From Ophelia neglecta (Eukaryota): a stretch of 64,000 nucleotides of DNA. The stretch is taken from positions 34,658,001 to 34,722,000 of the forward strand of contig OZ260662.1 in assembly GCA_965285935.1 (NCBI GenBank), in the 5' to 3' direction. The notes beneath the pieces were generated by a model, which was given only the letters and a program-made list of their open reading frames with translations, was not told where the DNA came from and did no database searches. Every line of letters starts with the position of its first letter. Position 1 is the stretch's first letter. This document shows, one piece after another, positions 1 to 64,000 of the stretch. The position numbers and the translations under genes were made by a program.

Positions 1-600
1 ACAGAATCTTTGACACATCTACACAGTATAGGAGGTACTGTAACTTGTCCCATAACCCATGGCAAATGTTGCCGTCCATGAAAACCGCTTAAAAAAACCT
101 GCTAATCTCCTTCACCTGTAGAAGTGTTTCTTATATAAACCTAAAATAGGTACAGCAAGCTTTAATAATTTGATACCGATGTGACATTATAACCAGGTGT
201 AGACAAACTGAACACACAGCAGATTATTTTTAAGGCACAAGGTATCACGCTATACAGAAAAGTAGGAGTGGTTCGAGGCTAGTACTACGTCATCGAAAAT
301 TGCCAAAGCTCAGATTTCTGACTGCTGTAGAAGGTCTTCGGGGGCAAGCCCCGAATTCCAAAAACACAGTGCAAGTAGGACAAGTCCAGCTTTATGAGAC
401 ACTTTCCTATATATTTTAAAGGTTACCTTACAAAAAAGGTTTTTACCATTAATAGTTTGTTACATCCTGTATAGGGTGCATTAGATAAATGTGACACTTA
501 ATTTAGTGTAATTAAATTCACATACTTTGCATACTGTATTATAATATTATATTTATTTAATTATTAAAGTAAAGATGGGATAGCATCTAGTGTAACTTGC

Positions 601-689
601 CTCATCTTCATCTACAGGGTCATCAGCGTCTAAGTTAGCAGCTGGGATCTGGTCAAGTCTGGGCCTCTTACTACTGCTGCTAGATGATT
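601..689 (-). CDS. CWC15: CWC15 coding exon 3 ([30 protein letters not shown]); gene continues left of the window
   Basis: Translation matches the conserved CWC15 motif [18 protein letters not shown]. Acceptor ttattag| at 691-690, phase 1, matching the previous exon. Best donor is GAG|GCAAGT (GC-AG). Confidence 0.92.
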
Positions 690-1148
690 CTAATAACATC
701 ATAAAATAAACATTAATCCGCAAGGGATAAGAAACTAGCTGATGGAAGACCCGACACTGGCAAATTAAGTAGTATGAGAGTTGGCTCAAGTTTCATTTCA
801 TAAATGATGACCTCTTCACAAAGTAGTTCCTTACTTACATTACTACTTACACCTCTCCTAAAATGCAGGCATTTTACCTACATTGCACAACTATTATCAT
901 TGCATATCTTCTGATACAAATGATGAAAGTACATAAAAGCATAAAAAAAATTACTAGTGTATTCCCTAGAATCTAAATTTCACCAAAGACATGAAGACAG
1001 GTGATACTAATAAAAATCTATCATATTCGGTAGACATTTTGTTTACTTATGACATGAGCAGGGATGTTACTATTGATACAATAAAATAATGTCAGGCATT
1101 TAATTCTATGTAGATACTACTTGTTATTACAGGTAAACAATTAACTAC

Positions 1149-1255
1149 CTCTGACACGGTCACCCCTCTTCTCTCTCACTGCTCTCTCCCTGTCTTCTAA
1201 GTCTTTGCGGAAGTCACGGCTACGGATCTCGCTGCTAGTGCCTTGGCCTTCTTGT
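1149..1255 (-). CDS. CWC15: CWC15 coding exon 2 ((R)QEGQGTSSEIRSRDFRKDLEDRERAVREKRGDRVR)
   Basis: Acceptor ttttcaatttcag|, donor GAG|gtagtt. 107 nt, phase 2 to phase 1, joins exons 1 and 3 in frame. Resembles human CWC15 RQTTQDAPEEVRNRDFRRELEERERAA. Confidence 0.93.
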
Positions 1256-3407
1256 CTGAAATTGAAAAACAGAATGGTGAAAAAAAGGGGTTTAATTGCA
1301 TTTTAAAATATATAATTCATTTGAAAAAAGGTCAATGGCAAGTATGTCGAGTATAATTTACCCATTATACAATTTCAACTTAAGAATCAAAGTAACTTGA
1401 GGCTATAAAGGAAGATATATAGCTAGCCCCAGGCAACAGTCAGCTGTAATTAATACCCAAGCTCTTAGAAGACAATTAATCCAAGTTGAAAATAATACAA
1501 ACCAATACCTCCATTCCAATGCTTTACGCAACAATTAAAACAGCATTGGACACAAAGGGACAAAAGTGCCAACCTTTAGAAAGAAAACAGTGCTTTACGT
1601 GGATTGTCACTCTTTAAAGAGGCCAGGTTACTAATAAGCTGCCACTGACGACTCTACTGGGCCAGTTAGTACAAAACAAAGATTATTCCATTGATACAAG
1701 ACAGTGGTACCTAACACAGTCTAAGATTTTTCACTATTCAGTAGCTCATTACTTCATTGGTGTTTGAAATAACTTTCTTCAAACCAAACAATAGACTCCT
1801 CATTGTATAATCTACAGTATATCATATAAAGTCAATAAATAGTGGTGCTTGTAAGTAAAAGGTCTCATTTGTTGGTTCATGATTTTTTCGGTTGTTGAAA
1901 TAAACACAAAGCACTAAGATCTGTTACCTCCAACGAGATAACTTCAACACCACAAATATGAGCTTGGTTTAGGTCACTTCTCATTCAAAATGCAAGGCCT
2001 GTTATTAGTCTCTGACTGCCATACCACTTGGTAGATTGACTGTAGTTCTTATCTTGAAGTGCACACTGGAACATGGTATACCATAGCACAGGTGATTTAC
2101 ATTTGGGTTTTAAGCTGGTAATGGAACCCACTTTAATTCAGGGCATATACCAGTTGTAATTCTTGGTAATTCTCACAAGCCCAATAAATCAGTCATATTT
2201 GTTCACTAATCCTGATGGAAAATCTTGAAATCATTGCTTCAGTTTCCAATGAGGTTGGGTTCATATGCACGCATCATTGCTCGAGAGTAGTACCGGGTAC
2301 CTTGAATAAAGACTGTCCAGCAACATGTACTGGGCAGTTGGATAACATGTACCCCACCATGTTGAAATGATTCAGGACATAAATGTCTCTTTGCTGGTAA
2401 TTTGCGAGGCAGCCAATGATAATGCTTAATTCTTTTTGAGTGAGTCCTGAAGACTCCTTGCAATTAACAATTTCTAAAGTTTTCATTAGACGGGGCCCTC
2501 AGCAAAAAATATTTTTCTCAGTGCCTCTCTAGGAAGGCCTCAACAAAAACAATCCTAGTCTCCGAGGGTGTGGCTATGAAATTGCATGAAGAAAGTAGTA
2601 ATGCAAGCACAGATTTCAAACATACATGGTGGTAAAGAGGCCGCAGATAAGACACACTGACATCGTTATGATATACAAATTTTGTAATCAATGTTCAAAC
2701 TGTGTAGCCTACACTACTGGCTCGCATTGCCTGGGTGCCATTTATTTGCCTGAGGAATTTACGTTTTCATTATCGGATAGCAGATAAGGGTCTATGAGCA
2801 GGGTTTTTTCCGAAGACAACTGTTCAATATCTTTGATATCTTTGGACTGAGCAAAATCAAGTTGGTATGGCAAAACTACCAGCATTGGTGGTCGAAATGC
2901 CCAGTAATATTTTATTTCTTTCAGAAAGACTGAAACCAATTCACTTTTAAGGGAAGCTGCGCTTATATGCCCATAAAGACACATCTGGTGTATATTGGTT
3001 TTATAAAAAAAAAAACCAGACTTGTCATTTTTGTCCTATGTATAACTTATCAATGAATCAAGACAAATTTACTGCCTGTAATACAATTTATGATGCTTAA
3101 AGGCAGTTTTGGTGTCCAGCATCAATTATATCAGGATTCCAGTTAGGCAGACACAGGTTTAAATTATGTAGATGCAACTGATGACTAAACACTCACACGA
3201 GAAGGTCACTATTATGTCGGTGCTTTTTTCGCCTACACGTGTACTTACCATTCAAATATAAACACACCCTGCACCATTATTCAAACATAAATGCATGCTC
3301 TTAAATGTCAAACACATGTAATATTTTTGCTGGACAAAAAGGCAAAATCTCTCATATATGGGCTCGTCACTATTTTAAGTGGAACAACACAGTAACTAGT
3401 GACTTGC

Positions 3408-3715
3408 CGGTGTATTAAAAGGGGCAACCGCGGCGAACCACGGCAAACCCACTTGATATTAACCCAAACCGAGCTGAAAAAGCAAGGTTTTGGGGCTAAA
3501 TGCATCAGGATTGGTGCTACAGTTGTTTTTGAATAACTCGTTAGCTCGTTTATTTTGCTACTAAATGGCCGGATTGCTCAGCAAATTATTCGATAACAAC
3601 TTTAGCTACAATCCTGAAGAATTTCGCCCTAATACCTTGCTGTTTCAGCTCGGTTCTGGTTAATATCCAATGTGTTTGGCGTGGTTTGGCGTGGTTGCCC
3701 CTTTTAAATACACCC
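3408..3715. mobile_element. Foldback MITE, Mutator-like (308 bp, ~135-bp imperfect TIRs, 10-bp TSD AGTGACTTGC)
   Basis: Left arm cggtgtattaaaaggggcaacc... is the reverse complement of right arm ...ggttgccccttttaaatacaccc. Direct repeat AGTGACTTGC at 3398-3407 and 3716-3725. Long TIRs with a 9-11 bp TSD are characteristic of MULEs. Confidence 0.85.
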
Positions 3716-3757
3716 AGTGACTTGCTGGTGTTATTTCAGTCTTTCATAATTACATAC

Positions 3758-3888
3758 CTGTACTTCAATTTGGTATGGGATGGTAAATCCCTGCTAGAAT
3801 ACTGTTTTGAGAGCGCACTGAGATCATTTTCTCCTTTTCCAGTTCCTCCCCGCGCCGGCTCGAACGTGGGTCGTGCGGCTGTTGTCAT
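3758..3888 (-). CDS. CWC15: CWC15 coding exon 1 ([44 protein letters not shown])
   Basis: ATG at 3888-3886. Near-identical to the CWC15 N-terminus [15 protein letters not shown]...[16 protein letters not shown]. Donor CAG|gtatgt at 3757. Confidence 0.96.
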
Positions 3889-3966
3889 CTCAGCAAATAT
3901 ATAATGTTATCAAAAGATGCAGGGTCGGGTGATGAACCTGGATAAACTACTCAATTCGTTTGTTAT

Positions 3967-4118
3967 CTGTAATCAAATATTAATAAATTTAGCCAGATAA
4001 TTATAAAATATATATCAGTGTATAATGTTTGCTAGTTTTACTTGCATTTAGGTAAATAAGGATATGATTAAAAGCTTGAAGTTGGAATGAAACTGAAAAC
4101 TTCTCATATTTTGCTTAC
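3967..4118 (-). other. CWC15: Probable 5'-UTR intron of CWC15
   Basis: On the - strand: donor GG|gtaagc at 4118 and acceptor gctaaatttattaatatttgattacag| at 3967 (alternative acceptor ttatccag| at 3938). This implies a short non-coding first exon ending at 4119. Confidence 0.55.
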
Positions 4119-4460
4119 CCACACGATACCGGAAGTTGCACTATAACCCTGAAACCAAAGTGGGAAAACGCAAAATGAAAACAACCGGCATATGCATACG
4201 ATCAGTCGAAAAGTTAAGATTGTATTTCATTTTCTTACTAAAGAATAATTTATTGTGCTTGGATATCAGAAACAACTGCCTTTGGCAAAATAAGTAAATC
4301 AGATGACTATATATTCATTTTGATGTTTGGGTTCGAGACTATAGCCAAATACACAACACAGGCCTAAAGCACTTCACAGTTACAGGCTGAGAGAAGACTA
4401 CTCACTTGGGAGGCAGTCTACGAAAGGCTGCTCTCAAAACTCTGCGATTTGACCGCCAAA
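4119..4460. promoter_or_regulatory. Bidirectional promoter region shared by CWC15 and RYK, with ETS motif CCGGAAGT at 4129-4136
   Basis: The divergent start codons are only 572 nt apart. CpGs are locally retained. The ETS/GABP core is typical of bidirectional promoters. TSSs are not directly visible. Confidence 0.7.
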
Positions 4461-4572
4461 ATGGCTAGGCTTCACATGATAGCCTGTATTTTCTTCTTTT
4501 TGGGATATTTATGCACAAGTTGGGGACACTTGGATCTGTTTATGAATGAAACTGAGACTAGGAGACTTTTAG
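4461..4572 (+). CDS. RYK: RYK exon 1: signal peptide and start of WIF domain (MARLHMIACIFFFLGYLCTSWGHLDLFMNETETRRLL-G)
   Basis: Good start context ccgccaaaATGG, hydrophobic leader, donor TAG|gtaagt. Splices in frame (phase 1) to 54403, giving RRLLGIPGELYYVRNG (cf. human RYK RRLIGLDAELYYVRND). Confidence 0.92.
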
Positions 4573-7500
4573 GTAAGTTGGGTTTCACAGTTATGAGTTT
4601 GGTTGAATCTGACAAGTGCAAGCTGCATAAGCCAAGTGCAGCATTCTCCATGGTACATTTGAAGGCTATTGCATGTGGGCGCCAACCAGACCAAGCTCAT
4701 TCCACCATACTTCTGACATCCTTGCAAACAACCTTATCATGATTATGAATTAAATGCTCACAATGCATGCTTTTAATTTGGTTGACATTTTTCTAATAGT
4801 TAGAACTTTTTAGCACTTGATTAGGCCTGATAGGTGAGACTATTTGACTGCTGTTACAAGTGAGTTGAACTCAGGGGGACCTGCTCAGTGAGTTGGGATG
4901 GAGGTGTGATGGGGTTGGTAGCACTGGATGGAAGGGGCCAAAATCCCTAATCATGTTTTCAAAATCATTATGAAAAAAATGTAAAAAAAACAAACTGAAA
5001 TCAATTATTTATGGTAGCATACAATATGGTAATTTTGAAATTAACTTATTCACAGTTACATTAAAAAAATAATAACTTGTTACTAAAAATTTGAATTCCT
5101 GTAGATGGTTATTAAAAACTTACAATAATAGTGTATAAAGATATAGATAGCAAATGAAGTGGCATGTAATTCAGCAGTTTTTGCCTGTTATTCTGCTAAG
5201 ACTTCTTACATGGTTATCTGTATGAACACCAAAAAATAAAAGTCTTTAGAGCATTTTGTAATGAACATTTGAGTAGGTTTTTACAAGCAACCCCCCCTCA
5301 TCAACTAATTGTTCCAATGAATTTGATTATCTAAGCATCTGAAGCCCATCTAGTAGTTTGCATTTGCGCCATCCCAGTATCTTTTGTCGCATCCATAATG
5401 AAAAGGGCCCAAAATAATTAGTCTCTGTGTGCACTGGGACACCACTTTCATGAAATTACACTTTTACACCCCATTTTACAAACAGCCAGTGCAAAAGATG
5501 CATCATATTACTTGTATATTCTAATAATCTGAGCAATTCAGCAAATTACCTAGAGCGCTATGTTGTATTAAATCAGAGCACATTCCAGACACCTGTCAAA
5601 CTTTTGAATAAAGGAATTGACTGTCAAATCACCAATTCGGGGGATGTACTCTCTATAGTCGTCTGTATACATTGAACTCTTTGTATTTTAATCCATATTT
5701 AAACATTGGTCCCATCGAGGAAAGTGGTTCGACAGAGAGCTATTTGTCCAGTTTTGTTTGGACCATCCAGACTTCATGATGGTGCATTTCTGACCTCCCA
5801 TGTAGAGACTAACATGTAGCATCATGTCATTTATGTTGATATGCAAAAGGTAGTCAAATATTAACATTCAGATAGGTCTGTAAATCTTTCTCGTGTGAAA
5901 GTAGGGCTCATTCTGCACTGTTCATTATTTCATTCAGTGTAGAAGCTCTGAAAACTTTTAAGCAAAACTCTTGTATAGCCTTTTTCAAAAAGTTGAAACA
6001 TTTGCATACAGTGTACATGTCCATGTACTGCTGCAGTACAAAGATTCACTTTGTTTGATTAAAGCTGGCTAGTCAGTTGTTGCCGAGAGCTTTGGCTTTT
6101 CTGTGTCTTGTCAGGACATGAGGTTCTAGACCTCCGGTTCTAGAATACATGTACATGTTAAATAGATTATACAACATGCTATTTGGACTATACATGTATA
6201 TGTAAAGGTAAGTCCAGTACATTTCCACCTGATGGTAAGCCCAGTTTATTAGATTCCCAGAATTTATGATTGATTTGGCGACACGCTTGTTCTGATATGT
6301 GTCTGTCAATGACAAAATAATCACATGCGCAAACTAAATGATGGCTTCATATGTCAACCTTATACATGTATGTGTGTGGACAAATATTTGCGCATAATAA
6401 CCCCAACCTATTAGTGGTCAGTATTCTCATGCATTTGATAACCGTCTCACCTTTCAGCCATGGATTAATGTGAGACATGTCAGGGGAGATTGTGAAATAT
6501 GAGATTAGAGACCATTTAATATACCTAGGCGCAGAATCAAATATTGACAGAGGAATTTATCACCTTACCCATATATTGGCACTAGTTCTATTTTTTTTCC
6601 TGCATTTTGCCACGCCGCATATCTCAGTCATGTCTGATTTACATGTATGGGTAAAAGCCAACATAAAGTTCCTCTCACCAGTTTTTTTTTTTTACCTGGA
6701 TAATCATAAAGCTTATGTGAAAATGGTACATGTATTTGACAATGTGTGTTGGAACTTGGATTTGAAAGAACTTTTCTCTGCACTTTTGTTAATGTTATTG
6801 CATAGCTAAAAGGTTTCATGCCTCTTAAATTGTTGAGCCCAGTGTAAATCTAGATAAGTCATGCATACTTGAACAACATGTAAAAATATAGGATATTTAC
6901 ATTTCATGCTCATAATTTGCTCTAGCTATGTTCACTCTTGTCCTTGGTGTAGTTTAAATAAAGGGTTATAAATTTGGTGAATGTTTGAACACTTGCTGGG
7001 TTATTGAAGACGTTTGCTGAGATGGAAACACGATTTAAGTATATGTAAACATAAGACTCATTTACAAATATATACTTGTCTGCAGTGCTTTTCATTTACA
7101 ACAAAACTCCCACATTAACAAATAGGTTTTTGTTGCTCCATTTTTACGTGTACCAAGCATTACCAGGGAATGTCAGATTTTAATGATCAGTTGCACATAA
7201 CTTGTGAGCATGTTAAACATTTATTTGATTCTATTAGTAAGTCAGTACACATACTATAACATATTTATGGTCTTTACTGACAGATTATCTGCAGATCTAC
7301 ATCCTTAGTAATATATATTCTTTAATAGAATAGTATAAATGGTGAAATGGGAGCTACTCTTGTGTTGTACTTCATGAATACAATAGCAGGTGGATGATGC
7401 TGTAAACTAAAGACCCAGTGCCGACTCAATAAAAGTTATGGTAATTGGCCATTTAAACAAATGATTAGTTAATGGATGAAGTATACTAAAGACACAGTTA

Positions 7501-10500
7501 AATGTGAGGTTGCTGTCCTCAAGGGTGTCTGACATTGTGTCTAGGTTAGTCTTGGTGGGGTTTCTTTAAACAACAAAACTGCTAAGTTCTGAGTTGTATA
7601 CAAGTATTGGGAGCACACCAAGCCCCAGGCATGGCTAGTGGCCGCTGCAGTCAGCATTATCAGTGAATGTCAGAGAATTGTAAAATAATGAATTTCTTAT
7701 CTTGCCAGATATACATGTATGTCAGGAAAAAAACAATGGCACAGTCTGATTGTTCCTCCTCCTTGGTATTCATCATGTGTGCACTATGAACGATGAGGGT
7801 ACCATTCTCAGTATTAAGCAGCTGCCCTCTGATGAAATCCGAATACAAATAAGCCAGTATGCTAATGATATTCTGGCTGTAGCTATTATATGGGGGTCAC
7901 AATAAACAGAAAACAAAAATGAGACCAATCACTTGACACTAGATAGAACAAGGAGTCTCCAGTAGATTGGGAGAGACACAAAAAAATGATTGTCGTATGA
8001 TACTGATCAAGACTAAGTAGTTCATCCTTAGAATATAAACAATATGTGTTAATGGTTCCATTTAATGGATGTTCTCTACTTTACATATAAAGTGTTATAA
8101 TGAGCAATGTAGTATAATGGTAAATCTGATAAATAACAGGAACTACCGGTATATTGAAATTTTGACTGACAGTTGACCTTTTTGTCAGCTCTCAGCAATA
8201 CAGGTACCTGCAATACTTTTGACGTGCGCACACGAGTAATATCGGTATCTACAATGAGTTGTTAAAATCAACTTCATTCCTTTTATTTGACATGCTAACC
8301 ACTTGTTTCAAGCATATCGCCCTTGAATAATTTGATTTTGAATGACAATCTTACAGTTTTGGGTTTGATTGTTTTTGTTATTAATGGCTTGATTTTCATG
8401 TACTTAGGTTTTCTTTAACGACATTGGCCCAAAACCTAATTCTGATGCTTGTAGTTATATTATATTGTAGTTATTAAATAAAGGTTTATCAATTTCTTCT
8501 CCCACCTCATCTTGCCCCATGGCCAAAATTGTCCTTTATGACTTTAGTTGTGCATGTGCCTACCTTTAGCTTTTACATTAAAATATTTGGAAAAACTATA
8601 TTTTTTCCCAACCTCTGTTTCTAAATCATAAATACTTCTGACAGACCCAATTCTTTTAAAAGCTGACCAATTCTGGGAACCAAGAAATTATGAATTGACC
8701 ACTGTAACACCTGAGTGTCCTCTCTTGTTACATACTAAGTCATTGAGCTTAATAAAAAGAGAAAAGCATCCTGCTTACTACTGCGGCTGGTGACATAGTA
8801 TCACATAGTTGATTCATTTGTCTCAGTTCACTCATTCTTTTCACCACAAAAATTATATCAAGTCAAGTGACTGTATCCCATTGCCTGAATATTTGAAAAT
8901 GAACGTCAACCAGTTTTCTGGATTGCCTATTTGTTCTCTTGATAAGGCGATTTATTCTATTCTGCACATGGGGTTTTCTTCTGCTGTGAGTCCCAGCTTC
9001 TAATATAGACTCCCACAGGGACTTTAAAACCTTCAAATCTAATTTGTGAGTTGTCTTTGCAGTAATAAGATAAAACTATAGGATTTACTCAAACACTGCT
9101 TGGTGCCTGGGTTGAGTTTTATCATTGTCCCACCAGTCACACATTTATGTGTCTCAAAAACCGTTCAGCCAATTGTGCATCTATTTAACTATGGGTTTCT
9201 TTGCATGTGTTTTTTGGTGTGTAGTAGGAATTGAATTGTTGATGGATCGGGAATTGTAATAGGTGAATACACATTTCTGTTCTATCTACCTGGTGGTCGT
9301 TTATCTTACCATTGGAAGTACAATTTATCAGTTACATGTTTTCAACTGTCAAGCATCCTTTAAAAGACAGGAACCCATAAAAACATAACCAGCTAACAAT
9401 AAGTATGTAACACTGTACATTAGCTGCAGAACATTGACGTTTATCAAGTGATGTCATTTAATTTTAATATGTATGTATTTTTTCTTCCCTACCACTTCTT
9501 AAAATGTGATCTATGATTCAAATTACTTTGGTACAGCCGTAAAGACTGTACAATGAATCAAGCCAACAACCTATATTTTGCATGCAAAGTGTCCTTCAAA
9601 TGTTTCGCTGCCTTCTACAGCACGATTGATCAATCTGCATTTCTCAAGCGAACCCGATACAAGTTCATATTTTAATCAGCCTGTTTCCAGCAGGTGTAAT
9701 AGGCTGATTTTCCGACTACCCATGAAGCATGCACGGAGCACAGGGCACTTTCAGGTCCAGAAACTTTCAATGGCAGCTAACTTCGGTTTCTAAATGGTGC
9801 TTTTCTGCTCTTTTCAATTTGTCACGGCAGGTGGACTGACAGGCACAATGGCAACAAACATGGTTAAACACCTTGATAGAGTTTGCTTGCTTTATACCTG
9901 AAGCATATTTAGCTAATAAGTACTAGTTAAAGCAGGGCATTAGGGACACTAGAATTAGGCTATATGTGTTTATAGTTAGGGTTAAGTAGGGGCTATCCTC
10001 TGGAGTTAGTAAGAATCAAGCAGAGGTATTCAGCCACAAAGATTTGTGTTGTAATGTTCAATGTTTGGCTACTAAATCACAGTACATGTAATCTAAGGCT
10101 GTCCTCAATTAAACTGTCATCAGCATTATTGATTTTACAGTAGTGATAAACTGCCCATGTCTCTAGATATTAAACACAGTTATCAAATGTATTTTAATGT
10201 GTCATTTCCAAAAAACAATGTGGGATTTTCATTTGTTGTAGTACACATTGTTTTACTAAATAATATTTAAGGTCCCAGTTTTATTGTAACACTTCCTTGT
10301 GAAATGTTTCATGTAAGTGACACAATTTTATTCCCCAAATTTGTATGAATGCTTCATTTTGACAGATTTTGTCAATAATATTGATAATATTTCAATGCCT
10401 TTCCTGAATGCAGAATTAATGGATTTTTTTGTCAGCTTTAATGGGTGAATTGTTGTTCACAATAGAGTTTTATTGACTACCACTTTTTTCTGGAATATAG

Positions 10501-13500
10501 ATTTTTCTTTCATGTGGTATTCGTAATTGTGTTGGGACCACCCTGCCATTTATTTGTCGTCTGCAATTTTTACTTTCTTTATTGTCAGAGGTGGCTTGAA
10601 CTGGCTGTTAACTCATATCTACCTGCTTTTAAAGGTCTAGGCTTTGAAAAAATCAGTTTTCTTTACCAAGGACATGTGCTTTTATTCAGTCCAGTGTTAA
10701 CGTTTAAATAAAGATTTTTGCTCCTTTTTTACCTATTATTGATAGTTTAATTTCTAAGCCCGGCAGATTATTCGTCCACTTTTCCAGTGTGTTGACATTC
10801 TCCGCTGTGCTACCAGACCATGGATGGAGAATCAGGTTTTGTGGTATTCCCTGATCGAATGTCAACACAACTTAACAAACCTTGGGATATTTATTTTAGA
10901 AATTGGTGAAGCAACTTGAGTTCCTGTGACCCTGAAATGTCATAATGTTTTCTCCAAAATCAACCCCCAAAATCAACCAATACTAAAGGATTTAAATAAA
11001 GCTTGTATTAGCATTCAAACATCCTTTTTGTTTCTACATTTAGTAGATAATCCTTGCAGACTCTTCTTGCTAACTTATTTAAAGAATCATTGTAGAATTA
11101 ATGTTCCGCTTTTCAGTTGATTAAAATAACAGATTAAATTAATAAAACCCATGCAAGCTTGTGTCATCCAGTTTGTTAATGCAGTGAACTGAAAACCTGC
11201 ACAGATGTTAAACTGGGGAAGTCATTAAAAATGGTCACCCTTGAATGTTCCTAGATAAAAAGATGACCATAAGCGACATCCAGCCGTCCGTTACAAAGAA
11301 TATTTATTTTACACCTTCTAAAATGTTCACACTTTTAGCTGTAATGTCATGTAGTTACAACACTGTATCTGGGCAAGAACAAAGGAAGAGGGTGGACAGA
11401 GGAATTGACAAGAGACTGGCCTAAATATATTTTCACGTTTATTGAATTTAGTGCTCCTCTACCAGGGAAACTGCCATCTGCTCACCGGGCCCATAACATC
11501 CATTAAGGCCACTAGATAGTGGGTTAGATTTCTAAATACCATTAAGTAACTCGGGACCACATAATTAAAATTTAGAAATTAGGAAATTTAACCCAGCATT
11601 TGCAGATGTTTGGGCATTTGCTCTTGATGATCACCTGGTGCCAAAGTGTAGTAGTATTGCATAATGAACTGAAGCATACTTGCGCCTAGCCCCTGGGGCC
11701 GAGATCAAAATACCCTGGGGCCCCACTATGTGAATGGGTTAATTATAACTAGCGACTACAGAATGCAAAATAACAGAGTCTGTCTGAATGAATGTAGGCA
11801 GCACAAGGACAAATTAACATTTTCATTATGTCTGCCTGTGCAGACCAAAACAAAATATTTGTAATTAAAGGCCCTAGTTTGCCTTCTGTTTACTAACAGA
11901 CATGCGTTGTTATGTGTATACTGCCTGTCATTGTTTACAAAGGTACATATGTAGTACATGTGAAGGCCAGGAGGTGTCACTTGGACTCCTGTCAGTCTCC
12001 CCAGCCTCTTTACTAGAAACTGAGAGTAGGAATGATGAATTCATTCTACGCCCAGCTACAAATCATCTGCTCACGGCTAACCGCCAGCCCTATGTTCTCC
12101 CACATTCCTCTGCCACTCATCCTCTGTTTACACATATACATCAATCAGCCCTCATAGTTGTAACACTGGGTTTCTCACAATGTCAAAACTTATTCTGCAT
12201 AGCTTTCCATCATATCTCGCCCCTTCTTTTCTGTTGGGAAATGCCGAGCAATGATGGTTATCCTTTACCAAATGGTAATACTGTCCAACTGGTTCTGCCA
12301 TATCAAATTTAGAAAAAGTGGTTCCTTGTCTAAGTTAGCAAAACCAAATATTTACAGAGCATGTCTCTCGACAAAATTGTATTCACCGAGAGAAACATAG
12401 AAGCTCACGCTTGGAAGTGAAACGACATCGTAAGGAACCTGTGGTGAGCCATGTTGCCCTCTTAAAAAGAATGTCTTTTGTATTTCAAAACACCTTGTGC
12501 CCTGCCGATAACCACCCATCTCAACCTGCATCCAATATTGAAAAGTGCACCAATGCTTATTGTATTTTTTATCCAAATGATTAATCACGTTTATCGATTG
12601 GCAGTTAATTAACAAACCCCTATTGTGACCTGTTTATTCCACGGCATTGTAATTTTGATCGACACACTTTCCTTCTGACTATAGACATTATCTTCCAGTG
12701 AATGAGCATGAATTGCACAGAAATTAAAGATTCATGGCCAAGCCCCCCAGGAACTGTTGGTTCCACAGGTTCTGCCCATGCTGGTCATTCTTCCCATACC
12801 CAGCTGTTCAAGATGAATGTTTCAGACCTTTAGAGGTAGCGAGAATATGACAGAAATTAGTAAAATCAATAAAAAAACCAATTAGTTTAAAAATTAATCA
12901 TGACAGCAATGATTGACAAGCAGCACACTTATTTCTAATTGCCAGCAAGATAAACGTGTCACTAGTTTAATACGATCTGTACAGTGTGGTGAGGTAAATT
13001 GGCTGAGTGAATGTCTAGATCTGTTATGTGTATGTGAAAGCCTTGCAGTTAGCTTATTCTGAAAAGACGATGTGATTACACAGTTTTGAACCCTAAAACC
13101 ACACCTTTGCAGGTCACAGGCAAAGAAAATAAACCCCGACTACAACAAGCACCTTTCACATCATCGCAGTGTTCTTATATACATACAGTATATGTGTAAG
13201 CTTGTTGGTTACTTCTCAAGCCCTGCTTTTTGGCAGTTCTTGCCTACATTGCAAGCTCTTCCCATTTCTCATTCATCAGGTTGCTCTGCAGTTTTCATGG
13301 CATCTATTTCTCAGCTTGGTTCAGTGCCTGATGGATGAAAGTTTATGCAGCATTTGACAGGCAGGCATGCTCAGGGGTGCCAAAAGTTGTCCAAGTTCAC
13401 ACTCTCTGGCAAATCACTCTTCTGTATTTCTGGAATAGCCATAGTCTAGTGCTCTATGGACATTCCTGGAACTCCTATCTCCCCAAAATGAATTGACAAA

Positions 13501-13861
13501 CTTCAACTTTTCTTCATTCCGACTGTTTAACTATGGACTGTTAGTAATTAGAACTTGAAAATGTAACCAAGGGATTAGATTTCAACCAAATTTACCAGCT
13601 GAGATGAAGGTGATGAAACAAATAAGAGTGTTGTTAAAATACCAGTCATCATGTCAGAGTCGGGCTCGTAAAATTGTCAGGGTATTGACGACATCATGCT
13701 TTTTTTCTAGGGAGGTGTGAGTGGATGGATACTGGAGTAGGCGTTATTCCTTGGCCAATCCTGTATGGCTGGTGTTTAGGTGATATTTCCTGTCCAATCT
13801 TGTGTATCTGTTGGGTACTAGAGATAGCTTCGTCAGTTGATCCATTTCCTCGTTCCCATAG

Positions 13862-13891
13862 TACTCTGTCTCTCATCTTAACCAGGTAAGA
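13862..13891 (+). other. Secondary candidate recursive splice site, junction 13885|13886
   Basis: tactctgtctctcatcttaacCAG|GTAAGA: pyrimidine tract with juxtaposed acceptor and donor. Confidence 0.45.
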
Positions 13892-16800
13892 AAACAGAGT
13901 GGAAGGTCAGGCTATCTAGAGTGACCAAGGAGGCCCTTGGTTGTCTGGGCTTGCTCTGAAAGCAAACACAATCTGTCAAGGTAACCATCCCAGCAGCCAC
14001 TGAATTGACTGGGAATAGGGCAGAAGTAGTAGAGATGCCACAGCACAGCCTTCAAAGATAAAGGTATCAAAGCCCTCGCTGACATCTAACACCACCTTCA
14101 AAGGTACCTGACCACTTGGGCTGGAAAATGCTTCAGTTCTAGATGGCTGCTTCTTTGATTTGTCTATCAATCTTGGTGTCTTTCTTGCAGGCAGCCACCC
14201 CAGTACAATATATCGAACAAAACACCTTGTCCCAAACAAAATACCATGTCCTGTTGACCTCTCTCACCACCAAACAGCAGCCATATGGCCCCGTAAAAAG
14301 AGATTGTACACAGATCAGTTGTATGGCATGCTGAAAGATAGAATGAAATTGGCCTGTTTAGTGATGAGGCTTCTGCTGGCTTCTAATGATATTCTGATGG
14401 TATTTGCCAGAGAGATAATAGTGATCATCTGGGGGGCTGACCCAGAGGTGTTTCCCAGATCACTGGCGTGGGATTAGTCGTGGGATTAGTCGTATTAGGA
14501 TTAGAGCAAGTGGTTCAGAGGCAGGTGATTCATCCAATGATACATGTACCTTGTTGCATGTCTGTTGCTCTGGTGTGATAAATTACCTGCATTGATGGCA
14601 TATTGCATGCACCCACAAAACAGGATTAATAACCTAGTCATTCCAAATCTAACCACCAACCAAACAAAATCAACAATATCACCTCCCTGCTACTAGTCTG
14701 GCATAGCAATAAGAAGACTATACAGTGATGTAGTGGATAAATTCATATGAATACACTAGTTTTTCTTCACTTTCATTTGGTCTCTTATTGTAGATTCAGC
14801 ATATATTTCACCTGTTCTATGATGAAGATTGATATGCCTGACCTTTGGCCATCCTATCCAGGAAGTCAGCCTAATGAATGTCTTCCTATGAGGAGATAAT
14901 TAAGTTTCTCATGCTAGGTTTAGCCATTGTCAAGAAGGGGCCCTGGCTTACTTGGTTTGTCACTCTGTAGCCTTGTCACACCTTCCAGGTCTTACATCTG
15001 TGATGGACACTAACACCTCAATGATAGCAGAAGTATCCCCTTTCTACAGGCTTATTCTATAAGCCTTTCTTAATAATGGATGATATGTTAGTCCCCTGAG
15101 TCAGCTAGAGAACTAGCGTGGCAATAAGACATCATTCCAAACAGCATCTTTCTCGAAACCTCTAGTTTTACAATAAATATGATGTCTTTCAGCAGGGAGC
15201 TCCCTGCGAGATTCTCCCTATCAGATAAAACATGACAGATTAATATACTTTTCTGTGTTTATGACTCATAAGTTAATGTAACATCATCATTGTGCTAAAT
15301 ATCATTATGGACTTGGTTTTTGAGATTTTTAGCTCATATTAACCATCCTGCAGGCTGCAGCCATATGTGTAGTTTGGGAAAAAGCAAATCCATGTTTAAG
15401 TGAAAAATAATCATCCGTTTTTCTCAAGACATGCTGGTTTAGATAAAACAGCACATGTTGTGTGACTTGATATTTGGAGATGATTACCATTAATGCTGTA
15501 ATGTGACTGGCTCAAGGCCTAGCCATTGTTAGTTTGTGTATCTGGCAAATGTGTACACATGGGCACAAGCAAACAAGTGGGGCTGGTGAACCTTCAAGAT
15601 AATGTCACCCAGGTGGCACCTAAGTTTATGGTCTGGATTGATAAGGCATTCCATAAACATAGAAAACAGGGCGGATAAAATACCCAGCCGCTATTTCACC
15701 TGGGGTATAAACAAACTGCTTGGCGAAGCTGACAGTTTACAAATCTGGCCTCATGCTGTTGTTGAAATGCAGAGGATGTACAAATTACTAGTGCCTTGTT
15801 TCTTTCATGGTTTGGTTTCTGCGGAGAAATTCACATTATTTCTCTTTGGTCCCTTATTTTGCTAGATAGAACTCAGTAAGCTATTAAATATCAGAGTTCA
15901 TGTTGACATTGTTCATGAATTGTGTTGGAAAGCTCTTGGATTTTGGGTTGATTTTCTTAGGCTTGAGACTTGATATCAGTCAGAAAATCTTCAGCATGTT
16001 CTCAGAAAATATTTGGTAGATTCTGGACAACTTTGATAGTTTATTTTATCAGTGATTCAGAACAGGTTACATTGTATTTATGTGGGTCGTGTTGGAACTC
16101 TGCTCATGATCAGGTGTCACATGCTTTCAGGTCCTCTTGTCAGAAAATTGAGAAGTGGTGCTGTAGGTGAGCACTCTGTACCACTGGCAGTAGGATGGCA
16201 GTACAGGGTTCCCAGATAACAATCTGCCCTCTGACTGTGCTTACTGCTCAATTTTCTCCCATTACAAAAGTGCCTGCAGGCAGGTTTGACTGTGGAAACA
16301 CTTCAGAATATAGTGTTTCTGATAATGAAGACTGCATAATTTTCTGGTCGAAGATATGTTCAAGTATTTCCAGTCTTGCTTGTCTCTACTGCACATAAAC
16401 GCAGTCGGTGATATATGGAACCTAGCGTCCTTTATCGTGTAATCCCACCTCAGGTATCAAGAAATGGCCCGCAAGGATGCCTAGAGTCTATGCAGCTATC
16501 TTCATAAGTTGTTGAAGCTTTCAAACAAATTCACCGAGGGCTTCATCTAATGTCTTATAAGTATTGGGAAGGCGTCCAAAGATGAGCGTAATGTGGCAGT
16601 GAGGTCCACAATGTGTGCTAATCAGATAATGAATTGCTCCAGCTACTTGCTGTGTACTACAGATTATTACTCCCATGTGTGTATAGAGGCAACGATATGA
16701 AGATGTACTACATGTATATGTACATGTACAAATGTATGTAACTCCATTCCGCTCTCATTTATGAGTGCCATTTTCATGATTTTATGGGAATTCAAACAAT

Positions 16801-19800
16801 TCTTTTTATTCTTGGTCCTTTATTCTTCAAATAAACACATGTACATGGATATCTAGTATACTGAATGCTTTATTTTCATTAGACCATTTGTTCAGGAATT
16901 CAATTATGTGTAATTTCACAGTGCACCACTTTTTCATAATCTTGGTCTGTGAAATAAGTTCCATGAGAGGCATGAGTTAAGTTATATTCACTGTGGCAGA
17001 TTTCATTTCTATAAAGCAACAAACTGATATTGAACTACACGTTGTATGTATTTAGTAACATAGTAACTTTAAACATAACTTTCATAGGATTTTCCATATA
17101 TTTTAAGATCTTGAGATTGCAATTTATTGAATTTTTAAATTATGGCATTAAAGTCAGAATGTTTATGCTGTACTTAATTTTTCAATACAAGCACAAACTT
17201 TAAAAGAAGGAAGGCATGTCAACATTTAATGTTTTACATTACTGGGCTAGCGAAGATTGTTATAGAAGATTGTCATCTGGAACCTCAAGGATCCCTCTCT
17301 GAGGGGCCCCATGCTGCAGCAGAAGTGCTGTGTCCTCAACTATATTGACAGGCTTCATTCGTCCATTTGACCTGGTCCTGATGTGTGGAGGCTGGTACAC
17401 CATCAGTGTAGGTCACCTTGATTGGTCAACCAAGTTGCCCATAGGCCAATATTAAATTATAGAGGGGTTGACTAAATCCATACTCCACTGGATTGAGTCT
17501 TGTGTGGTCCTCTCCTATCCACATGTAGATGAAAACAGTCATTATGGTGTAATCTCTGTCTGGCCTCACCTAGTCTGCTAATTGATGCCCTCTGCTACAG
17601 GAGTGTTTCTTTCATTGTTTATTGATAATGGTTCAGTCCCTCTAGGTGATTACCTTGTGCTTAGATCTATAAAAAGGAGGAGAGATAACAGGCAGGAGTT
17701 CAATCTTGCATGTGCCTGAATTGTTTCAGAGCCTAAAAAAAATGTGCCTGATTTATCACACCTTTTTCAACTTTTTATCTGTTATCTTTCTTTGTAAATT
17801 TAAATTTTATTTACTTAACTTTGGTTTCCAGTGTATTTTTATCCCAAATGTTGGATATCCAACCTGATTAAACAGGGAATATAACTGTTCTAAAGGTACA
17901 CCATTTTGCTCTTCTATCATCAGTTGGAACATGTATATATATATATGTATGTGTAATGTAATATTCCTAGATATTGACTGAGATCAACAGGTATTTTTAA
18001 TACATAAGCTACATTTCATATTAAGTTTGCTTCTTATCAAACCTGTTTTGTGCATGACTGGCACCACTGCATTGTAAATGAGCTGGTTGGTTGTTCCAGC
18101 CCTCAGCCTATATAATTAGTGCATGTACAGTTCATACATATTGGACTGGAGGGATACAGCAGGTCCTTAAAATCAGCTCCTGGCCAATATCAGATACCAG
18201 TAATTATTGCCTGTGTTTGGTTCAGACTGCTCTATCAGGGACTGGGTTCAGCCATTTGGCGAGCTGCGTTTGGCAAGCTGCGGATCATCAACCACATCAT
18301 TGATTAGACCTGGACAGGGAGATGGTCTGAGAGGGTTCATAATGGCCAAGAAAGCTCCTAATCTGCCAGGGGATTCTATGGGCCACTCTCCTCAAGCAGA
18401 ACAGGAAGCCCGAGAGTTCATCACAGGCTCTGCACCACTGTAGAACCCCTTATCCAAAGTGGCTCCCAAAGGCTCATAAGCCCCAATCCATTGAAATGCG
18501 TGAACTTCTCTGGTAATTTTTCCTGGGTGATACGGCATGCCCAGAAAGCTTGAAAGTCATGGGTATATAATTGCACTTTACTGGGCTCTGTGATCTCAGC
18601 TGAATATACTTGATGTTCAGGGTACCTAGCAACAATCATGGCCCATCAAGACACATAATTTACCAAAGCAGATGGTCTGATGAAAAAACAAGATTTGAGG
18701 TTGGAAACCTCTGGTGTAATGTGCTTATTTAAATGGAGGGTGTGAGCCCAGAATACATAACAAACTTATTAATTGAATGGTATCCATCTCTTGGGTCAGA
18801 AGTAGGGTGTAGCTCCAGGGACCAACTGCTAAGTAATCTCGTCATGCTAGCCGGGACCTGATAGAATCTGACTGGGCTATTTGTAGAAAATGAAGACAAA
18901 AATATGCATCGACATGCTTGTTCACTATAAGGATGTTCCTTTTCATTCTTCCTGCATCAAAAGTGGGCAGTAAAATTAATGCAGTTCGGCCTGTATATGA
19001 GGTGGCCCCTAACACATTCTCCTTGTTTTTTTGTACATATGGGCATTACTTCTCATGGCAGTCAAGCTGCAAAGGCTCATATAACCCCATTCCATTGGGC
19101 AGATATGCATTTTTCATTTGTGCTGGATATCCCTGGTTTATATTGCATTAAGCCTAGACTTACTTTTATGCATTATCTGAAAGGAGATGGTCATTTCAGC
19201 AGAACTAACAAATTATGCTATTTTTATCTTGATACAAGGCTGCATACAGATGGACATGCAAAGAGAGAGGATGCTACAGTTTGTTTTGAGCATTCCAAAT
19301 ATTGTTCTCTCTGCTTGTGTTTCACCTTACAATGAACTTGTACTTGCATAGAACAATATTTTAGTGTTCCAAGTATAATTTGAACCGCTGGAAACTGTAG
19401 TAGTCATTTCGAAACAATTGTTTAGTGATCTGGCTCAAGGGAATGAACTGTTGGAGACTGTTCTTGTCATATTCACGGTCTCCTGTCTGAGGATTGCCTG
19501 TCCTCTGTCAAATCCATTAGACCATTAGTGAGAGATCTTCCAGGTTTTCTTTCTCTCTGCCCTACCTTTGGACGTCATTTTCAGCCATTACACGCATTTC
19601 TCCTAGACCATTATTGAGTCTGCTTTCCATCATCGCTAACTGATTGGCTAACTTTGAGCTGGATGCAACATAACGAGCAGAAAGGATTTTGTCATCCATT
19701 TCCACCAGTGCTGCCTCCTTATAATGAAGATACAATCAGGCAATGATGTGACTATTAATGCAGTTTGATCCCCAAGCCAAAGTCAGGTATCATTCATCAT

Positions 19801-21930
19801 TGACTGGGTAGGCCCTGACACTACTACTGTAAACCCCATCAAACCTCTGGGTATCTGACCAGCAATATAGATTGGGAGAGCACATTAGTCAACCCTCTGT
19901 GGTATCTTCCCACTAGGCCCTGTTGTACTTGGCTGATACCATTCATCAGCACCCATACCCAAACATGACAAGCTACTTAACATTCTTTGAAAAAACTAAC
20001 TAGCTGCTACACCTAGCTCCTAATACTCCAGCCACATCTACTGCTAACCATCAATCAGGCCTCGCTCCGCCAACTGATTTCATTGAATATCAATTGAAGC
20101 TTTGATCGCTTGGTTGCTGTGAAAAGAATATAAGCCTTGCCTCTTACATGTTAATCAGCATCTTTTTTCTCTAGCTTGGCCCTTTTTTATATAATCGAGC
20201 GATGCCGGAGGTCTCTTGGCCCAGCTTGGTCCTGTTCAGAGTTACCTTATGATGGTGCCGGTTGTGATATGCCTCAATGGATTCCGTCTCCTGTTGCCTC
20301 ACTTGTGCATATAAATGATTTCTAGTTGCTTAGACTGTGATCATGTGTTGATGCACCCAGTTTAATGTTAATCCAACATTGGCAGAATGGATGAGAGACA
20401 GATGTACTGTCTGCACATGCTTAGCCATTCAATATGGATTATGGATTATCTCTAGGCCAACCAAACAGTCCAATTTTATATCTCGGGAAATGTAGAAATA
20501 ACTCACAAGGGGGGTACCCCTGGAATGAAACTTGTGAGGATCAGCGAAGTCCGCTCTTTTAATTTTTATTTGAGTGTTTTATCTTAAGATTGGCCAAATG
20601 ACACTATTATTGTTTATTCATGCAATGTTTTAGTAGTTGTATAATTGTATTATCTTTGAGCAACATGGTTATAAATGATTGAATGTATCTTTTTGTGAAT
20701 GAAAAACACATGTTCAACATTTGAGCAGTTTCCATCTTACAGCTCCAACTTGAAATGTGTATAATGTAGAATTGGCAAGAGCCCCAAGGCAAATGTTTGC
20801 TGTCCCCTTTTGTGAGATCAGCCTGTCTAATGTCAAATGAGTTGAGTTTTCATTGTGTCCCCAATCCTTGCCTGCAGCACTCAATTTCCTGTATTCGTTT
20901 TTAAGATTCATCCAATTCACTCTAGAAAATCCGATGCAACAGTCGAAGAGGTTGAGAAACTGTTTGTTCAGATAATCCAGTCTATTTCACAGATTTAATC
21001 TTCAAATGAACCTCAGTTTTCTATAGTCTAGATAGTCCAAAAGAGCATGTCCTTGGCATTTGTCTGTTGATTGAGAAGAGGAATTTTTAGAATATTAATG
21101 TTTTAGGTGCCCGGTGTTTGATTACAATGGCCTGGGTAGAAAGCAGTGTGGGGGCTGCCCCAATCTCCAGCTAATTACTCTAATTGTTGTCTTCTCTTTT
21201 GTCTCTGAGAGACCTGATTGGAGTTTTTTAAAGGGTGCTTTGTGGTAACGGCCCCAGAGTGGCGTCTCATTGTCTTTGCTATCTCATCAATCAGCGCACA
21301 CATGCTGATCTTGTGGCAGGATGAGCCTGCCTGGTTATTCATGAGCACGGCCTGACACCTTGATGCACTGTCCAGGAACATCATAGAGATGGTGCCACTT
21401 CCTGGTGGAGATCTGAGGACTTCCCAGTTGAGGGTCCTCCCTTAGTTAGACCCCTGGCGGTGCCAGGCTTTGGTTGTCCCCTTCTCAGTATAATGAATCA
21501 AAATGACTGTAGTGCATCAAAACACATGAATAGGAGTGCAGGTATAGCAGTGAAACCTTACCAACTAATGTAACCAAGAATAGATCTGCAGGTATTGCAA
21601 AAAAATCATATCTTAGGCGTCTGAAAACCCAGATTACTGGTGCCATGTCTATTTTATGTGATAAGCATATCTTTGTCTTGCTGATAATTTACGATCATTA
21701 AGGAAAACAATCTATTTAGAGGCAGTTCAGAGGAAACTGCTTAACTCCTTTGAACCACTATGGAAACAATTAGATAGTTAAATTTGATTTTTATGTAGTA
21801 ATGTACACCCCTTGTAAGATGAAATTTTCTACTTAGTTGGAGCAGATCGTTATTAGACTTAATTAAAGTGACTCTGCAATTAATGAATCATGTTGGTGTC
21901 AACTGCTTGGCAGTTGCCGAGAGGCTGGCT

Positions 21931-21956
21931 CTTGAATTTTTTATGTTCAGGTAATA
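21931..21956 (+). other. Secondary candidate recursive splice site, junction 21950|21951
   Basis: cttgaattttttatgttCAG|GTAATA. Confidence 0.4.
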
Positions 21957-23456
21957 TTACATTGGCAATATCACCGGGACTAACTAGTGTAGCCAGACAA
22001 AGTGGCTAGCTTGTATTGAGTCACTCACAGTCCCCATCATCCATTTCCTAGGTTTTCTAGCTAGCATGGCTATTTTAAAAGAAGCTTCCCCACAGCTGTC
22101 TCCATATTCAGCTAATTGAATCTGAACCCCTGCAGTTTTCCACTTGAACACAATATAATTTGAAAGCCAGGAAACATGTTCCATTTTCATACTTCATTAT
22201 TTTCATCAGGATCCATTCAACTGGGCAGCATTCAGTTTGGAGCCCTGTCATTTCTTTGGGGCTCTGGATGAATCACTTTTTGAGATCAGGGTGAATTGAG
22301 TGATGATCATTTGTTAGGATAGCTTGGAGACAGGATTCTTCTGGGGTGCATAATTAGCAAATTAATGTGCTACAGTGTAATCCAATCTTGTGTAGTGCTG
22401 ATTATGAATTCATGTTCCAGCACAGTGATATTTGAAATAATGTAAAGCTATTAGGAAATCCAGAATGATTGACGGGCATTGTTCAGGGATGTTTTTGACC
22501 ATGCATGCAGGTATTATCTAGTCACGAATTTTTATGTAGTGGCAGAATACCAAAATCATTAGTCTGAAGTAGTCTGTGATTTGCTCCCAGCTGATCACAA
22601 TTTGTTCTAAAATTGTTCCTTTAGGCAACTGGTAGGTGTTCCTGCTTCATGAGGAATACAATGGTTGCTATCTATTTGTCACAATTACATTGCTGTTAAA
22701 CCTCTTTAAGTGTCTTTTTTCTGCCTGTGGGGGTGTGGATTGCAGGATATGAATGATACATATGCATGTCTGGAAGGTGTGTAAGGCATTTCACATGCTT
22801 GTTTTATGAGCCAGTACTTAACTCATCACCAGTGAGGGGATTCTGCTTGGAGCAAGCTAGACCTTATGAATGAAATATGCAATATACCATCTACATGGCT
22901 CCCTGCAAATACATGAACTGAATATCCAGATTGGAGATCAATGTACATGTAAATGTTCATCTCCATGTATATGTATGTCATTTCTCGCCATGTGGTGCAA
23001 TATTCTCTATTTACAAAGGAGTATCATGATATAAGGTTTCATTGTGCAGCATGTTGAATACAGCCGCATTCTGTCTGCTAGTATATTCCTGGTGTCTGTT
23101 TTAGTTTCTGGCAGGAGAATGTACTGTGATTGGTTTCTTATCGCTGACAATGAGCAGCATGTTTCCAAAGCCTGCCAGGCTGGCCAACTTAGCCACTCAT
23201 GGGCTCACTTCTACCCCCAAACTGAACTTGCATAGCTCATTGTGTAGTAATAAATCCTCTTGTATCTGGCAGGTCGGAAAGAAGGTGATACGAACCATTG
23301 AGGGCAGGTTATCAATGGACAAACAGAAAGGTGAATTATTAGATGGCATTATCTGGTTCCTGTCTTGCTGACAGTTTGTTTTACTTGATAGTCACATTGT
23401 CAGCAACTTTTGTACACACCTGTAAACTAGATAAGTTTGTAAAGACCAAGTTGCCT

Positions 23457-23522
23457 GGGGTGTAGACTGTCCGCAGTGGATTTACTGCCGGGGTGTAGAC
23501 TGTCCGCAGTGGATTTACTGCC
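23457..23522. repeat. Perfect 33-bp tandem duplication (GGGGTGTAGACTGTCCGCAGTGGATTTACTGCC x2)
   Basis: Units at 23457-23489 and 23490-23522 are identical. Confidence 0.95.
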
Positions 23523-26500
23523 AGATTGACGGCTTTACTGTTCAGTACCTGAAATCCAACATCACCGGCTGATTTCAGTGTCTTTTTTATGTTGCAAGCC
23601 ATGAACATCTGGAGTGTATGGCAATTGTTTCTCCAAGGATTTTCATCAGCACAGACCATAAAGTTGGATTTGGATGATATTAATCTTACTGTAATGTCTG
23701 GTGTTGATAACAAAATGGCATGTCTGTCTTTAAATGCAGCTATTGCTGTGGACAGTTAGAGACATGAACTATCGAGATGCAAATTGATACTACATCTATA
23801 CCTAAGTGTGAATTTATGCAGGGTATTTGTTTTCGTGGTTTTGCACAAAATGTGAAAAAACACAAAAATCATGGATCCCCCACAAGTGATATAAATGTAT
23901 AATTATGTAGTTATATTATAAATATGTGAAAATAAATTTTCAATAATATTTTTTTCCAATTAATCATAAAACTGAAAATATTTTAACTTACAAGTGAATT
24001 TTTCATGGTGTGTTTCAAAGCCATGTTAATGATCAGAGATATTGCCCACTTCTGTGTAAACTGTTACTAACACACAAATATTTGAATAATAGAGCAGATA
24101 AGGGGTATTATTGTAGATTTTTCAGTCAGTTTCATCAACAAAATCATCACTTTTGTGGATAGTAAAAGTCAACATGTAACCTGTAGGAAAGAACTTTTAA
24201 CTGCACATAATTACCACTTGCGTGACCTTGATTACAATCAGTGTTTGATTGTGGTTGAGATCATATTTTTTGGGGGAAACACAGAATATTCTTAACAGTA
24301 TGCAAAAGGAAAAGTAATGAATTTTCTGTGCAAGAAAAAGGAAGTTAACAAACTTGTGAGTTGAAAGTAGGCTTCTCATCCTTCTCAAACCATCTTGGAT
24401 AAAGACATGAATATGTGGCTGTATCCTAACTGCAGGGTTTGGGGAGGGGGGGGGTGTTAGGTTTTATCTATCAGCTATCTCCTGTCCGGAGGGTAGGTCC
24501 ATATGTCTCCGCTCAACTCCTGCCACAGAAACTTCCTGTGACATTACCTTGACTAAACCTGAGGTAATCTTCTGATATATGTGTACTAAATTTACTTTAC
24601 ATAAAAGATCAGCAGTATTTATCCCCTGATAAACCAACCTATCACTCAATGTAGTAGCCAGGTAGTGACAGGCTCCCGACATTTTATCTGCTGGCAGAAA
24701 GTTAGGCGGCTATTGAAGAAGAAAGCAAAGTAAATTCACCATCTCCCCAAGACAACTTGGCGTTTTAAAGAGCAGAACTGCAATTTGCCATCCTGTACCT
24801 ATGATCAATCATTCCACGATAATTTATAATCAGGTGTGGCTATCAGATTCAGGCTGCAGAGAGCTTCTGGGAAAGTTGTCGAATAATTTCTAGATTGGAT
24901 TTCCACCAACTCCGTGATCTGACGGCTCATCGCCACCCACTCCCCACAGCTGATGGCATCCGCTGGAAAGTGAACATTGCCACTATATTATCTCTATGTT
25001 TTAGGACAAATATAGGAACCTAGGAACCCTGATAATTGGGTTCTCAGGCCCAGGTTTTATGCTATGATATTAGTCAAGTATAATCATCAGTTGGCACTGT
25101 AAGTTGTCAGATTTACTTCATGATAGCAGCAGCAATTTGGTCTTAACTCTTGGATGGAAAACTGTAAAATCAATCACTCTGGTAAAAAAAAGTTGTACCA
25201 TGAAACTTTATTGATTATCAGTAATAGGGCTATTTTCTTGCCACCCATCTTTCCCGGACAAGACAAGTACTTGTTATGTTGTCTCCTTGTGGGCTCTCTG
25301 TGACTGGCTTTGAAGCTTGCCGTCTACTGTGAAGCTTTAAGGGCTGTCAACTTCCATACACCCAGGGCCCCACACCTAATACCCTGACCTCCAAAGTGGT
25401 CCTTGTCTCCTTCTCTCATTACTGCACATTATCTAGTGGAACTGGGGTGAGTTTAAGTCCACATCTCCACAGATACACCCACTCTGTCCAGCAGCAGAAA
25501 TCAATGCCGTCTCAAGCCGTCTTGGATTTTCATAAAGAAAAAGAGCTATTCATCATGCCCTCAATCACCGTAATGGACTAAAGAAATTGTGAAAATTACT
25601 CTAGAATGGAGCACTGACTGAAATAGTCTGGAGTCCGTCCCACCATAGTGTCCACAGTTGACTAAGCTACTGATGGTAAGAATGATTTATCGTTTGGCAG
25701 TTTCTTGCTATCTATCTATCTCTCTTTATGGCGAGCCTCTGAGTTAGGTACTTGGACAACTCTCTTCAACCCCTTGATTCAAGATGGACTCAAGATGCCG
25801 GACTTTGTTTTCTTGTCTGTTGGTATGTCCCTGCTGCATTTTTCTGACTTGGGATATTTATCATGCTCCATCAGAACCAATCAGAACATGTTAAAGAATG
25901 TCTGCTGCTGAAAAAGACCGGCTGAAGTTGCCAAATGAGTTGTGATGTACGGATGCAATGAAGTGTTAAACTTTTCATCTATGGTGAATGAAGCATGAGA
26001 CTCTGCAGATTAGTCCCTCTACTTTTTGACATGATATTCCAAGAAGATGTAATGACTGGCGACATGACAATTCTTGCGGAACTTGTCATTCACTGGACAT
26101 TTCACTTCCAAGTGGCTTCCCCACAATGGCTCGCATGCTTGTGGAGCCAGGCCGAGCAGAGGAGCAGACTGAGTGAGCAGCCCACATTTAATGTGGCCAG
26201 CCACATCAAGTCTGGAGTTGTTGTTTGACATACAGGGATAGTTTAGTTGATCAGAAATAGAAGTAGGAACAAGCTTGATTGAGTGTGTATAATTGTGGTC
26301 AAAACAGAGCAGCTAATTATCCTTGTTGAAATTAATCAGCTGGGAACTCCTCAGAGGAGCTTGGCTATTATCACACAAACCCTAGTCTGTCTCAGCTTGT
26401 TGTTTGAGTATACAAATCAGGGGTTTCTACACCCTCCTGGCAGTGACCCTGGTATTGGATGTTAGCCCCAGTGAGAGGGCTGGCACCCCAGGGCTGGCAC

Positions 26501-26636
26501 TCCTGTCTTGTGTGTTTGATCTACTTGTATGGTGCTGAGTGGAGAGAGTCTCTTAGTCACCAGGTCAGCCACAGGGAGTGTGGCCCTGTTTTAACACCCC
26601 CATATACTGCCATGCTGGGCAGGGTTTGGAAGCCAT

Positions 26637-27010
26637 CAGTCAGCCCCAGGGGGAGAACATCTGTCATTGGATCCTTGTGATACTGTCTGGCTTGGCTGAG
26701 TCTGGTATAGTACTGAAAACCATTGGTCAGCCCCAGGGGAGGAGATATCTGTCATAGGGCCCTGGTCATACTAGATTGTCTCAGGAGAGGGGATACAGTG
26801 GTCCCTGCGATGTAGGGTCACCCCTAAATCCAAGGAAAAGTGGCCCTACATTGCAGGTGGCCCTTCATCGGAGGTACTTTAACATAGAAAAGATAGGACA
26901 TGGGAATTCAAAACCTGTCCTGCCAATGCAGGTGGCCCTTCATTGGAGGGGCCCTACATCGCAGGGACCACTGTATCTGTCATAAGGCCCTGGTCATACT
27001 AGACCATCTC
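26637..27010. repeat. Degenerate local tandem repeat (..TCAGCCCCAGGGG..ATCTGTCAT..CCCTGGTCATACTAGA) interrupted by the MITE
   Basis: TATCTGTCATA(G/A)GGCCCTGGTCATACTAGA occurs at ~26746 and 26974. TCAGCCCCAGGGG occurs at ~26640 and ~26727. Confidence 0.7.
26796..26973. mobile_element. Tc1/mariner superfamily (pogo/Tigger-like) MITE, 178 bp
   Basis: Perfect 22-bp TIRs CAGTGGTCCCTGCGATGTAGGG / CCCTACATCGCAGGGACCACTG, flanked by TA (26794-95 and 26974-75). Internal repeat TGCAGGTGGCCCTTCAT x2. Confidence 0.92.
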
Positions 27011-29684
27011 TGAGCTAGGGTGTAGGATTGACATCTTTTCGTCTGCCCCAGGGTAGAGGCTGTGTTTAGCTGTATGGGATGCTGCACATGTATGTATTCC
27101 CCTGTACTTACAGCTGTTAGCCTGTGCATTTGATTGGTCAGACCTGAGTCCCTAGGGCTCTCCATTAGTTATTGGTCAATTCACAAATGCAGACAATCAA
27201 TTTTCATTTCCACACAGTGGATTCCACTAAAATTTATGTTGGAGAAGGAGCCCATATCCTGTGGGCCTGAAGGTACCATGGTGTGAATGCCTGACCTATG
27301 AGCATGCTTATCACACACTGTCTCTCCAAATTCCACCGGAATCTGCTGGGAATCTGCTGGTTCTTCAATGATGTAGGTTAGACTTTTATGTCAAGCAATA
27401 GGAGCTTAATTTGACACAAAAAACATGTTTAGATTTATTTTTATTGAGTGCTTGGGCACATAATGACTAGTGTAAAATACGGATGGAATTTATTTTAAGT
27501 GTGAAGATGTATATTGTAGGAGACAGGCAGCTGTCCCTCCCCCTTGTGGTATCCTCTCTGTGGTATCCCTCCTTGGCGTCCCCTCAATGTTCTCCCTGAG
27601 AAGTTACCTCCATGGTGGTTTAGCTTCCTGTGATGGGAGGTCCTCTCCCTCCAGGGTGGTCTGAGTGGCAGCTCATCCATGTGTAGTTGACTGAAAATTA
27701 TGGAACTGATTAAAAGCGCACGCCTATTTGGCTTCATTTTCCAGGGAGACAGTCTCTCAGACCATTAGACAGTGGTCAGTGAAAAAGAAAAAATACCATC
27801 TGGGCAAATGAAGAAATATCAGCAGGGACATTTGACTTCCCCAAAGCACCAGTTTCAGATTTTTCAGTGTCATTTTAATTAAAACAAATACACACATAAG
27901 ATTTATTTTCTTTTCTTTGGCTGCAGAAAAGCAATTCCCAGAATCACTTGTTATCGTATTGCCATAAATGTTCATTCCTACTCCAGCAATGAATCAGCGT
28001 GTAGGGACAGTTTTATTTCAATGCCAGTAAAATGTCGTAGCCTTTTCATTTTGCTCTGGAGAATGTTCCAAGGGTCAGATTGTGTAATACCAGAGGACCA
28101 TCCTGAGTTACACAGTTCCTCCAGATAACCATATTTTTGCCTGAGCAGTTTGGGCATCATGTGATCCAAGCTAAGATAGTTACCATGATAAATGGTGAGT
28201 GTTGTCAACCGAAGTGGAAAGAATTGATAAATCAGAGCGATCAGTTTAGAGATAGAGCTCCAGAAACTGTGTGGGACCGGAGTAACTTTGGTAATGAGGG
28301 AGCAGGGGTCAGAGGGGGCAGGGTGTAGAGCCCTCTGATTTCAGACAGAAATATATCTTAGTCATTTCTCCTGGTGATTCTATGATATATGCTTGGTGGC
28401 TGTGTTCTTCATACTGGACAGAAGCTCAGGATGGTGCGTGTCACAGTCCCTGATTATTGGACTCCCTGTGATACTTCATGCTGTGCTTGGCTCAGTGTCT
28501 CCCTGAGCAGTCAGACTCCACCAGATTCTTCAAGCAAATACAATAGATTTGCCTATTAGTAGTCATTGACATGAACAAACAGAATATCCTGGCAAGTCCT
28601 GTCTATTAAGACTGACCTCTGTAATTTGGAATTACCTCAAATCATACAAAATGTATGAACCACTGGCAGAGGCATGTCCAGGAAAACCTAACTTTAAAGT
28701 TTGGTTATCCCACTACATGTAAACCAGTTTCTATTGATTTGGTTCCATCATTATTAAGCCTGAAACATTTTTTGTCAATTGGTAAAGTTGGACCAAAATG
28801 ACCTGCATTGATAGGCACAAATTTTGATCCAATTATTAGTGGTATGATGGGATCAATCAGTGTAGAGTATGAGCCGAGACAGATTTTCTCTTAAAATGGC
28901 TGACACTTTCAATTTAGATCTATAGTTTACAAGTATGGGCCCTTCTCTGCAAGATTTGGCTGGCTCCTCATTTGGCTCTGATCGCAATTAAAACTACACT
29001 TTTTAACCAAGCCTTGACATTTTGTAGAAATTGGTTGGCACTTTCACTTGGCTCTCTGCTCACTGGTAAGCCTCACCAGCATCATCTGGTTCAATAATAT
29101 CCCATATAGCACCCTGGTCAGATAGATTTCAGCCAGGGGTAAGATTAGCTTAATGTATTGTGACAGTAAAAGACTATTGATTCTGACCCTGTACTCATTC
29201 AAGCCTATAATTGAGAAGTGGCACTCACTTGAAGTAGGCTAGGCTTGCTAACTGTGGCCTCAAACTTATCAAATTTCATATTGATTGCTACAATATTTGG
29301 CAGAAAATTTGCCCAAACTACTTGATTAATGATATACAGATGTGGAGATATAAACAATATAATTCTTCATTGACTTCAACATTTATCCTAGTTATGATGG
29401 CAAGAGAATAACCATGCTGTACCCAGAGTACACCTCCTTAGCTACAAGACTTAGGCCAGGCTGGTCTCTGACAAGATTGATGATGGCTCCAGCAGTGCTG
29501 TATTGGTCATTAAGCTCATACCTTCTATAGTATTACTTCTATCAATTTTGCTGTCTGCCCACAGATTTCGCTTATCTGTTTGCTTCTAATCTTAGCAATT
29601 CATTGGTTTTCTCAACAGGAGTTCTTGTGATCCTCTCAGTGGTATCAGTGGTGTGCCACTTGGCACTGGGATCAAAGTACTCAT

Positions 29685-29748
29685 AGGTCACAGACAACCT
29701 GACCTAGATGTGCATGTCAGAGGTCAATGATGGGTCAAAGTGGGGTCA
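29685..29748 (+). promoter_or_regulatory. Cluster of five nuclear-receptor half-sites including tandem DR5-DR5
   Basis: AGGTCA 29685, TGACCT 29700, AGGTCA 29721, GGGTCA 29732, GGGTCA 29743. The last three are each separated by exactly 5 nt. Confidence 0.45.
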
Positions 29749-30100
29749 AGAGCATAGGTAACATTGGAGAGATGCTGGTGATGTCCTCAGGGTAATTACA
29801 GATGGAATCCCTCTAAGAATCTTCTCCTCTCCAAGGTGGTCAAGGGTTGAAATGTCAGTGAGGCAGCCAGGAATGCAGCATATCTGGCAAGTTGGGTGTT
29901 CCATGGTGTCTTCTCTCTCATAATGACTTAAACCGACCTAGGCCATCATGATTTGGGAGGATAGGAGGTGTGCCTAAATGTCAAACTGCACAGCATGCAG
30001 AATGTAATTCCAAGACCAGCTCAGAAATCAGCCTTGCCCTGGTACCCTATCTTTGGATATTCACCTGTACTACCAGCTTTGTGGTCCCTTATTTATAGAG

Positions 30101-30570
30101 CTCCCCTTGCTTCCAATGCTCTCCCAATCACTTGTGAGCTCCCTATTGTCTCCCCCACGCCCTCTGGACTACTATACTCTCCCCATCACTTGTGGGCTCC
30201 CCATGGTCTCCCCATCCCCTCTGGCCTCCTAAACTCTCCCCATCATGTGTGGGCTCTCCAATGCCCCATCCCCTCTGGGCTCATAAACTCCTCCATCACT
30301 CATGGGATCCCCATTTTCCCTCTGGACTCCGGGTGCTCTCCCCATCACTTGTGGGCTGCCCATTTTCTCCCAGTCCCCCTGGACTCCTCTATGCTCTCCT
30401 CCATCACTTATGGACTCCTTAGTTTCCCTCTGGACTCCCTATGCTCTCCCCATCACTTGTGGGCTGCCCATTTTCTCCCAATCCCCTCTGGACTTCTCTA
30501 TGCTCTCCCTCATCCCTTGTAGGCTCCCCACTCTCTCCCCATCTCCCCTGGACTTCCCTTGCTCTCCTGA
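30101..30570. repeat. C-rich degenerate minisatellite, ~8 units of ~50-59 bp (core CTCCCCATCACTTGTGGGCT...CCCTCTGGACT)
   Basis: Core recurs at ~30121, 30179, 30236, 30289, 30338, 30397, 30445 and 30505. It explains the repetitive ORFs at 29968-30913. Confidence 0.9.
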
Positions 30571-33277
30571 ACCTCTGTGGCCTCTCTACGACATCCACTC
30601 TTCCCTCAGTAAATCTGTAGAAAGCCACCTGGAAATGACTGTGAGACTCCCTGGGCATTACTGGTGTCCTGTGTCACATTACCAAGTAATGTATAGCACT
30701 GTTACTGTCCAGGTGATCAAGCTGTATTGTATTACCTCAGTGCCCTTTCGTAAAGCCTCATTCATTTTCTCTTTACTTCGAAATTTCCTTCTACAATGTT
30801 TTTGTGGATCTCTGAGGAGCAATAAATTAATTTTGCTTTTGGGAATACAAGCAAACACCAGGCATACTGGACTAGATATATCCCAGTTTATGTATAGCCA
30901 AGTTTCCTATTAATCTTGAATAAGGATTTCAGCATCTGCCTTTAAGCCGTAGAAAGTCTGGGAATGAACGTGACTGCCTGTTATCTCAGGGCTTGTTATT
31001 CTGTTCCATAAATCTAGAGCAGAGCTTTCAGGCAGCTTTGCTTTGCTTTCAAATAATTATGGGAGAATCCTGACGGATTGACCCATTGCTAGAATATGAA
31101 GAATGACGTGAGGTAGGGGCAGGTTTCTGGCTCAGTCCTATGCCAGAAGGATGCCACCTGTATTGTCTATGAACTGGAGGTGAAGGCTTAGAGGTCAGAA
31201 GCTGGTGACAGTGAGCGCACTTCTGCTGGATTTATGTTAAGTTTTCTGTGGCTGGCCATTTTTGTCAAACAGAATTATAAATCAGCAGATAGAAATGTGT
31301 CACTAGAGGCTTGATTTGGCTGTTCTTTGTCAAGGAATTGTTAGAGTGAAGTCTCCTTTGGGAGAACCACTGAATGTCTTAAGGCTCAATTGACATTTGA
31401 AAGATGTATATTAAGAAAATGCCTGAATCTGGAATTCATTTCACTTTACATCAGCACACATTGTTAACTTGCATCATTTAATTGGGTATATAATGAAGTT
31501 TCCATGGAGACAAGGCTCTGATATGATATGAAATACTGTTGGCTAGCAACCATTAAAGTTTGATGACATTTTATACGATAGCGCCATTTTTGCATCAGTT
31601 TCACAAGTCATTAACAAATTTGTTTAATTATTTTTCTTCTGATCACAGTCTACACAGAAATAATTTGGACACTTTGAAACCAAAAGTCAGATTTTGTGTG
31701 TGTATAGCCATCAGTAAACGTCTGGACACATCAGTTCACGCTTGATGGCAACAAATCTATGCGGGCAACTACAATATGTTTGATGTTCACTGTGTTCAAT
31801 CCTTTTACATGTAAGTCCTTGGCCAAAAAAGCTGGAATAGGCTTTCAAAATTAATTTTTAAGGCATTCACACCTACAAAAGTTAAATAGTTATAGATTAT
31901 ATTTTACAATGATGTAATGTTGACAAACTGTGACTTGGACAATGTTTTGGGTTTGTCTTACTGCAGGGCAAAAAGAACTGCACAAGGTGAATTACATAGA
32001 TATTTTAAATCCCATTTTCTCCAGGATATATACTTTTTAGTTGAAAAAGGTTATAAACATTAAAGAATGGCAATAGCTTGGTCCTAGGTTTCAAGTCTAA
32101 TGGCAACAACTAGAATGCTTAATCAAGAATTTTGCAAATACCACACATGTTAACAGAATACCAATGTGTGCTGCTGGCCCTCGGTACTAAGACCATGCTG
32201 GCTGATCTTGTGTAATGTACATATGGCTGTGTGTAAGCCTTCAGGGTATAACCAGAGATGCAGCCAAAAGCATTGCAGGCTTGGCTCCTAAATACCATGA
32301 GTAAATTGTAAAGGCTCTTTATTTGTGGGCCTCTGGGATATGCCACTGACACACTCCTATATGTCTATATGTCTACTTAGATTCAGAACAGGTGACCCTG
32401 CGCACGTTTGAATAAATCTGATTAAAGTACTGATGAAATTGGTGGCGGAATGTCAGAGTCTGAGGAAATTAAAATAACCCTTGTTGTCCACAACTCAGTG
32501 AGTCTGCCCATAGTTTACTAAATAATTGTCTACAGGTTGCAGTGTCAGAAAACTGCTTTACACTCAATAAATCAGAAATCTGCATCTTTTAGCAAGCTCC
32601 AAAAGACCCATTACTTGCTCAGTGTATACATAACTTTGTACATATTACTTTATTTTTGTTTTGTTTTTTAATATTCTGAACATGTGAGAACAGCTTCATA
32701 TTTACATGGGCTCTTGATCTCTGCTGCTGCATGCAGGCACACCTATAAGAATACCCTGGTCTCTCATCAAGGAAGTTTATGAAGACTTAAACAGTGATTT
32801 ACCATGTGAATAAGAGGGTGATTCTCTTGTTGTTAGAGTTTATGGTTAATTTATTTGCATGTAATGACTGAACTCTGTTGGTCAATTGTAGCATAAATAT
32901 TATTAAGTTGGGTTTAATCTGCCCTGAGTTTAGTTTTTTTCTTCTCCACATTTAACCAAAACCAGTATTCACGTTCCATGCTTTCATGCATCTCACTTTA
33001 TGACCATTTTTGTCTTGGTAAATATATTAAACATAAAATTTATTCATTTTTTAAGTAAAGCAAGTGACAGATTAATGGTGAACTATGGTTCATGTATAAA
33101 GTCTACTCCACTCATGGGACCACTGGTCTTCTAATTATTTCCAGTGTATAAAGTAGTTGGCCTTCAATATCCAGCCAGAAGCCTGCCTTTAACAAATTTA
33201 ACAATATCTATGCCATATTTTCATGAGAAATGTTTTTTATATCCATTATAATCCAATACACATATATTATTTATAAT

Positions 33278-33310
33278 CTAACATATATTTTATTTATGTT
33301 TCAGGTAAGT
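33278..33310 (+). other. Candidate recursive splice site (ratchet point), junction 33304|33305
   Basis: CTAAC branch motif at 33278-33282, AG-free U-rich tract atatattttatttatgttt, then CAG immediately followed by GTAAGT. Confidence 0.75.
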
Positions 33311-34969
33311 AATGGCAGGGTGGGATGATATTTCACCAGACATTTGGTATCGTACAGGACATGCCAATGTATAGAGGAAGCACAGCTCCTAACAGTTTCA
33401 CCAGCACTTGGTCCAGCCTTTCCCCTTACGTGCCATGTAATTCATTGGTAGCCATTATATTGCTTCAAGTCTTGGTAAGATATTTACAGTCCGTCCTTCC
33501 TGGGTTTTATGATCTTACATGTTGCTGCTAAGTGTTAGCGGGTCCCTGTAAGCCACAACTAGCGATCCAAATGGAAACCTATATCTTCTAAACCAGGTAA
33601 TGCTCCAATAATGCCTCCAACTACTGTCAAAGCTCATCACAAGCTGATGGCTGATTTCTACCTCCAGCCAACCAAGTGGCACCAACATGAACTGCAAGAG
33701 TTGGGAGTTAATGCAAACTGAAATGAATTATCCTATGGGAAGATGTGGTATTAAATCATTTTCATAAGATATTCCATGAAGCATTCAGTATGCATGTGTA
33801 GGGTCTTTCTGTGGTTTACAAGTAGCAAACAGAGTTTCTTCATAGCTCATGTCCTTTTATTTGTGTATATTCAGTGTGCAGTTTTTATATGATGCAAAAT
33901 TCAATCCAAATCCCAATTTTTCTTGACCTAAATACATGCACCATAAAACTAGCAGTATGCAATTCGTCATTGGAGAAATTTGGGTCAGGGAATGACCCCC
34001 GGGTCAAACATGAGGCTGCCCTCTGAACTCATCCATGACCATGTTTTCCTCTCAAATTTCATATCAGTAAACTATTTCGACACCTTATCTGGAATTATGC
34101 ATATTATTTTACCCTGCTGGATCTCAACATATGACATTCTGTGACATTTGCCTCCTGAGTTTAGATACCGCTTGGCACCCCTTTATTAAGATGTCAGCAG
34201 GGGGGGTCTTCCCAAATTGGCTGGTGAGTTTGAGGATTAGCAGTGATGCTCTGTTCTGCTCCGGGTTGCTTAGTTTATGGCAATATTGATAGTTTTATGT
34301 CATTATTTTTGTCCATTTATCATGATCCTATGTCATGCTGTCACAGGTTGATTGTGTTTTTAGTAGCCAGCCAAATTAGCTGGGCTATCATGCAGGAGAT
34401 GGCCACATAGTCTGCACGAGGAAATTGTACATCATGAGAGTCTTTAACTGATTTTCCTCAAGACCATTTTCCGTCTTTTGTTTTATCCTAGTGTCCCAGC
34501 TAATGGTTTCCGGTCATAATGTGATAGTGACCAGGACCTTAACCCAGGCCTCCTCAGCAATATCACTGGCCGCTGAAGGTTGATGCTCTATACAGGGACC
34601 ACCAGGCATTTGTAGGTTAGGCTTGTTAGGCTTCTGCATGTAGAACTCCATCCACTATTGTCCTAACCAGGAAACATGGGACAGGTGGACAGAGGATGAA
34701 AGTTTGAACAAGGGACAATCCAGGCTATTTTTCATATTAGCTGAATATACATCCTGAATCAGGATATTGTTAAGGGAGAATACATCACAGGATACCATGA
34801 ACAGCCGTCACATACATTACCCATGTCTAAACAGAAAGTGGCGCCAGTGATTATAAAATGGCATGTGGGGTCTAATCTGGTAGACTGACAATGAGCTCTG
34901 GATCACTACGAGATTCAGAGATACAAAACTGAGGGTGCAATACATCCCTGGTCAATAAGGGGGACACCA

Positions 34970-35482
34970 AAAGCTCTGAAAGCTCTTGTCTACTTATCTT
35001 TTCAAAGAGAGCTTCAAGTCTCCCAAAACTCTTGTCTACACCTCTTGTCACTGGAAGGAAGGCTAAAAGCTCTCCAAACTCTTGTCTACAAATCTTTTCA
35101 ATGGAAGAATCGATTTCCTAAACTCTCGTCTACATTGGTTGTCAATGGGAGAGACTGAAACACCAATCTCCCAAAACTTGTCCACATACATACAAGCTCT
35201 ATAGGAGACAAACCTTTCTGCTCAAACTCTTTTCGACTTCTCTTCTGAATGAGAGAGAGAGACCAAAGCTGCCAAGAGTCTTCTCTCCATGGGAGTCTCA
35301 AATCTCCCCAAACTCTAGTCCACATCTCCCCCAATGGAAGGTTCAAATAAACCCCAAAACTCTTTTCTACATCTTCTCTGAATGGAAGACTAAAATCACC
35401 AACAAAACTCTACATCTCTTGTCAGTGGGAGACTCAAAGCTGCCAAAATTCTTGCCTTCATTTCCTCTCAATGGAAGACTAC
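34970..35482. repeat. Old degenerate minisatellite, ~11 units of ~45-50 bp (core AAACTCTTGTCTACA...TCAATGGAAG)
   Basis: Core recurs at ~34981, 35026, 35076, 35121, 35174, 35224, 35310, 35356, 35405 and 35445. Confidence 0.8.
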
Positions 35483-38400
35483 ATGTGTTGGACTTCTGTC
35501 ATAATTCAACACTGCTTGGTGTTCTCCCAGCTGGCCATGGAAACTTTTATGTTGATCAAGCCTTTGTGGAACTAAAAATGTCTATTACAGATTTCCCCTC
35601 CCTCCCATGTCCCCAATACAAAAGAAGATGACACCCTGCCACACCCTTCAAGTGACAATGCATTATCTAATGGTCCCATCCTATTGTTTTGCATAAAAGA
35701 CAATGCATGTATTTAAGCATCATTATATTAACTTAAAATGGAGGTGAAATATGGAAACAGTTGCTAAGCTGAAGGCATGGATGAATGCACTACACTGACT
35801 GTAGACCAGCTAAAAGATTTCTCATTATATTTCTTCAGTGAGTCATTTGATGTCAGATAAATTGCTGATAAGAACATGTGCAGAATTATAATGCAGTGTT
35901 TTGATTGAACTCCCTGTTTTACTTGCTAAATATTAATAATATTTAGCATCTTATTCAAATCAAGCTGGTACCTGAACATTACCATTTACTTCAAAGCCGA
36001 TCAGTGGTCAAATCTATAGAGTAATGACCAGAGATGACAACAAATATGATTTAGTGGGCATTTAATATGCTGGATTGAGGTAAATGGCATTTTTGATGTC
36101 ATGAAAATTGGGACATGCATCATTCTGTGTCCCTGTTGCAATTACTAGTAATTAAAAATAATGATTTCAGTGTCTCAGCCGTGGATGTGAGATATTGTAG
36201 CTGACCTCAGGAGAATCAAAGCCAGCAAATACAACTCATCCATTATTATCACAGCCAAATTGTGATGGTAGACTTCATTCTGAAAACACTTTAAATTCCT
36301 AATAGATAATGCAATACTAATAGATTGACCAGTCTAACCCATACCTTGATAAGGGAATTTAAAATTAACAGGTAAATTGACTGTTCAGTGTATTAACATT
36401 ATGAAATGCAAGACAGAAAGGTGCCCAGGTTAAATGTGTATTCTTTGAATAATCTTTCCTCTTTAGTGTTGAGTTTAAGGCTTTTCATGCATTTTAATGC
36501 ATATTGTATGGCCTACAAGCACATGCATGTAAATTTTCATGTACATTAGATCATTAATTATGAATGCTGTAGGAAGACAATGGACAACTTGTCTGACAAG
36601 ACAACAGCACGGCTGGTGCCCAGATGAGAGAGACCAGTAGAGATCTGGATCTTCTGGCTGATAGTCTGACCTTCTCACAGAGTAAACTGGGCTCTAGGGA
36701 GGTCATTAAGTCAATATTAAAACTTATGATTTTATCAATGAACTTTTGCATGGCATTCAACTGAGGGCAGATTCTACACACAGAGAAATATTTTAACTGT
36801 TCTCAGCATGAAATGACAATTAGTTGATTACCCAGGGAGCATTTGGTGAGAGGCTGGTGCAAGTGATGAAAGTAGCAAACATTTGGAATTTATGGTTTAT
36901 GCCATTATCTGCATTTTTTGTCAGGTTTTTTTCTGTGATATTTCCACCATGGGACCTTGTGTCAGGAACAGAATGATTTGATTCATTTTAAATTACTTAT
37001 TTTGCTTGCATGTATTCCAAGTGGAGATCTTTGAAACCTATGTTATTATCTAAGTTTTCAAATGCCAGTTGCTTTCCATAATGTCTATTGCGTGTTATAT
37101 CTCTATGGTTATACTTCAAATATTTTACACCCTAGACAATTATAGCTTGTTTATCAATGTACAGAGCAGGAAGTTTGACAGTTGCAGGCTTTTATGACCA
37201 GCTAAAATTGAACAGCTAGCACCCATGTAAAAGTACAATAGTTATTATTATTTTGTATCGCCTTGCCTTTGATCTTTTTATGCCTCTCTGTGACACTCTC
37301 ACACTCAGATGGGTTTATCATGAGGCCAGTGCTGGTTTTTGCCATGTGAATTGTTACACTAAGCATAGAGCCTCCCAGAGGGTGGCCATTACTTGAGGAC
37401 ATTCCTTGTGACATGGTTAATGCCTGCCTGGAGGCTTCTCACTGTCAGTAGTGAGGGGTTTTGTAGGGAGACTCAGTTACTCATGATGCTGGCCATTTTG
37501 AAGATCATGTTGATAGCTGTGTCACCTGCTTCTGCTCAGGTCATATGTCAATTTCCATATCTCCACCTTAAACTCACCAATGACCTTACAATTTGTTTTT
37601 TATATTGCCATTTTGTTGGCATTGGTTTTCATGGACGACTGGCAATTGTCAGACTCGCAGTACACTTCAGGTTTTCAGAGGTTTTATTGGTTTAGTCAAG
37701 AATTGCGTCTCCCTTGTGATCCCATCCAGTGATTAAATTAATCCAGATATTAGTCATACTATGATTTGTGTGTGTGTGTGTTTATTATATAGAAAGAGTT
37801 CCTGCAGTGCTACAAACAGAAAAGTACTTTTTTTGGTCCTTGTTGATCATGTTGTGTGGGAAAAAACTTGAAATAACAATTTTTGATCAGTCCTTAGATA
37901 GCAGGAAGCCTGGTGCCCCTTAAAAGCTTAATAAAAGATAGCCAGATCGTGGTACGGTTCTATTTATCTATGATTATATTGGACATGTGCCCTATATTTT
38001 GACTTAAAAAAAAGATACAGTGTACATGCTTATAATTTCAATGCATTATTGATTCAGTAAAAAGACCAATGGCCATCAGGTCCCGATAGCATGCCACCAG
38101 ATCTTTGATCAGATTCGTCCCATACAGTATTAGACCAGATTTAATGCCAAAGCAAAGTTTGACATCTGTGCCATGTTGGGCTTTTGTTGATTTAAAAATA
38201 TAAAGGCCGAGCCTTTTTCTTGGGCCTTTCAGTCGTTCTGATGGGGGGTTTTGTTGAACTCTTCCTGTCATGGTTTTTCCCCATTCTGATATGAAATGCG
38301 AGACAGTCCTGACAATGGAATCCAGCACCATCTGCTTCACAAGCTATGTATGTTGGCTAATATATATTCTTCATATGATGTATTCTGTAGTTTCATACGC

Positions 38401-41205
38401 TTGTATTATGAAATATGAATGCAATTGTCAAATAATTATACTAGTGGAAGCAATTAGTGATATCATTTTAGGTAAAAGGTGATAAAAAGTAAGAAAAGGT
38501 GGGCTTTCTATTTCTTTATATTCAACTTTAGGTATTCAGCACTTGCAGTCTTTTGGGCTCAAGGCAGTTACTGACAAGGAAGGCCTAGTACACTTGTGCT
38601 CAGTAATACTATGGTTACATGTAATTTACTAAGAAAACTTTAGGACCAAGCACGGATATCAACTGAACTTGTTTGTAAATTACACTGTAGATATATTACT
38701 CATTCAAAGTAATCACTGGTTTGTAACATGACAGATTTTGTCTTTAGAAAACTGTTGGTTGATATAAATTAACATAAATGTTGATATAAATTTAAAAAAT
38801 GCATTAAATGAAATATCAACAGAGTTGTAATCTTAATCTGTGTGATTTCTTTGGGTTTAATAACATAATTATACTCATTCTTGTAGATTAATTGGGCTGC
38901 CAAGAATAACTAGGCGATTAGAAAAAAAATGATTATGACTTGAACTGATTCATTCTAGCGAATAATTGTAGACAACTTTACAAAACTTACGATGCAGGTT
39001 CTATCAATATTTTCAGCAAAAACTACATCGATAAAACCCGTTTAAAGCTGTATGATATTTGATATGTTTTTAAAGTGTGCCTGCATGTGCGACTATAGAA
39101 TAGCGATTGCCATTGAAAACGCTGTGATCTCAGATGATGATATTCACACATGCCTGCTGGTTATTATGTAATTATATGGGCTGCCTTTTTTACAGTAATA
39201 ATTTGTACTGATATACCACCTAGTTTACATAAATCATTGTGGATGTGCCATGATACATGCATCACAAAATGTCATTTAGATCTGTAATTTAACCTTGAAA
39301 ATCCTATTTTTTAAAGAAAAATAAGAACTAAAGTATAGTTTATAGGAAAATAATGTACTGTATTTAGCAGTGAGAGCTAGGGGTGTAAAGATGCATATGT
39401 TAGTTCACTTTTAAGTATCAAATTGCTGTCTGCTTTCTATACACTGTCCTGTATATCAGACACAGAGATAAGATGGGTCTCCCAGAAGATATAGTCCCAT
39501 CTCATGCTAAGAACTCCACCCCAGTGTCATAAAGTTCTCCTCCCAGTGAACTAAGGAGGCAGATTCTGTTAACCTTACCCTATTCCTGGCAGGAATGCAG
39601 AGCTGGGCTTCTCCCTGCCCTTTAGTTTCTTATATTTCACCTTGATCATTGATGTTTGGTATCAATCCAGCGGGATAGGACGCTTGGCGCACCAGACACT
39701 TCTCATGTTGTTTTGTAAGCCACAAATACAAGACTACCTTTAATCATCCACAAGCCAGTACACATGTCTAATAAACTACCAGTAATTTACAAACTTTGAC
39801 AAAAACCAATGCAAAGCATGGCTAAGTCTTCTCATTTGATCCTTGCGGCATTCTGACGATGATACCAATTTCACCTATTCAGTTACTACTTTTCTTCTGG
39901 CGGTTTCTCCCAGTTTCAAATGCAACACCACTGATAATTATAATGAGTCAAGTTTGCAATGTCATAGTGCTTTTTTGATCTGGGAATACTTTTATGATTG
40001 TACTTTGCAGCACCTTAGCCATAGCTGCAATCTTAGCTTTCATATAACTTTCCCTACAGAGCTCAGGTATGAAAAACCTATGAAAAGATGATACCTGAGA
40101 TTTGCAGTCTTTATCAGTTGTCATAATTTGCTGATGATTTATTTGAAGTATCAGGGACTCTGGCTTGTGGAAAGTCTGCTGGAATCCAAGAAATGTACTT
40201 TAGGACCAGGTCTGGATAAACACGGGCAACTTGTGTAGATTACACCTGATGATAGCAGGGTTTGAACTCGAAATATCACACCTGAACTTAATACACAGAC
40301 AGTGGAAAACAGCAATATCAAAGAACCATTTTCCTGTCTTGACTTCTACATACATAAATGCATTTTACCATTGGATTCTCCTTGATTTTTTGTCTTCAAA
40401 GCCACATGGTTGTTACATTTTTTTTCTATATTTAAGTGGTGTATTTTATTTTATTGTAGTAAAATAATGGCTGGTATTAATAATCTGTTTGACAGATGTC
40501 TACTTATTTGTCTATTTAAATTCTCCTTTCAGCATTATGTTGAAAGTCAAGCCAATATCAAGTGCCAGTGTTTATACAAAAAGCAGCTGAGGAGAGAAGG
40601 AGAAAAGAGTGTTTTTGTGAGTGGTGTTTCCGTTTCTGTTATTGGTTACCTAGCTGCCCTGATGTTTTATTGAGGTACCCTAAGCCAGAGGATCAACAAG
40701 CCTCATGCCAGGCACCAGATAATCTCTATGGCCCATCAAAATGTCAGATATCATACACTACAGACATGTTATGAAATCATATCGACCACCAGTCCTCAAA
40801 CTTACCATGCCAGTCAAACCTTCTGATATTGGCAAAATTTTGCATGGTTTACTAGCCAACCAGCAATGATTTATTGTAATATGTAGAAAATAAATTGTAT
40901 CTTAATGCAGCAACATCTTCAGTGTTCCATTTTCTAAGCAATATCCTGATTTTGAAACCTCTTACGCAATCAAGTTCTGTTCTGACATTTGCAAGTTAAA
41001 TCCTTTTTCTTTATTTTTACAATTCAGTTATTTTTCTCTGCCACTGTTATCCTATCAAATTTATAATTTCATTGTATCTTTTTCTTTGATCCTATACTGG
41101 GGAGTGTGAGATTAAGTCATTCTTGAGTTAATACAAATGAGAGGTTTTTATAGGAATTGCCCAATATTTTGTGGCTTCCTGTGTCCTGCAGGCAGAGCTA
41201 TCTCT

Positions 41206-41248
41206 TCTGGCCTGTATTAGTGACATGACTTCTCTGGCCTGTATTAGT
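41206..41248. repeat. Short tandem duplication (TCTGGCCTGTATTAGT x2, 27-bp period)
   Basis: Seen directly. Confidence 0.8.
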
Positions 41249-43687
41249 CACATACCTGGTGCCTTACTGATAACACCTATAAGAAAGCTGTTTGGGGACT
41301 AGCGGCCCACTGCTCATCTCAGTATTGATTGATTGCTTTGTTCAAAACGACCCCTGTATGACTATGAATAGATCCTTTCGAATAGATCCTTTTTATGTCC
41401 AGTGACTATTGAAGTAAAGTTATGTGATTTGCAGTCTCACTTCAATATAGATTTACCAAGAAACTCACATGTGCACACAGTTTCTGTAATATATGTGAAC
41501 AATTTGTATCCCCAACAGGCTGTCAAACTGACTTGCTATGCCACCTCCTTATATGCAAGTGGCTTATTGTGTATGGAATGAGAACTGGCAGCTGGATGCA
41601 GTTTTTGCACTTTATCCACAGAAAGAGTAGCCAAAGGGATAATTCTTGGTATCCTAATAAATTATTTGCCACAAGTTTATGAAGCAGAAAGGCAGTTTCT
41701 TTCAAGTTGTTAACCACACATCATTGAAGGGCAACTTGTTTATTTCCTCTATCTTCAGGAGGAGAAAAAATGGATACTCAACAGTAAATAGTTATATACC
41801 TGACAAAACACCTGATAATAAGAGTAAGTGGTTGTCAGGGGAGTATGTAAGATTATCACCGACCACCCACACTGTCTTCTCCTCATCTCCTGTGTAATGC
41901 CATCATTATCAGAACACATTAATCATATCCTGAGCAAACAGACACTTTAGACAGTTTCATATCTCAAAAATACTACAACAAAGGTCAGTCTCACTATATA
42001 GGCTGTCTAAGTCATTTAAGCCATCACTGACTTTGTCAGAAGGAAAATGCTGCTACTTAGGGCCTTATTGAGGTGCTGATGGCCTCTTGGCACTCTTTGT
42101 CAGAGTTGTTTTTGTTTTCCTGACAAAGTTGTCATATATTTTATATTTATGATAAACGAGCTGAGTTGTTCAGGGATGAATGGGTCGGAGTGATTCTGAT
42201 TGGTTGGCGGGGTGTGGTGGAGTGCTGCAAGCCTCATTTGTCCACCTCTTCAGCTTCACCCTGGACAGAAGGGGGCAGCTAGGATAGTTAGACACATACC
42301 TGGTAATGTCAGCATCACCAGTCCTCCTTACCTGACAGGATCTGATGTGAATGTCAAATTGTAATTCCACTCAGGAATATAGATCAATGTCATATGATAG
42401 GGGGTGTAGGTAAAGGTAACTATTTGATTTGACAGGAAGGTGAGTGATTTAGGTTCCAATAGGCACTGGTAGGAAACATTTATTGATTGGGATCATCTCC
42501 TGCCGGGCCATATTTCACATTTACCATGTCTGAACTTCATACGGCTTGACTTGTGATATAAAATTTCCCGTTTACCAGCCTCTGTGAATTGCTCAATCCA
42601 CATTAATCATTTTCCACCCCATTTCTCAAACGTATTGCTTTCGGGAGGTAAATTGAATTGGAATATTTTATTCATTCTTTGACCAATATGAGTTTTCAAG
42701 CTTAAAGCGTTCAGTGAAGATAGGATTTTGTGGGAGAAGCATAACATCTGAATTATGTAAAAACAAGCACTTTCATTTCCACTTATGCATTCCCTTTGAT
42801 CATCCAACATCTGTTCATAACTCTCTCCTTGGCTCTGTTTGAAATTATACTGCTTGAAAACAGTTAAAAACTGTCCGGCCCAAGGTCAGCTCCATGACGT
42901 ATAGATGTCAGTGAGGATAGCGGCACTTTGCTTTTTAAATGCTTGGTTGGACAGTTGTTTTATTGTCAGTTATTTATGTGTGATCAAAGTGTTAATTAAC
43001 CTTTTAAAATGCCAGTAAAACATTTTATTTTCCAAATAGCGTGAATTTGTAAAATATCTTCTAATGTTTCATGGTACGTAGTTGTTAAATACATTCAAAA
43101 TGAGTGCTGGGCCAAATAAAACCCAGAATGGGGTAGGAGAATAAAAGTTGTGTTTTGAACAAGTATTTGATATTGAGAAATGGCAAAATTTGATGCTCCC
43201 CGAAATTATGTTCTATGGTGCATTTTTTGTAAACACTACTCAGTTACCAGTGTATCAAACACCTGTACTTGTACATATACCATACCAACAGATACCACAT
43301 GTTTTACTACAGTGTGCAAATATACACTGTCAATTACACTTACGAGCTGCATATTTACAACAAATGGGCTGTTGGCCAAATAAATCATTTTATAGTTTCC
43401 ATCAAATGTTGAGTTGTTATTGTTTTTGCAATTGCTAAAGATATTAAAAATTTATCACCAATGCCCTGCACCTATTGTGATTCATCCTGTTAGCCTTGGG
43501 CACTTTTTTGCTATTGGTGAAATATATGCATTGTGCTTTTGTCATGATAGATTGAGCTGTTTGTGGGTAAGGTTAAGCTTATTGGAATGTAATGGATGAG
43601 TTTGACAGAAGTTTCATTATTTACAGCAGAACCTTTGTGTTGGACTCCCTAACTAAGGCGTGGACGTGGTATGTACATTTGTACATA

Positions 43688-43701
43688 GTGCCCCCTGGTT
43701 G
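43688..43701 (-). promoter_or_regulatory. CTCF-like motif CAACCAGGGGGCAC
   Basis: One mismatch to the CCASYAGRKGGCRS consensus. Confidence 0.35.
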
Positions 43702-46700
43702 TAAGAGCATACAAATGACTAGTGTTCATTCATTGGTTTATTGAATTCATTCTGCTGAGCTTTGTAGGGAAAAGTTTGATTAATGATTTGTACAGTATTG
43801 CAGTTGGTCGACAAACACCCAAAGATTGATTACTTCATATTGTGTGTTCCTTTGATATTCCTTTGAGAATATGACTATGTGAGGCTCTTGTGCCACTAAT
43901 AATCTGTACATCATCCTAGAATGTCACTATGAACAATATCTGGGAAGCAGACACATAAATATAACTATATCAGTAATATTCAGTATACATTAAACAATAA
44001 ACTAACACCTACCCACTAGAAATATTTATTGATGACACATTTATTAATTCACCCCCTTGGTGATATAAGGTTGTGGGTATCAGCATATAGCATGTAGCAG
44101 TGAACAAATATGTTCCCTTGAATTGCAATACGTCAACTCAAGATTATTATGGCCCAAATTACATGAATATTGCATAGCCGTTTGAGATATCAGCATAAAA
44201 TGATTCAAAACATGAGGAATTTCTGCAAATCTGAAAATCAAGCTATCCAGCCTCATCCAGCTAATGATCTTGGATTGTCTGATTCACATATTTTACATTT
44301 GCCTGGCACTAATCCTTTTTAATCAATGCTGGTGGCAAATCATGAAATGTGTTAAGAGTTTAATTCTAGGGATTTCCTATTAACAGTTTCACTAATGTAA
44401 AATATTTAAATTGGCCATTTTTCCTATATTGGTATTATAGTTTGGCTAGACAGTGTCAATGTTCTGGTTTCTAACTTGTAAAATTTGTGTTTCAGCGCGT
44501 GATATTAATCCAACTTAGCAGAAGACAATTTCTGTTTCATGAGTCAATGCCCCTGGCTAGCGACTAGGAAGCTTTAAATCATTTATGGTAACCTAGTTGC
44601 TATCAATCTAAAGAACCTTTATTATGGCCCATGGGTTTGAGACGGTGACTCAAACTCTTTTCTCTCTTCCCATCCATATTGTCCCATTTCAGTGTAATCT
44701 GATACAATTAATGGCATATGCATCTTACAATAGTCAAATGTTTCCCTTCGCACCACTTGTTGCCCCGGGCTGGTCCAACGCCTATGAAATTTTATGGAGA
44801 TATGAACAATTTTCTGTTTTATGTATATCCCTGAGCAGTATTATGTGTATGATGGTGGCTAAGCTACAGATGGGTTGGAAGCAATGTGAATCTCTCCCTA
44901 TCTATCTATCTATCAATTGTTCTGCTTACCAATATGGTTATTGCAGTGGAATTACAACTGGGGGGCTTCTTGATTAGATTATATCATTTCTAACCTTCTT
45001 GGATTCGGTGAAATCAATTTCCAGCTTGAAAAGTGCATCATTATCCTCCACTTCTCCTCCACTTCTCAAGTGCTTTTGAGATCTGATATATTGCTACTAC
45101 TTAAATTGACATGGTATTTTGTCTAGATGCTGGTGATCTGGGAGTCTGATAGCGGCAGTCCCAGCTGAGTTGACACAGTTCTTAGTAAGCAGAATGCATG
45201 GCATCAAAAAATGAATTTGTACTTCCCCAGGGCATGGTTGCTTGGCTTAGTTCAACCCCAATCTATTATGTTCTATAGAAATGCTCAATAATTGAAAGCC
45301 TCTGTTTTCTGCCATTCTAATGAGAAGCAATCATGTAAATTGGCTAATCAAGATCAAACATGTGCTTTGGTAATTAGTAAACGTTTTTGTTACATTTGTT
45401 TGTGATAATCCATTGTTATGGGTAGGAATAAAAGGGTATTAACCAGTGAACCCCTCTCTTAAGATCTGCCCTAGTGTAGTTTTGAAAAATCCCAGTTTAT
45501 AAGTTATAATAGAAATACATGCCCCCAACCTATTAAAAGGGACAGGAGACAGGTCTGTATGAAAGTTCACACACGAACAAGTAAAAAACAAAGGAGAAAT
45601 CCCTGAGAACTCCAGAATCTTCCACACATGCCCTTCCTTATACTATGAAGGCTCCTAGTCTGTTTATAGGCTCAGACTGCTAAGGTTCATATGTAGGCTG
45701 AACCCATGATTTAGTGATTAATTTATTTAAACCAGAAAGCAAAGATGAATGTCAAATCCCATAATTCAATATTAGATACACTAAGTGTACTGTCCTCTAG
45801 GCTCTTAATGTGGTTGTAGCGGCTCCAGCTGCTTTAATAAAGGATTCTATCATAATTATAGTGATTTGGTCCTCTAAATAAATTTAAATGTACACCAAGG
45901 TCTGGAAGCCCATTCAGATACACAAATGTGGTTTGTACAATACTTAACCACATTTCATTTCTCTAATTAATATTCCCCCTTTTCAAAGGAAAAATGGGGG
46001 GTCGGGGTAGAGGGGGGCAAAATGGATTCTGCTTTAATAGAAATTTCAAGGATTGAATAAGGATTTGACAGTGATTTCCTTTCGATGGTAAAGATTCATT
46101 TTGAGGTTTAAAAGCTTAAGAGATCACTATTTCTGTAAAAATAATTTTCACTTATAGAAAGCATGCATATTCTGACAGTAACAATGTACTTGTGTATGTT
46201 TGAAAAGTGGTGATTCTGAGTCATAAGGTTTGAAGTACAGTAAATTTTCTACAAATACTGTTTGTACTTAAATATACAAATTTACTACAACAGGCAGTAG
46301 TTTAATTACAGACTGCATGTGTTTGTCCCTGGATGTCTCCTGTTAAGTTCTGGTAAATTTCACACAAAAACAGTTATCTCTCAATGTAGATAGCCAAGTA
46401 AAAACATCAGTTTAGAGGTGAGAAGTCAAGTTTTTTCTAAGTTCACCCTACATTAACCTGGGTGACATGCCTAGATTGGCTTGTGCCAGAAGACAGGAGA
46501 TAGCTGGGATGAGAGAGAATCGTCTTTTGTCTGCTGCCCGCGACCCATGATGAACACATCAAGGCGGGCACTTTGATGTTTTACGAAGTCGTCCAGGTAA
46601 ACAACCCACCTGTCAAGGTGTCACAATCTTAACAGGACTTAATTTGGGTGGCTAAAAGCTGGCAAGAAGCACTAATGAAGGTGATTGTTAGGCTGACCCA

Positions 46701-49420
46701 GTGGAGTATGCCTCATTTGACCATAAGCGATGACATTCACTTGAGAAGTGGGCAGTGCCTAGGGAGAGAGGCAGAATGTAAGCTGCTTATTAAAGCTGAT
46801 GATTACCACTACCATTCTGACCAAAGGTGGGTGTCAGCTTGGCCTTTGATATCAAAAATTAAAATGCTAGTTATCATCACCAACTGAGAGATGTTAACCA
46901 TCTGCGTTTATGTTATTGTGGGCCCTTTAATTCATGAAGTTTTTTCAAATACTCTTACATAAATTGTGTTGAGAGAATTCCTAAGCCCTAGCAGTTTCTC
47001 TTCTCCAGGCACTTGTGGGATTTTTATATATCTATAAATTTTCCCACACACTTAACATAAAAAGAGCAAGGCCAATACTGGGTATGGGTTACTATTATAG
47101 GTGGTCCTGTCATCTATCAATCACTATGGTCAAGAAAAAACAAATTATAGTTTGTTTTTCCTATTAAGTCTTTTTTTCTTCTTGCCTTTGTCTTTACAAT
47201 ATTTTGAATACCTCAATATAGTGGTAACTCAATAGGCCAAATCTTTCTTTCAGTAAAAATATTACTGGGAATGACTGATCTGTTGACAAATTGCATGCCT
47301 CTGTTTGGCATTTTCACAAGTTTTCCGATGGTCTGGAGGCATCATGTCATATCCAACTTTTCTACTGCTAAAGTAAGACAATTCAAGCATTGTCAAGCTG
47401 GATCTCCCACTAATCTGGGAGGGCAACATTCCATCATTGGTGACAGGCATTTGGCTTGATCGTGCAATGAAAATTCTGCACACTTGATGGAGCAGAACTC
47501 AATGAGAAAATTTTATTATCCTGTTACTGGTTGCCATGCAATGTAGCATTGTGGTTGTCAGTGTGCTGACTCATGCATGCATGTTGCTCAACAGTATGCA
47601 AATTTCTTCATTCCTCCAGTCGATTCTCGCTTGGGCTAGCATGGAAACTGTTGAAAATCTTGGTTTATCCTGGGGCTTGTCCACTTGGGAAGGCTCAAGT
47701 CTTTTGTCTTCAGATGGTAATTAAGTTTGAGGCCATGACTCAGGCCCGCCCATGTCCAATCCTCTATCAGACTGTGGTCATTTGTCACTTCTGGGAATCA
47801 GAATTTGTGTCCAATGCCCTGAACAATGTCATTTAATTCTATTACCTCCAGCCTTCTCCTGATATTTTAGATTAATCTCTGCGGTCATGTTGCTTTAATG
47901 TGTAGATGGCTATATGGCATTTTATCATGTTCCGATGACCACCCTACCCACCCTACGTTATAATAGTTATAAATGTGGCTGTGTTGAGAACACATGTATC
48001 TTGTATCTGTTCTATATTGTAACTGATTGCCAGTGTAACCGACTGCCATTCATTAATTCTTGTTTTGTGTGAGCAGATAACGTACATTTACAGTAATGTT
48101 CATTCCTCTCATGGCCATTTTATTGTCAGTAATCTTTTATCCCTGCTATGCTATCTGCATTCAGTCAATATTTCCTTTCAAGTAAAAGCTGCAATTATTT
48201 CCTCATCCAGCAAAAATAAGTCTTAAATGGACCTTTATCTCTCACTTTATATAACACTAGGTAACTAGTAAATAATCATTGTTAAATCTTTAAGCACTTT
48301 ATGAAAGGAAAGTGTAATTGATGAAAGGAGTTGGGTAATTATTGACTTAGCCAGCCATTGTCGCTGTAGGGATTGGCCTGGCTTGTTTGAGGACAGAAGG
48401 GGATCTAAAATGAACAGCATGTACTGTGTACTTTTCCATGATTCACCCCCTCAGTTCTAAAACTAGATGAATGTTAGATTTGCCTACATATGAAAATGGC
48501 ATTTTCTCATATTTGAAAAGCAAAAATGTGATAAAATGAAGTTACCATCAATGTTTATACTTCTCTGTATTCAATAATGAAACAATATTCCATTTTCTAT
48601 AAGGGTAATAATCAAATATCCATTATATGTGCAGTTCTCTGAAGGCTCCGAACAGCATTAGCTGGTATTTGAGTACTGCTATTGACATTACTCATATGCT
48701 CCAGCAACAAACCTTATTTTTTGCAAATAAGCCAATACATGCACATCTATCTAGACCAATCTCTCCCTATAAAATTTGTACATATACATGTATCGGTGGG
48801 TTAGTTATTTGAATCTTAAATCTTTTAAATTATGCACCCCCTTAAATTTGGAGGATATTTTGTTTTTGATTTTGATTAGTATTTGATTGAGACATTAAAT
48901 GCCGACAAAGCTGTCACAGGCGACAGTTATTTGGTTCCTAGTCTCCATAAATTGTTGAAGTTCAGCCATTAATATTCAATAAAATTCTTATTCACGTTTT
49001 AGGGGTAACTAATTGCATATTGATTTCAATTGTTTGGCTGAATCTATGTACCAAATTTGTTCACATTTCCCTAAGCATGAGTGTCTTTGTAAAGGTAGTT
49101 TTTATTTTTAAATATATCATTTATAAGTAGACAGCAAAGACCAGAGTTTATCTTTGATCTATTTAACAATAGTCCAAACTTGCCATCTGTTTCTGTATTG
49201 TACATAAAGACAGCTCGTTTGCAGGAAGCAACTGACCAGTAAATAAAGGAATGTAACTGAAGCCAAATGAAGTGCTCTGTTCAAAAGATATCATCATTGA
49301 TATATTTTCTGTGAAGCACCTGAAAAGAAAAACATTAACAGTTTTTAAGCTCAAGTACCCCCTGCGGTCAACAAAGTGTCTGAGTCCCCTGAATGGGCCC
49401 TTTGATTTCCCTGTCACGAA

Positions 49421-49515
49421 CATATATATATATACGTACACACATATATATATATATATAAAGTATATATATAAAGTATATATATAAAGTATATATAGAG
49501 TATATATAAAGTATA
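49421..49515. repeat. (TA)n microsatellite grading into (AAGTATATATA)n
   Basis: Seen directly. Confidence 0.9.
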
Positions 49516-50647
49516 GTTCAAGTTTTCACCCTAGCTGACCACATATATCAGACTTTGTAGCCTATTAGAAGCTCTAATTACAGTTATTATACTGCCTTGC
49601 TCCAAGGAGCAGTCACCAGAGTATGGTGTAAACATAGTCATTATACTTTAAAAATGGCCAGCCAAGTCACCAGGCTGTGATTTATACTACAGGGTCAAAG
49701 GTCACGCTTAGATAATTTGTACTGGGTGATCATTGTTGGGAAAAAAAAGATTGATGGGTAAATCAAAGCAGCCTGTAATCATTGTATGCATTATTAGTAA
49801 TTTGTATTTGCATGTCTATGTTGGGGTCATAAATGTATGGTTATAAACTTATCATTGCAGGGTTGCCCACATTGGGATAAATACAATAAGATGTACATGT
49901 TATCACATGTAATGTTTAATTGTAATCTGCTCAACTCTTTACCCAGAAGAGTGGGGAAGCAATTTACATTATATGGTTGAAAGCATAGATTGGGCTTGAA
50001 TCAATTCAATATGGCAATTGTTGCCATTAGAATGACATTTATTAATCTGAATATGCCAATTATAAGATGTCCATAGTAAATACACTAGTGTGTGGCCAAT
50101 TTACAGGCTTTATATCGCTGTTGTAAGATTAAAATCAGCCTTGTCAGGATGTGATGGTCTCTGTACAATTCCAGAAGTGGCCCTCAATTTATTCATTGCC
50201 GGAGTAATGTTATCGACCAAGAGTTGGTGTCAGGAAATCTGGCTGATAAATGGTGTCTAGATATGAAATATGACATGATCAAATTGGAATCCATTTGGAC
50301 TGCTGCTCCTTGGCAGTTTCTTTGATCCATGAGGCGTGGAGCCCTTTGCTTCTGTCAGAGCACTTGCCAACCCAAATTGTAGACTCAAATCGCCTCAAAT
50401 CGACACCAGGTGTTAAACTTGCTTTGAAAGCGTGAAGATACTGAGTCAGAGGCCATCTTTAGATCTGTGGGACTGAGAGTGATCAGGGATTGAAAAGTAT
50501 GCCCAACTTAAACATGTATGTGAAAATTGTTAATGATGATTCCAAAGAAACCCAGCTATTGATAGTTCTCCATGGCCACGGTGGCCACCCCCGGTGGGTT
50601 AGTGAGTGGGGCTGGTGAGTGGCCAGACCCTCCTGCTGCATCGCTGA

Positions 50648-50740
50648 CACAGGCCTAGCTGTAGGGGCTTGGATAGCATGTCAGGTATGACACCGGCACA
50701 GGCCTAGCAGTGGGGGCCTGGATAGCTTGTCAGGTATGAC
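50648..50740. repeat. 49-bp period imperfect tandem duplication (CACAGGCCTAGC...GGATAGC.TGTCAGGTATGAC x2)
   Basis: Copies at 50648-50691 and 50697-50740. Confidence 0.85.
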
Positions 50741-53700
50741 TGGGCTAGGCCCTCCTCCACGGATAGGGGGCACACCTAGCTGTCATTAATCACTGATTAT
50801 CACTGTCATTAGTGATAATCTAGTGCGGTAACCCTCCAGCTATACATGTCATCACCTCATCACCACAATTTACACACCGATGAGAGAGATCATCTTCTTA
50901 AATTATTTTACTGATATCATTACCAACTACCAACTTTAAATAATACATCCTTGCAAAGTGATCAAAGAATCCACAGCTTGGACCATTAAAACATTTCTAT
51001 TATTTAAACTCAGAAGGTTACAGATTGTGAAGGCTATGATGCTGTGTTCTTTAGATGTTCACTCTACGTTCAGCTTCGTCATCCATTTCAATAACTCACT
51101 ACCTTGCTTGAACACACGTTTCTTATGAAATCAAAGAATAATGCTAAGTATCACCAGACATTCTGTGAGCCTGGGACAAGATCAAAGGCCTTACCAATCA
51201 CCGAAGCAAGCAGTCTTATATTTTTTACTTTCATCTTTAAGTAGTAAATTGATGCAGTCTCTCAGCATACTGAGGCCTATTTCAGCTTCTGCTAGTCTGA
51301 TCTTTATTGATCCAAGCAGGGTGATTTCAATGGGTTGTTATGCATGCCAGAATCTTGGCAACTCAGAACTCATAGCCTCTATAAGCTAGTTATGCCAATA
51401 TGATTACCATTTCTGAACAAATCCCTTCCATACTGCATGGTCCGGCGGCGTCCACGATCAACGCTTTTAGGTATGGTAGCCATTGTTGCAGATGTAATTA
51501 CAGCTTATTCAGTGGTGCTACAAAGGCAGGGGGCAAGTTTGTTAACCTCCACTATTCTGACTGTTTGGAGGTGTCAGAATGTCCTGACAGTTCACTAGTG
51601 ATGGGTGCCTCCCACTGGTGATGGGCTAGCCTGGCACACACCCCCTGTCACAGCCACATTTTCTACATCTTAAGTCTCAGTCTAGTGTGCTTGATAGAGT
51701 TTATACTATTGACACACCAATATCAGATTGGCCAGTGCTCCCCGTACACTCTGGAATTGGATTCCAAGAAATTCCCAACTCAAAAACAGATCTAAGCAAA
51801 ATCACTACAGTACAGGGCATGCTATTTGAAAAAAGAGATCTTTATCAAATCTAGAGATGGAAAGAGAATACACTTTTTGAAGAGAGTTTGATTATGTTTG
51901 AAGCTGCTTCATGCTGTCAGTTTAAGTCAAGGTCATTGCTGCACCCATTTTAATGCATTATTTTTGGAAAAACTCCAGTACAAAGCCTTCACATTGCCAT
52001 TTAACTGAATAACTCTGTAATGAGCTCTATTCTCTTCCACATTCTGATCCTGATTCATGGGAATCAACAATGAGGAAAACAGGGAAAATATTACATAATT
52101 TGTCAGCCAGTTAAATCAGTGGCCATGAAATTGAATGTGACAAAATCAATAGTGATCTATTGGACATGAGGATTGGGACATTGGCAGAGAGATGATTTGT
52201 CAGGGCAGGGAAGGTGGGCGGGTTGCGGGATTCTCAGATTATGTAATCCTAATTGAATGCTGGGGCGTATTGTGAAAGACTGGGCCATTAAGGGAGGTAG
52301 TACAAGTGATATTCGGATTTAATGAATTGATGAAAACTTATAGCATCATTAGCACTGATCGAGGCCCATTATTGTACATCATGTGTTATCTGGGTAGCCC
52401 AGATTTACCAGTACTATAAAGAACTCAGCATGGTTCAGCTATATATTTTTTTTGAATTCCAAGATTAACAATGCAAGCATTTTGAACAAGTTGATAATCA
52501 GACTTGAGTCACAATGTATGTGTTTACCAGTAATGCATGCATTCTGCATGCTTTTAGTGAGTCAGTAGAGTTATTGAAGGAAGCCCACCGAAAGAAACAG
52601 GAAAATCAATACCATACACCACCTATTGTGGCGAACATCCTTAGAAAATAAGGTTTTTCAGGCAGAAATATTGTTTCGTAAACTTTCCTCCAAGTGCTGT
52701 CAGCCAGTTATTTCAACAAGTAACATTCCGAGTCAGTTATTTTACAGGCCTAATTTGTTGTTTCAAGCAAATTGCATTGAGTTGGGCCATGCAATTGATG
52801 TGGTGTTCACTGTTCGATACAAAAACATCCAACCTGTCAATTGAGTGAGCTGGGGCCAGGATAAACAGTGTCCTGTTTTTTAACACATGGTTATTGGCCT
52901 TTGCTCATCCTACGCAAAACCTAGCCACCTTGTGTATGTCTGGCAGATGGTGAGCTTGGTACAACCTAGTTTTCAAATTATCACCATTTTGGGGTGGTTA
53001 GTTTTCTTGCAAGTTTTGTCCGATTTTTTTGCGCAAGCAAATTTACTTAATGTGAGAATAAACTAGCAGATGTGAATGTACATCTGACTGGCCCGACATC
53101 GGGAAATTGAATACAGAGTCTACGACGTCCAAAGTTGGCATAATGAGCCATTACGTGCTCACACAGGAAAATTAATTCTATTTATCACTACCCGCATGTT
53201 GTTCTCACCTCAAGGTGGTTTTTTTCATGTCCTTATTGTATGATTATGTTACAACTGTCTGTAGTGTACCTGTATGTCAAGTGACTAAGGTATCTGTATT
53301 GTTCGTAAGCCACTAATAACCATTAAGAAAACAATGACAAGACTGTTGGATAGATTCATTATTTGTCAGGCGTGGCAGCCTATAATATAGTCACCATCAT
53401 AAATCACAGGGCGTCTGCTTGGTGCTTTACAAGTAAAGTAATAATTTGATACTTGTCATTTTGATTTATTCATTTTCTTTCATTTTTTAGGCACTTTGTC
53501 ACTGTAATTTATTGATTCTACCGGCTGAAAAAGGCCAGCAGTCAGGTTTTGATGTGTAATTACAGGCCAAGCCTACTCCATCCCATCTTTGTTAGTCAGG
53601 ACATAAACTGATCTGTGGAAACACCGAAATAGACCCAGCCCTTCTCACTTCTGTTGAGAGAGAAAAAGAAAAACAAACTAATTTTGCCCATTTGCCTGGA

Positions 53701-54402
53701 TGTGTAGCCTTCCAATCAAGGCGCCCAAGTGTAAAGTTTTGGCTAGTAATAAGGCCCTTGTCCGGGGCCAGCCTGCTAAGATATCTGTCAAATCTTATAC
53801 AGGTGATTGCTCTCCCAAATGAAGGTAATCTGGTCATGTTTTCAATGGAACTGTATACTGAGAATGTGTGAAACCCCACACCAGTCCTGATCAGGGTGAC
53901 CACACTCAATTAATTTATATCAATTTGCCCAATGATGAGGTGTGTATGGAAGGGTATCACAGGTTGATGAAGTCAACATTCCTCCTGGAATGATCTCCCT
54001 GCCAATGATTTCCTTACGACGTTTCTTGTGACTTTCCTTTCCATATTTCTTGTGCAGCAAGTACAAGTTCTTGGGATAGTCCTTTGCATGTGTATTGAAC
54101 TTATACAGGGTAATTTTGAACCAAATAAAACACAATTTTTGAAAAACTTAAAATGGTTCTGTTAGCTAATTATATATATATTGGAAGTTGGTAAATGTTG
54201 GAGTGGTGGTTTATCTTTTTCACTTGAAAGGTGAATTTACAAAATCATTTGAGAAAGTATGTCATGCATTATTTAAGCAGTGTAAGATTGGTTGCCTTTA
54301 CCTGTGTACATGTATGTATCATGATATTATTAAGCCAGACATTTTCATAAGGTAAACACTAATATTGAAAGTAAAATTAATGTTTTGTTGTGTATCTTTC
54401 AG

Positions 54403-54539
54403 GTATCCCTGGAGAGTTGTATTATGTGAGGAATGGCATTAAAAATGACTACGCCTTGGGATTCAACTTGCCGTTAAAGCCAGACATTGTGAATATCTAT
54501 TTTTCTTGGCAGAATTTGAGGACACCAGCTGAAGGCTTG
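54403..54539 (+). CDS. RYK: RYK exon 2, WIF domain (GIPGELYYVRNGIKNDYALGFNLPLKPDIVNIYFSWQNLRTPAEGL)
   Basis: Acceptor tatctttcag|, donor TTG|gtaggt. ELYYVR..YAL.F...F.W pattern is diagnostic of the RYK/Drl WIF domain. Confidence 0.95.
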
Positions 54540-54857
54540 GTAGGTGGTTGCACAAACAGTGGACCTCTACTCATTATTAGAGGAATTTATGACATATTCC
54601 CTTTCTTATAATTTAGTGTCATGATACATGCAGTACACTCCTCATGATATAGATCAGTGATAATGTGCATATAAATTTATGTTTGCCATATAAAGATGTT
54701 TTAAAGCTTTGAAGCTGAAGGAGGTTTAGTGTTCATACATCACAGAGTATACTGTGTTCATGAACCTCATTTGCAAGACATGTACACCTTCAAAATATAT
54801 GGAGGCTGGTAAGTTTTAGTTCTCCAGGTTTGAATATTTTGTGATTGTTTTTTTCAG

Positions 54858-54957
54858 ATGATGTACAGTATCAATGTGACTTCTTCCAATGTCCACGCTA
54901 TGCCGCACCCTGTGCCTAACATAGACAAGGAGGGTCTGGTACCCACAAAGCTCACAG
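54858..54957 (+). CDS. RYK: RYK exon 3, WIF domain (MMYSINVTSSNVHAMPHPVPNIDKEGLVPTKLT)
   Basis: Acceptor gtttttttcag|, donor CAG|gtacac. Phase 0 to phase 1. AM..P..NI...G.VP WIF pattern. Confidence 0.92.
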
Positions 54958-55457
54958 GTACACTGAAAAACTCCACATAAAATAACACATCACCGAAAGC
55001 AAAGTCCTCTCAAAAATTGTTCGTAAATTTAGAGTGAAAATATGTTCACTATGTAGAGCCCATTTTGTCTTATTTGCAATTTTATATAGTTTGGCTGATG
55101 AGGAAAATGGATCTTATTTAAGCCTTGTAATATAATATGCTGCTTAGTGTAAACCACTGAGCAGTCTAACCTAGTCGGCTGGTTTTGTTCTTTTTAAGCA
55201 CGGGTAAGAGCATAGTGATATGGCAACAGCCACAACATTGACCATATCATGTCAAAAATTTCTCTTTATTTTCTGAATCTTCATACTTCGTTTTTGTGGC
55301 AAATAGCACAGAATATACAGTCCATAAAGTCAGTGTGTCTATGTGAGAGAAGTAATGATAGCCCTCCTGCGGATAGCCCTTCCACTCTTTGATTGACAAT
55401 CCAGCCACACACTGGTGATTATTTGCTTTACCTGGCATGGTTTCATTCCAATTCTAG

Positions 55458-55592
55458 TGTTCAAGATCTCCTTACCCTGCCTGGGCGAAGTGAGTGCTGA
55501 GGTGGATGTCCGCATACAGATGAACGTCAGCATCTTTTCAGCGACCAACCTCACCGTGCTGAACCTCAAGAGGCGCAAAACCTGTCTGAAAG
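55458..55592 (+). CDS. RYK: RYK exon 4, end of WIF domain with tetrabasic site (VFKISLPCLGEVSAEVDVRIQMNVSIFSATNLTVLNLKRRKTCLK)
   Basis: Acceptor ccaattctag|, donor AAG|gttggt. Both WIF cysteines are present, as is the KRRKxC motif of RYK. Confidence 0.95.
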
Positions 55593-58500
55593 GTTGGTAT
55601 CGTAGAAATCGCCAAATAACAAGCACAGTATATAATACATGTACACATAGGTAAATGATGTTTGCTATCATAAATCAACTGGATTTGTTAACTCCCTCTA
55701 CAGGACTTAGATCAGGATAGAAACTAAATCAACAATTAGAGGCTTGTCTTGATCAGTTTTCTGTTTTGTTAAATACTCTAACCTGACTTGACAGATCCCT
55801 TTGAACAAGAGATGCCCATGAAATACAGGCACATTATTTTTATCCTAATCAGTTATTTAGTTGAAAGGTCACACAGAAATCAAGCATTTCACACTCTTTA
55901 GATATTCTCTATTAGTAGATAAAAGAAAGGTCAGCTCTGTATCAGATTCAAAGGTAGCGGGTTGTTTGATAATTAGGTGCCACTGCAGTGTTTAGGAGTG
56001 TTACCTTTGGACCTGCAAACAGCGTCAGGACCAAGGTGTGAGATGTGAGGAGGCAGCGGGCTCGATCCTGATAAACCCACAACAAGCCAGATAGATACCT
56101 GCTATGTCAGCCAACATCAACTGTATTTGTTGACAATTTGACCCAGAAGAAATATGGGCTTGTAATTGTGTTTGTGCCAATCTGCTCTTTTTCATTACCA
56201 GCTAATAGTGATTACATATTTTCCTAATCCTTCTATGCATCCGGAATTCTCCCATCAAAGTTAAGTAAGCATTGTGTGGGCTGGGTATTTGAATGAAAAT
56301 AATAGCATAGCATAATCTCTGACATTCCATCATTTATTCTATCTTTCATTATATCATTTGATGGTTCAGGGAAATAAAAACAAAGATGATTTTTATGGCA
56401 TGTCACTTTTTAGCTGAGACCACCTAGAGTGCTGCTATGTACATGTAAAATTGTATGCTATCTTATCCTGCCACTATCAGACTGCAGGATTATAGTACGG
56501 GAATCAAATGAAATATTCCATCTGGGCCTGAGGATTAAGCTCTGAGAGTTGGTAGCAATCCACCTGTCAAAGTTCTGCTAGCCCCCCACATGAGAGAAGT
56601 GCTGGTTTTTTGGGAGTTGCCAGGTGGTTCCTATCAGTATTGTTTGGTATAGGCAGACGGATTGCCATGCCTCTGGCCTCACACACTTGTGAACTTGCGG
56701 GGTGTAGGGTTCTAGATGGTGCCCAAGGGCAAACAAGAGGAGTAGCTGTAGAACACTGTGGCTTTAGTGGCTCACTTACACTCCTTTCCTTGCAGAATAA
56801 ACATTTAGTTCTGTCAAGTATATATAAATACAGTGGCGGCCCAAATGAAAACACTCCTGTTGTTTTCTGCGATGCTATGAATATATGATTAACATGACTA
56901 TTATACCCTTACATCTGCTTTCTATTGTAAACTAGAAATTACTGAGATTCCCTCCGCTAGCAAAAAACAATGGCAAAAGCATCACAAGTTTCCACTATTG
57001 GCGTTGTGTTTATTTCTTTGAACTTGCGATAGTGTCTATAGGGGTATCGTTAGCTGGTCGGCAGTATGTAGCTTTTCACTTGTCATGTTCAGTTGTTCTT
57101 CCCATTTGCGCAGACATATATGGTATTGTCTTGATGGGGGTGGTTTGTGTACCCAGTCCCTGTGAAAAGGACCAGCTTTATTTTGTTTATTTTGAAGGAT
57201 AAATTTCTACAAAGTGTTTGGTATTGTGTTACTGGATTCTTTCTCATGCCTGAACAAGATATGTATGTTTTGGACGTGTCGAGTCAAACAGACCTTGTGA
57301 ACTTACCTCTGTCTCTGTACAGCTATTATATATAACACAGACTGCTTAACATGAGAGAAACTATTGATAAGTGATGCAATCATATATCCTGGGAAAGTTT
57401 ATGGAATCGGCTAATTTATGGGTTTGAGGGGCCGTGTAAATCTTGTCAGAATCCAATACTTGATTTAATTGACTGGTGGGAGTGTGTTCCTTTCTTATAT
57501 GGAGAGATGTCAAATAGACTAAGGCCAACCGTGTTAGATTCACTTCAAAAACAAATTGATATTAGGGGGCCAATGTTACAGAGTACTTGAATCCAGCCAA
57601 TATTTGATGTTCTCAAGGGGTGTTTTTGCCCGTTTTATTCACACCAGAAAAAACTCAAGACTGTAGGATAAATGTTCAGCTCTCTGTTCCCTCTCTCTCT
57701 CATTCTTCGATTGAAATCATCTCGGGGCCTCTTGATAAAAGCGAACAATGCGGGTTTATTATCTCCGCTTACATTTCGTCACATATTTGTTTTCATAATG
57801 GGAAGAGATTGGTTTACATAATCTGACAAAATGTTTGCTCATCGATTTTTGCCTCTTAAGTGTGTAAGCTCTGAGGTTTGAAGTATTCAGTATGTATAGA
57901 TTGTGGTTAACAACTGGCTGGATGGAGGTGAAAATTATAAAAATATATCTCAGTTTCTTTGATGCTGTTTGTTTAAGGCAGAATGGATGGGTTTTGTAAA
58001 AAACACATAAAAAGTGCCAAGCACTCATAACACTGAAGTGGTTTTCATTCACACATCGCTGACAATACAATTAGTTTATCAGAGAGGTGGCTTAGTTCAG
58101 TTCAATATTGATCTGGATAATTACACTGTCAGTTGTCTTAATTAGGCAGAACTTGATACAGCGTGACTCATGTTTAAATCAGAAATTTGACAAATAAATT
58201 GAATGTCGGCAAAAAATGTTTTGGAGATTCATTAATTTAAATCAAGTTTTGGATATCAGCTTACTTGTAAATTTACATAGATTTGATGTATATTAAATAA
58301 CTTGATTTTTATGCTAACACTGATTTAAATAAATTCTGTCTCTAGATTCTGAATATTTTTAGAGGTTGAGATTATTCTGACCTCTGGTTTTTCACATTAT
58401 TCAAGCCTGTCAGTTGATGATTGCACAATTCCTGTTGCTGTTGTATCTTGTTGGTTTGGGCTAAGGTTACAAGGGCTACGCTGATACTAATTAATGAATC

Positions 58501-60789
58501 TGCAGTCAATTTCAGATTTATCAAGCTTTTCCAATTAGCTTTGTTTATATGATGCGGCTGCCACCAAGATCTTGTGAGATATAGTATTTGCCAAAAGCTG
58601 TTGGTTTGAGTGAAAATAGCAGAAACTGCCAACAATCAGCCAACCCAGCATGGAAGGCAGGGGATCTGCACAACTCTGTCTTTGAATGCCAAAATATGGA
58701 TGAATAAATGAACTACAGATATTTATACTAAGATAAGGCATTACACTTAGAACCATGATATTATGCCAAGAGGCAGAAACATCCCATAGATACCCGTTTA
58801 ATATAAAAAGAAGATTTTGTCTACTGGCACATGTAAAGGGTCCTATGTCTAGGCCTTTGTGGATGCTGCCTGATATATGTATTTGAAGGCAAAGAGTAGT
58901 CCATGGAAGTTCATCATTAAACGTTTTTTTGGTAGAATCTCATGATCACCCAGTGGGGATTGGATTATGGTACTCCCATGGCAATTATGTATATAAGAAA
59001 ATGCCCTGCCATCCACAACATATTAGAATTTGCTAATTTGTTGAATTACTAAATATTATGGAGGAATATTCTATCAAGTTATTATATTTCTGTTGATAGT
59101 CAAGGATCTTGTAGCTGGCTGAGGAGTGTATGTCATTATTTTGCTGGGAGGGTTGTGGTTGATTTTGAGTTGTTGAGTAGCTGCCGTCATCTGTGTAGCT
59201 GGTGCTGTATGAGCAGAGAGAGAGGTGTTTTCGTCAGAGACATAAGCATGGCCGGGGAGTTTTACCTTCCTGTCATAGACCCCGGCTCGCCTGTCAACAC
59301 CTGCATGAAAGTCTTAATCAGCCTGACTTTATCACCTGATTATCAACCTCCCAGGTGACAGTTGGAATCTTCAACATCTTTATATCTGTCTCCAAATACC
59401 TTCTCATAAAAACCCTCACTTGAGGGGCCAGTAGCTGTTATATACTGGCAGTTAAGATATTGTGTGTTTAGTTATGCCAGAAAAGGGAATAAAAAATGAA
59501 CATAAACTACAAATTGTCTAAATGTTCTGCTTTGTGAGACTATTTGCTTCACTAGTACCCATGGCAATCAGTGAGGCTGGATTATAAAACTTGTCTAATT
59601 GTAAATGAACCACTTCACACATAGTAATCTGCTGACCAAACTGAGGATAACCCAAATTAAAATATGGTAACAGTAGATCCTGCTGGTGGAGTTTAATAAA
59701 ATGGCTGTGTAGAGATTTATTAACATTGGCCCCTGACCCATTTGTCCCATTGGTAAGAGACCCCCTCCCTGGAGTGTGCAGTGGTCAGTTTCAATGTCCA
59801 AGATCACACCACCCAAGATAACCCAACACGCCTTGAAGCCAAATTAATTTTTGCCAACCCATGACACTGAATTATTAGGCTAATATTTGTTGGAGGGAAT
59901 CAATTCTGGTCTTGCCTATCCCCAGAAAAGATCTTCATTTCGGTATGTAATCCTTGAGTGTCATTACTGGACGCGGGAATCTGGGCACAAGATGTAATGT
60001 GTGATGTCAAAGTCCAAGATACCCTTCAGTGGTCCTGAACGTGTTTTGTGATGTCAGGCATGCCCTCGTACATCAGCCGTCTGCAAGTGACCTCAACAAG
60101 AAATGAATCCTTCAGATCCTTACTGTATATGGTATCCATTTACCATCTTGCTTTATCAACTTCTTTTCTGAATTTCAACATTAAGTTATTTAATTACTGA
60201 CAAACCCTGTCTTTCGCCGTCTTAAATTTGGAGGTGATATATTTGGCTGAGCTATCGCCTGATGGATGGCTATTTGTTCTTGTCAAACCACTGGAGGCTG
60301 TTGATTGGTATTGCAAATAAAGTCTCTTTGATTTCATGATGTATCAGATAATCCACCAAGGAGAACAAAGGGGCATCTATTATTCATACCAAGAATTGCT
60401 CATTTCAGATTTTGTCAGGAACCAACTGTTTTGAGTGATTCGTGTTGAAGAGAAATGAACCTCATTCAGAATTAAAGGATTCTAATAATTTGTCACACAA
60501 TTGTGTAAATAGGAGACACCTTGAACGAAGTCTTGTTGGAAAATTCACTTTTTCTATGAATATCTAATCTGCCTTATTTGGTAAAAGAACACCAAGCAGC
60601 AGCTGTGGGGTGATTTAACTGGAAATTTACTGTAATGGTGACTCAGGTTAAACATAAACAATTCACTTCCTTCACATAGCATGACAAGTTAAAATAAAAT
60701 GTGATCCATTTTCATATTTTTACAATGATCAGCGTGTCGTACTGCCTTAATGCTAGGGCTGAGTTTTAACAATATCTGGTTTTCCCCAG

Positions 60790-60870
60790 CAGACATTCAC
60801 CAAACCAGTGACCACAACCATCGGAGGATTTCAGACAAAGACAAAAACGTGTCCTATACCTACAACTCAG
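60790..60870 (+). CDS. RYK: RYK exon 5, extracellular stalk (ADIHQTSDHNHRRISDKDKNVSYTYNS)
   Basis: Acceptor ggttttcccCAGCAG (NAGNAG), donor CAG|gtgagc. 81 nt, phase 1-1, open frame. Low homology, so inferred from splice signals. Confidence 0.75.
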
Positions 60871-61214
60871 GTGAGCCGCTTAATTAATGATTTTAATACC
60901 AACAGACCCGTGTCTGCGGCCCGCTGAACTGCATCCAAAGGAAATGATTTGCGATTACTTTTTCCTATAGTCAAGTGGTAGCTTTGTAAACAGGTATCAA
61001 ATTGCACTGTAATTTATACAGTCACCTCTCTCATTTATTTTTCATTGAAATTGCATTTTCACTTTTGCCAAACTATAATGCAAAATAAGTGCAAATAGTA
61101 ACAATGAATACATTAGGCAAATTCTATCACTAGTTTTCATGTGCAGAAATTAGTTTGCATAAATAGCAGCTGAAGTCAATTAAAACTAATAAAACTTAAT
61201 TTCCTCTATTTCAG

Positions 61215-61365
61215 AATCAGCGGACATTGATAAAATTGCCACCACGTCCACCAGTATATTCTACATAGCTGTTGGGTGTGCATGTGGTCTCATTATATTA
61301 GTGGCTCTCATTGTCACAATATACTATGTGAAATCCCAGAAGACCTCAAATAATGAACAGCTAAG
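61215..61365 (+). CDS. RYK: RYK exon 6, transmembrane helix (ESADIDKIATTSTSIFYIAVGCACGLIILVALIVTIYYVKSQKTSNNEQLR)
   Basis: Acceptor cctctatttcag|, donor AAG|gtaatt. TTSTSIFYIAVG parallels human TTSTRVFYISVG, followed by a hydrophobic span. Confidence 0.93.
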
Positions 61366-62069
61366 GTAATTATGCAAGCTTTTAAAAGTGTCTGCTCTCT
61401 CTTTTCCATACGCACTTTTACTATAACCTTTAGCATATGAATGTACAGCAGAGGGTGGCTGTACCAGGGTGTAAAATATCAGAACTGGGTGAAGTTTTCC
61501 TGGGTGTAAAGAGCCTCCATGCTGATATGAGTATCTCTCTATCAAACACATACTTGTACAGTATTCAAAAGAAAGTTGCTGTGATGATTTGTCTTATTCA
61601 ATTTTGTTTTGAATGTTGAAAATGATTTATGAATATCCTAGAAATTGTGTGACTTGCCTGGCATCTGCTTTGGAATCACAACTTATTAGTGGGGTTTGGC
61701 TTTAATATACAGCTTTTAGTAAATTAGAAGTATTGTAGAGAATTTTGTTCACTGATCTATTCAATAATTGATACCACCGGCCAAATAGAACATTTTAGTG
61801 CACACTCCCAAAGAGTTATGTTGGCCATTTTCTTTCAAATATTATCTAGTACTGTCATCCTTTGAAGGCTTGTATCACATTGTTATGTTGAATTGAAAAA
61901 CTGGTGAACCAACTTTAATCATTTGCCCAATGTGTCTCCAAAAAAGCAAAGAGTACTTATCTAATATATATATAACACTGTTGAATTGCTTCTGTTCAAC
62001 TAACCAGCTTGAATTGTTTGTTTTTTGCATGCTTGTATTGATGTTGCTGTTTGTTTTCATTCACCTCAG

Positions 62070-62185
62070 GTACAAATGTCCGTCTTCTCACTTCAGTGAC
62101 ACGAGCAGTGCCAGGGCACTGACTCATGAGAAGACCTTTCTGCGAGCAGATACCCCCAACAACAGTGTGATATCAGGAAAATCAG
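62070..62185 (+). CDS. RYK: RYK exon 7, juxtamembrane (YKCPSSHFSDTSSARALTHEKTFLRADTPNNSVISGKS)
   Basis: Acceptor ttcacctcag|, donor CAG|gtgagt. LRADTPNN is the conserved RYK juxtamembrane motif. Confidence 0.93.
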
Positions 62186-62551
62186 GTGAGTTACAGTGCC
62201 CCTTTACATGTATAACAAAGAATCTAGCACTCTAAAAGGGACAATAGATAAAATAAAAAACCAAAAGGAAATATATATTTTGCTTGTTCACCTGCTGTGT
62301 ACTATTATACTGTTTGGTGTAGAATGTGAAGGTTAGTAATTGCTACAAGAACCTGGTATGTTTCCTTATCTCTACATCCTAACAATTCTATCTTGTACGG
62401 AATGCACTGAGGAAACCCGGCCTTTCTTCTGAGGCATGTTTTGTGGGACCAATAATCATAAAGAATTTTAATATGCTTGTTTTCCAGTGATTTATCACTA
62501 CTTTACCTCCCAATTCATTATGTCGGTTATGCCCATTTCTCTCGTTTACAG

Positions 62552-62677
62552 GTGCTACTAGCGTACGGAGAGGATTTGCTCCAGTAACAGAATTGAAGCC
62601 TTTAGAAGTGCGCAACATTCTCGGTGAAATCCGCATTGAAAGAACTCGTATTTCATTGGGCGAGGTGCTTATGGAAG
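62552..62677 (+). CDS. RYK: RYK exon 8 (GATSVRRGFAPVTELKPLEVRNILGEIRIERTRISLGEVLME)
   Basis: Acceptor ctcgtttacag|, donor AAG|gtaggt. I.R.RI.L..VL.E leads into kinase subdomain I as in RYK. Confidence 0.92.
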
Positions 62678-63790
62678 GTAGGTATTGTCGTTTGTTGGCC
62701 ACTGTGCCTGACTTATGATTTCATCAAATATTTTATGTCTGACAGTGCAATTTACTATGTAGACTTTTTTGAGTAATGGCTTGGAAAGTGATGAACATAG
62801 CGTCAAGACAGTGGAAAAAAAGGGACTCCATGTGCAATTCTTTGGCTGAAATGAATGATGATCTGGTAGCTGTTCATTTATTATAGGTACAATGTATTTT
62901 CAAAGCCATAAAGACTGTTGATCTATGAATAAAGAAGGCATAACATTTTTTTCTTATATGATTTTTCTTTCTAAAAACTTGAGACTAAATCCATGTGGTC
63001 TCTAGACAGACATCTTTATGGCAGGAAGAAAACAAGCCAATTGTCATTAAGTTTTGTAAACTGCTGGTGGAGGGAAAAAAAGTGTTTGCATTTAGCGTCC
63101 CTCCCACAGAGACGGAGGCTGGTTTGGATTATCTCAGGCTCCCTAGGCTACTCACAACCCTGCATGCCTGGGTTTTTAGAGGCTCTCAGGTGTAACTCAA
63201 GTTTCTATTCCTGGCATAGATTCAAATAAAAAAGAAGCCTGTTGATTTGTTGCGCACCGGTTGGATGTTGACATAACTGTTCTGTATTCCCACGAAGCAC
63301 CATGCAGTCTTGATCCTTAATCTGAGTTGTAAAGCTCAAGATTACAGTCCGAGAAGGAAATTGTTTCAATGTGTTTCCAGATAAAAGGTCTGAGAAAGGT
63401 CAGAAAACTGCAAAAGGTTCTAAACTGTCTTATAAGGTTTAATGTCAGACACCTGTTGTTGAGTAGGATGTCAAAATGGTGATTGGTGAACGATTTACAA
63501 ATTTATAAAACTGCTAAATGTTATGTGCTGGCTGGCAAACAGTTATTACTGCCATTAAACTATATAAAACTGGGTAGTAACTTATCAGATTAACATCAGT
63601 TAATCTTTATGCTCCTTTAACAATCAATCAACTGATTGTTTAAGACAGTAATGTGCTCTTGTTATAAGAAACTCCCTTCAATATTGGATACTTGAGAAAT
63701 TGTTATCGGGTAGTTCCCAGCATGTCAAATATTTCCTTCTATAAGAGTATATACTTTATGGTTGTCAACTGCCAACAGCATTCTTTCTAA

Positions 63791-63804
63791 CCACCAGAGG
63801 GCAG
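63791..63804 (+). promoter_or_regulatory. CTCF-like motif CCACCAGAGGGCAG
   Basis: Full match to the CCASYAGRKGGCRS core consensus. Confidence 0.5.
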
Positions 63805-63847
63805 CCTTTACTCAGTGTCAGTAAAACCAATGCCTTACTACTTTCAG

Positions 63848-63937
63848 GTACATTTGGCAAATTGTATCATGGGACTTTACTATCAGAGGATGAAAATGAA
63901 ATGGAAGAACAAGATGTTTTCATAAAGAGTGTCACTG
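63848..63937 (+). CDS. RYK: RYK exon 9, kinase subdomains I-II (GTFGKLYHGTLLSEDENEMEEQDVFIKSVT); gene continues beyond the window
   Basis: Acceptor ctactttcag|, donor CTG|gtaagt. MEGTFG and VFIK match the RYK-type degenerate glycine loop and VAIK motif. Confidence 0.94.
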
Positions 63938-64000
63938 GTAAGTCACTCCAGGGATTAGTAAGGATTTCAAAACTAAGATTTCATTGTTTGAATTAACCAC

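Follow-up and report, generated by a model that had tools for sequence, protein, structure and literature searches.

The closest described counterparts of the site reported here are the ratchet points of Drosophila kuz (RP1 and RP2), Bx and Ubx, which share with it a tandem acceptor/donor placed deep in an intron of about 50 kb (PMC8605326, passages on these genes). According to those passages, the cryptic RS-exons of flies are about 50 nt long, generally out of frame, poorly conserved and almost never present in mRNA, and at kuz the RS-exon was not included until its own donor clearly surpassed that of the ratchet point. Vertebrate RS-exons are described, in the sections of PMC5126111 and PMC6224609 used here, as a competition between two donors in which inclusion is proposed to lead to decay through a premature stop. 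In humans most RS-exons are expressed, with the exon junction complex (EJC) keeping them in; those that are cryptic depend on a strong recursive donor and undergo skipping. An excess of ratchet sites has also been computed for the large introns of insects and sea urchin, in a survey of 13 species among which its relevant passages name no annelid, mollusc or other spiralian (PMC2773006). Our search of the literature outside subscription journals returned no paper on recursive splicing in molluscs, annelids or RYK.

We analysed a window of 64,000 nt from Ophelia neglecta (contig OZ260662.1, positions 34,658,001 to 34,722,000, forward strand), in which a fused acceptor/donor lies at 33304/33305. 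As at the Drosophila ratchet points, its donor exceeds any donor downstream, the sequence behind it is out of frame and, judging from the alleles of one sample, apparently poorly conserved, and the implied cryptic exons across this genome have a median of 45 nt, matching the roughly 50 nt of the fly. It differs from them in having no good donor at about 50 nt, with candidates at +170 and +292 instead, and the fly sites are backed by RNA and conservation (PMC8605326, same passages), the RYK site being predicted from its sequence. With vertebrate RS-exons, as far as the sections cited above describe them, it shares competing donors; its layout is that of the strong-donor, skipped kind, unlike the mostly expressed human ones. 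The regulated poison exons of the splicing-factor genes SRSF3, TRA2B and SMNDC1, in the portions of the literature covered, resemble it as stop-bearing exons in an early intron; those are conserved cassettes whose inclusion has been shown, whereas the RYK candidate is polymorphic within one animal and opens with a dominant donor. Our genome-wide counts resemble those of the survey in comparing a fused motif with a control, and downstream donors were not among the tests in the survey's passages covered here (PMC2773006).

The full fly-type signature appears in this probably annelid genome: a motif excess, serial same-strand spacing, and cryptic donors at about 45 nt. The removal of introns in steps, by way of short hidden exons, would then extend to Spiralia, suggesting that it is at least as old as the protostomes. 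The RYK site is itself one more probable ratchet point. The idea that it acts as a poison switch would matter more, but is unsupported.

RYK and the fused site in its first intron

Judging from its predicted protein, the gene in the window is the 5' part of RYK, on the plus strand, with a WIF domain and with DRL-2 and the RYK kinase as the best solved-structure matches. Exon 2 matches the Pfam WIF profile (E=2e-7), entering it near position 14 and leaving room for exon 1, and has a sole solved-structure match, PDB 7me5 of DRL-2 (E=4e-5). Another, later exon also matches the WIF domain, and a kinase exon shortly beyond the window has RYK as its top structure match (E=2e-13, runner-up 4e-6). Exon 1 on its own had neither a Pfam nor a PDB match; we infer that it encodes a hydrophobic leader and the start of the WIF domain. 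Intron 1 occupies 49,830 nt in a genome of 762 Mb, and none of its 117 reading frames of at least 66 aa had a Pfam match at E<=0.001, nor did seven further long ones. Single exons used as protein queries gave no match, and the genome was instead placed by its mitochondrial COX1, which is nearest to polychaete annelids (75-78% identity) with molluscs and other spiralians only slightly farther off; this makes it lophotrochozoan and probably annelid. The features of the gene and of the site are as follows, with a slash within letters marking a splice junction.

4461..4572, plus strand: RYK coding exon 1, ATG at 4461, phase 1 end, TAG/GTAAGT
4573..54402, plus strand: RYK intron 1, 49,830 nt
33278..33282, plus strand: branch-point-like CTAAC with its A at 33281, 23 nt ahead of the acceptor end
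33283..33304, plus strand: T-rich tract and TTTCAG acceptor, 12 T in 20 nt, AG-free for 77 nt upstream
33304/33305, plus strand: fused acceptor/donor TTTCAG/GTAAGT, read from the sequence
33305..33312, plus strand: regenerated donor GTAAGTAA, formed once exon 1 is joined; TAA at 33310-33312 is a stop in the RYK frame
54403..54539, plus strand: RYK exon 2, WIF domain, phase-1 acceptor

The preliminary description had placed the junction at 33304/33305, a donor TTG/GTAAGA at 33474/33475 closing a 170-nt exon, and weaker donors near 33320 and 33347; all of these positions agree with the sequence. So does the reading frame that it gave across the joint of exon 1 and 33305, G-GT AAG TAA, with exon 1 ending at 4572 (phase 1) and exon 2 beginning at 54403.

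The element CTAAC would be the branch point, from its likeness to the consensus. Donors were scored in two ways, by a generic donor matrix (in bits) and by pairing energy with the 5' end of the genome's own U1 (in kcal/mol). The regenerated donor, whose positions -3 to -1 come from the end of exon 1, reached 10.7 bits and -12.1 kcal/mol, and exon 1's own donor was weaker (-10.5 kcal/mol). We found at 33304/33305 several features expected of a fly-type ratchet point, namely a strong tandem acceptor/donor (YAG/GTRAG) with a tract and a branch-point-like element, and a donor that beats the downstream ones on both scales (10.7 vs 7.1 and 8.3 bits; -12.1 vs -8.0 and -8.1 kcal/mol). Among the five AG/GT sites listed for intron 1, it is the one that pairs a perfect donor with a T-rich, AG-free acceptor. 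It lies on the sense strand, well inside the intron, which as a ratchet point it would divide into parts of 28.7 kb and 21.1 kb. The alleles are identical from 33184 to 33313, a comparison of little power in one sample.

Between +25 and +84 behind 33304 the best donor scores 1.2 bits; a near donor is likewise absent at 15 of the 45 T-rich sites examined genome-wide. Weighing this absence against the sense-strand, mid-intron position, we judge, without having computed it, that 33304/33305 is probably a real ratchet point in RYK intron 1.

A second, weaker AG/GTAAGA site is present on the sense strand of the same intron at 13885/13886 (9 T in 20 nt, closely preceded by CTTAAC and followed by donors at +20 and +95); it may represent a minor ratchet point or have arisen by chance. 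Elsewhere in the genome, U1 snRNA genes form a large tandem array at 105.6-106.6 Mb of contig C5 (unit about 1.36 kb), with 42 of 42 scored candidates above the family cut-off.

Fused acceptor/donor sites across the genome

The pattern Y10-N-CAG/GTAAGT occurred 44 times in the genome, compared with 12 occurrences of the reversed pattern. The excess was specific for T at +6: the same motif with A, C or G at that position showed none (50 vs 74). A second T-rich pattern, TTTHHHTTTYYAG/GTRAGT, yielded 21 matches against 3 in its control. When the 44 sites were paired at distances of 5-100 kb, six pairs lay on the same strand and none on opposite strands, with 0.14 expected; one of the six represents a duplicated segment, and at least five pairs arose in none of 20,000 simulations. 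Ratchet-like sites on the same strand are spaced 20-80 kb apart genome-wide. Against a pooled control pattern (1,006 matches vs 867) the 44 target sites were only about twice their expected share, a figure of little weight given that repeat families and one tandem repeat dominate this control.

The bare 12-mer TTTCAG/GTAAGT was only 1.5-fold over its control (268 vs 174), and this excess may reflect ordinary exon ends. T-richness alone barely separated the class (14 of 77, vs 12-15% in the background). Sites that are both T-rich and AG-free for 40 nt, the class of the RYK site, made up 9 of 77 against a background of about 4%, so that about a third of this class is expected to be chance.

For downstream donors we analysed 155 distinct loci, comprising all 44 and all 21 sites of the two patterns, 30 of the 50 with A, C or G at +6, and part of the 12-mer set (of its 268 matches, every one of the 77 that remained on contigs C1 and C2, with a few on C5); removal of 7 repeat copies left 148. 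At the T-rich GTAAGT sites (n=45), donors of at least 7 bits numbered 22 at +25..54, where 1.6 were expected (14-fold), and 9 at +55..84 (1.6 expected), whereas the T-poor sites (n=48) had 0 and 3, respectively, with 2.5 expected in each interval. Plain GTRAG at +25..84 of the T-rich sites (30 vs 3.1 expected) and the U1 pairing score at +25..54 (13 vs 1.1 expected) both agreed with the matrix. The cryptic exons implied by these donors (n=25) had a median length of 45 nt and showed no preference of frame (10, 9 and 6).

Farther out, donors at +165..204 of the T-rich sites were not in excess (3 vs 2.1 by matrix; 1 vs 1.5 by U1). Those at +125..164 showed a weak excess (5 vs 1.5 by U1, p=0.02 before correction for seven bins; 5 vs 2.1 by matrix), which leaves some room for longer RS-exons, and GTRAG at +125..204 was similar between T-rich sites (9 vs 4.1) and T-poor controls (9 vs 5.0). 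Three of the 15 T-rich sites lacking a near donor had one at +85..300, where 3.4 were expected, which gives no sign of a compensating long class.

By these counts, the class of fused acceptor/donor sites is real in this genome, which clearly selects for them.

Donors, stop codon and alleles behind 33304

Four GT sites behind the junction, and the exon that one of them would close, were considered.

33317..33325, plus strand: GT site AGG/GTGGGA at 33320 (+15), its T altered in the other allele
33344..33352, plus strand: weak GT site TTG/GTATCG at 33347 (+42), 1.2 bits, -4.2 kcal/mol
33472..33480, plus strand: candidate donor TTG/GTAAGA at 33474/33475 (+170), 7.1 bits, -8.0 kcal/mol, of ordinary strength
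33594..33602, plus strand: candidate donor CAG/GTAATG at 33597 (+292), 8.3 bits, -8.1 kcal/mol, equal to or better than that at +170
33305..33474, plus strand: candidate 170-nt cryptic exon, single copy, polymorphic

The GT at 33320 is dispensable, since the other allele has a different base in place of the T and so lacks this donor, and 33347 is the sole candidate at the distance usual for cryptic donors in this genome. The donor at 33475 had been called strong, a term that its scores do not bear out: five of ten presumptive RYK donors are weaker and five stronger, a random 170-nt stretch of RYK intron 1 contains a donor as good in 20% of cases by the matrix and in 13% by U1, and the equal donor at 33597 had been overlooked. 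GC content is unchanged across 33474 (45% before, 43% after). The 33475 donor is therefore usable but common, and the evidence does not single out the 170-nt exon. The general proposal, a ratchet point followed by some cryptic exon, is likely correct and in keeping with the genome-wide pattern; the particular exon fares less well, as 33475 falls outside the zone of 25-84 nt in which donors pile up and its own interval shows no excess.

A repeat origin of 33305-33760 was rejected on a single genome match, in a search that skips common words, and no look-alike stretch was found in the other genomes compared. A coding role for the 170 nt was also rejected: the RYK frame stays open for 72 codons past the TAA, yet has no Pfam match. 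Nor did a 70-codon open frame on the minus strand at 33515-33727 have a Pfam match; it starts near a TTTCAG acceptor-like site, ends near GTAAG, and probably arose by chance.

Inclusion of the 170 nt would shift the RYK frame as well as bring in the immediate stop, giving a product of 39 residues; from the stop to the end of the proposed exon the distance is 162 nt. For decay, a stop 50-55 nt before a junction suffices. The premature stop is thus far enough upstream, but the same holds for almost any intronic stretch. An immediate phase-1 stop occurs at 22 of 114 other AG/GTAAGT sites, 95% of random 56-codon stretches of RYK intron 1 contain a stop, and of the 25 short cryptic exons genome-wide, 22 would break a phase-1 frame. 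The stop behind 33304, which the preliminary description had read as part of a possible poison-exon switch, is an uninformative by-product; fly cryptic RS-exons being generally out of frame and almost never in mRNA, stops are to be expected after ratchet points and do not indicate regulation. A restart at the ATG overlapping the stop (33312) was considered and rejected, as that frame closes after 20 codons and the ATG is absent from the other allele.

Allelic variation was read from three sets of contigs, all from one sample, which cover intron sequence and show no splice joints; one set matches the window exactly and may be what it was derived from. The second allele carries plain substitutions at 33314, 33448 and 33473, and at 33321 a substitution together with a 2-nt insertion. 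This amounts to four events in the 170-nt exon body against eight in 1,521 nt of flank (p=0.026, one sample); the counts are lower bounds, the contigs may mix alleles, and all four changes lie on one contig of depth 11. In the second allele the insertion lengthens the exon to 172 nt, still out of frame, and the stop and the cores of both main donors are intact; the GTAAGA core of 33475 shows no allele difference, which carries little power. The changes in the exon body point away from a constrained regulatory exon. They weaken the poison model and stop short of removing it, since the insertion keeps the exon out of frame and leaves stop and donor cores unchanged.

Readings of the RYK site and related clusters

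We favour, with a probability of roughly 0.7, a constitutive ratchet point at 33304/33305, at which intron 1 would be excised stepwise, in two rounds, with nearly constant skipping of what lies behind the site. Exon 1 would be joined to the AG at 33304, and the joint would recreate a near-perfect donor that would outcompete the downstream donors and splice to 54403, with normal RYK mRNA as the outcome. Skipping is favoured because the regenerated donor pairs with U1 at -12.1 kcal/mol, against -8.0 for 33475. A downstream donor may help recognition of the 33304 acceptor; the candidates are 33475 (the nearest fair donor kept by both alleles), 33597 and the weak 33347, among which the sequence cannot choose. 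Rare inclusion of the sequence behind 33304 would be degraded as an error and not used as a dial.

The acceptor and donor might instead lie together by chance, with intron 1 removed in one step or via another site and no exon behind 33304. The missing donor at the usual distance, the third of this site class attributable to chance, and the 174 control matches of the 12-mer genome-wide are all in keeping with such a coincidence. We nevertheless regard it as unlikely, as the sense strand, mid-intron position, branch-like CTAAC, 77-nt AG-free zone and perfect donor occur all together, the control rate would put a bare sense-strand 12-mer in fewer than 1% of 50-kb introns, and the genome as a whole clearly selects for such sites. 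Considerably less probable is that 33304 serves without re-splicing, either as the plain acceptor of a rare non-coding or terminal exon formed by the GC-richer block to about 33720, or as the 3' end of an unrecognised upstream exon. GC content does rise from 26% upstream of 33304 to 43-46% over 33305-33720 before falling to 32%, but in 2-kb windows the intron already ranges from 34 to 46%; an ATTAAA is present near 33750, but such hexamers are common in AT-rich DNA. Moreover, the 60 nt upstream are very AT-rich and acceptor-like, not exon-like, and a perfect donor at +1 would be left unexplained.

A regulated poison exon, which we consider equally improbable, would arise if the regenerated donor were masked, for example by the EJC, so that 33475 was used, translation stopped after 39 codons, and decay lowered RYK. 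Recursive donors can indeed be repressed by the EJC in human cells, yet strong ones are skipped even with the EJC present (PMC6224609, sections on these donors), and a rat pseudo-exon is reported to act both ways (Grellscheid and Smith 2006). In this reading's favour, 33475 is mid-range among RYK's own presumptive donors, its core shows no allelic change (a comparison of little power), and the 162 nt between stop and exon end are enough under the 50-55 nt rule. However, donor and stop are both at chance level, and long-range donors at T-rich sites without a near one do not exceed expectation (3 of 15 sites at +85..300, 3.4 expected). In addition, the gap of 4 kcal/mol favours skipping, and in the one sample variation is higher within the exon body than in its flanks (p=0.026), whereas studied poison exons, in the partial accounts covered, are often highly conserved. 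The earlier suggestion that competition between the two donors could set RYK output consequently finds little to sustain it: the competition is lopsided toward skipping, the stop is uninformative and the exon body polymorphic. If the poison reading were true, an unusually long RS-exon and a donor masked in some tissues or stages would shut down a Wnt co-receptor by decay; recursive splicing would thereby be linked with gene dosage, in a spiralian that otherwise has fly-like 45-nt cryptic exons at its ratchet points.

Several further clusters and sites of the class were observed. On C5, three ratchet-like sites of one cluster (9906907, 9954086 and 10021528, all on the same strand) resemble the RYK site in that no good donor is present at +25..84; together they may form a subclass recognised without a near donor. 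Elsewhere on the same contig (C5:13983061-14114383), a plus-strand exon encoding an ANF-receptor domain is followed by three ratchet-like sites on the plus strand, spaced at 39-40 kb, whose strong donors lie at +48, +48 and +64; the next exon of that gene was not found in the 200 kb inspected, and the intron is thus only putative. At about 14,001,600-14,002,340, on the same strand, a coding-looking stretch without a Pfam match may be a nested gene. Finally, four AG/GTGAGT sites (L101, L114, L118 and L119) have very strong donors at +46 to +50, and could be real short exons with a donor-like start, that is, expressed RS-exons.

What the first reader, a model, noticed from the sequence alone, without database searches (positions are those of the whole stretch)
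33278..33310. Consensus recursive-splicing (ratchet) site in the middle of the 50-kb RYK first intron
Seen: CTAAC (branch A at 33281, 23 nt upstream of the junction), an AG-free U-rich tract, then CAG|GTAAGT, i.e. a strong acceptor fused to a perfect donor core. Splicing exon 1 (...TTAG) onto 33305 regenerates TTAG|GTAAGT, identical to the native exon-1 donor, and splits the intron into 28,732 + 21,098 nt. Known: this zero-length-exon architecture defines recursive splicing in long Drosophila introns and in long vertebrate neuronal genes. Inference: this invertebrate RYK removes intron 1 stepwise. To my knowledge recursive splicing is poorly documented outside insects and vertebrates.
Basis: partly seen in the sequence, partly recalled or inferred. 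Interest (0 to 1): 0.85.

Follow-up and report, generated by a model that had tools for sequence, protein, structure and literature searches.

The report
Candidate recursive splice site in RYK
A textbook "ratchet point", a splice acceptor fused to a splice donor, sits in the middle of the 50-kb first intron of a lophotrochozoan RYK receptor gene; sequence statistics suggest the intron may be cut out in two steps, but no RNA data exist to show it.

Summary
CTAAC lies at 33278-33282, followed by an AG-free U-rich tract and CAG|GTAAGT at 33302-33310. It is on the sense strand of the 49,830-nt first intron of a WIF-domain RYK gene, and it splits the intron into 28,732 + 21,098 nt.

The bare 9-mer is not beyond chance in the window. 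The full composite (core, tract and branch point) is expected only about 0.005 times per intron strand.

Genome-wide, branch point + tract + AG|GTAAGT sites are enriched over a reversed control (14/40 against 2/34, p=0.002), and this site is one of the 14. An analogous complete site lies on the sense strand of the 45-kb RYK first intron of the nemertean Lineus longissimus (chance about 0.01-0.03). None was found in five shorter orthologous introns or on any antisense strand.

Against this: no RNA run exists for the organism, no close relative is available, and the tract is the weakest of its class. Same-strand clustering of the motif turned out to be a duplication artefact, because the control shows it too.

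Verdict: a plausible recursive splice site with a 170-nt cryptic exon that would carry an early stop codon (about 50%). It is unproven. First-stage notes of this scan flag similar sites elsewhere in this genome, including an Eph gene.

The parts
4461..4572 (+). RYK exon 1, coding part: signal peptide and ...LDLFMNETETRRLL, ending in phase 1 with TTTTAG
   Evidence: The peptide matches the N-termini of Lingula, Dreissena, Lamellibrachia, Patella, Pecten and Lineus RYK. The intron position and phase are shared.
4573..54402 (+). RYK intron 1, 49,830 nt, GTAAGT...TTTCAG
   Evidence: It is the only giant intron; the rest of the gene is compact (54.4-65.9 kb in window + L002 coordinates).
33278..33282 (+). 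Candidate branch point CTAAC (A at 33281)
   Evidence: A YTRAY match 23 nt upstream of the acceptor with no AG in between.
33283..33301 (+). AG-free U-rich tract (14/20 pyrimidines counted over -4..-23; T at -4, -5 and -6)
   Evidence: It resembles the real acceptors of this gene, which are TTTCAG/TTTTAG type.
33302..33310 (+). Ratchet-point core CAG|GTAAGT (junction 33304|33305)
   Evidence: It is unchanged in the second haplotype contig.
33305..33474 (+). Putative cryptic RS-exon, 170 nt. In the frame set by exon 1 it reads Gly-Lys-stop.
   Evidence: frame check and list of downstream donors.
33472..33480 (+). Candidate RS-exon donor TTG|GTAAGA. It matches 6 of 9 consensus positions, against 8 of 9 for the regenerated TAG|GTAAGT.
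   Evidence: GTAAGA donors are used elsewhere in this gene. The second haplotype has T>C at 33473.
54403..54539 (+). RYK exon 2 (start of the WIF domain)
13865..13891 (+). Weaker second ratchet-like site, CAG|GTAAGA (junction 13885|13886). The tract is 15/20 pyrimidines but there is no AG-free branch point.

Best explanation
The site is a recursive splice site (ratchet point) of RYK intron 1.

Proposed mechanism, inferred from sequence and not shown by RNA: once RNA polymerase has passed about 33.5 kb, the acceptor at 33304 is recognised. This uses branch point CTAAC and the U-rich tract, and is probably helped by exon definition with the donor at 33475. Exon 1 is then joined to 33305, removing the first 28.7 kb as a lariat. 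The join recreates TTTTAG|GTAAGT, the same donor as the native one and stronger than the downstream TTG|GTAAGA. That recreated donor is used next to splice to exon 2 at 54403, removing the remaining 21.1 kb together with the 170-nt cryptic exon. If the weaker donor were used instead, the mRNA would carry a stop at the third codon after exon 1 and should be degraded.
For: 1. Every sequence element is present at the stated coordinates, and the regenerated donor equals the native one.

2. T at -5/-6, as in 196 of 197 fly ratchet points (Duff et al. preprint 10.1101/006163).

3. The site is on the sense strand, at 58% of the only giant intron. The antisense strand of the intron has no comparable site.

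4. The composite is expected about 0.005 times per intron strand. The exact 12-mer has an observed genome density of 0.009 per 49.8-kb strand.

5. Genome-wide, CTAAY-N12-30-TTYAG|GTAAGT sites with an AG-free spacer of at least 64% pyrimidines number 14 of 40, against 2 of 34 for the reversed control (hand count; Fisher p=0.002). All 14 have different sequences, and this site is one of them. Y8-N-CAGGTAAGT occurs 66 times against 29.

6. Independent replicate: the 45.1-kb RYK first intron of Lineus longissimus has a complete site on the sense strand (CTAAC, 17/20 pyrimidines, CAG|GTGAGT) that matches its own native donor hexamer GTGAGT. The expectation over the six other introns tested is 0.0125. 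Antisense strands of all eight RYK loci have none.

7. A downstream weaker donor and an out-of-frame cryptic exon fit the RS-exon model (PMC8605326).

8. The alternative haplotype keeps the motif.
Against: No RNA evidence of any kind: the only public runs holding the stretch are DNA contigs of one sample, colinear and without joints.

No close relative exists in the searchable collections. The best RYK relatives are only 55-64% identical, so conservation of the motif is untested.

Orthologous first introns of Patella (37 kb), Pecten (35 kb), Lamellibrachia (24 kb), Lingula (10 kb) and Tubulanus (6 kb) have no such site.

The tract (11/17 pyrimidines in the spacer) is among the weakest of the 14 class members.

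The bare 12-mer is enriched only 1.5-fold over its reversed control (268 against 174). By my own estimate, not measured here, part of that excess may be ordinary exon ends.

Look-elsewhere effect: a reader scanning about 186 windows of this genome would meet roughly half a chance site of this quality.

In vertebrates recursive splicing is reported to be rare (abstract of PMC8797253). That most high-scoring motifs there show no detectable use is my own background knowledge.
Confidence: 0.5

Rival explanations
1. Chance motif. An AT-rich intron happened to produce a branch point, U-tract and CAGGTAAGT in a row. The spliceosome ignores it or uses it at noise level, and intron 1 is removed in one step.
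For: The 9-mer is within chance for the window. The 12-mer's reversed control still occurs 174 times in the genome. Reversed composite sites with a good spacer do occur (2 of 34). The site's tract is weak for its class. Three orthologous introns of 24-37 kb manage without such a site.
Against: The complete composite is expected about 0.005 times per intron strand. The class it belongs to is about 7-fold enriched over the control. A second complete site lies in the same intron of the same gene in Lineus. Sense 2, antisense 0 over 360 kb of RYK loci.
Confidence: 0.33
2. Regulated poison (cassette) exon rather than a splicing aid. The 170-nt exon 33305-33474 is included in some conditions, using the donor at 33475. 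This places a stop three codons after exon 1 and lowers RYK output through nonsense-mediated decay.
For: The acceptor and a usable downstream donor GTAAGA bracket a 170-nt exon of normal size. Inclusion gives Gly-Lys-stop. The same architecture was noted separately by the first stage (s1-735145). Expressed RS-exons are known (PMC8605326; PMC6224609).
Against: The regenerated donor (8 of 9 consensus positions) is stronger than the downstream one (6 of 9). In flies this competition leads to constant skipping (PMC8605326). No RNA shows inclusion. One haplotype changes the -2 position of the downstream donor (33473 T>C), which suggests little constraint on it.
Confidence: 0.1
3. The site belongs to something else: an exon boundary of an unannotated nested or alternative transcript, or a U1-binding site that only suppresses premature cleavage in the long intron.
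For: GTAAGT alone is a perfect U1 site. Long introns often carry such sites.
Against: No open reading frame of any length ends or starts in frame at the junction. No Rfam family matches anywhere in the window. The stretch is not a repeat. A U1-only role does not explain the branch point and acceptor directly in front.
Confidence: 0.05

Closest known systems
Drosophila intronic ratchet points (Ubx, kuz, luna; Hatton 1998, Burnette 2005, Duff 2015, Joseph 2018/2021)
   Same: Juxtaposed acceptor|donor (Y)nNCAG|GTAAGT. T at -5/-6. Sense strand of an intron of about 50 kb (kuz intron 3 is about 50 kb with two ratchet points). The regenerated donor is stronger than the donor of an out-of-frame cryptic RS-exon.
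   Different: The organism is a lophotrochozoan, not an insect. The cryptic exon would be 170 nt, against about 50 nt in flies. The pyrimidine tract is interrupted by A. The genome-wide excess of the motif is modest (1.5-2.3-fold against a reversed control), whereas more than 20-fold sense against antisense is reported for fly long introns (PMC2773006, a different control). Conservation and use are unproven.
Vertebrate recursive splicing through RS-exons in long neuronal genes (Sibley 2015; Blazquez 2018, PMC6224609)
   Same: Long first intron of a neural-development receptor gene. An RS-exon of ordinary size is defined by a downstream donor. Inclusion would give a premature stop.
   Different: Vertebrate sites were defined by junction reads and saw-tooth coverage. 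Here there is sequence only.
Computational ratchet-point enrichment in non-insect invertebrates (Shepard et al. 2009, PMC2773006)
   Same: Sense-strand excess of ratchet-point-like motifs in large introns, taken as a sign of recursive splicing outside insects (sea urchin).
   Different: That study had no lophotrochozoan and no single-site analysis. This genome has no annotation, so sense against antisense could be scored only at RYK and at one Eph gene.

Membership tests
Recursive splice site / ratchet point | Acceptor and donor juxtaposed at AG|GT, with a consensus tract before and GTAAGT-like donor after | tested here: met
   CAG|GTAAGT, 14/20 pyrimidines upstream, CTAAC at -23, no AG in between.
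Recursive splice site / ratchet point | TT at -5 and -6 of the acceptor (196 of 197 fly ratchet points) | tested here: met
   (T at 33299-33301); criterion from preprint 10.1101/006163.
Recursive splice site / ratchet point | Lies on the sense strand deep inside a long intron | tested here: met
   28.7 kb into a 49.8-kb intron of a gene on the + strand.
Recursive splice site / ratchet point | Splicing of the upstream exon to the site regenerates a functional donor | tested here: met
   By sequence only: TTTTAG|GTAAGT is identical to the native donor through +6.
Recursive splice site / ratchet point | Cryptic RS-exon with its own, weaker donor downstream, usually out of frame | tested here: met
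   TTG|GTAAGA at 170 nt, and a stop at the third codon. The exon is longer than the fly norm of about 50 nt (PMC8605326).
Recursive splice site / ratchet point | Junction reads from the upstream exon to the site, lariats ending at the site, saw-tooth nascent RNA coverage | not testable with these tools
   no RNA run holds the stretch; the three runs are DNA contigs.
Recursive splice site / ratchet point | Core motif conserved in related species while the flanks drift | tested here: inconclusive
   No close relative is available. Among six distant orthologous first introns, only Lineus (45 kb) has an analogous site, and its flanks are not alignable. Both haplotypes of the sequenced animal keep the motif.
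Recursive splice site / ratchet point | Motif class enriched in the genome beyond composition | tested here: met
   (1.5-fold and 2.3-fold). (complete composites 14/40 against 2/34, p=0.002). Same-strand clustering is not usable as evidence.
RYK receptor tyrosine kinase gene (host gene) | WIF domain followed by a tyrosine-kinase-like domain, with the RYK-type motif in the catalytic loop | tested here: met
   Pfam WIF on two exons. Kinase exons in L002 carry HKDIATRN. Alignment to annotated RYK of 20+ species.

The most novel reading that the evidence does not exclude
Recursive splicing is used in Lophotrochozoa. This genome carries a selected class of complete ratchet points in long introns of signalling-receptor genes. 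These include RYK, the introns flanking the ligand-binding exon of its single Eph gene, and same-strand arrays such as five sites in 86 kb on contig C5. Very long RYK first introns acquired such a site independently in two phyla. That would make stepwise intron removal a shared bilaterian solution rather than an insect and vertebrate speciality.
Probability: 0.45. Interest if true: 0.6.

Novelty: new member of a known kind. Interest (0 to 1): 0.45.

Why it matters
Recursive splicing has been shown experimentally only in insects and vertebrates. Whether it is an ancestral bilaterian way of handling very long introns is open. In the literature searched here I found no report of recursive splicing in molluscs.

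This report offers a concrete, testable site in a lophotrochozoan RYK gene. It also offers a second candidate in a nemertean RYK gene and about a dozen further complete sites in the same genome. One RT-PCR or one total-RNA library could settle the question.

If the site is real, it also predicts a simple switch: weakening the regenerated donor would include a stop-carrying exon and reduce RYK, a Wnt co-receptor. If it is not used, it is a useful example of how convincing a chance ratchet point can look.

Tried and rejected
1. Same-strand clustering of TTTCAGGTAAGT (24 same-strand against 8 opposite-strand neighbour pairs within 100 kb) first looked like arrays of ratchet points. The reversed control motif shows the same pattern (21 same, 1 opposite). 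Clustering therefore reflects local duplications and is rejected as evidence. Only arrays whose members have different sequences remain suggestive.

2. RNA evidence: the one run search found no RNA run. Laying the three runs showed colinear DNA contigs only.

I did not try to obtain those letters another way.

4. Close relatives: a search with the kinase exon was blank. All 273 RYK-like proteins retrieved are at most 64% identical. The Dreissena, Haliotis and Gigantopelta genes are too long to be served. Liolophura and Pomacea are not on record.

5. Flanks of the own site and the Lineus site share nothing beyond the motif.

6. The antisense open frame next to the Lineus site has no Pfam match.

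7. An alternative coding first exon ending at 33304 is rejected, because the frame that would fit exon 2 has a stop and no ATG.

8. A known structured RNA is rejected: Rfam finds nothing in the window.

9. The 1.1-kb stretch without haplotype differences just upstream of the site is not used as evidence. Contigs of a heterozygous sample can switch haplotype, and 22 differences were not listed.

The reading frame of the cryptic exon was checked in a script only.

Full report
WHAT IS THERE. CTAAC is at 33278-33282. A tract without AG follows (13 T, 1 C, 5 A and 1 G over -4..-23), with T at -4, -5 and -6. CAG|GTAAGT is at 33302-33310.

The host gene is RYK on the + strand. Exon 1 runs from the ATG at 4461 to 4572 and ends TTTTAG|GTAAGT. 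Exon 2 starts at 54403 and encodes the start of a WIF domain (Pfam PF02019). Further WIF and kinase exons follow compactly up to about 65.9 kb in window + L002 coordinates. The exon 1 peptide and the position and phase of intron 1 match RYK of Lingula, Lamellibrachia, Patella, Pecten, Lineus and Tubulanus.

A CWC15 homologue lies head to head upstream, as in Lingula, Lamellibrachia and Lineus. This supports 4461-4572 as the true first coding exon. The intron is 49,830 nt, and the site splits it into 28,732 + 21,098 nt. The closest RYK proteins are annelid, mollusc, brachiopod and nemertean at 55-64% identity. The animal is therefore a lophotrochozoan without a close sequenced relative in the collections.

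IS IT MORE THAN CHANCE? The 9-mer alone is not. It is expected 0.47 times per window, and 35 of 100 shuffles have at least one.

The full architecture is another matter. Under an order-3 Markov model of the intron, the core is expected 0.25 times per strand and core plus tract 0.04 times. Core, tract and an AG-free YTRAY branch point together are expected about 0.005 times. In 368 kb of strand sequence held from this genome, it is the only site that passes. The observed genome density of the exact 12-mer corresponds to 0.009 per 49.8-kb strand. The stretch is single copy, carries no long open frame and matches no Rfam family.

A reader who scans about 186 windows of this genome would still meet roughly half a chance site of this quality. 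The local figure alone therefore does not decide the matter.

GENOME-WIDE TESTS. TTTCAGGTAAGT occurs 268 times against 174 for the same letters read backwards. Eight pyrimidines + N + CAGGTAAGT occurs 66 times against 29.

Many hits lie in same-strand pairs 10-100 kb apart, which at first looked like arrays of ratchet points. I listed the control motif too. It shows the same pattern (21 same-strand and 1 opposite-strand pairs, against 24 and 8 for the real motif). This clustering therefore reflects local duplications and is no evidence.

A sharper test used the composite CTAAY-N12-30-TTYAG|GTAAGT, whose matched letters are printed. There were 40 hits against 34 for the reversed pattern, so there is no excess in number. 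However, 14 of the 40 have an AG-free spacer of at least 64% pyrimidines, against 2 of 34 controls judged by the mirrored rule (hand count; Fisher p=0.002, or 0.0035 without the site under test). The 14 all differ in sequence, so they are not repeat copies.

Several of them sit in same-strand groups with other motif hits of different sequence. Examples are five sites in 86 kb at C5:87.52-87.61 Mb, and groups at C8:6.41-6.45 Mb, C9:6.94-6.98 Mb and C2:8.05-8.10 Mb. The single Eph ligand-binding exon of the genome (C2:29209429-29209887, + strand) is flanked 18 kb upstream and 16 kb downstream by + strand motif hits. The upstream hit lies at the place of a first-stage note on Eph intron 2.

This genome therefore does seem to hold a selected class of complete acceptor|donor sites. 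The RYK site is a member, but one with a weak tract (11/17 pyrimidines in the spacer).

OTHER SPECIES. Sequence conservation could not be tested, because no relative is close enough. I asked instead whether the orthologous first intron carries such a site elsewhere.

Intron 1 is the giant intron of RYK throughout:
- Tubulanus, 5.9 kb
- Lingula, 10.3 kb
- Lamellibrachia, 24.3 kb
- Pecten, 35.4 kb
- Patella, 37.1 kb
- Lineus, 45.1 kb
- this genome, 49.8 kb

With the same criteria, only Lineus has a complete site. It has CTAAC 27 nt upstream, 17/20 pyrimidines, and CAG|GTGAGT. It lies on the sense strand 18.0 kb into the intron, and its donor hexamer equals the native Lineus donor TTAG|GTGAGT. 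The expectation over the six introns is 0.0125, or about 0.03 with the slightly wider core defined beforehand.

Over about 360 kb of RYK loci from eight species, complete sites number 2 on the sense strand and 0 on the antisense strand. Weak look-alikes show no strand bias, 15 against 15. The flanks of the two sites share nothing. If both are real, they arose independently or have drifted beyond recognition. The two longest introns have a site and the shorter ones do not. That fits a length-dependent need, but the numbers are small.

MECHANISM (inferred). The acceptor resembles the real acceptors of this gene, which are TTTCAG/TTTTAG type with mixed tracts. At 170 nt downstream lies TTG|GTAAGA, a donor type used elsewhere in the gene. 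In flies and vertebrates a ratchet point is first recognised as the acceptor of a cryptic RS-exon, and the stronger regenerated donor then outcompetes the exon's own donor (PMC8605326; PMC6224609). Here the regenerated TAG|GTAAGT matches 8 of 9 consensus positions, against 6 of 9 for the downstream donor. Skipping is therefore predicted. Inclusion would read Gly-Lys-stop.

WHAT IS MISSING. No RNA run exists for the organism. The three runs that hold the stretch are DNA contigs of one sample, colinear with the window. They show a second haplotype that differs at 33314, 33321, 33448 and 33473 but not within 33278-33310. This is weak support at best. Junction reads, lariats and saw-tooth coverage, which are the defining evidence for recursive splicing, could not be examined.

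VERDICT. My estimates are:
- about 0.5 that the site is used for stepwise removal of intron 1
- about 0.33 that it is an unused chance motif
- about 0.1 that its main role is a regulated poison exon

If real, it is a new member of a known kind of element in a clade where I found no report of it. A 2009 survey did predict ratchet points in sea urchin.

Noticed in passing
L019:19076-19145 (Lineus longissimus RYK intron 1; junction after 19136): A complete ratchet-point-like site on the sense strand of the 45-kb first intron: CTAAC, 17/20 pyrimidines, CAG|GTGAGT. Its donor hexamer equals the native exon 1 donor. No GTRAG donor lies within 300 nt downstream. A short antisense open frame without a Pfam match lies next to it.
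   Followed up: partly
G000 C5:87523601-87609671 (- strand); also C8:6409137-6447048 (-), C9:6943581-6981831 (+), C2:8049646-8101390 (+): Same-strand groups of acceptor|GTAAGT sites with different sequences, spaced 17-40 kb apart. Several have CTAAY branch points and clean pyrimidine tracts. They are candidates for multi-step recursive introns. The flanks could not be fetched.
   Followed up: partly
G000 C2:29191047-29191065 and C2:29225584-29225597 (+), around the Eph ligand-binding exon C2:29209429-29209887 (+): The genome's single Eph ligand-binding exon is flanked on both sides, on the sense strand, by CTTTCAGGTAAGTG. The upstream copy lies at the place of first-stage note s1-733664.
   Followed up: partly
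G000 C9:59132491-59224272 (-), C5:105675537-105743910 (-), C12:52144701-52210650 (+), C2:61663452-61766709 (+): An arbitrary control 12-mer (TGAATGGACTTT) also forms same-strand clusters at 10-90 kb spacing. This points to many local tandem or segmental duplications in this genome, and is a caution for any clustering argument.
   Followed up: no
window 595-3888 (- strand): Exons of a CWC15 (Cwf_Cwc_15) homologue lie head to head with RYK. The same neighbour sits upstream of RYK in Lingula, Lamellibrachia and Lineus. This is conserved synteny and probably a shared bidirectional promoter region at 3889-4460.
   Followed up: partly
window 29968-30913 (+): Two overlapping open frames of 184 and 203 aa are built from a repeated Pro/Ser/Leu/His-rich unit (PIPSGLL.SPHHLWA-like). 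They lie inside the GC-richer part of the intron (24-32 kb, GC 0.42-0.43 against 0.36-0.39 elsewhere). This is probably a minisatellite or a degraded element.
   Followed up: no
window 31717-33850: One contig of the alternative haplotype has 15 differences in 31717-32207, none in 32208-33313, and 9 in 33314-33850. This may be a haplotype switch within the contig or a constrained 1.1-kb block ending at the candidate site.
   Followed up: no
window 54400-54408: Exon 2 itself begins with GT (cag|GTATCC). The mature exon 1-exon 2 junction therefore reads TAG|GTATCC, a weak donor look-alike.
   Followed up: no
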